NCBI GenBank assembly: GCA_028276785.1 | Contig: JAPYVP010000001.1 | Location: 35,401-67,400, forward strand | Direction: 5' to 3' | Length of the DNA stretch: 32,000 bases | Source of the DNA: Candidatus Nanopusillus sp. | GTDB lineage: Archaea; Nanobdellota; Nanobdellia; Nanobdellales; Nanobdellaceae | Notes under the pieces: model-generated | Told to the model about the DNA's origin: nothing | Seen by the model: the letters and a program-made list of their open reading frames with translations, nothing else | Databases searched by the model: none | Shown: in pieces, positions 1 through 32,000 of the stretch | How positions within the stretch are numbered: the first letter of the stretch is position 1 | How the letters are laid out: the number at the start of each line of letters is the position of its first letter | Made by a program: the position numbers and the translations under genes

Positions 1-1
1 G

Positions 2-694
2 GCAGGAGATATTGCGAAGGCAAAAGGAAAAAAATATGTAGAATCTGAAGATGTTATAGAAGCAAGAGAAAAAGCATTAACAATTGAAGAACAATTATCT
101 AAATACTATATTGAAAAAAAGAAAGAATATCAAATAATAAAAACTGAGGGATATGAAATTGGAAGGGTAAATGGTTTAGCGGTAATTGGATCAAGATTAT
201 ATTATTCAGGATTGGTATTACCTGTCGAAGCAGAAGTTGTACCTGGAGAAGGTAGTAAGGAAATTATTGCAACAGGAAATTTGGGAAAAATTGCAAAGGA
301 AGCAATAGTAAATGTATCTGCAGTAATAAAAAAGAAATTTGGAGAAGATTTGAAGAAATATAGAGTTCATGTTCAATTTTTGCAAACATATGAAGGTGTA
401 GAAGGAGATTCAGCTTCAATAACTGTTGCAACTGCAATAATATCTGCATTAAAAAATTGGCCGGTAAGACAAGATTTGGCAATGACAGGTTCTTTATCAA
501 TAAGGGGGGAAGTATTACCTGTTGGTGGTATAATAGCAAAAATAGAAGCAGCTATAGAATCTAAATTAAAAGAAGTTATAGTACCTGAAGGTAATTATAA
601 TGATATACCAGAAGATCTATTTGATAAAATAAGGATAACACCTGTAAAAACAATAGATGAAGTTATAGAAATTGCAACTGGTAGAAATATTTAA
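2..694 (+). CDS. lon: Archaeal Lon protease (LonB-type), C-terminal proteolytic domain; 5' end lies outside the window
   Basis: Frame 2 is open from the window edge ([26 protein letters not shown]...) into the listed ORF. Carries the Lon Ser-Lys dyad context [16 protein letters not shown] ... [24 protein letters not shown]. Confidence 0.9.
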
Positions 695-718
695 AAGTTT
701 TTTTATAAATGAATCTTT

Positions 719-3700
719 ATGAAAAAGATATATTTGCTATCATTTCTCTTGTTTTCATTATATTCAATATTTTCTCAAGGGTATAATATATGGCATTCAG
801 AATATTTATATAAACCAACAGCATTTTTAAGTATAAATTTATTAAATAATAATTTATCTGTAGGTCAAACATTATATTATAATGTATATATAAATTATAG
901 AGATATTTATTATATACCAAATGCATCATTAGTAATACAAATAATACAAAAAACCGATAATAATGGTATCTACCCATTCCAATTTACATCAAATAATCAA
1001 GTATATGAATATGTTATAAAAAACATATATTTACAACCAGGAGAATCTTTAAATATACAATTAAATTATACAATTCCGGATAATCTACCTTCCGGATATT
1101 ATTATGTTGTTGCATATTTGTACACACCTTTAAGCGAAATAGATGGTTTACCATTTATATATTATCCAGGAGTATATAAAGAATTTTATGTAAATAATCC
1201 AAATAATGTTCCGGAAATTTATATTATAAAAGATCATACATATTTAAGTTCTTCTGCAATATATACATGGGGTAGTTTATTATCATCATCAGGATATTAT
1301 TATTCTTCATTAAGTGGACCTACTGGTTATGGTGTTTCAAATTATATTAATTTAACAGTTGGTATATATTCAAGTATAGATACTAATGCTACTTTGAATA
1401 TTTTAATATCCCCATGGGATGATATTCTATATGATCCAATATATAATTATACTGAGGATATACAATTAAAGGAAGGATATAATACAATAAATATTCCATA
1501 TATAAATGTTGCAATATTGAATCCAAATGCATATTCATTAAAAATAAGTTTACTATATAATAATCAAACAAAATCTATATATAGATTAAGATTTATTGTT
1601 CTAGGTCCAACAACAAGATTGGGAGGTGTATATTTACAGGGTAACGGAAATTTAACATTTATAGTAGCCCCATCTCCAGATCATTATACATATCCAGTTA
1701 CTCCAAATGTAGTGGCAGAAGTATATTCAAATATACTTGGATTTAAAGAGAATATACAATTGGGAAATATAAGTTGGAATAATACTAAATTTACTTATGT
1801 AAATCTAAAGTTACCATTAAATTCTACCAGCTTTGATTTATGTATAAACTTATATTCTAATAATAATTTCTTGAATAATAATTTAAATTATGGTTATTGT
1901 ACATATTATTTCATAAATAAATCAAATACTTATGGAATTCCATTAGATAATTTAATTTATGTAAACTATACAAATAATTACTTCTACATATGTTCAAATA
2001 TTTCTGGAATATTAAATATAGGATACAATTCTGAATCAAACATAATATATACTACAAGTATAAATAATAATTGTTTAAATTATACATTGGATAATGGGGT
2101 TTACTATATTTCTTTCTATTCATCTCAATATTCAAATCAATGGGTAATAGATAATACAGTAATGCAAATTCCATATAATAAAAGTATAAACCAAACCCAA
2201 CCAATAAATAATGTACAAAACAATTATAATTATCCAAACTATTATTTAATAATATTAATAATTTTTGCTGTAATAATATTATTTATGATATTGAGAAGAA
2301 AAAAATTATTTATCTTTGCATTAGTTTTATTACCACTATTATTTAATGTAAATTCTCAGGAACTATATTTAAGTACAAGCCAAATATGTACACCATCAGA
2401 TTCATTAAATATAACAACAAGAGGATTTAATGGATCTGTAACAGTTTCTTATAAGTTTTATAATTCATCTAATGTTTCACAAATTTTCGCAAGTGGTAAT
2501 TATAGTTATTCAGGAAGTAATATATCTATTTATAATTATACAGTATACTTTAATAATTTACCATTAAATTTACCAAATAATATAAATTCTGCAATAATAA
2601 ATTATAATATAACTGTTAAAAATTGTACATCATCCAATTGTAGCCAATATTATTATAATGGATCAATATATTTAAATTATCCATATTATTTTGAATATTA
2701 TGCAAACCCCATATATCAAGGATCAAATGATGCTGGACGAATAATTCCAGGTTGTCCTTCTTCAAGTAGGTTATTAAATAGTACATACTTTAACTTTACA
2801 TTAATTTTTCCAAATGGAACGAGTGTAGTTACTAGAACAAATTGTCCTGGATCGGGAGATTCATACTGGGGTCAAAATTTATGTGATTTATATTTAAGTG
2901 ATTATACTAACGATGCTGGAAATTATACATATTATGGAAGATATTATTATAACAATATATCATTTAATCAATCATTTATTAATAATCCATTACAAGTATT
3001 AGTAGCCAATTCTGGAGAATTTACTACTCAATCATGTTCTCATGCATGGACAATAACCAGTGTTAGTTCAAATCCTATGTCTATATACTTTTCATATTAT
3101 GGACCATATTCAGGATCATATTATACATATTATAATGGAATATATGTTTTAGCGCAGAATACTTCTGTAGGATTTAATGTAAGTAGTGGATATAACATTT
3201 TGTGTAGTGATGGTGTTACAAGAAATAATATACCTTCTGTTGTTGCTTGGTTATATAGTTCAAATCAATATTATAATCCAAGTTCTTTCCAATATGTACA
3301 AGGTATATCGAATCTTCCATTTAATTTCACACAATACGGTATAAGTAGAAATATTGTTTATAATATATATCCAAATAAAGGATTATTAATATCAAAAAAT
3401 TTCCCATCTGGAGATTCTTACTTTACTTTGTATAATTTTAGTAATAATGCTGGTTATTATGTAATATATAGAGATTATATAAAAACAATATGTGATAATC
3501 CGGTGAATTATATATGTGATGCAAATGGAAATTTGTGTAATATTAGTTATATAACTGGACAGGCACAAGGATGGTTACCAATATCTCCAGAACCCGGATA
3601 TTATTTATTAGTAATAAATCCAAATGCTACTGTATACTTACAAAATGTAACGTATTATCCATATATTTACAATGTAGATCCAGGTGTTGCAATTTATATC

Positions 3701-4981
3701 GGTAATATATCTAACGTTGGAATTGGAAATCTTACAATAATTGTAAACCAAACACTTCCAGCTAAATCAATGAGCTTCTTATTACAACAGCAACAAAATT
3801 CACCACTATATATTTATTTCCCAACAAATTTATGTCCACATTATGACTGTAGAATAAATTATAGTGTAACATATCAAAATGCGTATGGATTGACAGTTTA
3901 TCCTTCAGTAACATATTACGGATATGTAGATATCAAATGGAATACATTAAATATATATACTAATCCATCATTAACGCAGATAACATATGGAAAACCATCA
4001 AACATAACATTGGCAATACAAAATACAGGACCAGTACCTGCTAAAAACATATCCGTACAAAATGTATATTATAATCCAAATTGTATACAGGTATTAAATA
4101 CTGGTGGTCAGATAGATTCATTAGATACGAATAGCATAGGTTATTTAAATGTAGAAATTAATATAACAAATCTATATTGTTCTTCACAGGATTATAATAT
4201 AACGTTTACAATTTATGGATGGAATACCTACATATATAATTATTCAATAATATTACCAGTAAGTTATATAATTTCTCCACCAAACGGAGCACAATTACAA
4301 TCATTAACAACATTCAATATAGTAGATAAGAATGCACAAGAATGTTATATAATATTTAATGGAGCTCAATTCTCTAGAAATTGTGATTCAAATTTTGTAT
4401 ATCAACAATATATGTGTGCAGGATCATTATGTAATACGCAAATTCAATCAGTAAATAATTATGCAAAGTTCTTTGGAAATTATATGTACTATAATTATTT
4501 AATGAATCAAACATCAATAATAGGAATAGCAGTTCCAACAAATGTAATAGGTTTATATGTAGGACAAGAATATGAATATATAATCTTGATAAAGAATTTA
4601 GTACCAACAAATATTCAATGTTCTCTGACACCAATTCCATCAACCACAAATAATAATGCAATTGTTACTAACTATAGTGTAAATGGTGTAAATAATAATG
4701 TGTTTACTATAAGTCCTTACGGATCTTCAGAATTAAACATAAGAATCTTGGGAGCTTCTAGTGGTGTAAGTAATTTAATATATGGCATATCATGTAATTC
4801 TACATATGGGTCTTCAACATTTAGTACTCAAGTTCCAATATACATATTGGGACCAAATAATGTAATAGCCAATTATACGCAACCTTCTCAAATAGTAGTA
4901 TCTGAAGGAGTATCTTTAACAGATTTAATTGGAATTGGAAGTTTAATATTGGGATTATTTGTTTTGCTTAGTATAATCTAA
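719..4981 (+). CDS. Giant (1420 aa) secreted/membrane-anchored surface glycoprotein candidate (S-layer- or adhesin-like) with two ectodomains
   Basis: N-terminal Sec-type signal MKKIYLLSFLLFSLYSIFSQG. Dozens of N-x-S/T sequons and N/Y/S/T-rich composition. Internal TM plus second signal-like segment near residues 508-546. C-terminal hydrophobic anchor LIGIGSLILGLFVLLSII. Several beta-sandwich-like (CARDB-like) stretches, e.g. GKPSNITLAIQNTGPVPAKNISVQNVYYN. The second half is Cys-rich. No confident family assignment. Confidence 0.8.
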   Translation: MKKIYLLSFLLFSLYSIFSQGYNIWHSEYLYKPTAFLSINLLNNNLSVGQTLYYNVYINYRDIYYIPNASLVIQIIQKTDNNGIYPFQFTSNNQVYEYVIKNIYLQPGESLNIQLNYTIPDNLPSGYYYVVAYLYTPLSEIDGLPFIYYPGVYKEFYVNNPNNVPEIYIIKDHTYLSSSAIYTWGSLLSSSGYYYSSLSGPTGYGVSNYINLTVGIYSSIDTNATLNILISPWDDILYDPIYNYTEDIQLKEGYNTINIPYINVAILNPNAYSLKISLLYNNQTKSIYRLRFIVLGPTTRLGGVYLQGNGNLTFIVAPSPDHYTYPVTPNVVAEVYSNILGFKENIQLGNISWNNTKFTYVNLKLPLNSTSFDLCINLYSNNNFLNNNLNYGYCTYYFINKSNTYGIPLDNLIYVNYTNNYFYICSNISGILNIGYNSESNIIYTTSINNNCLNYTLDNGVYYISFYSSQYSNQWVIDNTVMQIPYNKSINQTQPINNVQNNYNYPNYYLIILIIFAVIILFMILRRKKLFIFALVLLPLLFNVNSQELYLSTSQICTPSDSLNITTRGFNGSVTVSYKFYNSSNVSQIFASGNYSYSGSNISIYNYTVYFNNLPLNLPNNINSAIINYNITVKNCTSSNCSQYYYNGSIYLNYPYYFEYYANPIYQGSNDAGRIIPGCPSSSRLLNSTYFNFTLIFPNGTSVVTRTNCPGSGDSYWGQNLCDLYLSDYTNDAGNYTYYGRYYYNNISFNQSFINNPLQVLVANSGEFTTQSCSHAWTITSVSSNPMSIYFSYYGPYSGSYYTYYNGIYVLAQNTSVGFNVSSGYNILCSDGVTRNNIPSVVAWLYSSNQYYNPSSFQYVQGISNLPFNFTQYGISRNIVYNIYPNKGLLISKNFPSGDSYFTLYNFSNNAGYYVIYRDYIKTICDNPVNYICDANGNLCNISYITGQAQGWLPISPEPGYYLLVINPNATVYLQNVTYYPYIYNVDPGVAIYIGNISNVGIGNLTIIVNQTLPAKSMSFLLQQQQNSPLYIYFPTNLCPHYDCRINYSVTYQNAYGLTVYPSVTYYGYVDIKWNTLNIYTNPSLTQITYGKPSNITLAIQNTGPVPAKNISVQNVYYNPNCIQVLNTGGQIDSLDTNSIGYLNVEINITNLYCSSQDYNITFTIYGWNTYIYNYSIILPVSYIISPPNGAQLQSLTTFNIVDKNAQECYIIFNGAQFSRNCDSNFVYQQYMCAGSLCNTQIQSVNNYAKFFGNYMYYNYLMNQTSIIGIAVPTNVIGLYVGQEYEYIILIKNLVPTNIQCSLTPIPSTTNNNAIVTNYSVNGVNNNVFTISPYGSSELNIRILGASSGVSNLIYGISCNSTYGSSTFSTQVPIYILGPNNVIANYTQPSQIVVSEGVSLTDLIGIGSLILGLFVLLSII
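2240..2356 (+). other. Internal TM helix - RRKK - signal-peptide-like segment inside the 1420-aa ORF (possible processing or internal initiation site)
   Basis: YYLIILIIFAVIILFMIL-RRKK-LFIFALVLLPLLFNVNS|QE. In-frame ATG (Met523) at 2285 would give MILRRKKLFIFALVLLPLLFNVNSQ, a textbook n-h-c signal peptide. A7 homopolymer at 2299-2305. Confidence 0.6.
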
Positions 4982-5245
4982 TTTTTTTAACTTCTTTCTT
5001 ATTTCTAATATTGCATCATGAATTGCAGCACCAAGAAACAAAGATGTTAATATATGTAATTCATATAAATATGTTAACATTCCGATTATTGATAAATATA
5101 CATGGTGAACTTTTGCCCTATATTTTTTCGTCCGTGTTTTAATTTCAATAAATAATTCTGGCGAAAATTTTTTAATTATATAATCTGCTGAGAAATATCC
5201 CGCCAAGAATGATAAACTATAAGTTATTGCAATAATATCGCCCAT
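4955..5245 (-). CDS. Small hypothetical membrane protein (96 aa, about 2-3 hydrophobic segments)
   Basis: ORF with hydrophobic segments (IIAITYSLSFLAGYF, VYLSIIGMLTYLY, ILTSLFLGAAI) and a TATA-like element about 27 nt upstream of its ATG. Overlaps the convergent 3' end of the surface protein gene by 27 nt. No recognisable family. Confidence 0.5.
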   Translation of the reverse strand: MGDIIAITYSLSFLAGYFSADYIIKKFSPELFIEIKTRTKKYRAKVHHVYLSIIGMLTYLYELHILTSLFLGAAIHDAILEIRKKLKKLDYTKQNK

Positions 5246-5266
5246 TTTATAATAATGTCATTCATT

Positions 5267-5278
5267 ATTTTAAAAAAT
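5267..5278. promoter_or_regulatory. Candidate shared TATA element for the divergent pair 4955..5245(-) / rps24e(+)
   Basis: ATTTTAAAAAAT lies in the middle of the 54-nt spacer, about 26.5 nt from the minus-strand ATG (5245) and about 28.5 nt from the plus-strand ATG (5300). Confidence 0.4.
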
Positions 5279-5299
5279 TATATCATATAAATTAATTAC

Positions 5300-5584
5300 A
5301 TGGATCTAAAAATAATAAGTAGGGAAAATAATCAATTATTGAATAGAGAAGAAATTATTGTTTTGATAGATCATAAAAATGAACCAACACCAAAGAGGGA
5401 TGATATAAGGGAAAAAATTTCAGCAATGATTGGAAAAAATAAAAACTTAATTGTGGTAGAAAAAATATTGACAGAATTTGGAAAACAAAGATCAAAAGCA
5501 TTTGTAAATGTATATCAAAATGAGGAGGATATGAAAAAATTAGAGCCAAAACATATATTAAAAAGGAATAAGATTATACAATGA
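5300..5584 (+). CDS. rps24e: 30S ribosomal protein S24e
   Basis: 94 aa of typical eS24 length and sequence (NQLLNREEIIVLIDH...PTPKRDDIREKISAMIG...FGKQRSKAFVNVY). Followed by S27ae with a 4-nt overlap, the conserved archaeal pairing. Confidence 0.9.
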   Translation: MDLKIISRENNQLLNREEIIVLIDHKNEPTPKRDDIREKISAMIGKNKNLIVVEKILTEFGKQRSKAFVNVYQNEEDMKKLEPKHILKRNKIIQ

Positions 5585-5784
5585 GCAAAGAGAAAGATTT
5601 GAGAATATTAAAATTATACAAGGTTGAAGAAAATAAGGTAATTAGGTTAAAAAAAGTTTGCCCAAAATGTGGAAGATTTATGGCAGAACATAAAGATAGA
5701 TATCATTGTGGATATTGTGGATATACAGAATTTAAGCAAAAAATAGAAAAAAGATATATAAAGGAAATTGGAATACAAATATAG
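5581..5784 (+). CDS. rps27ae: 30S ribosomal protein S27ae (zinc ribbon)
   Basis: CPKCGRFMAEHKDRYHCGYCGYTE is the C4 zinc-ribbon signature of eS31/S27ae. Position immediately after rps24e. Confidence 0.9.
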   Translation: MSKEKDLRILKLYKVEENKVIRLKKVCPKCGRFMAEHKDRYHCGYCGYTEFKQKIEKRYIKEIGIQI

Positions 5785-6088
5785 TATAAAATATTTTGGT
5801 CCTATTAGATCTTTTATTGGTTTAATGTTTCAATTGCCAAAAAAAGATACTATATATATTTTAGATCTAAAAAAAGATGTTGAAGGAGGGTTTGTTCACA
5901 CATTCTTTTGTTTAAAACCATTGGACATTTATCTATATAACTCAAATTTCGAATTAGTTCAATATTATAAAAAATTAAAGCCATTTAGAATTATAGTTCC
6001 AAAGAAAAAATTTAGATATATAATTGAAGGTTTGGATATAAATGATGATATGTTAAACTATTCAATAGAATATTTAAAATCTCTGTAA
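5768..6088 (+). CDS. DUF192-like small protein (COG1430-type)
   Basis: IGLMFQ ... VHTFFCLKPLDIYLYNSNFELV resembles the DUF192 pattern GLM(f/g) ... hMknt..PLDiiF.d..g.vv. Assignment from motif recall only. Confidence 0.5.
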   Translation: MEYKYSIKYFGPIRSFIGLMFQLPKKDTIYILDLKKDVEGGFVHTFFCLKPLDIYLYNSNFELVQYYKKLKPFRIIVPKKKFRYIIEGLDINDDMLNYSIEYLKSL

Positions 6089-6460
6089 ATTATTAGTTAA
6101 TATTTCTATCTCTATAAACAATCTATCTATTAAACTTTTTACTTCTTTTATTCCATTATTTATCTGTCCAAGAATTTCTATTTTTATACTTGGTGTTATG
6201 TAAGGGTTTTTACTTATTTCTTTATAATATAGAGTTATATAATCCTTTATACTTTCCAAAACACCTATTAATAACTTCATTGAATTTATTAAATTATTAA
6301 TTTCTTGCATTTGATAATTATATAAATAGTAAGGGTTCTCATTAAAATTTTTTTCATATGCATTTAAACTTTCTAATTGCAAAATATTGCTATTTATTTG
6401 TGATAGTAAATTCTTGATTTGGGCTAATAATTGATTTTCTAAATCTTGAATATTATCCAT
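6074..6460 (-). CDS. Hypothetical coiled-coil protein (128 aa)
   Basis: ORF with heptad-like, Q/N/L/I/E-rich sequence and no TM. Lies downstream of udg and the C/D sRNA on the same strand. No family recognised. Confidence 0.5.
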   Translation of the reverse strand: MDNIQDLENQLLAQIKNLLSQINSNILQLESLNAYEKNFNENPYYLYNYQMQEINNLINSMKLLIGVLESIKDYITLYYKEISKNPYITPSIKIEILGQINNGIKEVKSLIDRLFIEIEILTNNLQRF

Positions 6461-6493
6461 AATTAATTAATATTTTAACTATCTTATATTTTT

Positions 6494-6544
6494 TCAGGGA
6501 GGAGGTGTATTCATCATTTATTCAGTCGCGCGCAACATCATCAT
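6494..6544 (-). ncRNA. C/D box sRNA (2'-O-methylation guide), complete core
   Basis: Minus strand reads AUGAUGA (C, 6544-6538) - UGUUGCGCGCGA (12 nt) - CUGA (D', 6525-6522) - AUAA - AUGAUGA (C', 6517-6511) - AUACACCUCCUCC (13 nt) - CUGA (D, 6497-6494). Spacing is canonical, and it is a GC-rich island in an AT-rich spacer. Confidence 0.8.
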
Positions 6545-7155
6545 ATAAATTTTAATATTCCCTCCTTTTTATCTTTATTTAATATTTCTTTTATTGTTTT
6601 AAAATCTTGATCAAAATATTCTCTCCATTCTTTATGATATAATGTAGATGCTGGGTGTAATGTTGGTATTATTGTGATATTTTTTCCCCATTTATTTACT
6701 TTGAATATTTTTCCCCTTAATTTTGTTATTGAAGAAAATTTTAATTTGAAATAATTGAAAATCCATTTTGTTGAATAATGACCTAAAGTTACTATTATTT
6801 CCGGCTGAATTATTTCTAATTGTTTTTCTAACCAAAAAGAACATGCTTTTATTTCTTCTTCTTTCGGTTCTCTATTTTCCGGAGGTCTACATTTAACAAC
6901 ATTGGTTATATATACATCACTTCTATCCATGTTTAATATATTTTTTATATTTTCATTCAATACTTGTCCAGCTTTTCCAACAAATGGTTTTCCCTGTTTA
7001 TCTTCTTCCCTACCAGGTGCTTCTCCTATAAATAATATCCTAGAATTTGGATTACCGTCTCCAGGAACATAATTTGTTTTATATTTATATAAAGGACATC
7101 TGGTACATTCTGATATTTGATTATTTAGTTCATCAATCATCTTTCTTTTATCCAT
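6541..7155 (-). CDS. udg: Uracil-DNA glycosylase, family 4 (Fe-S type)
   Basis: CTRCPL...[39 protein letters not shown]...[10 protein letters not shown]...IKACSFWL...HPAS. Family-4 UDG motifs and the four cluster cysteines are present. Confidence 0.9.
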
Positions 7156-7188
7156 TAAAAATATAAGTATGATAATTATTTTAGTTTA

Positions 7189-8025
7189 ATGTTTGCACAT
7201 GCTCAAGGTGAATATAATGAATCAAAATGGATAATTATTGGAATTCCATCAGAAATTGGTAGTTTATCACATGTAAAAAATTATATTGAAGGGCCTGAAT
7301 CCATTAGAGATGCATCTTACAGAATATTTTCTCCAATATTTGGGGAAATAAATATGGAAGATATATATGACTATGGAGATATAGATTTGGAAGATATAAA
7401 GGATCTGGATAAATTATATGAAAAAATATATAAAGAAATTAAAAAAATATATAGGAAAGATAAAAAGTACATATTTTTAGGAGGAGATCATTCAATAACA
7501 TATCCAATATTAAAAGTTATTAAAGAAAACTGGGGGGATTTTTACTTATTGTATTTTGATGCCCATCCAGATATTCACCCCGACCCATATCCAAATTATC
7601 AAAGTTTTATTTATCATTTAATAAAGGAAAATTATATTGAACCTGAAAAAATTATTTATGTTGGTATATCTAATTTATCGTTCGAAGAAAAAAATATAAT
7701 AAAGGAGTGGGTGATAAGATATTATAATCCTTTGGATGTTTGGGATAATATAAAAGAAATTTCAAAGGAGATATCAAATATATTAGAAAATAAAAATTTA
7801 TATATTTCAGTTGATATAGATGTATTTGATACAGGATGTGGACATTGGTTAGAAGGTATTGGAATCAGACCATATCATTATTTTAAGATTATAAAAGAAT
7901 TAAGAAATATAAATTTAATTGGTTTTGATTTAGTAGAATTATTTTCAAACGAAGTATGTGATAATTTGGCTGCAAAAATTGTCATTGAATCGATAGCAAT
8001 CTTTAATAAATCTATGCAATCATGA
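7189..8025 (+). CDS. speB: Agmatinase / ureohydrolase (arginase family)
   Basis: Metal-ligand motifs GGDHSITYP, FDAHPDIHPD and SVDIDVFD are present. 278 aa. The segment after DxDxxD (TGCGHWLEG) diverges from the usual P..aPG.g. Confidence 0.8.
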   Translation: MFAHAQGEYNESKWIIIGIPSEIGSLSHVKNYIEGPESIRDASYRIFSPIFGEINMEDIYDYGDIDLEDIKDLDKLYEKIYKEIKKIYRKDKKYIFLGGDHSITYPILKVIKENWGDFYLLYFDAHPDIHPDPYPNYQSFIYHLIKENYIEPEKIIYVGISNLSFEEKNIIKEWVIRYYNPLDVWDNIKEISKEISNILENKNLYISVDIDVFDTGCGHWLEGIGIRPYHYFKIIKELRNINLIGFDLVELFSNEVCDNLAAKIVIESIAIFNKSMQS

Positions 8026-8659
8026 AATGTGTTTGATTAATTCTTTTTACATATACTGTTACAAGTTGATAAAATGTAATATTATTTACTGAATAACATG
8101 GTATGTAATTACATATAATATTTCCATTTGTATTTTCTGTACATGTTATATTTCCATATAAATTTGTTGGAAATAAAAATACAAAAGTTTGATTTGAAGT
8201 ATTTTTATTACTCAAACAAAAACTATATAAGAAATAATAAAAGTCTGAATAATAATTTTTACATATGGTAAATTTGATATAATCTAAAGAATAATATACT
8301 GAAATTGGATACGTATATGTATTACAATTTCCATTGAAATTTATAATTCCAAAACTATAATTACCAATTTCTGCTCTAAATGTATAGGGAAATATTGTAC
8401 AATTTGGAAGCATATTATAATATGTTTGATTGAATTGCCTTATTTTTTCCATTGTTGTGAAGTATATTGGATAATTTGGATATCCTATACAATTTGGAGA
8501 AAATAGGTTGTATATTATTTCTTGTTGATATGAAAAAGAAGTTTGTTCTTTATAATTTGTTAAATTAATGCTAGAAAATATCGCTAATAAAAGTATCATA
8601 CCTAATAAAAATAATACAGTTAATATTGTTATAAATACTATGGAAAATTGTCCTTTCAT
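8012..8659 (-). CDS. Pilin-like secreted protein, Cys-rich (215 aa); last gene of the operon
   Basis: N-terminus MKG|QFSIVFITILTVLFLLGMILLLAIF matches the archaeal class III signal pattern (K-G|Q plus hydrophobic helix). 9 Cys and several N-x-S/T sequons. Confidence 0.6.
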   Translation of the reverse strand: MKGQFSIVFITILTVLFLLGMILLLAIFSSINLTNYKEQTSFSYQQEIIYNLFSPNCIGYPNYPIYFTTMEKIRQFNQTYYNMLPNCTIFPYTFRAEIGNYSFGIINFNGNCNTYTYPISVYYSLDYIKFTICKNYYSDFYYFLYSFCLSNKNTSNQTFVFLFPTNLYGNITCTENTNGNIICNYIPCYSVNNITFYQLVTVYVKRINQTHFMIA

Positions 8660-8667
8660 CTTTTATA

Positions 8668-9903
8668 TTAGAGATAATCTTTTATACATTCCTCTGGAAA
8701 TGGTATTGTTTCTGGGCATGTTGGGTTGTTAGGACATTGTCCAGGTAAACATACTGGACATTCTTCTCCACCAATTATACACATATAGCATTCAACTGGG
8801 ATTGAATAATAATATGGGAATGTAAATATTATTTTTGAATCTTCTCTACTTATGCTTACATCACCACATCCATCTATTGCGGAACATGAATATTTTTGAT
8901 CTTGTAATGTACAACTTTTCGATATTGCTTCTTTATTTGTTTCGTTGTATATTCCCGTACAACTATATATACAATTTAGATAATATTTGTTTGTTACATT
9001 TTCATAAAAAACTATTGAAGTAATAGTTATGGATTGTGGATATGTATTCCCATTATAATATACATTATATCTATTATCAGAACATTTTAATATTACTCTA
9101 CAAGCAATTTCTCTAGGATATAAACATATTTCACATAATGGAATATCCACACACTTATGTGGGATTATTGTTTCGTTACATTGAATATACGGATTATTTG
9201 AAAATTGTTCAAATCTCCTTGCACAATTATTGGTTGTAACATTATTAAATAATGTATTTACACAATCTTGAAAAGAACATTCGGGAAATTCTTCTAAAGA
9301 AAATTGGTATGCTAGATTATATAAATAAAATGCTGGATTGTTTGTTATATTTGATGTAGATGCATAGGGAATTATTGAACCAGAGGAAGGTCCAGTAATA
9401 TTTATATATACTCCTTGAACATAAACAGGAAAGTTATAATTATATTTTCCGGAATATATATCATCACATGTTCCTAGAATACCAGCTCGATAATTATTTG
9501 AAAAATTGAAAGATATATTATATGGATGATAGTATCTATATGCAAACAAATATTGTTCCCCATAACTTATTAAGCTTGTAAATCCAGAAGTTAGCAAATT
9601 ATTGTAATATTGAATCGCATTTTCACATGGTTGTGGTAATATACACTGAGGAGGAAAAGAAGCCCAGTTTTCTTTTCCCCAACCACTTGTTCCTGCTACA
9701 TAAGATTTTGCATAACCCTCCTGTGTTAGTGCTGTTTGTAAATATCCTAAAAGGTAGTTTGATAAAGTTGATAAAGATGTAAATCTACCAAAAACAACAT
9801 TCTGATTATAATTATATGTTAATGCATAAAAAGATAGAAGAATTATTAATATAGAAACTGTCAAAAATAGAACTACATAAATACTTTCTGTTTGATTTCT
9901 CAT
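8668..9903 (-). CDS. Large Cys-rich pilin-like secreted protein (411 aa)
   Basis: MRN|QTESIYVVLFLTVSILIILLSFYAL N-terminus. About 24 Cys, including a C-terminal cluster CYMCIIGGEECPVCLPGQCPNNPTCPETIPFPEEC. Many sequons. 4-nt overlap with the upstream gene. Confidence 0.6.
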   Translation of the reverse strand: MRNQTESIYVVLFLTVSILIILLSFYALTYNYNQNVVFGRFTSLSTLSNYLLGYLQTALTQEGYAKSYVAGTSGWGKENWASFPPQCILPQPCENAIQYYNNLLTSGFTSLISYGEQYLFAYRYYHPYNISFNFSNNYRAGILGTCDDIYSGKYNYNFPVYVQGVYINITGPSSGSIIPYASTSNITNNPAFYLYNLAYQFSLEEFPECSFQDCVNTLFNNVTTNNCARRFEQFSNNPYIQCNETIIPHKCVDIPLCEICLYPREIACRVILKCSDNRYNVYYNGNTYPQSITITSIVFYENVTNKYYLNCIYSCTGIYNETNKEAISKSCTLQDQKYSCSAIDGCGDVSISREDSKIIFTFPYYYSIPVECYMCIIGGEECPVCLPGQCPNNPTCPETIPFPEECIKDYL

Positions 9904-11105
9904 AATTTTAATTTAACATGAAGGTATATAAGTGTTAATATAATCATTGTTACTACCAATCCATGTATTATACCTAGTATTTTCATTATATTTGGTATAG
10001 ATAATATACTTAATGGAGGACCTCCATATACTGCAAATTCTAGTAACTCTCCAATTACAACTTGTATTATAAGTAATATTCCAATTGTAATACCAATAGC
10101 TTTTTTAATTGGTTTTTTAACATTACTAAATAGTTTATAATGTATTCCCATGAAGAAAAATATCATAGCCATAAGATATCTTGTATGTAGAGCATAAGAA
10201 GTAAAATCTTTATATGATGTAAATAATGCGCCCAAAAATATTATCAAGACCATAGTAAATAGTAAGAAGTAATTTGTGAAATGATCATTTTTCATGCTCT
10301 TATAAATTAAGAAATAAATAATAAATTCAAATATGGATAAAAATATAAGAGCTTTATATACAGTAATCTGATATTTTACAATTAAACCCTCTGAAGCTAG
10401 ATTACTATAAGATGATAACCCGTATATAGCTATAATAAGTTGTAATATTATAATAAAAAATATTAATAAAAATATGTACTTTTTATATTTATAAATTTCT
10501 GATAATTTTTTGAATATTTTTGTTCTTACTATAAGTATTTCATTGCCATTAGAATATACAATCAGAAATAGAAATATGGCAAATACAATAAACAAAGTTG
10601 AATATAATATTTTGAAAGTATAAATATTTGATAATGCAAAATTAATGATTGAACCAACTATAGGCCCTGTTGCTACTTCTAAATCTATGGTTATAACGTT
10701 GATTACCAATTCAAGGAAAAATAGTATTATAAATAAAACTAAAGAAAGCACATAAAATATTAAAGATTTTTTTGAAATATAAAAGTTATTTTCAAATAAA
10801 TAATATCCTAGAGCAAATGCTATAAAGTAAAATATCCAATAATTTATTGAAAGACCAAGTGATAAACGTACTAATAAAGGCCAATCTTGATAATAGAGAG
10901 TTCCAAAAATTATAAATGGTATAAGTAAAAATACTGACTTATATATCAAAGAAGTATTCTTCGAATTTTTTAATATAAAAGATAATAAAAATAGATATAT
11001 TGTACCAAAGATAATTATGTTAATATTAAATTTACTATCAAAAGTAAAAAATAAGAATATTAATAGATATAAAAGAAATAAAATTTTATCTTGTTTTTTT
11101 ACCAT
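9900..11105 (-). CDS. Polytopic integral membrane protein of unknown function (401 aa, roughly 10 or more TM segments)
   Basis: Almost entirely hydrophobic segments separated by short K/N/S loops. Embedded in the operon with overlaps at both ends (7 and 4 nt). No GxGD prepilin-peptidase motif and no recognisable family. Confidence 0.6.
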   Translation of the reverse strand: MVKKQDKILFLLYLLIFLFFTFDSKFNINIIIFGTIYLFLLSFILKNSKNTSLIYKSVFLLIPFIIFGTLYYQDWPLLVRLSLGLSINYWIFYFIAFALGYYLFENNFYISKKSLIFYVLSLVLFIILFFLELVINVITIDLEVATGPIVGSIINFALSNIYTFKILYSTLFIVFAIFLFLIVYSNGNEILIVRTKIFKKLSEIYKYKKYIFLLIFFIIILQLIIAIYGLSSYSNLASEGLIVKYQITVYKALIFLSIFEFIIYFLIYKSMKNDHFTNYFLLFTMVLIIFLGALFTSYKDFTSYALHTRYLMAMIFFFMGIHYKLFSNVKKPIKKAIGITIGILLIIQVVIGELLEFAVYGGPPLSILSIPNIMKILGIIHGLVVTMIILTLIYLHVKLKL

Positions 11106-12727
11106 ACTGTTAATTTAGAAACAAGATATCCGCCTAGAAAAGGCATATCTACTGGCAAATATATGTAATATACATATATGTTTGTGTTTGGTGGTATTGG
11201 ATATCCTAAACTTACACTATTTTGACTACTTTGGTAAATATAAGCGTTTAATTCTTCTTTGTTTCCTGTATCGGTAATACAATATGCTCTTGCCATTGCA
11301 ACGCCATTTGATCCAGCATGTGGATCATAATATACTGCAGAAATTATAAACTGATTTGTATTTGGATCCCTATCATTTATTACCCATCTAGTAATATTAA
11401 ATCTATAAAATCCTTGAGCATATGTATTAATACCACCCAAGTAAACTAAAGGACACTCCTTTCCAACAATAATTCCGTTTATATTTTGTATATCATTGTA
11501 TACACCAGTTGGACATCTTATTGTTCTTCCATTTATTTTATATTCACACAAAGGATCTGCTGCTAAAAATACATAATCTGGTTGTCCATTTTTATTTAAA
11601 TAAGAAATATATAGAGCTACTGTTTCATGCCATGGATAATCTATAAATACTTGTTGACAATTTGGTAGTATATTTACTATACCTCTATAAAAAGATCCTA
11701 CAACTAATACCTGACCACCCCCACAAAGGGAATTACCTGTATATCTTGTACCAAATTCTTGTTGACATGCTGCATCTAAATATTCTCTTGGGATTATAAA
11801 ATCTGCTAGTCTATTTATGTCAGTAGCAGTTTTATAAACAGGAGGACCTTGATAATAATAAGGTGTAGAGGTTAAATATTGATTATTAGTTGCTGGACAA
11901 GATCCTGTATATATGCATAAGAATCCAGAAAATAAATTTGGTAAGTTAGATACTGGATGAGCTGGCGTACCACCTACACCTAAAAAATTTGGAAATAAAT
12001 GCCATTCACTATTGGGGCAATATACAGAAGCTTCAGTAAAATTATGATTTGGAAGTATTCTTGATAGAGGTTCACAATATCCTAATCGTATGGCTATTTC
12101 TTGTGATTGTTGTGGATAAAATGATTGTAAGCCCCATGCATTTGTTGATAATGTTTGATGAAAAGGTGCTGTTGCATTGACCCATCCAGCTCCATATATA
12201 GTTAGGCTTACTGGTATATCAATATTCTGTGTATAATTATTTGTAAAGAAATACGTATAATTCCATTCATACCATTGTTTGCCATTTTGATCTGGTGGAG
12301 GTCTCATTGAACATGGATCCCAATTATTTATATTGCCAGCTACTATGAACATCTGGACAATCCATCCAGTTATTGGTGGTACAAAATATATTGTAAGGTT
12401 CCATCTATTTCCATATATACTATTGAAATAATTTGTTATAGTCTGCGATATATTTGTACATATATTTTGATTTATGCAGTATGTATCGTTTCCAGAAGAT
12501 GAAAAATAAGATAATAAAAATGCGTAGGATAAGTTAACTTTATTATCATTAACATATGATAATAAAACAATACTATTCTGGATTGTTAGTGTGTATTGAT
12601 TTTCTACATTATATGTTTGCATTGTTCTTTGATTATAGTTACTTGATATTAAGGTATATAATAGAACTAATAATGATATTATTGAAATTATAATAACAAA
12701 TGTTATAGTATTTATTTGGTTTCTCAT
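11099..12727 (-). CDS. Large Cys-rich pilin-like secreted protein (542 aa)
   Basis: MRN|QINTITFVIIISIISLLVLLYTLI N-terminus. About 14 Cys, G/P/Y/N-rich globular part, sequons. 4-nt overlap with the upstream gene. Confidence 0.6.
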   Translation of the reverse strand: MRNQINTITFVIIISIISLLVLLYTLISSNYNQRTMQTYNVENQYTLTIQNSIVLLSYVNDNKVNLSYAFLLSYFSSSGNDTYCINQNICTNISQTITNYFNSIYGNRWNLTIYFVPPITGWIVQMFIVAGNINNWDPCSMRPPPDQNGKQWYEWNYTYFFTNNYTQNIDIPVSLTIYGAGWVNATAPFHQTLSTNAWGLQSFYPQQSQEIAIRLGYCEPLSRILPNHNFTEASVYCPNSEWHLFPNFLGVGGTPAHPVSNLPNLFSGFLCIYTGSCPATNNQYLTSTPYYYQGPPVYKTATDINRLADFIIPREYLDAACQQEFGTRYTGNSLCGGGQVLVVGSFYRGIVNILPNCQQVFIDYPWHETVALYISYLNKNGQPDYVFLAADPLCEYKINGRTIRCPTGVYNDIQNINGIIVGKECPLVYLGGINTYAQGFYRFNITRWVINDRDPNTNQFIISAVYYDPHAGSNGVAMARAYCITDTGNKEELNAYIYQSSQNSVSLGYPIPPNTNIYVYYIYLPVDMPFLGGYLVSKLTVW

Positions 12728-13581
12728 TTTAGATAATATAATAGCATAAATAGGCCTATTATTACTATAATTATAACTATTGCTGCTGGCAAAATCAAAT
12801 TAACGTTGTTGTTGTTATTAGTACTTACATTTGGTTGTGGATAAATTAATTGTTGGTTATTATTTGTTAAATTTACTTCAGTTTGATTTATACATTCAAA
12901 TACGCCAGTACAAGATATATAAACAATATTTGGTGGTGGACATTTTTGTAGAAATTCTTGATATAATTGATTTAATGAATAATTGTATGGACATCTAAAC
13001 CAGTTACCTTGGAAAGATAGATTTTCTGGACAATAACCACAGCCGTAAAAATTATGGTAGTATGATAATAGTTGCTGATAGGATTCATTACCTGCTAAGT
13101 AAGAAGGTGGTATATATGGGGGATCAAAACAAGGGTAAATTTGATTAGAACATGGTGGATAATACCAAGGCATATTTGGACAATTTAATAGACTATCACA
13201 TAATGTTTGATTCTCCTCTGGTATAATTACATCTTGATATGCAGATGGAGGAATTAATAGATATGGACTAACTAATGTACCGTTTGGATATTTACAATAA
13301 CTGCTATTTACATATATCAATCCATAACGAGTACAAAATGAATACTCTGGAGGTACATTATTTTCATAATATTGTAGAGCATCAAAATATGTATTATTTA
13401 TAATACAATAGACACCTGTATCATTTGTATAATAAGTTCCTCCACCATATTCACAATAAACTGCTATTGGATTTTTCATAGAATATATACTATTCATAGA
13501 GTATATGTATATAATATATAAAAAAATTATAAAAATAATTATAATAAGTGCTAATAAATTTCTATTTTGCGAGAGTAACAT
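12724..13581 (-). CDS. Cys/Pro-rich surface protein with DUF333-like module, N-terminal hydrophobic helix and C-terminal TM anchor (285 aa)
   Basis: KNPIAVYCEYGGGTYYTNDTGVYCIINNTYFDALQYY resembles the DUF333 pattern NPA..YC...GG.......G.C. 14 Cys. Pro-rich stretch CPNMPWYYPPCSNQIYPCFDPPYIPPSY. C-terminal LILPAAIVIIIVIIGLFMLLYYLK. Confidence 0.55.
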   Translation of the reverse strand: MLLSQNRNLLALIIIIFIIFLYIIYIYSMNSIYSMKNPIAVYCEYGGGTYYTNDTGVYCIINNTYFDALQYYENNVPPEYSFCTRYGLIYVNSSYCKYPNGTLVSPYLLIPPSAYQDVIIPEENQTLCDSLLNCPNMPWYYPPCSNQIYPCFDPPYIPPSYLAGNESYQQLLSYYHNFYGCGYCPENLSFQGNWFRCPYNYSLNQLYQEFLQKCPPPNIVYISCTGVFECINQTEVNLTNNNQQLIYPQPNVSTNNNNNVNLILPAAIVIIIVIIGLFMLLYYLK

Positions 13582-15118
13582 TTTGTATTGCTACAATTGA
13601 AAACTTAGGAAATGATAGGCCGAAAGGCGACTGCTCAAATGGTATGTATATGTATCCATCTTGCATCCAATAAACCCCTCCACAAGGTGCTCCCATTGCA
13701 GTGCTGCAAGCTCGATAATTTGAATAATATTTATAGCACTCACTTTTACTACGAGTTATCATACGCATTCTACCATCTGAAGTAAAAGCTAAGCATCCTG
13801 TTACACGTCCCCAAGAATTTTGAATTATCCAACATTTTGGAGTTCCATATACTTCTTGACATAGTTGGGATTGTGTATCATATCCAACCAACAGCATAGC
13901 ATGACCCGTATCACCTACAAAATATAAAGGATACATGTTTGGATTAGATCCGCCCTCTCCAGCCATATAGCCACTAACCGTCAATGGTCCATAACACAGT
14001 AAATATTGAATTATTTCCTGACTTGATAGAGACTTCCCTCTTTGAACTAATTCCATAACTTTGTGTGAATAATACATTGGTGAAGTAGGTCCATTATAAT
14101 CAAAACCACATACATCATCAGGATAACTGATGGCATCGTCATTCGTACTACATCCTTTTAAAGTAGAACTATAATATCTTCGTCCAGGATCTGCTGGTAT
14201 ACCATATTGAGATGTATATAGTATACCGTAGTATGGCAAACCACCATTACAACCTATATTATGTTCACAATATTTTGGAGTATTTGGATATCTATAATTG
14301 CACTTTATTGCTATGTATGCGGCAGATAATGTTAATCCTTCATTAGGTTTATTATTTCTTATCATATAGATTGCAGCAATCCCGTTTGAAGATGCAAATG
14401 CCCAATAGTCTCCACAAACCCCTTGATCGCCTACTGGAGGTAAATAATTATTCCCATCTACATCACCCCAGAAAAATTTTGGTTGTCCAGTATATTTAAC
14501 TAAACATCTACTATTTGGGTCAATAGTATTATTAGTTTGATTAGTTTGATTTGTATTATTGTTATTTGTTTGATTGGTATTATTTGTCTGATTAGTCTGA
14601 TTATTTTGATTATTATTATTATTCTGATTTTGATTATTGTTATTATTTTGATTATTATCTGGATTTATAACTATAATAGTCCCGTTAGGCAAATATCGAT
14701 TAAATATAAAAATTGTATCATTAAAATCTGCAGAAATAAAAATAGTATTATTTGTACTAACCAAATATATATAATTATTTGGATATAAAAAACTTACATT
14801 TTGACCATTATTGTATAAAATTACGGATTTATTTTGAAAATTAATCGTATAATTATTATTATTATATTGGATTATTAATTCGTTGTCTCTTGAATATAAT
14901 ATAATTCCACTTGGTATATCAACTTTTATATAATATGTACCTTGCATATTATTTATTGTATCCTGTAAATTTTGTAAATTATTGACAAAATTTTCAAATA
15001 TGAATTTTTCTTGTTCCCTTTTAACATTTGTAGAATATTGATAATAAATTAAGAAAGATAATGATACGATTAATAATATTATTGCTACTGAAAGCAAATT
15101 TAACTGATTCTTTTTCAT
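13562..15118 (-). CDS. Pilin-like N-terminus + small beta-rich module + N/Q/T linker + papain-fold (peptidase C1-like) domain with Cys-to-Tyr at the nucleophile position (518 aa)
   Basis: MKKN|QLNLLSVAIILLIVSLSFLIYY. C1 motifs GDQGVCGDYWAFAS (papain QGSCGSCWAFS), GCNGGLPYYG, GHAMLLVGYD and WIIQNSWG. Gln, His and Asn are conserved, but the nucleophile codon is TAT (14405-14407, minus strand) instead of TGT/TGC. Confidence 0.75.
   Translation of the reverse strand: MKKNQLNLLSVAIILLIVSLSFLIYYQYSTNVKREQEKFIFENFVNNLQNLQDTINNMQGTYYIKVDIPSGIILYSRDNELIIQYNNNNYTINFQNKSVILYNNGQNVSFLYPNNYIYLVSTNNTIFISADFNDTIFIFNRYLPNGTIIVINPDNNQNNNNNQNQNNNNNQNNQTNQTNNTNQTNNNNTNQTNQTNNTIDPNSRCLVKYTGQPKFFWGDVDGNNYLPPVGDQGVCGDYWAFASSNGIAAIYMIRNNKPNEGLTLSAAYIAIKCNYRYPNTPKYCEHNIGCNGGLPYYGILYTSQYGIPADPGRRYYSSTLKGCSTNDDAISYPDDVCGFDYNGPTSPMYYSHKVMELVQRGKSLSSQEIIQYLLCYGPLTVSGYMAGEGGSNPNMYPLYFVGDTGHAMLLVGYDTQSQLCQEVYGTPKCWIIQNSWGRVTGCLAFTSDGRMRMITRSKSECYKYYSNYRACSTAMGAPCGGVYWMQDGYIYIPFEQSPFGLSFPKFSIVAIQNVTLAK
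14525..14659 (-). repeat. Imperfect short tandem repeats encoding an N/Q/T low-complexity linker
   Basis: Encodes DNNQNNNNNQNQNNNNNQNNQTNQTNNTNQTNNNNTNQTNQTNNT. The plus strand shows reiterated TTGATTAGT / TTGATTATT-type units. Confidence 0.7.
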
Positions 15119-15157
15119 TATGATCTATTAATATCTAAAAAATTTTTTAAAATTTTT

Positions 15158-15598
15158 TTAACTTGGGTTTTCTATATAAATTGTTACATCTGTTGGAGAT
15201 GTTTTTTTAACAAGCAATGGTATTTTTTGATTTGGACTCCCACGTGACAATTCATAGAATAATCCGGAAGTATAATATTGAATCATATTATTTGTTGTAT
15301 TTATTATTACATTGCAAGGCACTGTATAATTATAATATTTGTCATATATGTAACAACTTAGTAAATTACCATTACTATATATATAATTTAGATATTTGTT
15401 TATTTCAATAGTAATATGAAATTCTGTTCCATTATTGGAATAGCACGCTCTTTCAACTGTTGTATATAAATTTTGACATGAAGATATATTTTTATATAAT
15501 AATTGAGTCTCATTATTTATGCCTACAAATTTAAAATATAAATATAAAGATAAACCAAAAGCAACAATTGCTATAATTATCCAAAACCACTTTTCCAT
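15158..15598 (-). CDS. Small pilin-like / signal-anchored secreted protein (146 aa)
   Basis: MEKWFWIIIAIVAFGLSLYLYF N-terminal helix, 4 Cys, sequons. Member of the run of four small genes. Separated from the next downstream gene by the only gap over 10 nt in the operon (39 nt). Confidence 0.55.
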   Translation of the reverse strand: MEKWFWIIIAIVAFGLSLYLYFKFVGINNETQLLYKNISSCQNLYTTVERACYSNNGTEFHITIEINKYLNYIYSNGNLLSCYIYDKYYNYTVPCNVIINTTNNMIQYYTSGLFYELSRGSPNQKIPLLVKKTSPTDVTIYIENPS

Positions 15599-15600
15599 CT

Positions 15601-16014
15601 TTATCCTTGAATATTAATATAAACATAATTTCCTGCCGAATAAATTAATATATACTTTCCAGGATTTATATTATAATTACAATTTTGCATTACAACATTC
15701 GGATCTATGCTGTTTACTTTATTTATTAAATCTTGACATGTAAATGATGGTCCTTGATAATGAATCAAATAACATAAACCTTGGGCTTTTTTATAATAAC
15801 ATGATACTACATTCATTGCAACAGTTGTCATTGAATTTACATTTGTTTCTACTATAGTTTGTGTATTATTATATTTTGGCATTATGTTATCTACATATGA
15901 AGATACGTTCCCTCTTAATACAAATATTATTCCTATAATTGTTATGGTAACAATTATCCCGATAAATATTAAAAAAGTATAATTAATTGGAAGCTCTTGA
16001 ATTCTCATTGCCAT
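15601..16014 (-). CDS. Small pilin-like protein (137 aa)
   Basis: MAMRIQELPINYTFLIFIGIIVTITIIGIIFVL N-terminus, 4-5 Cys, C-terminal strand motif KYILIYSAGNYVYINIQG. Confidence 0.55.
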   Translation of the reverse strand: MAMRIQELPINYTFLIFIGIIVTITIIGIIFVLRGNVSSYVDNIMPKYNNTQTIVETNVNSMTTVAMNVVSCYYKKAQGLCYLIHYQGPSFTCQDLINKVNSIDPNVVMQNCNYNINPGKYILIYSAGNYVYINIQG

Positions 16015-16484
16015 ATTATAATATAACTATTGTTGTATATTATAAATATGCTGTTGTATGGATATATTCTTCCTTCACTATTATTTAAACGGAATATAAT
16101 TTTATTTGGATTAAATTTAGTATAATTTTGTACATATTGTATTAATGTTGTCGAATTTAGGACAATATTCTTATTTATATAAACATCATAACATATATCA
16201 AATAATTTATTTGTATTTACATTATTATTGTAACAATTTAATATTAATCCTACTATACTTGAATAAATTGTATCAATACTCTCATTTGAATATATAACAT
16301 TTATTGCAGAAGGATAATATTCTTTGCATGATGGGGAAAAACCGCCCTGTGATATTAATGTTTGACAATAATATGCTTGAGAATTACTAAAGAATTTTGT
16401 ATATATAATGCTTAATATAACTACGGCGGATATTATTGCTATTATTATTATAAATATAGTATCTATTGCTATGTCGTTCTTCAT
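16005..16484 (-). CDS. Small pilin-like protein (159 aa)
   Basis: MKNDIAIDTIFIIIIAIISAVVILSIIY N-terminus, 4 Cys, C-terminal motif NSIFIIYNNSYIIIWQ. 4-nt overlap upstream and 10-nt overlap downstream. Confidence 0.55.
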   Translation of the reverse strand: MKNDIAIDTIFIIIIAIISAVVILSIIYTKFFSNSQAYYCQTLISQGGFSPSCKEYYPSAINVIYSNESIDTIYSSIVGLILNCYNNNVNTNKLFDICYDVYINKNIVLNSTTLIQYVQNYTKFNPNKIIFRLNNSEGRIYPYNSIFIIYNNSYIIIWQ

Positions 16485-16765
16485 ATATAATGAATACTTC
16501 CGTTATAAATATATATAATTCTATAGCCAGAAGGTATTGTTATTCCATTTATTGTACAATTCTCACTAAGGAACACTTTAATATCAATTATTTCTCTAAA
16601 ACTTTTATCGTATAAATTTTTTAATTGCTGACAATTAATAGTTTGTATATTCTCTCCACCCAAATTATTTTTTACATTATAAATATAATAAAAAGAAAAT
16701 AGACTAGCAGCTACAATTAATATAAAGGTTATTATAATCCAATATATTGAATTTTGAAGTTTCAT
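16481..16765 (-). CDS. Small pilin-like protein (94 aa)
   Basis: MKLQNSIYWIIITFILIVAASLFSFYYIY N-terminus, 2 Cys, C-terminal motif YRIIYIYNGSIHYI. 4-nt overlaps on both sides. Confidence 0.55.
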   Translation of the reverse strand: MKLQNSIYWIIITFILIVAASLFSFYYIYNVKNNLGGENIQTINCQQLKNLYDKSFREIIDIKVFLSENCTINGITIPSGYRIIYIYNGSIHYI

Positions 16766-18732
16766 AATTTTATATCTGTTGGCAAATATGGGCCAAATAT
16801 TGTATATACTACTAATATTCCTACTATTGAAAATATTACATAAAATATTGTTCCAAACAGAAGATTCCTACCTATATAATATGAAGTCATTGTACTATCA
16901 AAGCCATATTTTATTCCAGCACTCATATATGATGTTATTATTACATATTCTATAAAAAATATGCCTATTATTGCTACAAAAAATGTTGGTGGTATTAAAT
17001 TATATAGATTAAATGTGGTTACAATAAAATTGAATAAACTAGATCCACCTCCCAGACCAAAAGATTGGCTTATCAATTGAAAGAAGTATGCAAGTGCAAA
17101 AAGCATTGAAACTATACCATTATTAAAAACTGTAACCATTGCAGAAATTAATGGTACTAGATTTCTTGATGTCATATCTATTAATCCAATTATTTCATTT
17201 AATATTTTTCTTACACTATATCTTATGTTGTTTACATTTTCTAAATTTGTTGATACGTTATATGCAATTTTTGATAAGGTTTCAGGACCCTTTGATGCAG
17301 AAGTAACCAAAAGTTGCATAGACTCTCTTACTAATTTTGATGGATATAAATTTAATGAACCAATTTTTGGATCAAATATAGATGTATTTAAATCATAACC
17401 CCTTCTTAAATTATATAATGTTGTTTTTAGGAAGTTTTCCATAACACCGGAAGATTTTATTATCTTATAATTATAATAGGTTTTTTCAATCACTATTTCA
17501 AATGGATAACCATCTTCTAATAGTGATGCAAATTCGTATACAACAATTGGAAACTCATTTTCTATTTCTTCAATTTCATATATTTTTTTAACTTTTTGGA
17601 AAGATGTCAAATAATAATAAGACCCAATACCTAAACCCAATCCCAGAGGTAATGTTAAAGTTAAAACAGAATATATTAATGCTCTATCTTGATAAACTAT
17701 ATTTAAATAATCACTTAAAAATCCTTGTGGGATAAGAGCAATTTTTATAGCTAAAGAAATTAAATGATAAATTCCTATAATTGCAATCGATCCCAATATT
17801 ATTGAAATTATTATTGCCGGAACTTCTTTATTTCCTAATTTAAATTTTCCAGGTTTTGGTAAATCCTTTGCTAATGATAAATCTGGAACGGCAAATGCAA
17901 ACGGATTTTTTGATAGAAAATTTTGAATTATTAAGAAGGTAATGACAGGTAGAATTATTATATACGAAAATGCTATGAAATAGAAACTTACAGTATTTAA
18001 CAAAAACACAGATATTATTGGTAACATCATCAAACTGACTATAGGCATCATTACTAAGAAAGATATAATAACTGTTGCCGGTTCTTTCAGAGCATCTACA
18101 TATGATTGGGATTTTTCTAAAGATTTCTTTAACACCCATCCTAATATTCTGTCTAATAATTTATTTATATCATCAATAGACGTTTTATATTTAATATTTA
18201 CAATATGTGTCATTGCATATACAAAATCTGGACTTAAATAAAACCATCTTCTCTGATAATATTCCAGTGCTGATTCAATATCTTTAAACTTACTTGTTTC
18301 TAAATTATATAATAATGATTTAAAGTCTGTTGCAATATAACCTTTCATATAATATGCTACATATTTTATTCCATTTTCTAGATTAGGATTTCTTTTTAGA
18401 TATAAAGATAAATATAATATTATCCATACAATTTCTGATGTTACCTGTATTCTAACAATTTGTGTATAGAATATTGGATAATATGCAAAATAGAATGATA
18501 ATATTAGTAAAGATATTAATAAAGAAAAAGCTAATTGAAAGCTTACAAAACTTAAAATAAGATATATAATTATAGAAAATATTGTTATAGTTATTACAGA
18601 GGAAAATATGTTATCTGGATTAGTATTTAATCTATTTAACCATAAATGAAATGCATATTTTTTATATATAGAATTGGGGGCTTTTATTTTTATTAAATTA
18701 AAATTATTGTAAAAATACTCAAAAAAATTCAT
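16762..18732 (-). CDS. FlaJ/ArlJ-TadC-PilC-like (T2SS-F superfamily) polytopic membrane platform protein (656 aa)
   Basis: Two soluble helical segments, each followed by TM bundles (about residues 110-215 and 395-520: ...SALEYYQRRWFYLSPDFVYAMTHIV... and ...FASLLEDGYPFEIVIEKT...LRRGYDLNTSIF...LVRESMQLLVTSASKGPETLSKIA...). This is the duplicated architecture of T2SSF/FlaJ proteins. Size and operon context fit. Assignment from architecture, not a computed alignment. Confidence 0.6.
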   Translation of the reverse strand: MNFFEYFYNNFNLIKIKAPNSIYKKYAFHLWLNRLNTNPDNIFSSVITITIFSIIIYLILSFVSFQLAFSLLISLLILSFYFAYYPIFYTQIVRIQVTSEIVWIILYLSLYLKRNPNLENGIKYVAYYMKGYIATDFKSLLYNLETSKFKDIESALEYYQRRWFYLSPDFVYAMTHIVNIKYKTSIDDINKLLDRILGWVLKKSLEKSQSYVDALKEPATVIISFLVMMPIVSLMMLPIISVFLLNTVSFYFIAFSYIIILPVITFLIIQNFLSKNPFAFAVPDLSLAKDLPKPGKFKLGNKEVPAIIISIILGSIAIIGIYHLISLAIKIALIPQGFLSDYLNIVYQDRALIYSVLTLTLPLGLGLGIGSYYYLTSFQKVKKIYEIEEIENEFPIVVYEFASLLEDGYPFEIVIEKTYYNYKIIKSSGVMENFLKTTLYNLRRGYDLNTSIFDPKIGSLNLYPSKLVRESMQLLVTSASKGPETLSKIAYNVSTNLENVNNIRYSVRKILNEIIGLIDMTSRNLVPLISAMVTVFNNGIVSMLFALAYFFQLISQSFGLGGGSSLFNFIVTTFNLYNLIPPTFFVAIIGIFFIEYVIITSYMSAGIKYGFDSTMTSYYIGRNLLFGTIFYVIFSIVGILVVYTIFGPYLPTDIKL

Positions 18733-18737
18733 TACCT

Positions 18738-19502
18738 TTAACTTGTTGCGGCTGGTATGTTAATTAACTGGTTGTATGGTACTCTCATCAAGAATTGACA
18801 TAGTGGCATACCGTTATCATTATTATTTATACCCAGTGCTGCACAATTTCCTGTTACTACTAATATTCCATTACTGACTATCAAGTTTAAATTACATCCA
18901 TGTGCACTATTATAATATTTAAGAACTTTTAACAGTGCAACGAATACTTGGTTTGTAATCCATGTTGGTAATTGTGCGGAACACTGTGCTGGACCTGGAT
19001 ATAATATCTGGGATGGAGAAGAAATGTAAATCGTTGCTTGTCCAGTTTCTACATTAAATGATGTGGTAGAAGAATAATTTCCAAATACATAACTTGTTGC
19101 TTGTACTGGACTATAATATAATGTATCAATGTAATGGCGACATGTTAAATACATACATGCTAATGGTGTTATTTGATATCCCTGATATTGACATTGACTA
19201 GAAGGACCTCCGTATAATTGCAATACTACACTACATGGAACTGCATTTGAACAGATATAATACCCAGGACTTGCTTGTACAAGCCCATTTCCTATGTTTT
19301 CATACCTTGTACAGAATGTTACTGGATCTTGTTGACAATAGTTTAAACAATTAGCAACTGCTTGTTGTATTTGTGTGTTGGATATTTGGCTAATATTTGA
19401 TGATTGTTGCTGAAATAGTCTAATTACAATAACCGCTACTACTAACATTATTATTATTACGAATATCAACTGTACAGCCATATCTATACCCCTTCTTTTC
19501 AT
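18738..19502 (-). CDS. Archaellin/type IV pilin-like protein, first gene of the operon (254 aa); candidate major filament subunit
   Basis: MKRRG|IDMAVQLIFVIIIMLVVAVIVIRLF resembles archaellin/pilin N-termini ((K/R)G| ... G(I/L)DTAIILIAFII). About 13 Cys. Q/A/G/S-richer composition than its neighbours. Confidence 0.6.
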   Translation of the reverse strand: MKRRGIDMAVQLIFVIIIMLVVAVIVIRLFQQQSSNISQISNTQIQQAVANCLNYCQQDPVTFCTRYENIGNGLVQASPGYYICSNAVPCSVVLQLYGGPSSQCQYQGYQITPLACMYLTCRHYIDTLYYSPVQATSYVFGNYSSTTSFNVETGQATIYISSPSQILYPGPAQCSAQLPTWITNQVFVALLKVLKYYNSAHGCNLNLIVSNGILVVTGNCAALGINNNDNGMPLCQFLMRVPYNQLINIPAATS

Positions 19503-19525
19503 AATTAAGGATAAATATTTTATTC

Positions 19526-19533
19526 TTTATAAA
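19526..19533 (-). promoter_or_regulatory. TATA box candidate for the 12-gene operon (leaderless or near-leaderless transcript)
   Basis: Minus strand TTTATAAA centred about 27 nt upstream of the ATG at 19502, in the 37-nt spacer after the DUF371 gene. Confidence 0.45.
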
Positions 19534-19539
19534 TGTTTT

Positions 19540-19947
19540 TCAGTAATATATAATAAATTTCATATCTTTTTCATACCTTAATCTTTCTATTATTTTTTTA
19601 TCAATATCAATAGCACTTTTATTTGAGTTTATCGCTAAGGTTCTATCATCAATATAATTACTTTTTCTTATAACAATACTTCTATCATTTGTTAATAATA
19701 AATTTCTTGAGCCATAAGCAATTATACTGTCTATTAAATCATCAACCTTAATTATAATCTTTATTTTTCCTTCATTTAATAAATGATCTTTAAGATCTTC
19801 CGGTAAATCCTTTACAGAATAGTTTGCATTTATACCAATTATACAATCTCCTCTCTCAGTTAGATAATTATCTTTAGTAATTTCTAAGGTGCTTTTATGT
19901 GTTGCTTTTATTAATTTATGCCCTTTAGCTTTTATTACTAATTTCAT
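19540..19947 (-). CDS. DUF371 family protein (archaeal conserved hypothetical)
   Basis: KGHKLIKATHKSTLEITKDNYLTERGDCIIGINAN ... IVIRKSNYIDDRTLAINSNKSA matches the remembered DUF371 pattern GH.ni.atHktTlEiTk...lt.rGdCIigv ... RtS.f.d.RT. Confidence 0.65.
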   Translation of the reverse strand: MKLVIKAKGHKLIKATHKSTLEITKDNYLTERGDCIIGINANYSVKDLPEDLKDHLLNEGKIKIIIKVDDLIDSIIAYGSRNLLLTNDRSIVIRKSNYIDDRTLAINSNKSAIDIDKKIIERLRYEKDMKFIIYY

Positions 19948-20776
19948 TTAAGTAATTTAGTATTTCTCTTGTAACATTTCTATTTAAATATTTATCAAAT
20001 CCTTCATATTGAAATATATGATGCAAATCTATTAAATAATATTGACCCCTCTTTAACAATAGATCAAATGCAAATATTTGTAAGTCACATTTATCCATAA
20101 TCTTATATCCAATATCTATTATCTCTTCATCTAATTTATATTCTCTTCCATACCCACCTTGACTGATATTTGCCTTAAAACTATTTTTATTAATTCTCTC
20201 CATTGCGCCAATTGGTTTTCCCACAAAAATTATTCTTATATCTTTCTCATAGGGTATGTATTTTTGAAATATTAAATGTTTTATGTTTATTTTCTTCTCT
20301 AATAAATATTTTTCTAAAAAGTTATATAGTTCTTTTTCATTATCTATCTTATGTACGAATTCTCCTCTATGAACAAACTGATGCTTTATTATCATTGGAA
20401 ATCCTATTTTATTTATTACATATTCTATGTTATCTATTGAATATATTTTTATAAATTCTGGGATTTCTACATATTTATTAAGAATACTGTAAAATAGAGT
20501 TTTTGATATTATGGATTCTTTAACGTGTATGGTATTTATCACTTCTTTCCCATTTTGTTTAAGATATCTTGCTAGAAAGTGTATATCAGATAAAAAAGTT
20601 GATCCAAGGAAAAAGTAATATACGTCATAGTTTAATATTTTTTCATTATATGGAAATATGTTGTCCTTTTCTATATCAATAATATTAATATTATTATAGT
20701 TTTTTATTTCTTCTTTTAACTTTATTATTCTATAATCATGTGAATCAGTTTTTGCAAATATGGCTACTCTACCCAT
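19925..20776 (-). CDS. ATP-grasp ligase, RimK/LysX-like
   Basis: DIRIIFVGKPIGAMERINKNSFKANISQGGYGREYKLDEEIIDIGYKIMDKCDLQIFAFDLL...YLIDLH fits the RimK-type ATP-grasp core (D.R..vvg...a..R......f.sN...GG). Overlaps the DUF371 gene by 23 nt. Confidence 0.65.
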   Translation of the reverse strand: MGRVAIFAKTDSHDYRIIKLKEEIKNYNNINIIDIEKDNIFPYNEKILNYDVYYFFLGSTFLSDIHFLARYLKQNGKEVINTIHVKESIISKTLFYSILNKYVEIPEFIKIYSIDNIEYVINKIGFPMIIKHQFVHRGEFVHKIDNEKELYNFLEKYLLEKKINIKHLIFQKYIPYEKDIRIIFVGKPIGAMERINKNSFKANISQGGYGREYKLDEEIIDIGYKIMDKCDLQIFAFDLLLKRGQYYLIDLHHIFQYEGFDKYLNRNVTREILNYLNEISNKS

Positions 20777-20798
20777 TCTTAATATCTAGGGGGTAAAG

Positions 20799-20804
20799 TT
20801 ATAA
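20799..20804. promoter_or_regulatory. Palindromic TTATAA exactly midway between the divergent ATP-grasp gene and rpoH (candidate bidirectional TATA)
   Basis: The 50-nt spacer runs 20777-20826. The TTATAA centre is 25.5 nt from each start codon (20776 and 20827). A second TATA-like TTTATAAAA at 20809-20817 is only about 14 nt from the rpoH ATG. Confidence 0.4.
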
Positions 20805-20826
20805 GTTTTTTATAAAAATTAATTAA

Positions 20827-21141
20827 ATGGCAAAGTCTGTCAAAAAGTCTAAATCTAAAAAAGTTTCTAAGGTTAATGAACCTAAAAAGAGTTTAAGAGA
20901 ATTATCGGAAATTGATATAACAAAACACTATTTAGTACCAAAACATGTAATATTATCTGAAGAAGAGAAAAAAGAATTATTAGAAAAGTATAAAGTATCT
21001 CTATCAGATTTACCAAAGATTAAAATCTCAGATCCAGCATTAAAAAATTTAAATGTTAAGCCAGGAGATGTAGTTAAGATTATAAGAAATAACCCATGGA
21101 TTGGAGAAGAAATATACTATAGGGTTGTTGTTGAGGATTAA
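20827..21141 (+). CDS. rpoH: DNA-directed RNA polymerase subunit H (Rpo5)
   Basis: [69 protein letters not shown] is the canonical RpoH/Rpb5 C-terminal domain. Preceded by a K/S-rich N-terminal extension of about 30 aa. Confidence 0.9.
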
Positions 21142-21173
21142 GCTTATAAAAATATCATATATATACATAAAAA

Positions 21174-22694
21174 GTGGCTAATAATAATACAGACAATTAT
21201 ATCTTATTTTATAAATACTTGGAGGAAAATGATCTCTTAGGAGTACAACTTAGGTCCTTTGAATATTTTGTTGATGTAGAAATGACAAAGATTGGAAGGG
21301 AATTGGGGACATTTTCTCCAAGATTATTAGCTCCTGGATTAAGAGATTTGCAATTTAAAATAGAAAAATTGTGGTTGGGGAAGGCGGATTTTATGGAAAA
21401 AGAGGGAGTTTCTAGATTAATATATCCGATAGAGGCTAGAATTAGAAGACTTACATATGCCGGAACAGTGTTTATGGAATTTTCTGTATATGAAAATGAA
21501 ACTTTTAAGAGTAAATATCAGGTATCTATTGGAAGATTGCCAATAATGGTTAGATCAAAATATTGTAATACTTATGGATTATCTGAAGAAGAATTAATAA
21601 AGATCGGAGAAGATCCGACAGATAGGGGCGGGTATTTTATTATTAATGGAAATGAAAAATTAATTGTACTATCTGAAGAACTTGGTACAAATAAATTTTA
21701 TGTTCAAAAGGAGTCTGGTTCTATAAAATATAGTGGATATTTATTATCCGAATCTTTAACCCAATTAAAGGCTCATAGAATGGAGATGACAAAAGATGGT
21801 TTATTATATTTATCATTTGAGAAATATAAAAAAGTTCCATTAATACCACTGGTAAGGGCTTTAGGTTTAGAAAAGGATGTTGAAATAAACCAATTGATTT
21901 CAGAAGGAGAGGAGTTTGAAGAAGTATATATTAACTTATTAGAATTTCAAAATATAAAAACTTCTGAAGATGCAATAACTTATCTAGCTGATAAATTGAA
22001 ATTAACAGGATCTCCAGAAGTTAAAAGAGAAAAATTATTGTCAATATTAGATAATTTATTATTACCAAATATTGGTACATCACCCAATGATAGATTATTA
22101 AAGGCATACAATCTATTGAAGATGGCAAGAAAGATATTATTATTAGCTCATGGAAAGATTGATGAAGATATAAAGGACCACTTTGCAAATAAAATAGTTA
22201 GAACACCCGGAGAATTATTAAGAGAGTTTTTCTTAGTTACCTTAAGAACATTGATGACAGATGCAATGTATCAATATGAAAGATTAGTAAAAAGGGGAAA
22301 AATACCGTCATATACATCTATATTTAGATCAAAAATATTTACTGAAAGATTTGAAAATGTAATGGCTATTGGAAAATGGACAAGAAATAGGACCGGAATT
22401 TCTCAAGCTCTAGATAGAACAAATAAAATTTCTGTTTTATCTCATTTAACAAGGGTTGTTTCTTCAATATCTGGAGAAGCTGAATTATTAGAAGCAAGAA
22501 TGGCTCATGGTACACACTGGGGTAGGTTAGATTTAATAGAAACACCCGAAGGTCATGAAACTGGACTTAGAAAAAATAAAACAATTCTAGCAAAGATAAG
22601 TTTTGAGGAGGTTGATAAGCGAGAATTAATTAAGAAATTGGAGGATATTGGATTAAGGCCAATAGTTAAAAATATTTCAGATATAAAAAAATAA
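21174..22694 (+). CDS. rpoB2: DNA-directed RNA polymerase subunit B'' (N-terminal half of split subunit B)
   Basis: GTG start. QLRSFEYFV..., IYPIEARIRRLTYAG, GRLPIMVRSKYC, DRGGYFIINGNEKLIV and ETPEGHETGLRKN are typical Rpo2 N-terminal motifs. Followed 1 nt later by B'. Confidence 0.92.
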   Translation: MANNNTDNYILFYKYLEENDLLGVQLRSFEYFVDVEMTKIGRELGTFSPRLLAPGLRDLQFKIEKLWLGKADFMEKEGVSRLIYPIEARIRRLTYAGTVFMEFSVYENETFKSKYQVSIGRLPIMVRSKYCNTYGLSEEELIKIGEDPTDRGGYFIINGNEKLIVLSEELGTNKFYVQKESGSIKYSGYLLSESLTQLKAHRMEMTKDGLLYLSFEKYKKVPLIPLVRALGLEKDVEINQLISEGEEFEEVYINLLEFQNIKTSEDAITYLADKLKLTGSPEVKREKLLSILDNLLLPNIGTSPNDRLLKAYNLLKMARKILLLAHGKIDEDIKDHFANKIVRTPGELLREFFLVTLRTLMTDAMYQYERLVKRGKIPSYTSIFRSKIFTERFENVMAIGKWTRNRTGISQALDRTNKISVLSHLTRVVSSISGEAELLEARMAHGTHWGRLDLIETPEGHETGLRKNKTILAKISFEEVDKRELIKKLEDIGLRPIVKNISDIKK

Positions 22695-22695
22695 A

Positions 22696-24498
22696 ATGGC
22701 ATATGAGGTTTATATAGATAGTATTTTTGTTGGATATGTTGATGACGCTAATAAGTTTATTGAAGAATTTAAGGAAAAAAGAAGAAAAGGTATTATTCCA
22801 TATTTTGTAAATATACATTTTGATGAAACAAGAAATGTTATAGAAATATTAACAAGAAAAGGAAGGATTTTAAGACCTTTAATTGTAGTAAAAGATGGCA
22901 AACCATTATTAAAAAAGGAACATATTGAAAAATTAAAGAAGGGGGAAATAAAGTGGTCTGATCTAGAAAAAGAAGGTATAATCGAATGGGTTGATCCTGC
23001 TGAGGAGGAAAATTTAAATGTTGCATTATATCCAGAAGACATAAAAGAAAATACAACCCATTTGGAGTTATCTTCTTTAGTAATATTTAGTATAGCCACA
23101 TCTTTAGTTCCATTTTCAAATAGAAACCAATCTGCAAGATTAAATAGAGGTGTTAGACCACAGAGACAGGCTCATGCTATATATTCTTTAAACTTCCACA
23201 ATAGATTTGATACTGATATTTCAATATTATATTATCCACAGCACCCGATTACTAGAACATTTTCTTTTAACATATTTAAGGATGATTATGCAATAGGACA
23301 AAATGTAATTGTTGCTGTAATGACACAAGAAGGATATAATATTGAAGATGCAATTATCATGAATAAAGGTTCAATAGATAGGGGTTTATTTAGATCTGTA
23401 TATTTTAGATCTTATGAAATAGAAAGATTAAGATATTCTGGGGGATTACAAGACGAAATTACAATTCCAGATCCTTCAGTGGAATTATATAGAGGTAAGG
23501 ATAAATATAAAAATTTAGAAGAAGATGGAATTGTTGCTGTTGAATCTTTTGTAAGATCTGAAGAAGTCATTGTTGGAAGAGTATCACCCCCAAGATTTAT
23601 TGGTTTAACTTCCGAATCTATTGCAACAGGTTTAAGAAAAAAAGATTCTTCATTAACTACTGGTAGCGGAGAAGAGGGATGGGTAGACAAGGTCGTAATA
23701 ACAGAATCTGATGATGGAAATTTGTTAGTTAGGATAAAATTAAGAGATCTAAGAATTCCAGAACTTGGGGATAAATTTTCTGTAAGACATGGACAAAAAG
23801 GTGTTTTGGGAATGATTGTTGATCCATCGGATATGCCATGGTCTTCTTCTGGTCTTGTTCCAGATATAATATTTTCTCCTGCTGGAATTCCTTCAAGAGA
23901 AACTGTTGGTTTATTATTAGAATTACTTGCTGGAAAAGTTGGAAGTTTGAGTGGAAGATATGTTGATGGAACTCCTTGGTATGGGGAAAGTGAAGAAGAA
24001 TTAAGGAAAGAATTATTATCTTTAGGATTTAGAGAAGATGGAACAGAAACATTATATAATCCTTTAACTGGAGATGAATTTAAAGTTAAAATATTTATTG
24101 GAAGTATATATTATTTAAGATTAAAATATATGGCAAAGAATAAATTACAAGCAAGAGCAACAGGTCCTGTTACATTATTAACGAGACAACCAACAGAGGG
24201 TAAATCAAAGAAAGGTGGTTTGAAATTTAGTGAAATGGAACATGAAGTTCTTGCTGCTCATGGTGCTTCTATATTATTAAGAGAAATGTATTCTTCTGAT
24301 GATACAACCATTTATGTTTGTGAAAAATGTGGTTCTCTTGCTGTTGAAGATAATATAAGAAACAGAGTTTATTGTCCTATTTGTGGTGAAACTGAAAAAA
24401 TATCAAAAGTTAAAGTTTCTTATGCATTTCATTTATTATTAAATGAATTGATCTCTCTTGGAATTTGGCCCAAGCTTAAGTTAGATTACAAATTTTGA
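22696..24498 (+). CDS. rpoB1: DNA-directed RNA polymerase subunit B' (C-terminal half of split subunit B)
   Basis: FSNRNQSARL, GYNIEDAIIMNKGSIDRGLFRS, GDKFSVRHGQKGV, SRETVGLLLE, GGLKFSEMEHEVLAAHGA and C-terminal zinc ribbon CEKCG...CPICG. Confidence 0.93.
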   Translation: MAYEVYIDSIFVGYVDDANKFIEEFKEKRRKGIIPYFVNIHFDETRNVIEILTRKGRILRPLIVVKDGKPLLKKEHIEKLKKGEIKWSDLEKEGIIEWVDPAEEENLNVALYPEDIKENTTHLELSSLVIFSIATSLVPFSNRNQSARLNRGVRPQRQAHAIYSLNFHNRFDTDISILYYPQHPITRTFSFNIFKDDYAIGQNVIVAVMTQEGYNIEDAIIMNKGSIDRGLFRSVYFRSYEIERLRYSGGLQDEITIPDPSVELYRGKDKYKNLEEDGIVAVESFVRSEEVIVGRVSPPRFIGLTSESIATGLRKKDSSLTTGSGEEGWVDKVVITESDDGNLLVRIKLRDLRIPELGDKFSVRHGQKGVLGMIVDPSDMPWSSSGLVPDIIFSPAGIPSRETVGLLLELLAGKVGSLSGRYVDGTPWYGESEEELRKELLSLGFREDGTETLYNPLTGDEFKVKIFIGSIYYLRLKYMAKNKLQARATGPVTLLTRQPTEGKSKKGGLKFSEMEHEVLAAHGASILLREMYSSDDTTIYVCEKCGSLAVEDNIRNRVYCPICGETEKISKVKVSYAFHLLLNELISLGIWPKLKLDYKF

Positions 24499-27167
24499 TG
24501 ATGAAAGATATATTCTTCAAAAAGATTTCTGAAATTCAATATTCTTTATTAAGTCCAGATGCGATAAGAAAGATGTCTGCAGCAAAAATAATCGTATCAG
24601 AATTATATGATGAAGATGGAACCCCGATAAGGGGTGGGTTGATGGATTTAAGATTGGGAGTAGTAGATCCAAGTTATGTATGTGAAACATGTGGAAAAAC
24701 TGCAGGAAAATGTTTGGGTCATTTTGGTCATATTGAATTGGCAAGACCAGTATTGCATCCCGAGTTTTTACCAATTGTTAAAGAATTAATAAATGCTGTT
24801 TGCCATAATTGTGGTCATGTAAAGTTAACTAAAGAAGAAAGGGAGTTTGCATTAAATAAAATAGAAAGATATAGAAATTCAAGAAGATGGAATAGATTAT
24901 TTAAATTTGTAATTAAGTTTGTATATTCAAAAGCTAAAAAAAGAACAAAATGTCCTATATGTGGATATGAAAATCCAAAAGTTGAATTTAAGAAACCATT
25001 TTATTTTTATGTTAAGGATAAGGAAAATGAAAGAAGAATGTATCCCGTCGAAATTAGGGCAATATTTGAAAAAATACCAAATGAAGATTTACCATTGATC
25101 GGATTTGATTCATCATCTAGACCAGAATGGATGATATTAACTGTTTTACCTGTACCTCCGGTAACAATGAGACCTTCGATAGTTTTGGAAACCGGTGAGA
25201 GAGCAGAAGATGATTTAACTCATAAATTAGTTGATATTGTAAGAACAAATCAAAGATTAAAGGAAGATATAACGACAGGAGCCCCACAAGTAATTGTAGA
25301 TGATATATATAATTTATTGCAATACCATATATTTACATATTTTAATAATACTTTACCAAACGTTCCAAAGGCTCAACATAGATCTGGAAAACCTTTAAAA
25401 TCATTGGTTGAGAGAATTTCTGGAAAAGAAGGTATAATTAGAAGATATTTGCTTGGAAAAAGAATAAATTATAGTTCAAGAGCAGTTATTACCCCAGATA
25501 CAAAGATAAGACCAAATGAGGTTGGAATACCGTTATATGTTGCAAAAACATTAACAGTTCCAGAAAGGGTTACTGAATGGAATATTGAAAAGATGAAAGA
25601 ATATATATTAAACGGACCTGAAAGATATCCGGGTGCAAATTATGTAATATCGCCAGATGGAAGAAAAAGAGTAATTACTGAAGAAAATAAAGAAACACTT
25701 GCTTCAATGATAGCACCAGGTTGGATTGTTGAAAGACATTTAATGGATGGGGATATTGTATTATTATTAAGATATCCTTCTTTACATAGATTGTCAATGA
25801 TGGGTCATTATGTTAAAGTACTTCCTGGAAATACTTTCAGGATAAATCCAATAATATGTAAACCTTATAATGCAGATTTTGATGGAGATGAAATGAACGT
25901 ATTTTTACCAAGAAGTGAGGAAGCAAGAGCAGAAGCAGAATTTTTAGCAGAAATATCAAATAATTATATTACTCCAAGGTATGGAGACTTTATTGTTGGT
26001 ATGATTCAGGAAATGATAACTGGACTATATTTGATAACACAAGATGATGTAAAAATACCAATTAATCAAGCCACACAGTTAATATATATGTCTAATGCTA
26101 ATGATAAAGATTTGGAGAAATTATCTAATATTATTAAAAAGGCAAAGGAGGAAGGAAGGGATTATCTAACTGGAAAAGAAGTTGCTTCAGTATTCTTGCC
26201 AAATGATCTTAATTTTGAAAATGATAAAATAAAAATAGAAAATGGAATGATAGTTAGGGGATATCTAGACTCAAGTTTAATAAAGGCGGAAAAGGGAAGA
26301 TTATTTGTTGTACTATATAAATTATATGGAAAGGAATATGTGACAGATTTATTACAAAAATATAGTTTATTAGGAATATATTATCAATACAATTTGGGAA
26401 TTACTATGTCTATTTCAGATTTTGATTTGCCTGAAGAGGCAAAAGAGGAAATAAGAAAGATAATAGAAGATACACAAAAGGCAATAGATGATTTATATAA
26501 ACAATATATTGAAGGAACTCTAGAAAGGATTGCTGGCAGAAGTTTAAAAGAAACATATGAATTAAAATCCATGCAGGCGGTATCTGAAAGTGTAACAAAA
26601 ATACAGGGTGTTCTTAGAAAATATATGAAGAAAGATACTGGTACATATATTATGTCTATAACTGGTGCAAGGGGTGATTGGCAGAATGCTGTTAAAATGG
26701 TGGGATCTTTGGGATTTCAAGCATTTAGAGGAGGATTTATAGATTTTGGTTATAGGGGAAGGAACCTATCAATATTTGAGAGAAATTTATACCATCCAAA
26801 ATATCATGGTTGGGTAATAAGTTCTTATAGAGATGGTCTAAAACCGTGGGAAATGTTCTTCCATGCATTACCTGGTAGAGATGCTTTAATGGATACTGCA
26901 ATAAGAACTGCTCAATCTGGATATTTCTATAGAAGATTGGTATTAAGTTTATATGATCTTCATGTAAATGATGATTTAACTGTTAGAGATGCTTATAATA
27001 GGATTGTACAATTTGTATATGGTGGAGACGGTGTTGCAGTACATAAGTCAATAAATGGAAAATTGGATGTAAATTTACTGGCCCAAATTTTAAAATCTTA
27101 TGTAGAAGATAATAAAAATGGAACTTCCAGAAAAAATAAAAAAGGATCTGGAAAAAATAGAAGATGA
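24498..27167 (+). CDS. rpoA1: DNA-directed RNA polymerase subunit A'
   Basis: CETCGKTAGKCLGHFGHIELARPV zinc site, NADFDGDEMN catalytic Mg motif, typical length. The track starts at TTG 24495; ATG at 24498 (TGATG overlap with the rpoB1 stop) is more likely. Confidence 0.92.
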   Translation: MMKDIFFKKISEIQYSLLSPDAIRKMSAAKIIVSELYDEDGTPIRGGLMDLRLGVVDPSYVCETCGKTAGKCLGHFGHIELARPVLHPEFLPIVKELINAVCHNCGHVKLTKEEREFALNKIERYRNSRRWNRLFKFVIKFVYSKAKKRTKCPICGYENPKVEFKKPFYFYVKDKENERRMYPVEIRAIFEKIPNEDLPLIGFDSSSRPEWMILTVLPVPPVTMRPSIVLETGERAEDDLTHKLVDIVRTNQRLKEDITTGAPQVIVDDIYNLLQYHIFTYFNNTLPNVPKAQHRSGKPLKSLVERISGKEGIIRRYLLGKRINYSSRAVITPDTKIRPNEVGIPLYVAKTLTVPERVTEWNIEKMKEYILNGPERYPGANYVISPDGRKRVITEENKETLASMIAPGWIVERHLMDGDIVLLLRYPSLHRLSMMGHYVKVLPGNTFRINPIICKPYNADFDGDEMNVFLPRSEEARAEAEFLAEISNNYITPRYGDFIVGMIQEMITGLYLITQDDVKIPINQATQLIYMSNANDKDLEKLSNIIKKAKEEGRDYLTGKEVASVFLPNDLNFENDKIKIENGMIVRGYLDSSLIKAEKGRLFVVLYKLYGKEYVTDLLQKYSLLGIYYQYNLGITMSISDFDLPEEAKEEIRKIIEDTQKAIDDLYKQYIEGTLERIAGRSLKETYELKSMQAVSESVTKIQGVLRKYMKKDTGTYIMSITGARGDWQNAVKMVGSLGFQAFRGGFIDFGYRGRNLSIFERNLYHPKYHGWVISSYRDGLKPWEMFFHALPGRDALMDTAIRTAQSGYFYRRLVLSLYDLHVNDDLTVRDAYNRIVQFVYGGDGVAVHKSINGKLDVNLLAQILKSYVEDNKNGTSRKNKKGSGKNRR

Positions 27168-28212
27168 AAAATTAAGGAAAGTTGTAGAAGATTTTTCATA
27201 CAAATTTATAATAGATCCGGGAGAACCTGTTGGAATAGTTGCTGCACAATCAATTGCGGAACCAACTACGCAAATGATATTGAGATCATTTCACTTTGTA
27301 GGTATATCTGCCCAGCAGGTTTCTTTGGGTTTGCCCAGAATTACAGAAATAACTGATGCAAAAAAGAAGATGAAAAGAAAATATATGATAATAAGGTTAT
27401 TGGATGAATATAAAAATGATTTGAATGTAGCTCAAAGTGTTGCAAAAAGGATAAAGGAACTATTATTAGAAGATATATTATCATCAATAACATTAGATGT
27501 ATTTGAAAATAAAATAATAATTAGCTTAGATAAAGAAAAATTGAAAAAAGAAGAATTAACATTTGATGAAGTATTTAGAATATTAAAAAAGAAAATAAAG
27601 AAATACAAGGTTGAAAATGACAAACAATATATATACATAACTGCTCCAAAATTATCTGCTAGGGAATTATACCTGTTTAAAGAAATGATAAAGAAAATAC
27701 TAATAAAGGGAATAAAAGGAATTAAGGATGTAACTATACATAAAGAAGATAATGAATATGTAATATATACTGTTGGATCTAATTTATTGGAAGTTATGAA
27801 AATACCAGAAGTAGATTATACAAAAGTATATACGAATGATTTAAGAGAAATAGAGAGAGTTTTGGGAATAGAAGCTACTAGAGCTGCTATATTACAAGAA
27901 TTAGTTAAATTATATGAGCAACAAGGTCTTAGTGTAAATGTAAGACATTTTATGTTGGTAGCAGACATGTTGACATGGTATGGTATATATTTAGGTATAA
28001 ATAGATATGGATTACATGCAGAAAAAGAATCTACATTATCAAAAGCAGCATTTGAAACACCAGTTTCTATATTTGTTAAATCTTCAATAATAGGACAGTC
28101 TGATAAAGTATTGAGTGGAATAGACAATGTCATAATGAATCAACCAATATATTTAGGTACTGGTTTATATGACATATATTTTGTAGGAAAGAAAAGGGAA
28201 GATAAGGAATAA
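27118..28212 (+). CDS. rpoA2: DNA-directed RNA polymerase subunit A''
   Basis: GEPVGIVAAQSIAEPTTQMILRSFHFVG, LGIEATRAAILQEL and ETPVSIFVKSSIIG. The listed ATG overlaps the rpoA1 3' end by 50 nt, and there is no later in-frame ATG before the conserved motif. Confidence 0.9.
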   Translation: MELPEKIKKDLEKIEDEKLRKVVEDFSYKFIIDPGEPVGIVAAQSIAEPTTQMILRSFHFVGISAQQVSLGLPRITEITDAKKKMKRKYMIIRLLDEYKNDLNVAQSVAKRIKELLLEDILSSITLDVFENKIIISLDKEKLKKEELTFDEVFRILKKKIKKYKVENDKQYIYITAPKLSARELYLFKEMIKKILIKGIKGIKDVTIHKEDNEYVIYTVGSNLLEVMKIPEVDYTKVYTNDLREIERVLGIEATRAAILQELVKLYEQQGLSVNVRHFMLVADMLTWYGIYLGINRYGLHAEKESTLSKAAFETPVSIFVKSSIIGQSDKVLSGIDNVIMNQPIYLGTGLYDIYFVGKKREDKE

Positions 28213-28238
28213 AAATATTTTTTATATAGATAAATTTT

Positions 28239-28511
28239 ATGGTAACGTTTGATGATTTAAGAAAGAAAATTGTTGATGAGAAAAAAATAATTATTGGATA
28301 TAATAGAACTTTGAAAATGATCAAAAGAGGAAAGGTAGAAAAAGTATTTTTAGCAAAAAATGTCCCAGAAAATATAAAAAAAGATATAGAATATTATCAA
28401 AAGTTGGAAAATTTTGAGGTAGAATTATTGAATTATTCAAATGAAGAAGTGGGTTTATTATTAAAAAAGCCATTTAAAATTTCTGTTATATCTATATTAA
28501 AGAATGGCTAA
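28239..28511 (+). CDS. rpl30e: 50S ribosomal protein L30e
   Basis: 90 aa. [39 protein letters not shown] fits the eL30/L7Ae-fold family. Occupies the canonical position after rpoA2. Confidence 0.85.
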
Positions 28512-28932
28512 CGGATTATTTGCTGCTAAGAAATTAATTGAAAATAGAAAAAAATTTAGATGGAGTAAAAAAGAATGGAAAAGAAGAATATTGAAATTAA
28601 AGGAGAAATATGATCCTTTGGAAGGAAGTCCAATGGCATCAGGAATTGTATTAGAAAAAGTACAGATTGAAAAAAGACAGCCATATTCTGGAATGATAAA
28701 ATGTGTAAAGGTACAATTAAAGAAAAATGGAAAAATTGTTACAGCTTTTGCTCCAGGTGATAAAGCAATAAAATATATTGATGAACACGATGAGGTATTA
28801 ATAGTTGGAATAGGTGGACCAAAAGGAAGAACTATAGGTTCAATACCTGGAGTAAGATATAAAGTGGTATTGGTAAATGGACAACCTTTAGAACTATTAA
28901 GAAAGGGTAAGATAGAAAAAGCTAGAAGATAG
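28504..28932 (+). CDS. rps12: 30S ribosomal protein S12 (uS12)
   Basis: [50 protein letters not shown]...[13 protein letters not shown] is the archaeal uS12 pattern. 8-nt overlap with rpl30e. Confidence 0.92.
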
Positions 28933-28957
28933 CTTTTACTTTTGAATATAATCTAAG

Positions 28958-28977
28958 TTGTTATTTTTTAATAACGA
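28958..28977 (+). terminator. Hairpin plus oligo-T tract downstream of rps12 (candidate terminator)
   Basis: GTTATT-TTTT-AATAAC perfect 6-bp inverted repeat (28960-28975), extendable by U-G and U-A pairs and containing a T6 run. Followed by a TATA-like ATTTATATAA about 25 nt upstream of the next ATG. Confidence 0.35.
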
Positions 28978-29015
28978 AAAACAATATTTATATAATTTTA
29001 CTATATAAAAAATAA

Positions 29016-29831
29016 ATGACATACAACTTATTGATGTCTTTGGGTTATTTTATTGGATTTCTAGTACTTGGTAGTGTAATAGGTTACTTTATTGGGTGGA
29101 TAGCATATAAGACATTAAACTGGTTGTTTGCAAAATATGTGAAAATAGAGAATGTATATGAAAAATTAAAGTCAACATTTAATAAAATGCCAGAGATAAA
29201 TGTAGCAACACTATTATCATATCTAGTAGGAATTATAGTAGGAATAGTGGTATTTAATAGTATATTGGCAATGGTCCCATACTTATTAACATCAACACAG
29301 TATTATTATATAGCCGATGTGTTAAGATTGACAATAATGGTTTCATCAACATTATTATTGATATCAATAGCTGTATTAATAATAACAGCTGGTGTAATAT
29401 TTTCAATATTCTTTACATCATATTTATACATATTAATTGAGGGATATAATGAACATGTAGCAGAATTATTGAAATTATTATTGTTCTTAGGATTTGTATG
29501 GATAATAACATATTCTTCTCTAGAATTATTAGGATTTCGATATACATTATTTGATAATATAATAGGCGTATTCGTAATATTGTCAATTGGATTAATTGTG
29601 ATGAAGTATATAACAGAACATGTAAGTGAAAATGAATATTATAAAAATGTAAAACCATTTATCCAAGTATTTATATACTCAATATTTGTTATATCATCTT
29701 TATCAGTATTAACTGTTGGATATTCAGATATTCCAGCAAGTATAAGAGGCATATTCGCATGGGGCTTTGTAATATTGTTCGTACTAACACTAATACCAGT
29801 ATTAATTAAGGCGATAAGGGAATCAGAATAA
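29016..29831 (+). CDS. Polytopic membrane protein of unknown function (271 aa, about 7 TM) inserted between rps12 and rps7
   Basis: Alternating hydrophobic helices (LGYFIGFLVLGSVIGYFIGWIAY, LLSYLVGIIVGIVVF, ...). Own TATA-like element at 28987-28995. No family recognised. Confidence 0.6.
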   Translation: MTYNLLMSLGYFIGFLVLGSVIGYFIGWIAYKTLNWLFAKYVKIENVYEKLKSTFNKMPEINVATLLSYLVGIIVGIVVFNSILAMVPYLLTSTQYYYIADVLRLTIMVSSTLLLISIAVLIITAGVIFSIFFTSYLYILIEGYNEHVAELLKLLLFLGFVWIITYSSLELLGFRYTLFDNIIGVFVILSIGLIVMKYITEHVSENEYYKNVKPFIQVFIYSIFVISSLSVLTVGYSDIPASIRGIFAWGFVILFVLTLIPVLIKAIRESE

Positions 29832-29862
29832 TTTTTTAATATATTCTTTAATATTATTTTTA

Positions 29863-30468
29863 ATGGTAAATAATATTAATGATTTGAAATTTCTCGGAAG
29901 ATGGAAATATGAAATAGATGTAGAAGATGAAACTTTAAGAGCATTTATGAATTTAAAGCCATATGTTGTTCCAAAGACAAATGGTAGATATCAAAATAGA
30001 AGATTTGGAAGAAGAAACATACCAATTATAGAAAGATTAATTGGTAGATTAATGACACCAGGTCATTATGGTGGAAAACATAAGTTTACATCATATTATG
30101 CTTCTGGAGAATATTATAAAGTATTAAAAATATTAATAAAAGCATTCGAAATAATTGAAAAAGAAACAAAACAAAACCCAATAAAAGTATTAACAAAGGC
30201 AATAGAAAATGCTGCTCCAAGAGAAGAAATAACAAATATAGAAATGGGTGGTGCAAGATATCCAAAAGCAGTGGATATTTCGCCTTTAAGAAGAATTGAT
30301 TTAGCAATAAGACATATTGTTTGGGGGGCATATCATAGTTCTAGAAATAAAAAAGATATGGCTGGTGCATTGGCAAGAGAAATAATAAATGCGTATAAAA
30401 ATTCTGTTGAATCTTTTGCGATACAAAAGAAATTGGAGTTGGAAAGGTTAGCATCATCTTCTAGATAA
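29863..30468 (+). CDS. rps7: 30S ribosomal protein S7 (uS7)
   Basis: IPIIERLIGRLM...NPIKVLTKAIENAAPREEITNIEMGGARYPKAVDISPLRRIDLAIRHI...AGALAREIINAY is the canonical archaeal uS7. Confidence 0.92.
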   Translation: MVNNINDLKFLGRWKYEIDVEDETLRAFMNLKPYVVPKTNGRYQNRRFGRRNIPIIERLIGRLMTPGHYGGKHKFTSYYASGEYYKVLKILIKAFEIIEKETKQNPIKVLTKAIENAAPREEITNIEMGGARYPKAVDISPLRRIDLAIRHIVWGAYHSSRNKKDMAGALAREIINAYKNSVESFAIQKKLELERLASSSR

Positions 30469-30476
30469 TTTATAAA
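30469..30476 (+). promoter_or_regulatory. TATA box candidate for pdaD (leaderless spacing)
   Basis: TTTATAAA centred about 26.5 nt upstream of the ATG at 30499. Confidence 0.45.
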
Positions 30477-30498
30477 TCATAAAGATATTTTTTATTTT

Positions 30499-30984
30499 AT
30501 GAACCCGCGGCGTCTAGTACCAAAAAAAGTTTTCTTTACTTCTGGTGTGGGTGTGGCGGATGACCCGCTATTAAGTTTTGAATATGCATTAAGGGATGCA
30601 AAGATAGAGAGGTTTAATCTAGTTTCTGTATCTAGTATAGCGCCACCAAATATAAAAATTATAGATATAGATGAAGGATTAAAATACTTAAAGACAGGTC
30701 AGGTTGTATTTTGTGTTCTATCAAGATTTACATCAAATGAAAAAGGTAGAGAAATATTTTCATCAGTTGGAGTGGCATTACCTAAAGATAAAAAATATAA
30801 TGGATATTTTACAGAATATCATGGATATTATACAGGAAAGGAAGAAGGATATGCAAAAAATATGGCAAGGAATATGTTAAAGTCCATACATAATATAGAA
30901 GTAGATAAGGAATTTGAAATATTCAAAAAAGCCACTGTAATAGATTATACAACAGTAATATCTGCTGCTATTTTCGTTTTATAA
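30499..30984 (+). CDS. pdaD: Pyruvoyl-dependent arginine decarboxylase proenzyme
   Basis: PKKVFFTSGVGVADDPLLSFEYALRDAKIERFNLVSVSSIAPP matches the PdaD family, including the self-cleaving Ser-Ser site context (NLV.VSSI.PP). 161 aa. Confidence 0.88.
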   Translation: MNPRRLVPKKVFFTSGVGVADDPLLSFEYALRDAKIERFNLVSVSSIAPPNIKIIDIDEGLKYLKTGQVVFCVLSRFTSNEKGREIFSSVGVALPKDKKYNGYFTEYHGYYTGKEEGYAKNMARNMLKSIHNIEVDKEFEIFKKATVIDYTTVISAAIFVL

Positions 30985-31007
30985 TTTTATTAATTATTTC
31001 TTCCAAT

Positions 31008-31835
31008 TTATTCAAATACTTTTTGATATATTTCTTTTAGTTGACTTGGGACAACATGTGTATATATCTGTGTAATATTTAATGAACTATGTCCAAGTAT
31101 TTCTTGTATATATCTTATATCAACACCTTTTGATAATAATGTTGTTGCAAGAGAATGTCTTAATACATGTGGGGTTACTTTTTTATTTATCCCTGCTTTC
31201 TTTGCAACATTCTTTATAATTCTTTCCACCTGTCTTGATGATAATGGAAATATATTTTCTGTATTTATTTTATTTATGTAATCCTTCAATTCATTTAATA
31301 ATTCCTTGGGTATTGGTATTATTCTTTCTTTTCCACCTTTTCCATATACTTTTACAAGACCTTCTTCAAAAATTATATCGCTCTTTTTTATTTTTATTAA
31401 TTCAGAAACTCTTACTCCGGTATAAAATAGGAACTTAATAATTAGTTTGTCCCTATAATTATCAGTATTTTCTAATAATTTATTTAATTCATCATATGTG
31501 ATAAATTTTGGCAATCTTTTATCTACCTTTGGAGCTTTTATTTGTTTTGCTAAACTTTCATTATCTAAAAATTTTAAAAATGATGATATAGCTCTAACAT
31601 ATAATCTTAATGAATTTAAATCTAATTTTTTCTTAACTTTTAATTCAGCTAAAAATTTTAGAATTAGATTCTTGTCTAATGAATCATTAATAGATTTTGC
31701 ATCTGTAATAATTATTCCATTATTTATTAGGAATTCTAAAAATTTCTTTATTATACCAGAATATGTTTTTATTGTGTTTTTAGATTTTCCTTGTATCTCT
31801 AACCATACTTTATATTCTTCAACGATTTCATTCAT
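31008..31835 (-). CDS. xerA: Tyrosine recombinase XerA (XerC/D-like)
   Basis: TGVRVSEL (Arg), HVLRHSLATTLL (H-x-x-R) and LGHSSLNITQIYTHV (His, Tyr nucleophile). N-terminal SAM-like core-binding domain. 275 aa. Confidence 0.88.
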   Translation of the reverse strand: MNEIVEEYKVWLEIQGKSKNTIKTYSGIIKKFLEFLINNGIIITDAKSINDSLDKNLILKFLAELKVKKKLDLNSLRLYVRAISSFLKFLDNESLAKQIKAPKVDKRLPKFITYDELNKLLENTDNYRDKLIIKFLFYTGVRVSELIKIKKSDIIFEEGLVKVYGKGGKERIIPIPKELLNELKDYINKINTENIFPLSSRQVERIIKNVAKKAGINKKVTPHVLRHSLATTLLSKGVDIRYIQEILGHSSLNITQIYTHVVPSQLKEIYQKVFE

Positions 31836-31895
31836 TTATATTTCAAAAACTTTGTGATATAAAAATTTTAAACCATAAAAATATTATAATTTTAT

Positions 31896-31949
31896 CCCTA
31901 CCTGCCATGCACTGGGGATATATGAACCAGTTCCTCCAGGTAGGGGAGA
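31896..31949 (+). ncRNA. Structured hairpin RNA, H/ACA-guide-like architecture (tentative)
   Basis: Perfect 9-bp lower stem CCCTACCTG (31896-31904) / CAGGTAGGG (31937-31945). Internal loop CCATGC / TCCTC. 5-bp upper stem ACTGG/CCAGT. Loop GGATATATGAA with GA...GA dinucleotides. AGA triplet 2 nt after the stem. GC-rich island in an AT-rich spacer. Confidence 0.3.
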
Positions 31950-31952
31950 ATA

Positions 31953-32000
31953 ATGATGTGGTTGGCTTGAAACTGAAAAATGATGAATACGGCTACGCTG
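31953..32000 (+). ncRNA. C/D box sRNA, 3' end truncated by the window edge
   Basis: AUGAUGU (C, 31953-31959) - GGUUGGCUUGAAA (13 nt) - CUGA (D', 31973-31976) - AAA - AUGAUGA (C', 31980-31986) - AUACGGCUACG (11 nt) - CUG[A] (D, starts 31998). Confidence 0.7.

Follow-up and report, generated by a model that had tools for sequence, protein, structure and literature searches.

A surface-protein gene of Nanopusillus joins two genes that most other DPANN archaea keep separate, with a putative internal signal peptide at the join

Introduction

DPANN archaea attach to their hosts by way of the cell surface, yet to our knowledge almost none of their surface proteins has a known role. In a 32,000-nt stretch of DNA from Candidatus Nanopusillus sp. 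(assembly GCA_028276785.1, contig JAPYVP010000001.1, positions 35,401 to 67,400; hereafter the window), a first-pass annotation drew attention to one long ORF that reads as two ectodomain proteins joined by a transmembrane (TM) helix, a basic RRKK loop and a second signal peptide. It offered three readings: a single hairpin-anchored protein, a precursor cut by signal peptidase, and a product of internal initiation or of a slippage or assembly event at a run of seven adenines (A7). The question raised by this locus is whether the ORF is an artefact or a genuine gene, and whether it yields one protein or two.

Results

Two secreted modules in one reading frame

All the elements described for the ORF, from the N-terminal signal through the first ectodomain, TM helix 508-525, RRKK, the second signal-like stretch and the Cys-rich ectodomain to the C-terminal anchor, were seen (Table 1), and the codon of Met523 (ATG, 2285-2287, inside TM1) and the A7 run (2299-2305, inside the Lys codons of RRKK) were both located as claimed. 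The junction reads TM1, RRKK, LFIFALVLLPLLF, then NVNS↓QE (↓, cleavage site). The N-terminal signal is of the Sec type as annotated, but its cut, formerly placed after G21, more probably follows S19. The N-terminal c-region IFS↓Q resembles the internal NVNS↓Q and IHS↓Q. Counting gave 4 Cys in residues 22-507 versus 21 in residues 547-1395, in line with the proposed Cys-poor first and Cys-rich second ectodomain. The high sequon density was likewise borne out, with 54 N-X-S/T sequons versus 30.6 +/- 4.8 in composition-preserving shuffles (z = 4.9). Ectodomain 1 carries the motifs YPxQ, WDD, SxYRxR and SPDHYTYP, and the Cys-rich core of ectodomain 2 carries GDPDWG, SCSH, CSDG, AWLY, DYIKTxCxxPxxYIC and GW.

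Table 1. Features of the fused ORF and its upstream neighbour (window coordinates)
Feature	Position	Strand	Remark
lonB, 3' end	2..694	+	runs off left end of window; 24 nt upstream of fused ORF
Whole fused ORF, 1420 aa plus stop	719..4981	+	single ORF
N-terminal Sec-type signal peptide MKKIYLLSFLLFSLYSIFS↓Q, residues 1-19	719..775	+	c-region IFS↓Q kept in orthologues
Ectodomain 1, 'N-like' module, residues 20-507	776..2239	+	AlphaFold model; end-to-end alignment with stand-alone proteins
TM1 YYLIILIIFAVIILFMIL, residues 508-525	2240..2293	+	18-21 residues across orthologues
RRKK cytoplasmic loop, residues 526-529	2294..2305	+	alignment A5; DNA of 13 junctions
Internal signal-peptide-like segment, h-region LFIFALVLLPLLF (530-542) and c-region NVNS (543-546)	2306..2356	+	
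Ectodomain 2, 'C-like' module, Cys-rich, residues 547-1401, 37 sequons	2357..4921	+	
Cys-rich core, about 450 aa, residues ~646-1096	2654..4006	+	common to stand-alone C-like proteins (exhaustive profile, hmmsearch, jackhmmer)
C-terminal hydrophobic anchor, residues 1402-1420, without basic tail	4922..4978	+	

Structure prediction, which the first-pass annotation had proposed for both halves, was carried out on each. The AlphaFold model of the N-half is all-beta, with 4-5 Ig/macroglobulin-like sandwiches (pLDDT 66), whereas in the C-half (pLDDT 49) about 370 aa of the Cys-rich core are unmodelled and only the flanking Ig-like domains are confident. Foldseek searches with both halves returned generic multi-beta-sandwich proteins, complement C3 and alpha-2-macroglobulin, at TM <= 0.3, and no functional conclusion is drawn from these model-based matches. 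Neither the Pfam and NCBIfam models nor PDB sequences offered an informative match to the full protein, to either half or to the stand-alone relatives, except that one partner has accessory DUF2341/LamG domains (Pfam/NCBIfam), and profiles of both halves found no PDB sequence at E <= 1. One stand-alone N-like relative is annotated at source with an LPXTG anchor (PF00746), which probably reflects its TM plus basic tail.

The halves are adjacent, separate genes in other genomes

A word-indexed homologue search with the N-half profile recovered three fragments only, so that an exhaustive profile (HMM) search was needed; it gave 182 hits, and 31 genome loci were looked at. Most hits are stand-alone proteins of ~500-600 aa that cover only profile positions 15-500, and others cover only the C-half. 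Ectodomain 1 aligns end to end with stand-alone N-like proteins of 500-640 aa, whose natural C-terminus aligns with the RRKK of the window (alignment A5), while position 507 of the profile falls close to the start of the stand-alone protein P0141, at residue 17. At least six stand-alone C-like proteins were found directly at a whole-library E <= 1e-11; the C-half homology of many downstream genes comes from iterated search in a small local database.

At 20 non-redundant loci a C-like gene comes directly after an N-like gene, the distance between them being -47 to +70 nt; stop and start codons often overlap in the split pairs, as ATGA or TAATG. Such pairs, both genes on the same strand, occur in other DPANN and Altiarchaeota-labelled genomes. 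The N-like product has a signal peptide, a beta-sandwich ectodomain, a C-terminal TM and a basic tail; the C-like product has its own signal peptide, the ~450-aa Cys-rich core and usually a C-terminal TM, which Iainarchaeota-type C-like proteins lack. The supposition that two formerly separate proteins had been joined is thus confirmed by about 20 other genomes in which the halves are adjacent separate genes. TM1 descends from the C-terminal anchor of the N-like protein and would act as a stop-transfer sequence, and RRKK corresponds both to the ancestral basic C-terminal tail of that protein and to the n-region of the putative internal signal. To the join protein 1 contributes its anchor and basic tail, and protein 2 the h- and c-regions of its signal peptide.

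The pair was joined in frame once in the Nanopusillus/Nanobdella lineage, and the fusion has been kept down to about 30 % identity. A second, independent fusion probably occurred in one Aenigmatarchaeota-labelled MAG (locus L040), because the two halves of L040 have their nearest relatives among split pairs (38-41 % identity) and lie in a different genomic context. Translational coupling and repeated fusion both argue that the N-like and C-like proteins act together, and gene order and fusion suggest that they may interact. The missing TM of the Iainarchaeota-type C-like proteins also speaks for a complex. As a Rosetta-stone fusion of an operon pair, the two are found both as separate neighbours and as an inherited fusion.

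The LonB...S24e synteny of the window is kept in locus L001 (31 % identity) and in the still more distant P0016 and P0018. Adjacency to lonB is seen only inside the Nanopusillus/Nanobdella lineage, the split pairs and L040 being located elsewhere, and a functional link to the upstream lonB as a general feature was rejected since the adjacency is confined to the fused lineage.

The fusion is ancient and in frame

Comparison of orthologues answered the question of one gene or two: syntenic orthologues have one ORF, and the split pair is found in other DPANN. All 11 homologues (57-100 % identity, plus one at 31 %) are single ORFs, and the fusion is found in three complete genomes, namely Nanopusillus acidilobi, Nanobdella aerobiophila and YN1. 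The ORF is uninterrupted in every syntenic orthologue but L006, a contig of 6x coverage in which an in-frame TAA stands about 65 codons before TM1 and the ORF restarts at MMKKKK; no stop or frameshift was found at the join itself in the orthologues examined. The arrangement of TM, basic loop, short hydrophobic stretch and small-residue motif is present in 11 of 11 homologues and in four more distant fused relatives. The fusion is real, ancient and inherited, and is not an assembly error.

This leaves little room for the proposal that the A7 run is an assembly error or a programmed frameshift site that joins or separates two genes. The run does exist, and a single-base shift there would end the N-half after 5-13 extra codons. 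However, junction DNA varies among lineages while the frame stays continuous at all 13 junctions examined; codons vary and an A-run of >=6 is absent from the junctions of L001, L002 and L003, and no slippery homopolymer was conserved at the same position across the junctions. An artefact is excluded because the fusion occurs in three closed genomes and the frame is intact in varied junction DNA, and the same fusion in relatives at ~30 % identity, most of the fused forms being without an A-run, speaks against an event at the A7 tract. We regard the A7 run, which is made up of AAA Lys codons in a 25 % G+C genome, as incidental, and slippage of any kind as so improbable that it can be set aside.

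A putative signal peptide at the join

Segment 526-546 has the charged n-region, the h-region within ~7-15 residues and the -3/-1 motif of a class I signal. In the fused forms the n-region is positive (RRKK, RKKK, KKKK, KRWK, KKRG, KIRKK), and the second hydrophobic stretch is in all of them 12-14 residues long with Pro or Gly; TM1 is 18-21 residues long in all orthologues, with Pro absent and Gly nearly absent. Position -1 of the internal site is S, A or G and position -3 is small or aliphatic, giving the motif [IV]-x-[SAG], with the c-regions VNS↓Q, IHS↓Q, VYS↓Y, VFS↓S, IKA↓D and FSFS↓I. N-terminal and internal c-regions vary jointly from lineage to lineage, the pairs being IFS↓Q and HS↓Q, VYG↓L and VYS↓Y, and FSFA↓D and FSFS↓I. 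IYS↓ occurs in a further secreted protein encoded at the locus. In the passages drawn on here, Kato et al. (2023, bioRxiv 10.1101/2023.10.27.564410) report a signal peptidase gene for N. aerobiophila. A literature search for archaeal internal signal peptides gave nothing relevant.

Among the readings first offered, cleavage by signal peptidase appears to fit the sequence best, because a short h-region with a helix breaker is combined with a -3/-1 motif that tracks the N-terminal signal; signal peptidase I is predicted to cut between S546 and Q547 (nucleotides 2356 and 2357). Because the join keeps the anchor of one protein and the export signal of the other, we infer that the products would be two anchored glycoproteins. 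The N-terminal signal would begin Sec translocation of ectodomain 1, TM1 would halt transfer with RRKK remaining cytoplasmic, and the short second hydrophobic stretch would restart translocation as an internal signal, after which signal peptidase I would cut after NVNS. Two N-glycosylated proteins, each anchored in the membrane, would thus arise in a fixed 1:1 ratio, and they probably associate at the surface as a complex of an anchor and its partner. That the ORF is a fused two-gene cassette whose precursor is split at the internal signal into such a 1:1 pair, probably a complex, is the account we think probable, with considerable room for doubt.

Two points tell against cleavage: it would leave protein 1 with an odd hairpin tail of about 21 residues, and correct topology would not need it, since both products have their own anchor.

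Alternative readings of the ORF

The ORF might instead encode an uncleaved protein with three TM segments, in which a hairpin of TM1, RRKK and the second stretch tethers both ectodomains and whatever looks like a signal is left over from the fusion. Such a topology is self-consistent, each half is anchored anyway so that cleavage is dispensable, and the fusion has long been tolerated. Nevertheless, a stable span would normally be longer than this stretch of 12-14 residues, which carries Pro or Gly, and the -1/-3 motif is kept in all fused lineages and tracks the N-terminal signal, whereas drift would be expected of a mere relic when overall identity is about 30 %. We consider the hairpin rather unlikely. 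Still somewhat less plausible is that the C-half is also, or instead, made from Met523 (MILRRKK...), either from a leaderless mRNA that starts at an internal promoter or through internal initiation. Of 16 fused sequences, 15 have a Met within the 0-3 residues that precede the basic loop, versus 3 of 13 stand-alone N-like proteins, and fused proteins contain only 3-9 Met per about 1400 residues, although common descent of the sequences confounds this count and L005 has ATA there with no alternative start codon nearby. A Shine-Dalgarno sequence was looked for before Met523, and the organism has none at any gene; the Ile/Leu codons of TM1 provide TATA-like AT-rich DNA about 25 nt upstream, but such strings are ubiquitous at 25 % G+C and carry no specific promoter mark. 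The stop in the N-half and the restart in L006 would suit an internal start, yet that contig has 6x coverage, and internal initiation gives no reason for the ORF to have remained in one piece.

The first-pass annotation had also called the protein a good S-layer candidate, and a SlaB-like stalk and a SlaA-like canopy in one precursor would account for an anchor with a large glycosylated partner, for adjacency as in slaA/slaB and for the enriched sequons. In the passages of Kato et al. drawn on here, however, the orthologue MJ1_0095 ranks below 100th in expression, while MJ1_0160 (1st) and MJ1_0707 (12th) are proposed as S-layer proteins, and YN1 has orthologues of both. In addition, there is no sequence match to a PDB chain and no coiled coil in the model, and the large half has its own TM. 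Because the Nanobdella orthologue ranks below 100th, the main S-layer reading is rejected: the fused protein is not the main S-layer protein, and we regard a major S-layer role for the precursor as very improbable.

Discussion

Internal signal peptides cut by signal peptidase are familiar from bunyavirus Gn-Gc and from flavivirus and hepacivirus envelope precursors, and the FbcH cytochrome b-c1 precursor of Bradyrhizobium japonicum was reportedly described by Thony-Meyer et al. in 1991 as a polyprotein cut in this way. The likeness lies in one ORF with a TM stop-transfer and a short basic cytoplasmic loop, a second signal with a -3/-1 motif that restarts translocation, and two membrane proteins, produced 1:1, that act jointly. 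The differences are that there is no kinship of sequence or fold, and that the present case is cellular and archaeal, with cleavage predicted and a two-gene origin visible in relatives. A tentative and distinctly less secure extension is that the N-like/C-like pair is an undescribed heterodimeric envelope complex of anchor and partner, conserved across DPANN and made in the Nanopusillus/Nanobdella lineage as a virus-like glycoprotein polyprotein split by a host-type signal peptidase, with the conserved internal Met perhaps also yielding the partner alone. If the polyprotein reading is true, no earlier cellular example from Archaea is known to us.

The pair recalls SlaA/SlaB in that a small beta-sandwich protein with a C-terminal TM stands beside a large N-glycosylated partner, the two are co-expressed, and the partner lacks an anchor in some relatives. 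It differs in having no detectable homology, a reversed gene order and no coiled-coil stalk, and the large half in the window has its own TM. Neither homology, nor a coiled-coil stalk with a TM-less large subunit, nor high expression was found, the last being taken from the modest expression in a cultured relative as given in the passages of Kato et al. drawn on here, which report no S-layer homologue in MJ1 (bioRxiv 10.1101/2023.10.27.564410). In Haloferax volcanii, a strain-specific fusion of an ArtA substrate to the downstream gene is processed into N- and C-terminal fragments (PMC6098224). There too an archaeal surface gene is joined to its downstream neighbour, with a mid-ORF anchor signal and processing into N- and C-terminal parts, but that case involves PGF-CTERM/archaeosortase, one strain and an unrelated cytoplasmic-type partner, whereas the fusion described here is ancient, is conserved throughout a lineage of family rank and unites the two members of a single cassette.

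MJ1_0095 of Nanobdella aerobiophila is a direct orthologue (57 % identity, same synteny). The same passages of Kato et al. describe it as a cell-surface protein of Ig-like fold with many N-glycosylation sites and a C-terminal TM (10.1101/2023.10.27.564410), and do not mention an internal TM, a second signal peptide, a two-gene ancestry or a DPANN cassette; the YN1 paper is silent on the orthologue in that organism, YN1_4260.

A tempting misreading is thereby corrected, the ORF being neither a mis-assembly nor the main S-layer protein. One odd ORF becomes a defined, widely conserved two-gene cassette whose two protein families are both unannotated. With the fused form, the treatment of an internal signal by archaeal Sec and signal peptidase has a ready test case, and cultured systems that carry it are available in N. 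acidilobi, N. aerobiophila and YN1. If the N-like and C-like proteins do form an envelope complex, it could belong to the cell-cell contact apparatus of these ectosymbionts.

Results

The window has a G+C content of about 25%, and archaeal genes are present on it (split rpoB, rpoA'/A'', S24e and S27ae). Its first 8 kb share 88.6% DNA identity with the complete Nanopusillus acidilobi genome, and the DNA therefore comes from a close relative of that species. The first-pass annotation described the 1420-residue surface protein as two ectodomains joined by a TM helix, RRKK and a second signal-like stretch, with a Met and an A7 run at the junction, and all of these elements are present. As it had also stated, the N-half is poor in cysteine and the C-half rich (4 versus 21), and sequon density is high, with 54 sequons versus 30.6 +/- 4.8 expected from composition (z = 4.9). 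The two-ectodomain feature is real. At the 3' end of the gene, a convergent 96-aa ORF overlaps it by 27 nt; this ORF has no Pfam match, and in five compared loci (L002-L006) gene calling puts a gene of 90-100 aa at the corresponding site.

Features of the window and of the compared loci
Feature	Position	Strand	Remark
Fused surface-protein ORF	719..4981	+	1420 residues
TM1 YYLIILIIFAVIILFMIL	residues 508-525	+	junction sequence
RRKK basic loop	residues 526-529	+	junction sequence
Second hydrophobic stretch LFIFALVLLPLLF	residues 530-542, then NVNS↓QE (arrow, predicted cleavage)	+	junction sequence
Met523	ATG at 2285	+	junction DNA
A7 run	2299-2305	+	within Lys codons
96-aa ORF	4955-5245	-	
Pilus-like operon	8012-19502	-	~11.5 kb
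Polytopic protein, 401 aa	9900-11105	-	in pilus-like operon
Papain-family (C1) cysteine peptidase	13562-15118	-	Pfam 6e-17
Polytopic membrane protein, 656 aa	16762-18732	-	in pilus-like operon
Long lonB	L002 6691-9975; L003 6712-9978; L041 1764-4976		upstream of orthologue

A homologue search returned ten relatives, every one a single ORF with the same junction, nine of 1410-1461 aa and one of 1173 aa at 31% identity; those with a named source come from Nanobsidianus stetteri, strain YN1 and Nanobdella aerobiophila (MJ1_0095). At the DNA level the frame is unbroken across the orthologous loci, those from the closed N. aerobiophila, YN1 and N. acidilobi genomes among them; the exception is an in-frame TAA in the N-half of one locus (L006). 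The nucleotides at the join vary by lineage, and no A homopolymer of six or longer occurs in the junction DNA of L001, L002 (N. aerobiophila) and L003 (YN1). The A7 run therefore reflects the use of AAA for Lys in an AT-rich genome and is not the mark of the slippage or assembly event that had been proposed, as one option, to join two genes at this tract. Gene order (TFIIB ... lonB, surface-protein gene, S24e, S27ae, UDG, arginase) is kept in L001, whose protein is only 31% identical, and the TFIIB ... lonB/S24e synteny extends to two relatives more distant than L001 (P0016 and P0018), indicating one old fusion event in that lineage.

The neighbouring LonB is ~1070-1094 aa long in N. aerobiophila, YN1 and L041 versus 611-620 aa in L001, L004, L005 and L042; the YN1 protein has a LAGLIDADG_3 match, suggestive of an intein, and the window copy is cut by the window edge. 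L006 (1-4679) is a metagenome contig of low coverage (6x) carrying an orthologue. Its TAA lies ~65 codons before TM1, where others have a Ser codon, the gene caller restarts at MMKKKK (P0015), and the first ~230 residues of its C-half are duplicated.

When a profile of residues 22-1185 was searched exhaustively against 1.84 billion representatives, 182 matches were obtained. A few are fused full-length relatives (P0003, P0011, P0016, P0017, P0018); the majority are stand-alone proteins of ~500-600 aa that align solely to profile positions ~15-500, that is, ectodomain 1 and TM1. Others cover the C-half only, such as P0141, which aligns from profile position 507 at its residue 17, near the N-terminus. 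In an alignment, the stand-alone N-like proteins begin with a signal peptide and have YPxQ, W[DE]D, SLYRxR and SPDHYTxP as common motifs; a final TM helix leads into a short, basic tail, and the point where these proteins naturally end falls opposite RRKK in the window protein. Scanning one genome per GTDB species for a sequence pattern yielded 31 loci labelled Nanohaloarchaeota, Iainarchaeota/Diapherotrites, Altiarchaeota, Aenigmatarchaeota and Nanopusillaceae, to which three were added by exact look-up, and all their ORFs were searched locally with an N-half profile and an iterated C-half profile. In 20 non-redundant loci an N-like gene precedes a same-strand C-like gene, with -47 to +70 nt between them and frequently an ATGA or TAATG overlap; overlapping stop/start codons typically mark subunits whose translation is coupled. 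The C-like proteins carry their own signal peptide and usually end in a TM, which the Iainarchaeota-type lack; a Cys-rich core of ~450 residues is common to them and to window residues ~646-1096. The stand-alone proteins are named 'hypothetical protein' in databases. All eight Nanopusillus/Nanobdella-type loci, plus L040, have one fused ORF. The gene thus originated by fusion of two formerly separate proteins, one of the options put forward in the first-pass annotation, and the question of one gene or two resolves into a single ORF in syntenic orthologues and separate adjacent genes in other genomes.

In an Altiarchaeota-labelled MAG (L021, 6890-12786) the pair occurs in two tandem copies. The C-like partners without a C-terminal TM (L020, L023, L026, L027 and L028; two labelled Iainarchaeum, the rest archaeal MAGs) terminate in a short tail that contains Cys (..CFPQ, ..FCQ, ..CFSN, ..CYNN, ..CFGG), and it may be the N-like protein that retains them.

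The context of L040 differs: PAC2 and an M50 peptidase precede it, and L11 follows. Its N part is nearest to stand-alone N-like proteins (38-39%) and its C part to the downstream partners of those genes (L011, 41%; L010, 38%), versus only ~27-29% identity of both parts to the Nanopusillus proteins. Because of this different context and the closeness of both halves to split pairs, L040 probably represents a second, independent fusion of the same pair, as judged by similarity ranking rather than phylogeny.

At the junction, TM1 is 18-21 residues long without helix breakers and is followed by a strongly basic loop of 4-12 residues. The second hydrophobic stretch is only 12-14 residues long, includes Pro or Gly in every case and closes with [IV]-x-[S/A/G]; such features are those of a cleavable Sec signal peptide, not of a membrane span. 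The fusion retained all elements required by each protein alone. The predicted cleavage motif varies in step with the protein's own N-terminal signal, lineage by lineage: N-terminal IFS↓Q or IYS↓Q with internal NS↓Q or HS↓Q in the window group, YN1 and MJ1, VYG↓L with VYS↓Y in L001, and FSFA↓D with FSFS↓I in L040; IYS↓ is also found in another secreted protein of the locus. Kato et al. 2023 (bioRxiv 10.1101/2023.10.27.564410) report a signal peptidase gene in N. aerobiophila. Cleavage at the internal signal is probable from these sequence features. TM1 would halt transfer, RRKK would stay inside, the internal signal would re-start translocation, and a cut after S546 would give two anchored glycoproteins at a 1:1 ratio.

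The hairpin could instead stay uncleaved with both halves in one polypeptide, since each half has its own anchor anyway, but the short Pro/Gly-containing second stretch looks like a cleavable signal and makes this less likely. We consider it slightly less likely again that the C-half arises by internal initiation at the Met before the basic loop. This Met is found in 15/16 fused sequences, although each protein has only 3-9 Met, and in just 3/13 stand-alone N-like proteins; the count is, however, confounded by common descent, and L005 has ATA at this position with no alternative start. The L006 stop and restart would also fit an internal start, which is interesting but weak on a 6x contig. The organism does not use Shine-Dalgarno motifs, none being found before any of 32 window gene starts inspected (e.g. 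719, 5300, 20827, 29016); many of these have a TATA-like element roughly 10-30 nt upstream, together suggesting mostly leaderless transcripts. Promoter searches are meaningless because the DNA is AT-rich.

Downstream, an operon looks like a type IV pilus-like locus from its sequence: its small and medium-sized proteins are rich in Cys, Asn and Tyr, and in each a short charged start (MKGQ.., MRNQ.., MKRRG..) leads into a single N-terminal hydrophobic helix; one product has a weak GspG-like match (E 0.014). Within it, the C1 peptidase combines an N-terminal helix with a long low-complexity linker of N, Q and T. At least the arginase-proximal part of the operon is at the same place in L002-L004; in L001 it is missing, and an M48 peptidase occupies the site. 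The operon may be the FlaJ/TadC-type locus for which many non-synonymous SNPs are reported in Nanoarchaeota (PMC6142677).

Discussion

Searches of Pfam, NCBIfam and PDB sequences gave no match to either half. Structure prediction gave a string of 4-5 beta-sandwich domains for the N-half and left the Cys-rich core of the C-half unmodelled. Viral envelope polyproteins are among the closest working analogies to the fused protein, and we take the bacterial FbcH cytochrome b-c1 precursor to be another. An archaeal precedent for an anchor signal in mid-ORF, a feature shared with the window protein, is the H. volcanii ArtA-substrate fusion (review PMC6098224).

The protein had been put forward as a good S-layer candidate. 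In Kato et al. 2023 (bioRxiv 10.1101/2023.10.27.564410), its orthologue MJ1_0095 is listed among 'other cell surface proteins' with an expression rank below 100th, and MJ1_0160 and MJ1_0707, both with orthologues in YN1, are proposed as the S-layer proteins; the S-layer reading is therefore unsupported. A lower-abundance surface complex fits the data better.

What the first reader, a model, noticed from the sequence alone, without database searches (positions are those of the whole stretch)
8012..19502. Twelve-gene, translationally coupled operon for a non-canonical type IV filament-like surface apparatus built from cysteine-rich pilin-like proteins
Seen: 12 co-oriented minus-strand ORFs run from 19502 down to 8012. 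Junctions in transcription order are +5, -4, -4, -10, +2, +39, -20, -4, -7, -4 and +8 nt. A TTTATAAA sits about 27 nt upstream of the first ATG. Ten of the 12 products start with a 3-8 residue basic N-terminus followed directly by a hydrophobic helix of about 20 residues (MKRRG|IDMAVQLIFVIII, MKG|QFSIVFITIL, MRN|QTESIYVVLFL, MRN|QINTITFVIII, MKKN|QLNLLSVAIILL ...). These resemble class III (prepilin/prearchaellin)-like signals with a recurrent [KR]-[GN]-Q junction. Gene 2 is a 656-aa FlaJ/TadC-like polytopic protein and gene 10 is an unassigned 401-aa polytopic protein. The mature parts are N/Y/S/T-rich, loaded with N-x-S/T sequons and unusually Cys-rich (about 24 Cys in 411 aa, 14 in 285 aa). 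Established: type IV filament systems (archaella, Aap/Ups pili, the Sulfolobus bindosome) combine class III substrates with a FlaJ/TadC platform, a FlaI/PilB-type ATPase and a PibD/FlaK peptidase. Large globular proteins carrying class III signals have a precedent in bindosome sugar-binding proteins. Inference: this is a dedicated surface filament or adhesion machine. Its cargo set (papain-fold pseudoenzyme, DUF333-like module, three further Cys-rich proteins, four mini-pilins) matches none of the described archaellum, Aap, Ups or Bas operon layouts that I know. In a reduced-genome archaeon it is a plausible cell-cell or host attachment device.
Basis: partly seen in the sequence, partly recalled or inferred. 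Interest (0 to 1): 0.9.

Follow-up and report, generated by a model that had tools for sequence, protein, structure and literature searches.

The report
Nanoarchaeal pilus-like surface apparatus operon
A tiny symbiotic hot-spring archaeon (Candidatus Nanopusillus) carries a conserved 12-gene operon that looks like a stripped-down, heavily remodelled type IV pilus system, with no motor ATPase of its own and with a protease and several cysteine-rich surface proteins, which makes it a testable candidate for the still unidentified genes that let these cells attach to their host.

Summary
Twelve co-oriented minus-strand genes (19502-8012) have exactly the stated junctions. Ten carry an N-terminal hydrophobic helix. 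The ectodomains have about 7x more Cys and about 5x more N-glycosylation sequons than the window's other proteins.

Gene 2 has no direct Pfam or NCBIfam hit. It is still a divergent FlaJ/TadC/GspF-type platform. Distant homologues hit T2SSF, and five of five sit directly after a T2SSE ATPase. Its AF2 model matches the EpsF and OutF cytoplasmic domains.

Gene 1 is a canonical class III pilin, with G, S or A at -1 in six orthologues. Six other genes keep only a degenerate M-[KR]-x-Q motif. Q is invariant there, but -1 is N/S/G/A/E/Y/L/I/V. Gene 8 is not pilin-like.

No ATPase or A24 peptidase lies in the window or in about 125 kb of orthologous loci. The papain "pseudoenzyme" is strain-specific, because every relative keeps the catalytic Cys.

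The operon is syntenic across Nanopusillaceae, including cultured YN1. The genes for YN1's attachment organelle are unknown.

Verdict: a new variant of a known kind (type IV filament systems). Interest about 0.6.

The parts
19526..19533 (-). TTTATAAA, a candidate TATA box about 27 nt upstream of the gene 1 ATG. It lies in the 37-nt spacer after the DUF371 gene.
   Evidence: The motif is not enriched overall (8 matches against 9.7 expected), so only its position is suggestive. An identical box sits about 27 nt before ORF 30499.
18738..19502 (-). Gene 1, 254 aa. Class III-signal pilin-like protein (MKRRG|IDMAVQLIF...) with 12 conserved Cys. Candidate polymerising subunit.
   Evidence: The -1 residue is G, G, G, S, A, A in six orthologues. 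hhalign against a canonical KRGQ pilin of a Woesearchaeota ATPase-platform locus gives prob 90%, E 1.5e-6 over 90 columns. JGI names the L007 orthologue 'pseudopilin PulG'. There is a weak GspG hit, E 0.015.
16762..18732 (-). Gene 2, 656 aa. Divergent FlaJ/TadC/GspF-type polytopic platform protein with two repeats and no Cys.
   Evidence: It has no direct Pfam or NCBIfam hit. Four of 13 family members hit T2SSF, best E 2.7e-7, and P0095 carries PF00482. Five of five informative distant homologues follow a T2SSE ATPase with overlapping genes. The AF2 model has pLDDT 85. Foldseek matches EpsF 3c1q_A (prob .99) and OutF 5nbg_A (prob .98). An internal repeat is detected at E 6e-5. The protein is as conserved as RNA polymerase.
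16481..16765 (-). Gene 3, 94 aa. Mini pilin-like protein (MKLQ...), 2 Cys.
   Evidence: Q is kept in 6 of 7 orthologues (L014 has MKG|E). The -1 residue is L, L, L, N, S, N, G. There is a weak class-III NCBIfam hit, E 0.069.
16005..16484 (-). Gene 4, 159 aa. Mini pilin-like protein (MKND|IAIDT...), 4 Cys.
   Evidence: The N-terminus resembles the gene 1 G|IDMAV type.
15601..16014 (-). Gene 5, 137 aa. Mini pilin-like protein (MAMRIQ...; orthologues MKNQ and MKSQ), 4 Cys.
15158..15598 (-). Gene 6, 146 aa. Small N-terminally anchored protein with 4 Cys. The motif is lost here (MEKWFW) but present in L014 (MRNQVEKFLW). In YN1 this N-terminal module is fused to the papain domain.
13562..15118 (-). 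Gene 7, 518 aa. A pilin-like N-terminal module (MKKNQ plus a TM helix), an N/Q/T-rich linker and a papain-family (C1) domain. The catalytic Cys is replaced by Tyr in this strain only (codon 14405-14407).
   Evidence: Peptidase_C1 hit, E 6e-17. PDB matches to cathepsin L and DPP1. Orthologues and the nearest representatives keep CGDCWAF, CGNCWA or CGSCWAF. The TAT codon is shown.
12724..13581 (-). Gene 8, 285 aa. A signal peptide or anchor, a DUF333-like Cys module, a Cys/Pro-rich region and a C-terminal TM anchor. It is a type I membrane protein, not a pilin.
   Evidence: DUF333 scores 16.8 bits here. The L007 paralogue scores 22.6 bits, E 1.3e-4, against a cut-off of 25. The C-terminal hydrophobic tail is shown.
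11099..12727 (-). Gene 9, 542 aa. A pilin-like N-terminal module (MRNQ) and a large Cys-rich, sequon-rich ectodomain of unknown fold.
   Evidence: The N-terminal module is homologous to those of gene 11 (prob 90%, 92 columns) and gene 7 (prob 94%, 35 columns). No Pfam or PDB match.
9900..11105 (-). Gene 10, 401 aa. Lineage-specific polytopic membrane protein with about 12 helices, no Cys and four invariant His (307, 322, 381, 396).
   Evidence: The AF2 model has pLDDT 53 and is unusable. No PDB or Pfam match.
8668..9903 (-). Gene 11, 411 aa. A pilin-like N-terminal module (MRNQ) and an ectodomain with 24 Cys.
   Evidence: No Pfam or PDB match.
8012..8659 (-). Gene 12, 215 aa. MKG|QFS N-terminus (orthologues MKEQ and MKNQ), 8 Cys. 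It is the last gene, and its 3' end overlaps the convergent arginase-family gene by 14 nt.

Best explanation
The operon encodes the membrane and surface part of a remodelled type IV filament (T4P/TFF-like) system of Nanopusillaceae.

Gene 2 is the FlaJ/TadC-type platform. Gene 1 is the one pilin with a conventional class III cleavage site and is the likely polymerising subunit. Genes 3-6 are small pilin-like accessory or 'minor pilin' proteins.

Genes 7, 9, 11 and 12 carry a homologous pilin-derived N-terminal helix module fused to large ectodomains. These ectodomains are predicted to be disulfide-bonded and N-glycosylated. One is a papain-type cysteine protease, active in relatives and Cys-to-Tyr here. 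The others are probable adhesins.

Gene 8 (type I anchored, DUF333-like) and gene 10 (polytopic, four invariant His) are lineage-specific accessories.

The hexameric ATPase is inferred to be supplied in trans by one of the orphan secretion ATPases reported for nanoarchaea. The ancestral arrangement in other DPANN archaea was ATPase-platform-pilins in one operon.

The inferred role is to build a short pilus or pseudopilus, or a pilin-anchored surface complex. That structure would display adhesins and a protease towards the host cell envelope.

Shown: gene order, homologies, conservation and composition. Inferred: assembly, ATPase partnership, cleavage and the host-contact role.
For: Platform identity.
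- Transitive homology to T2SSF.
- An ATPase sits immediately upstream, with overlapping genes, in five of five informative distant homologue loci. An A24 peptidase is nearby in L001.
- The fold matches the EpsF and OutF cytoplasmic domains.
- There is an internal duplication.
- Conservation equals that of RNA polymerase subunits.

Pilins.
- Gene 1 always has G, S or A at -1.
- Gene 1 aligns to a canonical KRG|Q pilin of L009 at prob 90%.
- JGI labels an orthologue PulG.
- L009 and L011 show the same plan of a platform followed by 8-9 small, Cys-containing pilin-like genes.
- The M-[KR]-x-Q motif of genes 3, 5, 7, 9, 11 and 12 lines up with the K/R-G|Q of those pilins.
- The N-terminal modules of genes 7, 9 and 11 are homologous.

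Extracytoplasmic fate.
- All ten proteins have an even number of Cys, and most counts are conserved in orthologues.
- Cys is enriched 7x and sequons about 5x.

Operon-level evidence.
- The operon is fully syntenic in seven Nanopusillaceae genomes, down to 55% gene 2 identity.
- The ectodomain genes evolve fastest.

Literature.
- Nst1 encodes 3 clade-2, 1 clade-4 and 1 archaellum ATPase, and the clade-4 (subclade 4F) ATPase is reported with 'cognate pilins not identified' (PMC4858521; for the text, for the ATPase counts).
- Nanoarchaeota are thought to have T4P systems in addition to the archaellum (PMC6142677).
Against: - No T2SSE ATPase and no A24 peptidase is found in the window or in about 125 kb of orthologous loci.
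- An A24 peptidase was reported undetectable in two nanoarchaeal genomes (PMC4858521).
- In six of the putative pilins the -1 residue is freely variable (N/S/G/A/E/Y/L/I/V). This argues against canonical processing, and so against incorporation into a filament.
- Gene 2 itself fails the Pfam and NCBIfam T2SSF models, and the Foldseek E-values for the full-length query are weak.
- No pilin family model hits any gene above threshold.
- PDB profile searches of genes 1, 9, 11 and 12 found nothing.
Confidence: 0.55

Rival explanations
1. This is a non-filamentous surface complex. The proteins are ordinary uncleaved N-terminal signal-anchor (type II) glycoproteins displayed on the nanoarchaeal membrane under the S-layer. 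Gene 2 is a relic platform retained as a membrane scaffold or chaperone. No ATPase-driven polymerisation takes place.
For: - The operon and its flanks hold no ATPase or peptidase.
- The -1 position is degenerate in most members.
- An A24 peptidase is reported missing in nanoarchaea.
- N-terminal single-TM 'hypothetical external' proteins are common in Nanoarchaeota (PMC6142677).
- There is a precedent in FlaF and FlaG, archaellin-derived proteins that stay membrane-anchored (own knowledge; the stator-by-duplication idea appears in the preprint read).
Against: - Gene 2 is as conserved as RNA polymerase and keeps both cytoplasmic GspF-like domains, the ATPase-docking parts. That is hard to explain for a relic.
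- Gene 1 keeps a strictly small -1 residue in six lineages.
- Q at +1 is invariant or nearly so across the motif-bearing groups, which implies a constraint exactly at the would-be cleavage site.
Confidence: 0.25
2. This is a bindosome-like or T2SS-like pseudopilus system. A short, non-protruding pseudopilus of genes 1 and 3-6 positions or releases functional cargo (the protease and the Cys-rich binding proteins) in or through the S-layer. It is not a long adhesive pilus.
For: - Large globular proteins carry pilin-like N-termini.
- Distant papain-type relatives have canonical class III N-termini, for example P0226 with MRKG|IAIL. Pilin-anchored C1 proteases therefore form a wider class.
- The Sulfolobus bindosome is a precedent (own knowledge; PMC4858521).
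Against: - No substrate-binding-protein domains or Bas-type components were detected.
- The ATPase and peptidase gaps are the same as for the main explanation.
- The available tools cannot distinguish this from the main explanation.
Confidence: 0.12
3. This is chance clustering or mis-called ORFs in an AT-rich genome, and there is no functional unit.
For: - AT-rich genomes produce long spurious ORFs and hydrophobic, N/Y/I-rich translations.
- TTTATAAA is not enriched.
Against: - All 12 ORFs are conserved in order and length in seven genomes down to 25-55% identity. Cys counts and motifs are conserved too.
- The proteins are present in public protein collections in clusters of 10 to more than 100 members.
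Confidence: 0.01

Closest known systems
DPANN/euryarchaeal-type archaeal type IV pilus loci (ATPase, then TadC/FlaJ-like platform, then several small K/R-G|Q pilins). Examples are the Woesearchaeota locus L009 and the Aenigmatarchaeota locus L011. Classified in Makarova et al. 2016 (PMC4858521) and in the 2026 TFF preprint.
   Same: The platform is homologous (25-29% identity, E 1e-23 to 1e-65). It is followed by a string of small N-terminal-helix proteins that contain paired cysteines. Gene 1 is homologous to one of those pilins. The genes overlap in the same way.
   Different: - The ATPase gene is absent from the operon, and a pilin gene occupies the position upstream of the platform.
- The cleavage motif is degenerate in most members.
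- There are four large ectodomain fusions, including a papain-type protease.
- There are two extra membrane proteins (genes 8 and 10).
- No A24 peptidase is nearby.
Thermoproteales T4P systems of subclade 4E (Makarova et al. 2016)
   Same: They are hyperthermophile T4P loci in which 'almost all components contain multiple conserved cysteines'. They combine small minor pilins, one or two large putative adhesin or minor-pilin proteins, and extra polytopic membrane proteins.
   Different: Those loci contain their own ATPase and a FleN/MinD regulator. No sequence similarity to them was detected here, and none has a protease fusion.
Sulfolobus bindosome (Bas) system
   Same: It uses class III or pilin-like N-termini on large functional globular proteins that are assembled at the cell surface by a T4P-like platform.
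   Different: Bas substrates are sugar-binding proteins, and the locus encodes BasE (ATPase) and BasF. No SBP domains and no ATPase are found here.
Archaellum stator proteins FlaF/FlaG (ArlF/ArlG)
   Same: They are filament-subunit-derived proteins that keep the N-terminal helix as a membrane anchor rather than polymerising. They are a possible analogue for the motif-degenerate members.
   Different: No sequence similarity was detected. The separate archaellum operon (FlaBDEHIJF) lies elsewhere in these genomes (PMC11420986).
Papain family (MEROPS C1) cysteine proteases
   Same: Gene 7 residues 224-461 match PF00112 at E 6e-17. The Gln, His and Asn of the active site are conserved.
   Different: The domain is N-terminally fused to a pilin-like membrane module. 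The catalytic Cys is replaced by Tyr in this strain only.

Membership tests
Type IV filament (T4P/TFF) system | Polytopic platform protein of the GspF/PilC/TadC/FlaJ family | tested here: met
   Met only by remote evidence. Gene 2 has no direct PF00482 hit. Four of 13 family members hit T2SSF, best E 2.7e-7, and P0095 (E 2e-53 to gene 2) carries PF00482. Five of five distant homologues follow a T2SSE ATPase. Foldseek matches the EpsF and OutF cytoplasmic domains at prob .98-.99. An internal two-repeat structure is detected.
Type IV filament (T4P/TFF) system | Secretion ATPase (GspE/PilB/FlaI, PF00437) encoded with the platform | tested here: not met
   No T2SSE hit among the window ORFs scanned. 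tblastn with three DPANN ATPases against the window plus six orthologous loci (156 kb in all) gave only noise, E above 0.8. ATPases exist elsewhere in the close relative Nst1 according to the PMC4858521 supplement. The whole genome could not be scanned here.
Type IV filament (T4P/TFF) system | At least one substrate with a class III signal: a basic leader, G/A/S at -1, then a hydrophobic helix of about 20 aa | tested here: met
   Gene 1 reads MKRRG|IDMAVQLIFVIII. The -1 residue is G, G, G, S, A, A in six orthologues. It is homologous to a canonical pilin of L009.
Type IV filament (T4P/TFF) system | The other nine N-terminal-helix proteins are also class III substrates | tested here: inconclusive
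   Genes 3, 5, 7, 9, 11 and 12 share M-[KR]-x-Q, with Q invariant or nearly so at the +1 position of DPANN K/R-G|Q pilins. Their -1 residue is N/S/G/A/E/Y/L/I/V. Only about 30% of the sampled sites have G, A or S (my tally). Gene 6 lacks the motif in six of seven genomes. Gene 8 looks like a Sec-type signal or anchor with a C-terminal TM segment.
Type IV filament (T4P/TFF) system | Prepilin (class III signal) peptidase of family A24 in the genome | not testable with these tools
   None is found in the window or in the orthologous loci. Gene 10 and ORF 29016-29831 lack a GxGD motif and invariant Asp residues. The literature reports that none was detected in two nanoarchaea (PMC4858521).
Pfam T2SSF (PF00482) | Score above the gathering threshold for the protein itself | tested here: not met
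   Gene 2 has no T2SSF hit at E up to 0.1 in Pfam or NCBIfam.
Peptidase C1 (papain family), active enzyme | C1 domain plus the catalytic Cys-His-Asn residues and the oxyanion Gln | tested here: not met
   The domain is present at 62.9 bits against a cut-off of 20.7. Gln, His (GHAMLLVGY) and Asn (NSWG) are present. The catalytic Cys is Tyr (CGDYWAF, TAT codon at 14405-14407). Orthologues in L005, L006, YN1, L014 and L015, and all nearest representatives, have the Cys.
DUF333 (PF03891) | Score above the gathering threshold | tested here: inconclusive
   Gene 8 scores 16.8 bits, E 0.0086. The L007 paralogue scores 22.6 bits, E 1.3e-4, over profile positions 2-46 of 47. The cut-off is 25.
Archaellum operon | Archaellin (FlaB), FlaH, FlaI, FlaF/G and FlaJ | tested here: not met
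   No archaellin, FlaH or FlaI family hit in any of the 12 proteins. A separate FlaBDEHIJF set is reported for YN1 (PMC11420986).
Sulfolobus bindosome (Bas) | Class III-signal solute-binding proteins plus BasE and BasF | tested here: not met
   No SBP domain and no ATPase.

The most novel reading that the evidence does not exclude
The operon encodes the long-sought structural and assembly genes of the Nanobdellota attachment organelle, or of its roughly 8-nm filament that displaces the host S-layer. On this reading it is a T4P-derived machine that has lost its own ATPase gene and has relaxed the classical G-1 cleavage rule. That would imply an unrecognised signal peptidase, or assembly of unprocessed subunits. 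The machine would push a disulfide-stapled, glycosylated filament towards the host membrane, carrying a papain-type protease and adhesins.
Probability: 0.15. Interest if true: 0.9.

Novelty: new variant of a known kind. Interest (0 to 1): 0.6.

Why it matters
Since 2002 nobody has identified the genes by which nanoarchaea attach to and tap their hosts. Cryo-ET papers from 2024-2026 on YN1, N. aerobiophila and YN4 describe a cone, a portal, a filament and nanotubes. [quoted passage not shown]

The 2016 census of archaeal T4P systems found secretion ATPases in nanoarchaea, reported the cognate pilins of one of them as not identifiable, and found no prepilin peptidase.

This operon supplies several missing pieces:
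- a missed platform protein, annotated 'hypothetical' in every source;
- one canonical pilin;
- a family of pilin-derived surface proteins, including a protease.

It is perfectly conserved in the family that includes the cultured strains. That gives concrete targets for antibodies, proteomics and sub-tomogram work.

It also offers a natural experiment on what happens to class III signals when the -1 Gly constraint is lifted.

Tried and rejected
- Direct Pfam and NCBIfam scans of all 12 proteins found only Peptidase_C1 above threshold.
- PDB sequence and profile searches for genes 1, 2, 9, 10, 11 and 12 found nothing significant.
- The AF2 model of gene 10 had pLDDT 53 and was not used. This used the last structure job, so no pilin model could be made.
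- I considered gene 10 as a divergent A24 peptidase and rejected it. It has no GxGD motif, and D141 and D300 are not invariant at 29% identity.
- I considered ORF 29016-29831 as an A24 peptidase and rejected it.
- Extending the contig through edge proteins failed because those proteins are not on record.
- The genome-collection scan with the deep alignment failed. The shallower alignment returned only Nanopusillaceae plus one Woesearchaeota locus.
- Homologue searches for genes 1 and 10 found only Nanopusillaceae sequences.
- Supplement searches returned nothing: YN1 locus tags, YN4 locus tags, and Nst1 proteins of matching length in the truncated Makarova tables.
- Wurch 2016 does not mention pili.
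- Archaellum and bindosome membership were rejected (see the membership test).
- The Ca. Nanopusillus massiliensis locus (L010) is too fragmented by frameshifts to be informative.

Full report
**Source and observation.** The window comes from a Candidatus Nanopusillus sp. MAG (Nanoarchaeota/Nanobdellota). It has about 25% GC and lies on a 67.4-kb contig. A palindromic TTTATAAA lies at 19526-19533, centred about 27 nt upstream of the gene 1 ATG. The octamer is no more frequent than chance in this AT-rich window, with 8 matches against 9.7 expected. Only its position supports a promoter. An identical box sits at the same distance from ORF 30499.

Ten products begin with a short stub followed by a hydrophobic helix. 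Six of them, and no other ORF in the window, have an M-[KR]-x-Q start. The ten non-polytopic proteins contain 3.6% Cys against 0.49% in the other window proteins. They carry 2.5 N-x-S/T sequons per 100 aa against 0.53. All ten Cys counts are even, and most are conserved among orthologues. The two polytopic proteins have no Cys. This pattern fits disulfide-bonded, glycosylated ectodomains.

**Gene 2.** The 656-aa protein gives no T2SSF hit in Pfam or NCBIfam and no PDB sequence match. All sources annotate it as hypothetical or as a putative membrane protein. Four independent lines nevertheless place it in the GspF/PilC/TadC/FlaJ superfamily.
- Its homologue family includes a protein that carries PF00482 (P0095, E 2e-53, 98% coverage). 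Four of 13 members hit T2SSF when scanned individually, best E 2.7e-7.
- In all five distant-homologue loci with upstream sequence (L001, L009, L011, L012, L013) the gene directly follows a T2SSE ATPase gene and overlaps it. L001 also has a Peptidase_A24 gene nearby. L009 and L011 continue with 8-9 small genes, several with canonical K/R-G|Q class III N-termini and paired cysteines.
- An AF2 model (pLDDT 85, pTM 0.83) matches the cytoplasmic domains of EpsF (3c1q_A, prob 0.99, target TM 0.64) and OutF (5nbg_A, prob 0.98, target TM 0.74), and also the PilC model of the T4aP machine. The full-length E-values are weak.
- The two halves of the protein are homologous to each other (hhalign E 6e-5), as in this family.

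Gene 2 is as conserved as RNA polymerase subunits. Its identity across six genomes is 93, 92, 78, 77, 63 and 55%, against 93, 96, 80, 80, 68 and 60% for RpoB''.

**The pilin-like proteins.** I compared seven Nanopusillaceae loci: the window, L005, L006, L007, YN1 (L004/L008), L015 and L014.

Gene 1 has MK(R/K)R-[G/S/A]|(I/V/L)(D/E)MA(V/I)(Q/E)L. The -1 residue is always small, as expected for a class III site. It aligns to the canonical pilin of the Woesearchaeota ATPase-platform locus at prob 90%, E 1.5e-6, over 90 columns that extend beyond the TM helix. JGI calls the L007 orthologue 'type II secretory pathway pseudopilin PulG'.

Genes 3, 5, 7, 9, 11 and 12 conserve a Gln, invariant in five of the six groups, exactly where DPANN pilins have the +1 Gln of K/R-G|Q. 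The preceding residue is N, S, G, A, E, Y, L, I or V. By my tally, G, A or S occupy only about 30% of the sampled sites. Characterised A24 peptidases need G, A or S at this position (own knowledge), so canonical processing of these six is doubtful.

The remaining proteins depart from the pattern:
- Gene 4 has an MKND|IAID start that resembles gene 1.
- Gene 6 has lost the motif, although L014 keeps MRNQVEKFLW.
- Gene 8 is a type I membrane protein. It has an N-terminal signal, a near-threshold DUF333-like module (22.6 bits in a paralogue against a cut-off of 25) and a C-terminal TM anchor.

The N-terminal modules of genes 7, 9 and 11 are homologous. The modules are shuffled between species. 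In YN1 the gene 6 module is fused to the papain domain, while the gene 7 module stands alone.

**The protease.** Gene 7 has a genuine Peptidase_C1 domain (E 6e-17; cathepsin L and DPP1 in the PDB). In this window the catalytic Cys is Tyr (CGDYWAF, TAT codon at 14405-14407). Every orthologue (L005, L006, YN1, L014, L015) and every near representative in an exhaustive search of 1.8 billion proteins keeps the Cys, as CGDCWAF, CGNCWA or CGSCWAF. More distant relatives (P0224-P0226) also carry pilin-like N-termini, and P0226 has a canonical MRKG|IAIL. At family level this is therefore an active protease anchored by a pilin-like module. The pseudoenzyme state is a single-nucleotide peculiarity of this strain, or an error.

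**What is missing.** No T2SSE ATPase and no A24 peptidase is present in the window or within +/-10 kb of the platform gene (gene 2) in six other genomes. Published work fills part of the gap.
- Nst1, whose gene 2 orthologue falls in the same 90% cluster, has three clade-2 ATPases, one clade-4 and one archaellum ATPase. [quoted passage not shown] No A24 peptidase was found in two nanoarchaea (PMC4858521).
- Jarett et al. inferred two T4P systems plus an archaellum and four FlaJ/TadC homologues (PMC6142677).

The operon thus plausibly supplies the missing pilins and an unrecognised platform for an ATPase encoded elsewhere.

**Gene 10.** This gene is restricted to Nanopusillaceae and evolves fast. 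It has about 12 predicted helices. Its invariant polar residues cluster in the last 100 residues: H307-T-R, H322, G352-E353..E356, H381-G and H396. The two His pairs each lie 15 residues apart on one predicted helix. This resembles a bis-His haem or metal site, but the AF2 model is unusable and nothing in Pfam or the PDB matches. It is not an A24 peptidase.

**Interpretation.** The best reading (about 0.55) is a remodelled type IV filament system whose ATPase acts in trans. It has one canonical pilin (gene 1), four small accessory pilin-like proteins, and four large ectodomain proteins on pilin-derived anchors. One of the four is a protease, and the others are probable adhesins. Two lineage-specific membrane proteins complete the set.

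The main rival (about 0.25) is that most members are simply uncleaved membrane-anchored surface proteins organised around a scaffold, as FlaF and FlaG are in the archaellum. A bindosome-like or pseudopilus variant (about 0.12) cannot be separated from the main reading with these tools.

The pattern of conservation points to interaction with something that varies, most plausibly the host envelope. The core platform is as slow as RNA polymerase, while the ectodomain genes 7, 8 and 11 and the membrane protein gene 10 evolve fastest.

**Relation to known biology.** The operon is syntenic in cultured YN1 (around YN1_4460). YN1 builds a cone, portal and filament attachment organelle. A filament of about 8 nm that displaces the host S-layer is described for the related YN4. 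The YN4 preprint calls the nanotube genes 'still unknown', and the papers read assign no genes to the cone, portal or filament. I found no paper describing this gene set. A link to the organelle is only a hypothesis (about 0.15), but it is directly testable.

**Verdict.** This is a new variant of a known kind (archaeal T4P/TFF systems), not a categorically new machine. Interest is about 0.6.

Noticed in passing
window 9900-11105 (-), gene 10: A lineage-specific membrane protein with about 12 helices. Four His are invariant down to 29% identity (307, 322, 381, 396). They form two pairs, each 15 residues apart on one predicted helix, alongside an invariant HTR and GE..E. This is reminiscent of a bis-His haem or metal site. 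The protein has no Cys, although the operon's ectodomains carry 100 Cys in total.
   Followed up: partly
window 14405-14407 (-): The single TAT (Tyr) codon that replaces the catalytic Cys of the papain domain is unique to this strain. It is one transition away from TGT. This exact protein sequence is also the only operon product queried that is absent from the protein collection. It could be a real inactivation, a polymorphism or an assembly error.
   Followed up: partly
L008 (YN1) 13201-16741; L007 13201-15920: Modules are shuffled between species. The gene 6 N-terminal module is fused to the papain domain (579 aa in YN1). The gene 7 N-terminal module stands alone (141-143 aa). An extra short DUF333-like paralogue of gene 8 is present.
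   Followed up: partly
P0224, P0225, P0226: More distant papain-family relatives from unknown organisms also start with a pilin-like helix, followed by a Cys-rich linker. P0226 has a canonical MRKG|IAIL. 'Pilin-anchored C1 proteases' may therefore be a wider, undescribed class.
   Followed up: no
window 719-4981 (+): A 1420-aa protein with a Sec-type signal peptide (MKKIYLLSFLLFSLYSIFSQG), 54 N-x-S/T sequons and 25 Cys. It has no Pfam hit and is conserved in Nanopusillus (a cluster of 10 members). It is a candidate S-layer or giant surface protein, 3 kb beyond the operon's end.
   Followed up: no
window 19540-20776 (-): A RimK-type ATP-grasp gene and a DUF371 gene, overlapping by 23 nt, lie immediately upstream of the operon on the same strand in all seven loci. 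They are divergent from rpoH and the RNA polymerase operon. It is unknown whether they are co-transcribed with, or functionally linked to, the operon.
   Followed up: no
window 15119-15157 (-): The only sizeable intergenic gap in the operon is 39 nt, before gene 7. It is almost pure A/T (AAAAAATTTTAAAAAATTTTTTAGATATTAATAGATCATA) and could hold an internal promoter. The fast-evolving 'cargo' half of the operon starts here.
   Followed up: no
window 29016-29831 (+): A 271-aa polytopic membrane protein with no family match is inserted between the ribosomal protein S12 and S7 genes, an unusual place for a membrane protein gene.
   Followed up: partly
window 7189-8025 (+) and 30499-30984 (+): An arginase/agmatinase-family gene and a pyruvoyl-dependent arginine decarboxylase gene suggest that a polyamine (agmatine) pathway is retained in this reduced genome. 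The former converges on gene 12 and overlaps it by 14 nt. A T5 run lies about 35 nt past the gene 12 stop codon.
   Followed up: no
L010 (Ca. Nanopusillus massiliensis OV100765.1): The syntenic region is shattered into dozens of short ORFs, and the RNA polymerase genes are affected too. This points to frameshift errors in that assembly rather than pseudogenisation.
   Followed up: no
window 31008-31835 (-) and 212-694 (+): A tyrosine recombinase (Phage_integrase, XerA-like) lies near the right edge of the window. A Lon protease C-terminal domain lies at the left edge.
   Followed up: no

Follow-up and report, generated by a model that had tools for sequence, protein, structure and literature searches.

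A strain-specific, probably inactivating Cys-to-Tyr allele in a predicted surface-displayed papain-family peptidase of Candidatus Nanopusillus

Results and discussion

The window analysed here, a stretch of 32,000 nucleotides from a Candidatus Nanopusillus contig (JAPYVP010000001.1), carries on its minus strand a gene for a 518-residue homologue of the C1A (papain-like) peptidases (13562..15118), orthologous to N. acidilobi Nps_00495 and Nanobsidianus Nst1_643, in which the position of the catalytic nucleophile is occupied by Tyr. Comparison with related sequences leads us to favour, with somewhat better than even confidence, the reading that this is a recent and probably inactivating allele, restricted to one strain, of a protease family that is otherwise active and displayed on the surface.

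A papain-fold head on a helix-anchored stalk

The C1A hallmarks that were recognised in the initial annotation of this open reading frame are all present and in order, with GDQGVCGDYWAFAS at residue 230, GCNGG at 289, GHAMLLVGYD at 405 and WIIQNSWG at 430. In a Pfam scan, residues 224-461 (13736-14449, minus strand) match PF00112 (Peptidase_C1) with an E-value of 6.1e-17 and 62.9 bits, far beyond chance and well above the gathering cutoff of 20.7 bits. The C-terminal part of the protein (residues 201-518, 13565..14518, minus strand) comprises the C1A domain and a conserved Cys-rich extension (residues 462-518), and is modelled by AF2 mostly at pLDDT >90. The model of this head has the two-lobe papain fold, and a Foldseek search of the PDB returns cathepsins C, B, S and L as top hits (E down to 6e-11; target TM-score up to 0.77). 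The head contains 14 Cys as well as N-x-S/T sequons, and follows a single N-terminal hydrophobic helix. This N-terminal part (residues 1-57, 14948..15118, minus strand) has a short polar leader (MKKN), the conserved Gln5 and a 21-residue hydrophobic stretch that runs on into a single long helix (modelled helix 3-57). Packed against the helix is a beta module of eight strands (residues 58-147, 14678..14947, minus strand; strands within 62-129), giving a carrier with a predicted 'lollipop' topology (pLDDT 85.7). Carrier and head are connected by an N/Q/T-rich linker (residues 148-200, 14519..14677, minus strand), whose existence as a distinct module is borne out: it concentrates 8 of the 15 N-x-S/T sequons of the protein, is disordered in the model, and is built at the DNA level from imperfect 9/18-nt tandem repeats. 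Linker length is hypervariable between strains, and the window strain has the longest among close relatives.

We propose that the family consists of Nanoarchaeota-specific, membrane-anchored, extracellular C1A cysteine peptidases. In each member, a long N-terminal helix and a small beta sheet would form the carrier, followed by an N/Q/T stalk that is flexible and probably glycosylated; the C1 head would be rich in disulfides and lack an I29-type propeptide. With the papain family (MEROPS C1A; PF00112) it shares the profile match, the fold, GCNGG, the Gln/His/Asn/Trp set and the disulfide Cys, and its nearest counterparts there are cathepsin C/L-like enzymes and the 'short' prokaryotic C1A peptidases that also lack the I29 propeptide. 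It departs from them in that the window allele has Tyr at the nucleophile position, the helix/beta carrier and the N/Q/T stalk take the place of the propeptide, and a conserved Cys-rich C-terminal extension is present.

Tyrosine replaces the catalytic cysteine

The residue equivalent to Cys25 of papain is Tyr238 (codon TAT, 14405..14407, minus strand). Its register, proposed at first from the motifs, is confirmed by phmmer alignments, in which Tyr238 lies opposite the nucleophile Cys of cathepsin C and cathepsin L and opposite the Ala engineered into the C25A crystal form of cathepsin L, and by the family alignment, in which every other member has Cys in this column. The window protein lacks the nucleophile Cys of Peptidase C1, and its TAT codon is one G-to-A transition away from TGT, the codon used by 13 of the 15 relatives; on the plus strand, the difference from the relatives is a C-to-T at 14406. 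The other active-site residues are kept, as had been noticed before. The oxyanion-hole Gln232 (Gln19 of papain; 14423..14425), the family-invariant catalytic His406 (13901..13903), Asn434 of the Asn-Ser-Trp motif (13817..13819, all minus strand) and Trp436 align with their counterparts in cathepsins C and L and are conserved across the family. Also retained is the disulfide Cys that lies three residues ahead of the nucleophile position.

Relatives retain the cysteine and constraint is unchanged

Cys is present at the nucleophile site in all 41 homologous proteins that cover it and is encoded at 15 of 15 related DNA loci from Nanopusillus and Nanobsidianus, some of which are 94-95% identical to the window at the nucleotide level. 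It is also found in Nanobdella, in strain YN1 and in two further family members. Only the window allele and a near-identical copy (L016/L017) are without it, and the loss is confined to these two rather than spread across the orthologous group; a first metagenome DNA scan around the codon returned only TGT-bearing, more distant strains. Taken by itself, the window sequence would suggest a displayed, catalytically dead binding head as a property of the family, with the C1 fold kept in the lineage only as a binding module. Cys in all homologous proteins and at all related loci, together with the conservation of Gln/His/Asn/Trp, shows that the family is not one of pseudoproteases, and we give that idea practically no weight. 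The intact Gln/Cys/His/Asn set points instead to an active protease as the normal product, which would be attached to the cell surface or to a filament resembling a type IV pilus and would most plausibly act on proteins at the symbiont-host interface. In the window strain, a single G-to-A change would have turned the nucleophile Cys238 into Tyr, giving a genuine and recent allele that is expected to abolish thiol catalysis while leaving the head otherwise intact and correctly folded.

The substitution has no visible companions. C238Y is the sole departure of the window protein at otherwise invariant columns, and no second substitution is present in the active-site region. For the C1 domain, dN/dS is 0.28-0.40 in pairs that include the window and 0.19-0.51 in pairs that do not, and polarised changes amount to 11N/12S on the window branch vs. 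6N/6S on the sister branch. Neither measure is raised on the window branch compared to relatives which, together with the lack of any other change at an invariant site, led us to reject relaxed selection after inactivation. In general, the head evolves faster than the anchor (dN/dS of 0.3-0.5, vs. about 0.1 for residues 1-150). With Cys in all relatives, a gene that is otherwise fully conserved and constraint that is not relaxed, the best fit is the initial proposal of an active protease hidden by a recent mutation.

The same data could also be read as adaptation, with the Cys-to-Tyr change selected in the window strain and the head serving as a non-cleaving substrate trap or as an adhesin for a host surface protein. 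This would agree with a domain that is otherwise constrained as in Cys-bearing relatives, with the intact state of the whole cluster, with the presence of the Tyr allele as consensus in two assemblies, and with the stalk of this strain being the longest among close relatives. However, the same picture would be expected if a neutral or slightly deleterious mutation had very recently become fixed in a clonal symbiont population, and the active site has acquired no further substitution, nor does any other lineage have a non-Cys residue at this position. We consider a selected pseudoenzyme, with a dead binding head confined to this one allele, unlikely, although worth keeping in mind. Inactive papain homologues as such are classed in MEROPS as 'non-peptidase homologues', which share the C1 fold and a non-Cys nucleophile position with the window protein, and 'loss of active site' is among the evolutionary forces tabulated for the papain family (PMC10380794). 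Unlike those homologues, the loss described here is one strain-level allele without accompanying divergence and is not fixed in the orthologous group.

The TAT codon is probably genuine

A sequencing error, which the initial annotation had offered as one explanation for the Tyr codon, now appears unlikely. A 29-kb JGI contig (Ga0392390_00285), whose end falls within the window, carries the identical gene including TAT, with 6 differences from the window across 14,232 flanking positions; for the Cys-bearing genotype, 1 of 16,989 positions differs between sibling metagenomes. Because the same TAT recurs on a second, non-identical contig, it is probably a genuine codon of this strain. If it were not, the true codon would be TGT, and TAT would stem from an error in sequencing, assembly or amplification, for example via cytosine deamination around library preparation. 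A lone plus-strand C-to-T is indeed the classic signature of deamination, and the change is the only one at an invariant column. Moreover, since the metagenome series of the second contig shares strains, the two read sets may not be independent, or may have an amplification step in common. On the other hand, the two contigs that carry TAT have different ends besides their 6 flanking differences, and, of four close genomes, the window shows the smallest excess of nonsynonymous singletons (N/S of 0.32 for lineage-specific changes), which led us to reject a noisy assembly as a general cause. None of the shared genes contains a frameshift or truncation, and all cluster genes are full length. In our view, an artefact is quite unlikely.

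A conserved cluster with a TadC-like platform protein

The C1 gene is part of a conserved 12-gene cluster on the minus strand, which, besides a TadC/FlaJ-type platform protein, encodes about ten proteins that have a conserved hydrophobic helix at the N-terminus. The first gene (18738..19502) specifies a 254-residue, Cys-rich candidate pilin with the N-terminus MKRRGIDMAVQ followed by a hydrophobic helix. It gives a weak GspG hit (E=0.015) and one of its orthologues carries the JGI label PulG; a PDB sequence profile search with this protein yielded no pilin match. The second gene (16762..18732), located five genes upstream of the C1 gene, encodes a 656-residue polytopic membrane protein that is a divergent TadC/FlaJ (T2SSF) platform protein: distant homologues match PF00482, and the N. 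acidilobi orthologue Nps_00520 belongs to arCOG01814 (TadC, T4P subclade 4F). The four small genes in between (15158..16765) code for proteins of 94, 159, 137 and 146 residues, each with a conserved N-terminal hydrophobic helix. In strain YN1, the C1 head is fused to a different carrier, which corresponds to the 146-residue protein of the cluster. On the other side, the 3' end of the C1 gene is overlapped by 20 nt by a gene (12724..13581) for a 285-residue protein with N- and C-terminal hydrophobic helices and a DUF333-like Cys motif, NPIAVYCEYGGG, for which the match to DUF333 is weak (E=0.0086; 9-11 bits vs. the fusion proteins P0071 and P0250). These metagenomic fusions of DUF333 with Peptidase_C1 contain some of the closest C1 domains beyond the family; in contrast, the window has separate, overlapping genes, with the DUF333-like one directly downstream of the C1 gene. 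The remaining co-directional part of the cluster (8012..12727) encodes four proteins: two Cys-rich proteins of 542 and 411 residues, each with M[KR]NQ plus helix, a 401-residue polytopic membrane protein, and a 215-residue protein (MKGQFS plus helix).

When all cluster proteins were scanned with Pfam and NCBIfam, only weak hints emerged, namely the GspG and DUF333 hits above and a match to TIGR04205, a class III signal profile, at E=0.069. Profile scans of the 32-kb window detected neither a secretion ATPase nor an A24 prepilin peptidase, an Rfam scan found no RNA families in it, and no cluster orthologues were detected in the N. acidilobi co-culture proteome.

Filament subunit or membrane-tethered protein

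The initial annotation described the C1 domain as pilin-anchored and part of a filament operon. What stands of this is the TadC/FlaJ-type platform in the cluster and the pilin-like N-terminal topology; on the other side, no class III signal model matched, Foldseek showed no similarity to solved pilins, and the window has no ATPase or prepilin peptidase. Because a Foldseek search with the carrier module fails to match solved pilins significantly (best E=0.23), the term 'pilin' is only partly supported. By sequence, too, the C1 protein lacks similarity to known pilins, with no profile for class III signals or pilins matching at E<=1 and no pilin match for the carrier module in a PDB sequence profile search.

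These negative results would fit a simpler arrangement, in which the N-terminal helix is a signal anchor, the C1 protein and its neighbours are monomeric, membrane-tethered proteins that do not form a filament, and the TadC-like gene is linked for other reasons. The leader supports such an arrangement, with Asn rather than Gly/Ala at position -1 and no canonical [KR][GA] cleavage motif, as do the lack of an ATPase in the cluster and the report by Makarova et al. that the A24 peptidase is missing from two nanoarchaeal genomes (PMC4858521). However, no other part of the C1 protein is as conserved as its first 60 residues, in which an invariant Gln5 marks the boundary between leader and helix; M-[KR]-x-Q followed by a helix is a design seen in five proteins of the cluster across eight genomes; the 55-residue modelled helix and beta head resemble those of pilins; and the cluster starts with the PulG-labelled protein and a TadC of subclade 4F. 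Simple membrane tethering is a serious contender, if somewhat short of probable, and in either arrangement we infer that the C1 head is displayed, be it on the surface or on a filament.

The reported absence of the A24 peptidase and the position of a protease gene among pilin-like genes could suggest that the C1 peptidase is a substitute which matures the pilin-like proteins of the cluster. The predicted topology rules against this, since the positively charged leader should be cytoplasmic and the C1 head, with its 14 Cys and its sequons behind a single N-terminal hydrophobic helix, extracellular, whereas prepilin leaders are cut at the cytoplasmic face (PMC4858521). We regard a replacement prepilin peptidase as very improbable; extracellular trimming of pilin-like proteins by the C1 peptidase is possible. 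A more daring combination, improbable when taken as a whole, would identify the helix-anchored cluster proteins as the 'missing pilins' of a pilus-like apparatus of TadC-4F type, one of them presenting the protease on a glycosylated stalk at the filament tip. There, the protease would open or grip the host S-layer, with C238Y producing a substrate trap that converts cutting into permanent attachment, as a strain-level switch.

Comparison with pilus systems

A close architectural parallel is the modular type IV pilin PilB of Streptococcus sanguinis (PMC8179133), which likewise has a helix-plus-sheet carrier, a linker, a grafted head and pilus machinery encoded nearby, in the window that of the TadC/FlaJ-type platform protein. 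Predicted peptidase modules occur among bacterial modular pilins (PMC8179133), and the C1 head is found on alternative carriers, as seen in strain YN1. The C1 protein differs in being archaeal and in lacking a canonical class III motif, an IPR012902-type signature and a fold match to solved pilins, and its head is a C1A peptidase instead of the IPR030392 module described in PMC8179133. With archaeal T4P loci of subclade 4F (ATPase arCOG01818, TadC arCOG01814, predicted pilins; PMC4858521), the cluster shares an arCOG01814 TadC followed by small proteins with one TM helix. Other archaeal T4P loci are linked to surface transglutaminase-like peptidases (PMC4858521), the likeness being a surface peptidase at a pilus locus. 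In contrast to archaeal T4P loci, the ATPase is not adjacent to the window cluster, and the peptidase is of C1A type and itself fused to a pilin-like carrier.

For nanoarchaeal type IV pilus systems, no pilins are known to date (PMC4858521, PMC6142677), those of subclade 4F being given as 'not identified' (PMC4858521), and a literature search returned no paper on this protease, on an archaeal pilin-C1 fusion or on the function of DUF333. The locus provides concrete candidates for the recognition, attachment and breaching of archaeal hosts by Nanoarchaeota: a conserved cluster with a TadC-type platform, some ten Cys-rich proteins anchored by a helix and predicted at the surface, and a papain-type protease on a stalk. 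A missense allele in a single strain is by itself a small finding, and the broader significance comes from the family and its surroundings. The Cys-to-Tyr strain would be a natural active-site knock-out in the same metagenome as Cys-bearing relatives and, for that reason, a ready-made comparison for assessing the role of the protease in symbiosis.

Base composition and distribution

The C1 region is GC-richer than its surroundings, as had been estimated by eye, with 36.4% for the C1 part vs. 26.7% for the window. Given that the excess is in codon positions 1 and 2 (0.43 and 0.46) and not in position 3 (GC3 of 0.20 vs. 0.115-0.196 in other genes), it reflects amino-acid composition and not transfer. 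The C1 clade is narrow, with only 5 representatives at E<1e-30 among 1.84 billion. The earlier proposal of acquisition by transfer is not supported by a close donor outside the Nanoarchaeota-specific family, where the nearest hits have E-values of about 1e-18 and weaker. The accompanying remark that archaea seldom have C1A domains has been superseded (PMC10380794). With a near-native GC3, the gene does not look horizontally acquired, and it is syntenic in 9 of 9 genome loci across Nanopusillaceae and kept near a TadC-like gene in strain YN1.

Tyrosine at the nucleophile position of a papain-type head

The open reading frame at 13562-15118 (minus strand) encodes a 518-residue product whose C-terminal part (aa 224-461) matches Pfam Peptidase_C1 (E=6.1e-17, 62.9 bits, cutoff 20.7). 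In phmmer comparisons with PDB sequences, GDQGVCGDYWAFAS of this protein pairs both with the CGSC motif of cathepsin C and with the CGSA motif of the C25A crystal form of cathepsin L, which puts Tyr238 (codon TAT, 14405-14407) precisely at the nucleophile position; GCNGG, GHAMLLVGY and NSWG each line up with the matching cathepsin motifs. An AlphaFold model based on 45 family sequences predicts a papain fold with pLDDT mostly >90 across aa 201-518, and Foldseek matches it to cathepsins C, B, S and L (E down to 6e-11, target TM-score up to 0.77). The C1 domain with Tyr in place of the nucleophile, as described in the initial annotation, is borne out in every detail by profile match, alignment register, codon and model.

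The nucleophile is cysteine throughout the relatives. A search of 5.8 billion clustered proteins found 44 homologues in genomes of Nanopusillus and Nanobsidianus and in metagenomes of hot springs, nearly all of ~470-550 aa and the same architecture. The nucleophile column is Cys in all 41 that span it, and Gln232, Cys235, His406, Asn434 and Trp436 are kept, isolated exceptions aside. Across 15 related DNA loci, including N. acidilobi CP010514, Nanobsidianus Nst1, several MAGs and metagenome contigs with 94-95% nucleotide identity to the window, the codon is TGT (13 loci) or TGC (two). Farther members also carry Cys (Nanobdella aerobiophila 'papain', YN1_4420 of strain YN1, and the homologues P0060 and P0254), and C238Y is the sole departure of the window protein from an otherwise invariant column. 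Therefore, this is not a pseudoprotease family, a possibility that Cys in 41/41 homologues and 15/15 loci rules out, and Tyr is a singleton, present only in the window allele and its second contig. The papain-fold pseudoenzyme that drew attention to this gene narrows to an allele of one strain. One branch of the family, comprising the metagenome homologues P0038 and P0254, retains Cys and His, carries Gln232Thr, Trp436Phe and a very long Gly/Ser-rich linker, and may represent a second kind of active-site remodelling. MAG DS.bin.8 has one C1 gene copy on each of two contigs (L007 and L011; products 58.6% and 59.5% identical in amino acids to that of the window), the result of either a duplication or the binning of two strains into one MAG.

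Sequencing error or real allele

The initial annotation had considered a sequencing error or a recent mutation as the source of the Tyr codon. The exact 518-aa protein is also encoded on JGI contig Ga0392390_00285 (metagenome 3300036468, 29,074 bp; deposited at NCBI too), which stops at window position 10887, the window running on for a further 10.9 kb. The two differ at 6 positions over 14,232 shared bp, none of them in the C1 gene, so that TAT is read in two consensus sequences that are not identical to each other. The Cys-bearing genotype L002/L003, by comparison, shows 1 difference in 16,989 bp between two sibling metagenomes. A noisy window assembly is ruled out by lineage-specific changes over 15 shared genes, with N/S = 0.32 in the window vs. 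0.53-0.79 in three close genomes, and by fewer nonsynonymous changes at invariant sites than in those genomes. We consider it very probable that the Tyr codon is a real allele, which favours mutation over error and leaves a small chance of an artefact common to both assemblies. Between window 10887-25118 and L017, from the near-identical Tyr-bearing copy, five of the six differing sites are nonsynonymous (two in the 285-aa protein, one in a 542-aa protein and two in RpoB), an unusual ratio for strains so close. Metagenome 3300036468 holds both the Tyr-bearing strain (L016/L017) and a Cys-bearing Nanopusillus lineage (L002), at ~92% nucleotide identity.

Selection and possible function

Pairwise dN/dS of the C1 domain is 0.28-0.40 in pairs with the window and 0.19-0.51 in pairs without it. 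Polarised with four outgroups, the window branch has 11 nonsynonymous and 12 synonymous changes in this domain, and the nearest Cys-bearing relative (L015) has 6 and 6; none of the 12 cluster genes is truncated in the window, and all are conserved there. Neither the dN/dS values nor the polarised changes give any sign of a long-standing pseudoenzyme, which leaves a very recent mutation or continuing constraint on the head for a role other than catalysis.

The most likely reading of the family product is an ectoenzyme anchored in type II orientation or in the manner of a pilin, because it combines an MKKN leader, a helix, a beta module, a stalk and a disulfide-rich papain head without propeptide. 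The leader would be cytoplasmic and the helix would lie in the membrane or filament core, followed by the small beta module and a flexible, probably glycosylated stalk presenting the head, which would act on proteins of the symbiont-host interface. Since the papain mechanism requires a Cys-His ion pair, C238Y, by which Tyr would stand in for the thiolate nucleophile in the window strain, should abolish normal catalysis; the dead head would be either merely tolerated or used for binding.

Carrier, linker and head exchange

In the model of the carrier (aa 1-147; pLDDT 85.7), a helix of 55 residues leads into an eight-stranded sheet, a prediction that resembles type IV pilins in overall shape. 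No other part of the protein is as constrained (dN/dS ~0.1; Gln5 and Tyr26/Tyr28 invariant, Ile24 and Tyr25 fully or almost so), and this speaks against a signal peptide that is simply discarded. The proposed pilin anchor thus agrees with shape and context, but Foldseek of the carrier against the PDB gave no significant match and no pilin, profile searches for pilin similarity found nothing, and residue -1 of the putative leader cleavage site would be Asn, not Gly or Ala. Similarly, placement inside a filament operon fits the TadC-type gene in the array, although neither an ATPase nor a prepilin peptidase lies within the 32-kb window. 'Pilin-like' is reasonable for architecture and context, as distinct from demonstrated membership.

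The N/Q/T linker (aa 148-200; 14519-14677, minus strand) has no ordered structure in the model, and 8 of the 15 N-x-S/T sequons in the protein fall within it, in line with its description as glycosylation-prone. Its DNA consists of imperfect 9/18-nt tandem repeats, and its length is hypervariable even among the closest strains (92-95% nucleotide identity), the window linker being the longest among close relatives, with an 11-aa insertion relative to L015. In strain YN1 (P0253, YN1_4420), it is the orthologue of the 146-aa neighbour (MEKWFWII...; window 15158-15598, minus strand) that carries the same head, with an additional beta-rich segment and a linker rich in Pro and Ser in between; the C1 head has therefore moved between carriers. 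The 285-aa protein (12724-13581, minus strand) overlaps the 3' end of the C1 gene by 20 nt and has hydrophobic helices at both ends and a weak DUF333-like Cys motif, NPIAVYCEYGGG. Two of the nearest outside C1 proteins, the metagenome proteins P0071 and P0250, are DUF333 + Peptidase_C1 fusions, and the DUF333 segments of both are precisely where the 285-aa family profile aligns, with low scores. This points to a conserved partnership of C1 and DUF333.

Origin and known systems

The C1 part has a GC content of 36.4% vs. 26.7% for the window, as the initial annotation had noticed by eye. The excess sits in codon positions 1 and 2, with GC3 (0.20) at the top of but close to the native range (0.115-0.196), and reflects a Gly/Cys/Pro/Ala-rich composition rather than pointing to transfer. 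Of 1.84 billion representatives scanned exhaustively with HMMER, only five reached E<1e-30, all of them members of the protein's own family; the next hits were generic C1 peptidases. Any transfer is older than the Nanopusillaceae/Nanobdella divergence. Papain-family peptidases, taken initially to be uncommon in archaea, are reported to be widespread there, DPANN included (PMC10380794). Database labels exist ('Peptidase C1A subfamily' in Nst1 and N. acidilobi, 'papain' in Nanobdella), and our literature search found no paper discussing the nanoarchaeal C1 protease. The architecture corresponds to that of a bacterial 'modular pilin' (PMC8179133) and recalls surface peptidases tied to archaeal T4P loci (PMC4858521), but differs in head type, domain of life and the lack of a canonical pilin signature.

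The gene cluster

From 19502 down to 8012 (minus strand), tightly packed or overlapping genes form a single co-directional array with synteny kept in 9/9 genome loci; in strain YN1, the C1 gene is kept near the TadC-like gene. No Pfam family matches the 656-aa polytopic protein directly; four of its seven distant homologues match T2SSF (PF00482), one above the gathering score, and arCOG01814, the TadC of T4P subclade 4F, is the assignment of its N. acidilobi orthologue Nps_00520. Upstream of its gene, a 254-aa protein starts with MKRRGIDMAVQ and a helix, matches GspG weakly (E=0.015) and has one orthologue labelled PulG by JGI. Five cluster proteins, including the protease, begin with M-[KR]-x-Q and ~20 hydrophobic residues, a feature kept across eight genomes. 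A conserved N-terminal hydrophobic helix is present in 10 of the 12 array products, many of them Cys- and sequon-rich, and these may include the nanoarchaeal pilins, which were reported as unidentified. Jarett et al. described Nanoarchaeota with two T4P systems plus an archaellum and four FlaJ/TadC homologues, and fast-evolving surface proteins. The N. acidilobi orthologues of the cluster (Nps_00465-00525) were not detected in the published co-culture proteome, so expression may be low or conditional. Elsewhere in the window, a 1420-aa ORF without Pfam match (719-4981, plus strand) may, by synteny with the N. acidilobi gene table, be the counterpart of the 'S-layer domain' protein Nps_00425, and RNA polymerase subunit B is encoded by two adjacent genes (21174-24498, plus strand; 506 and 600 aa), the same split being listed for N. 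acidilobi (Nps_00545/00550).
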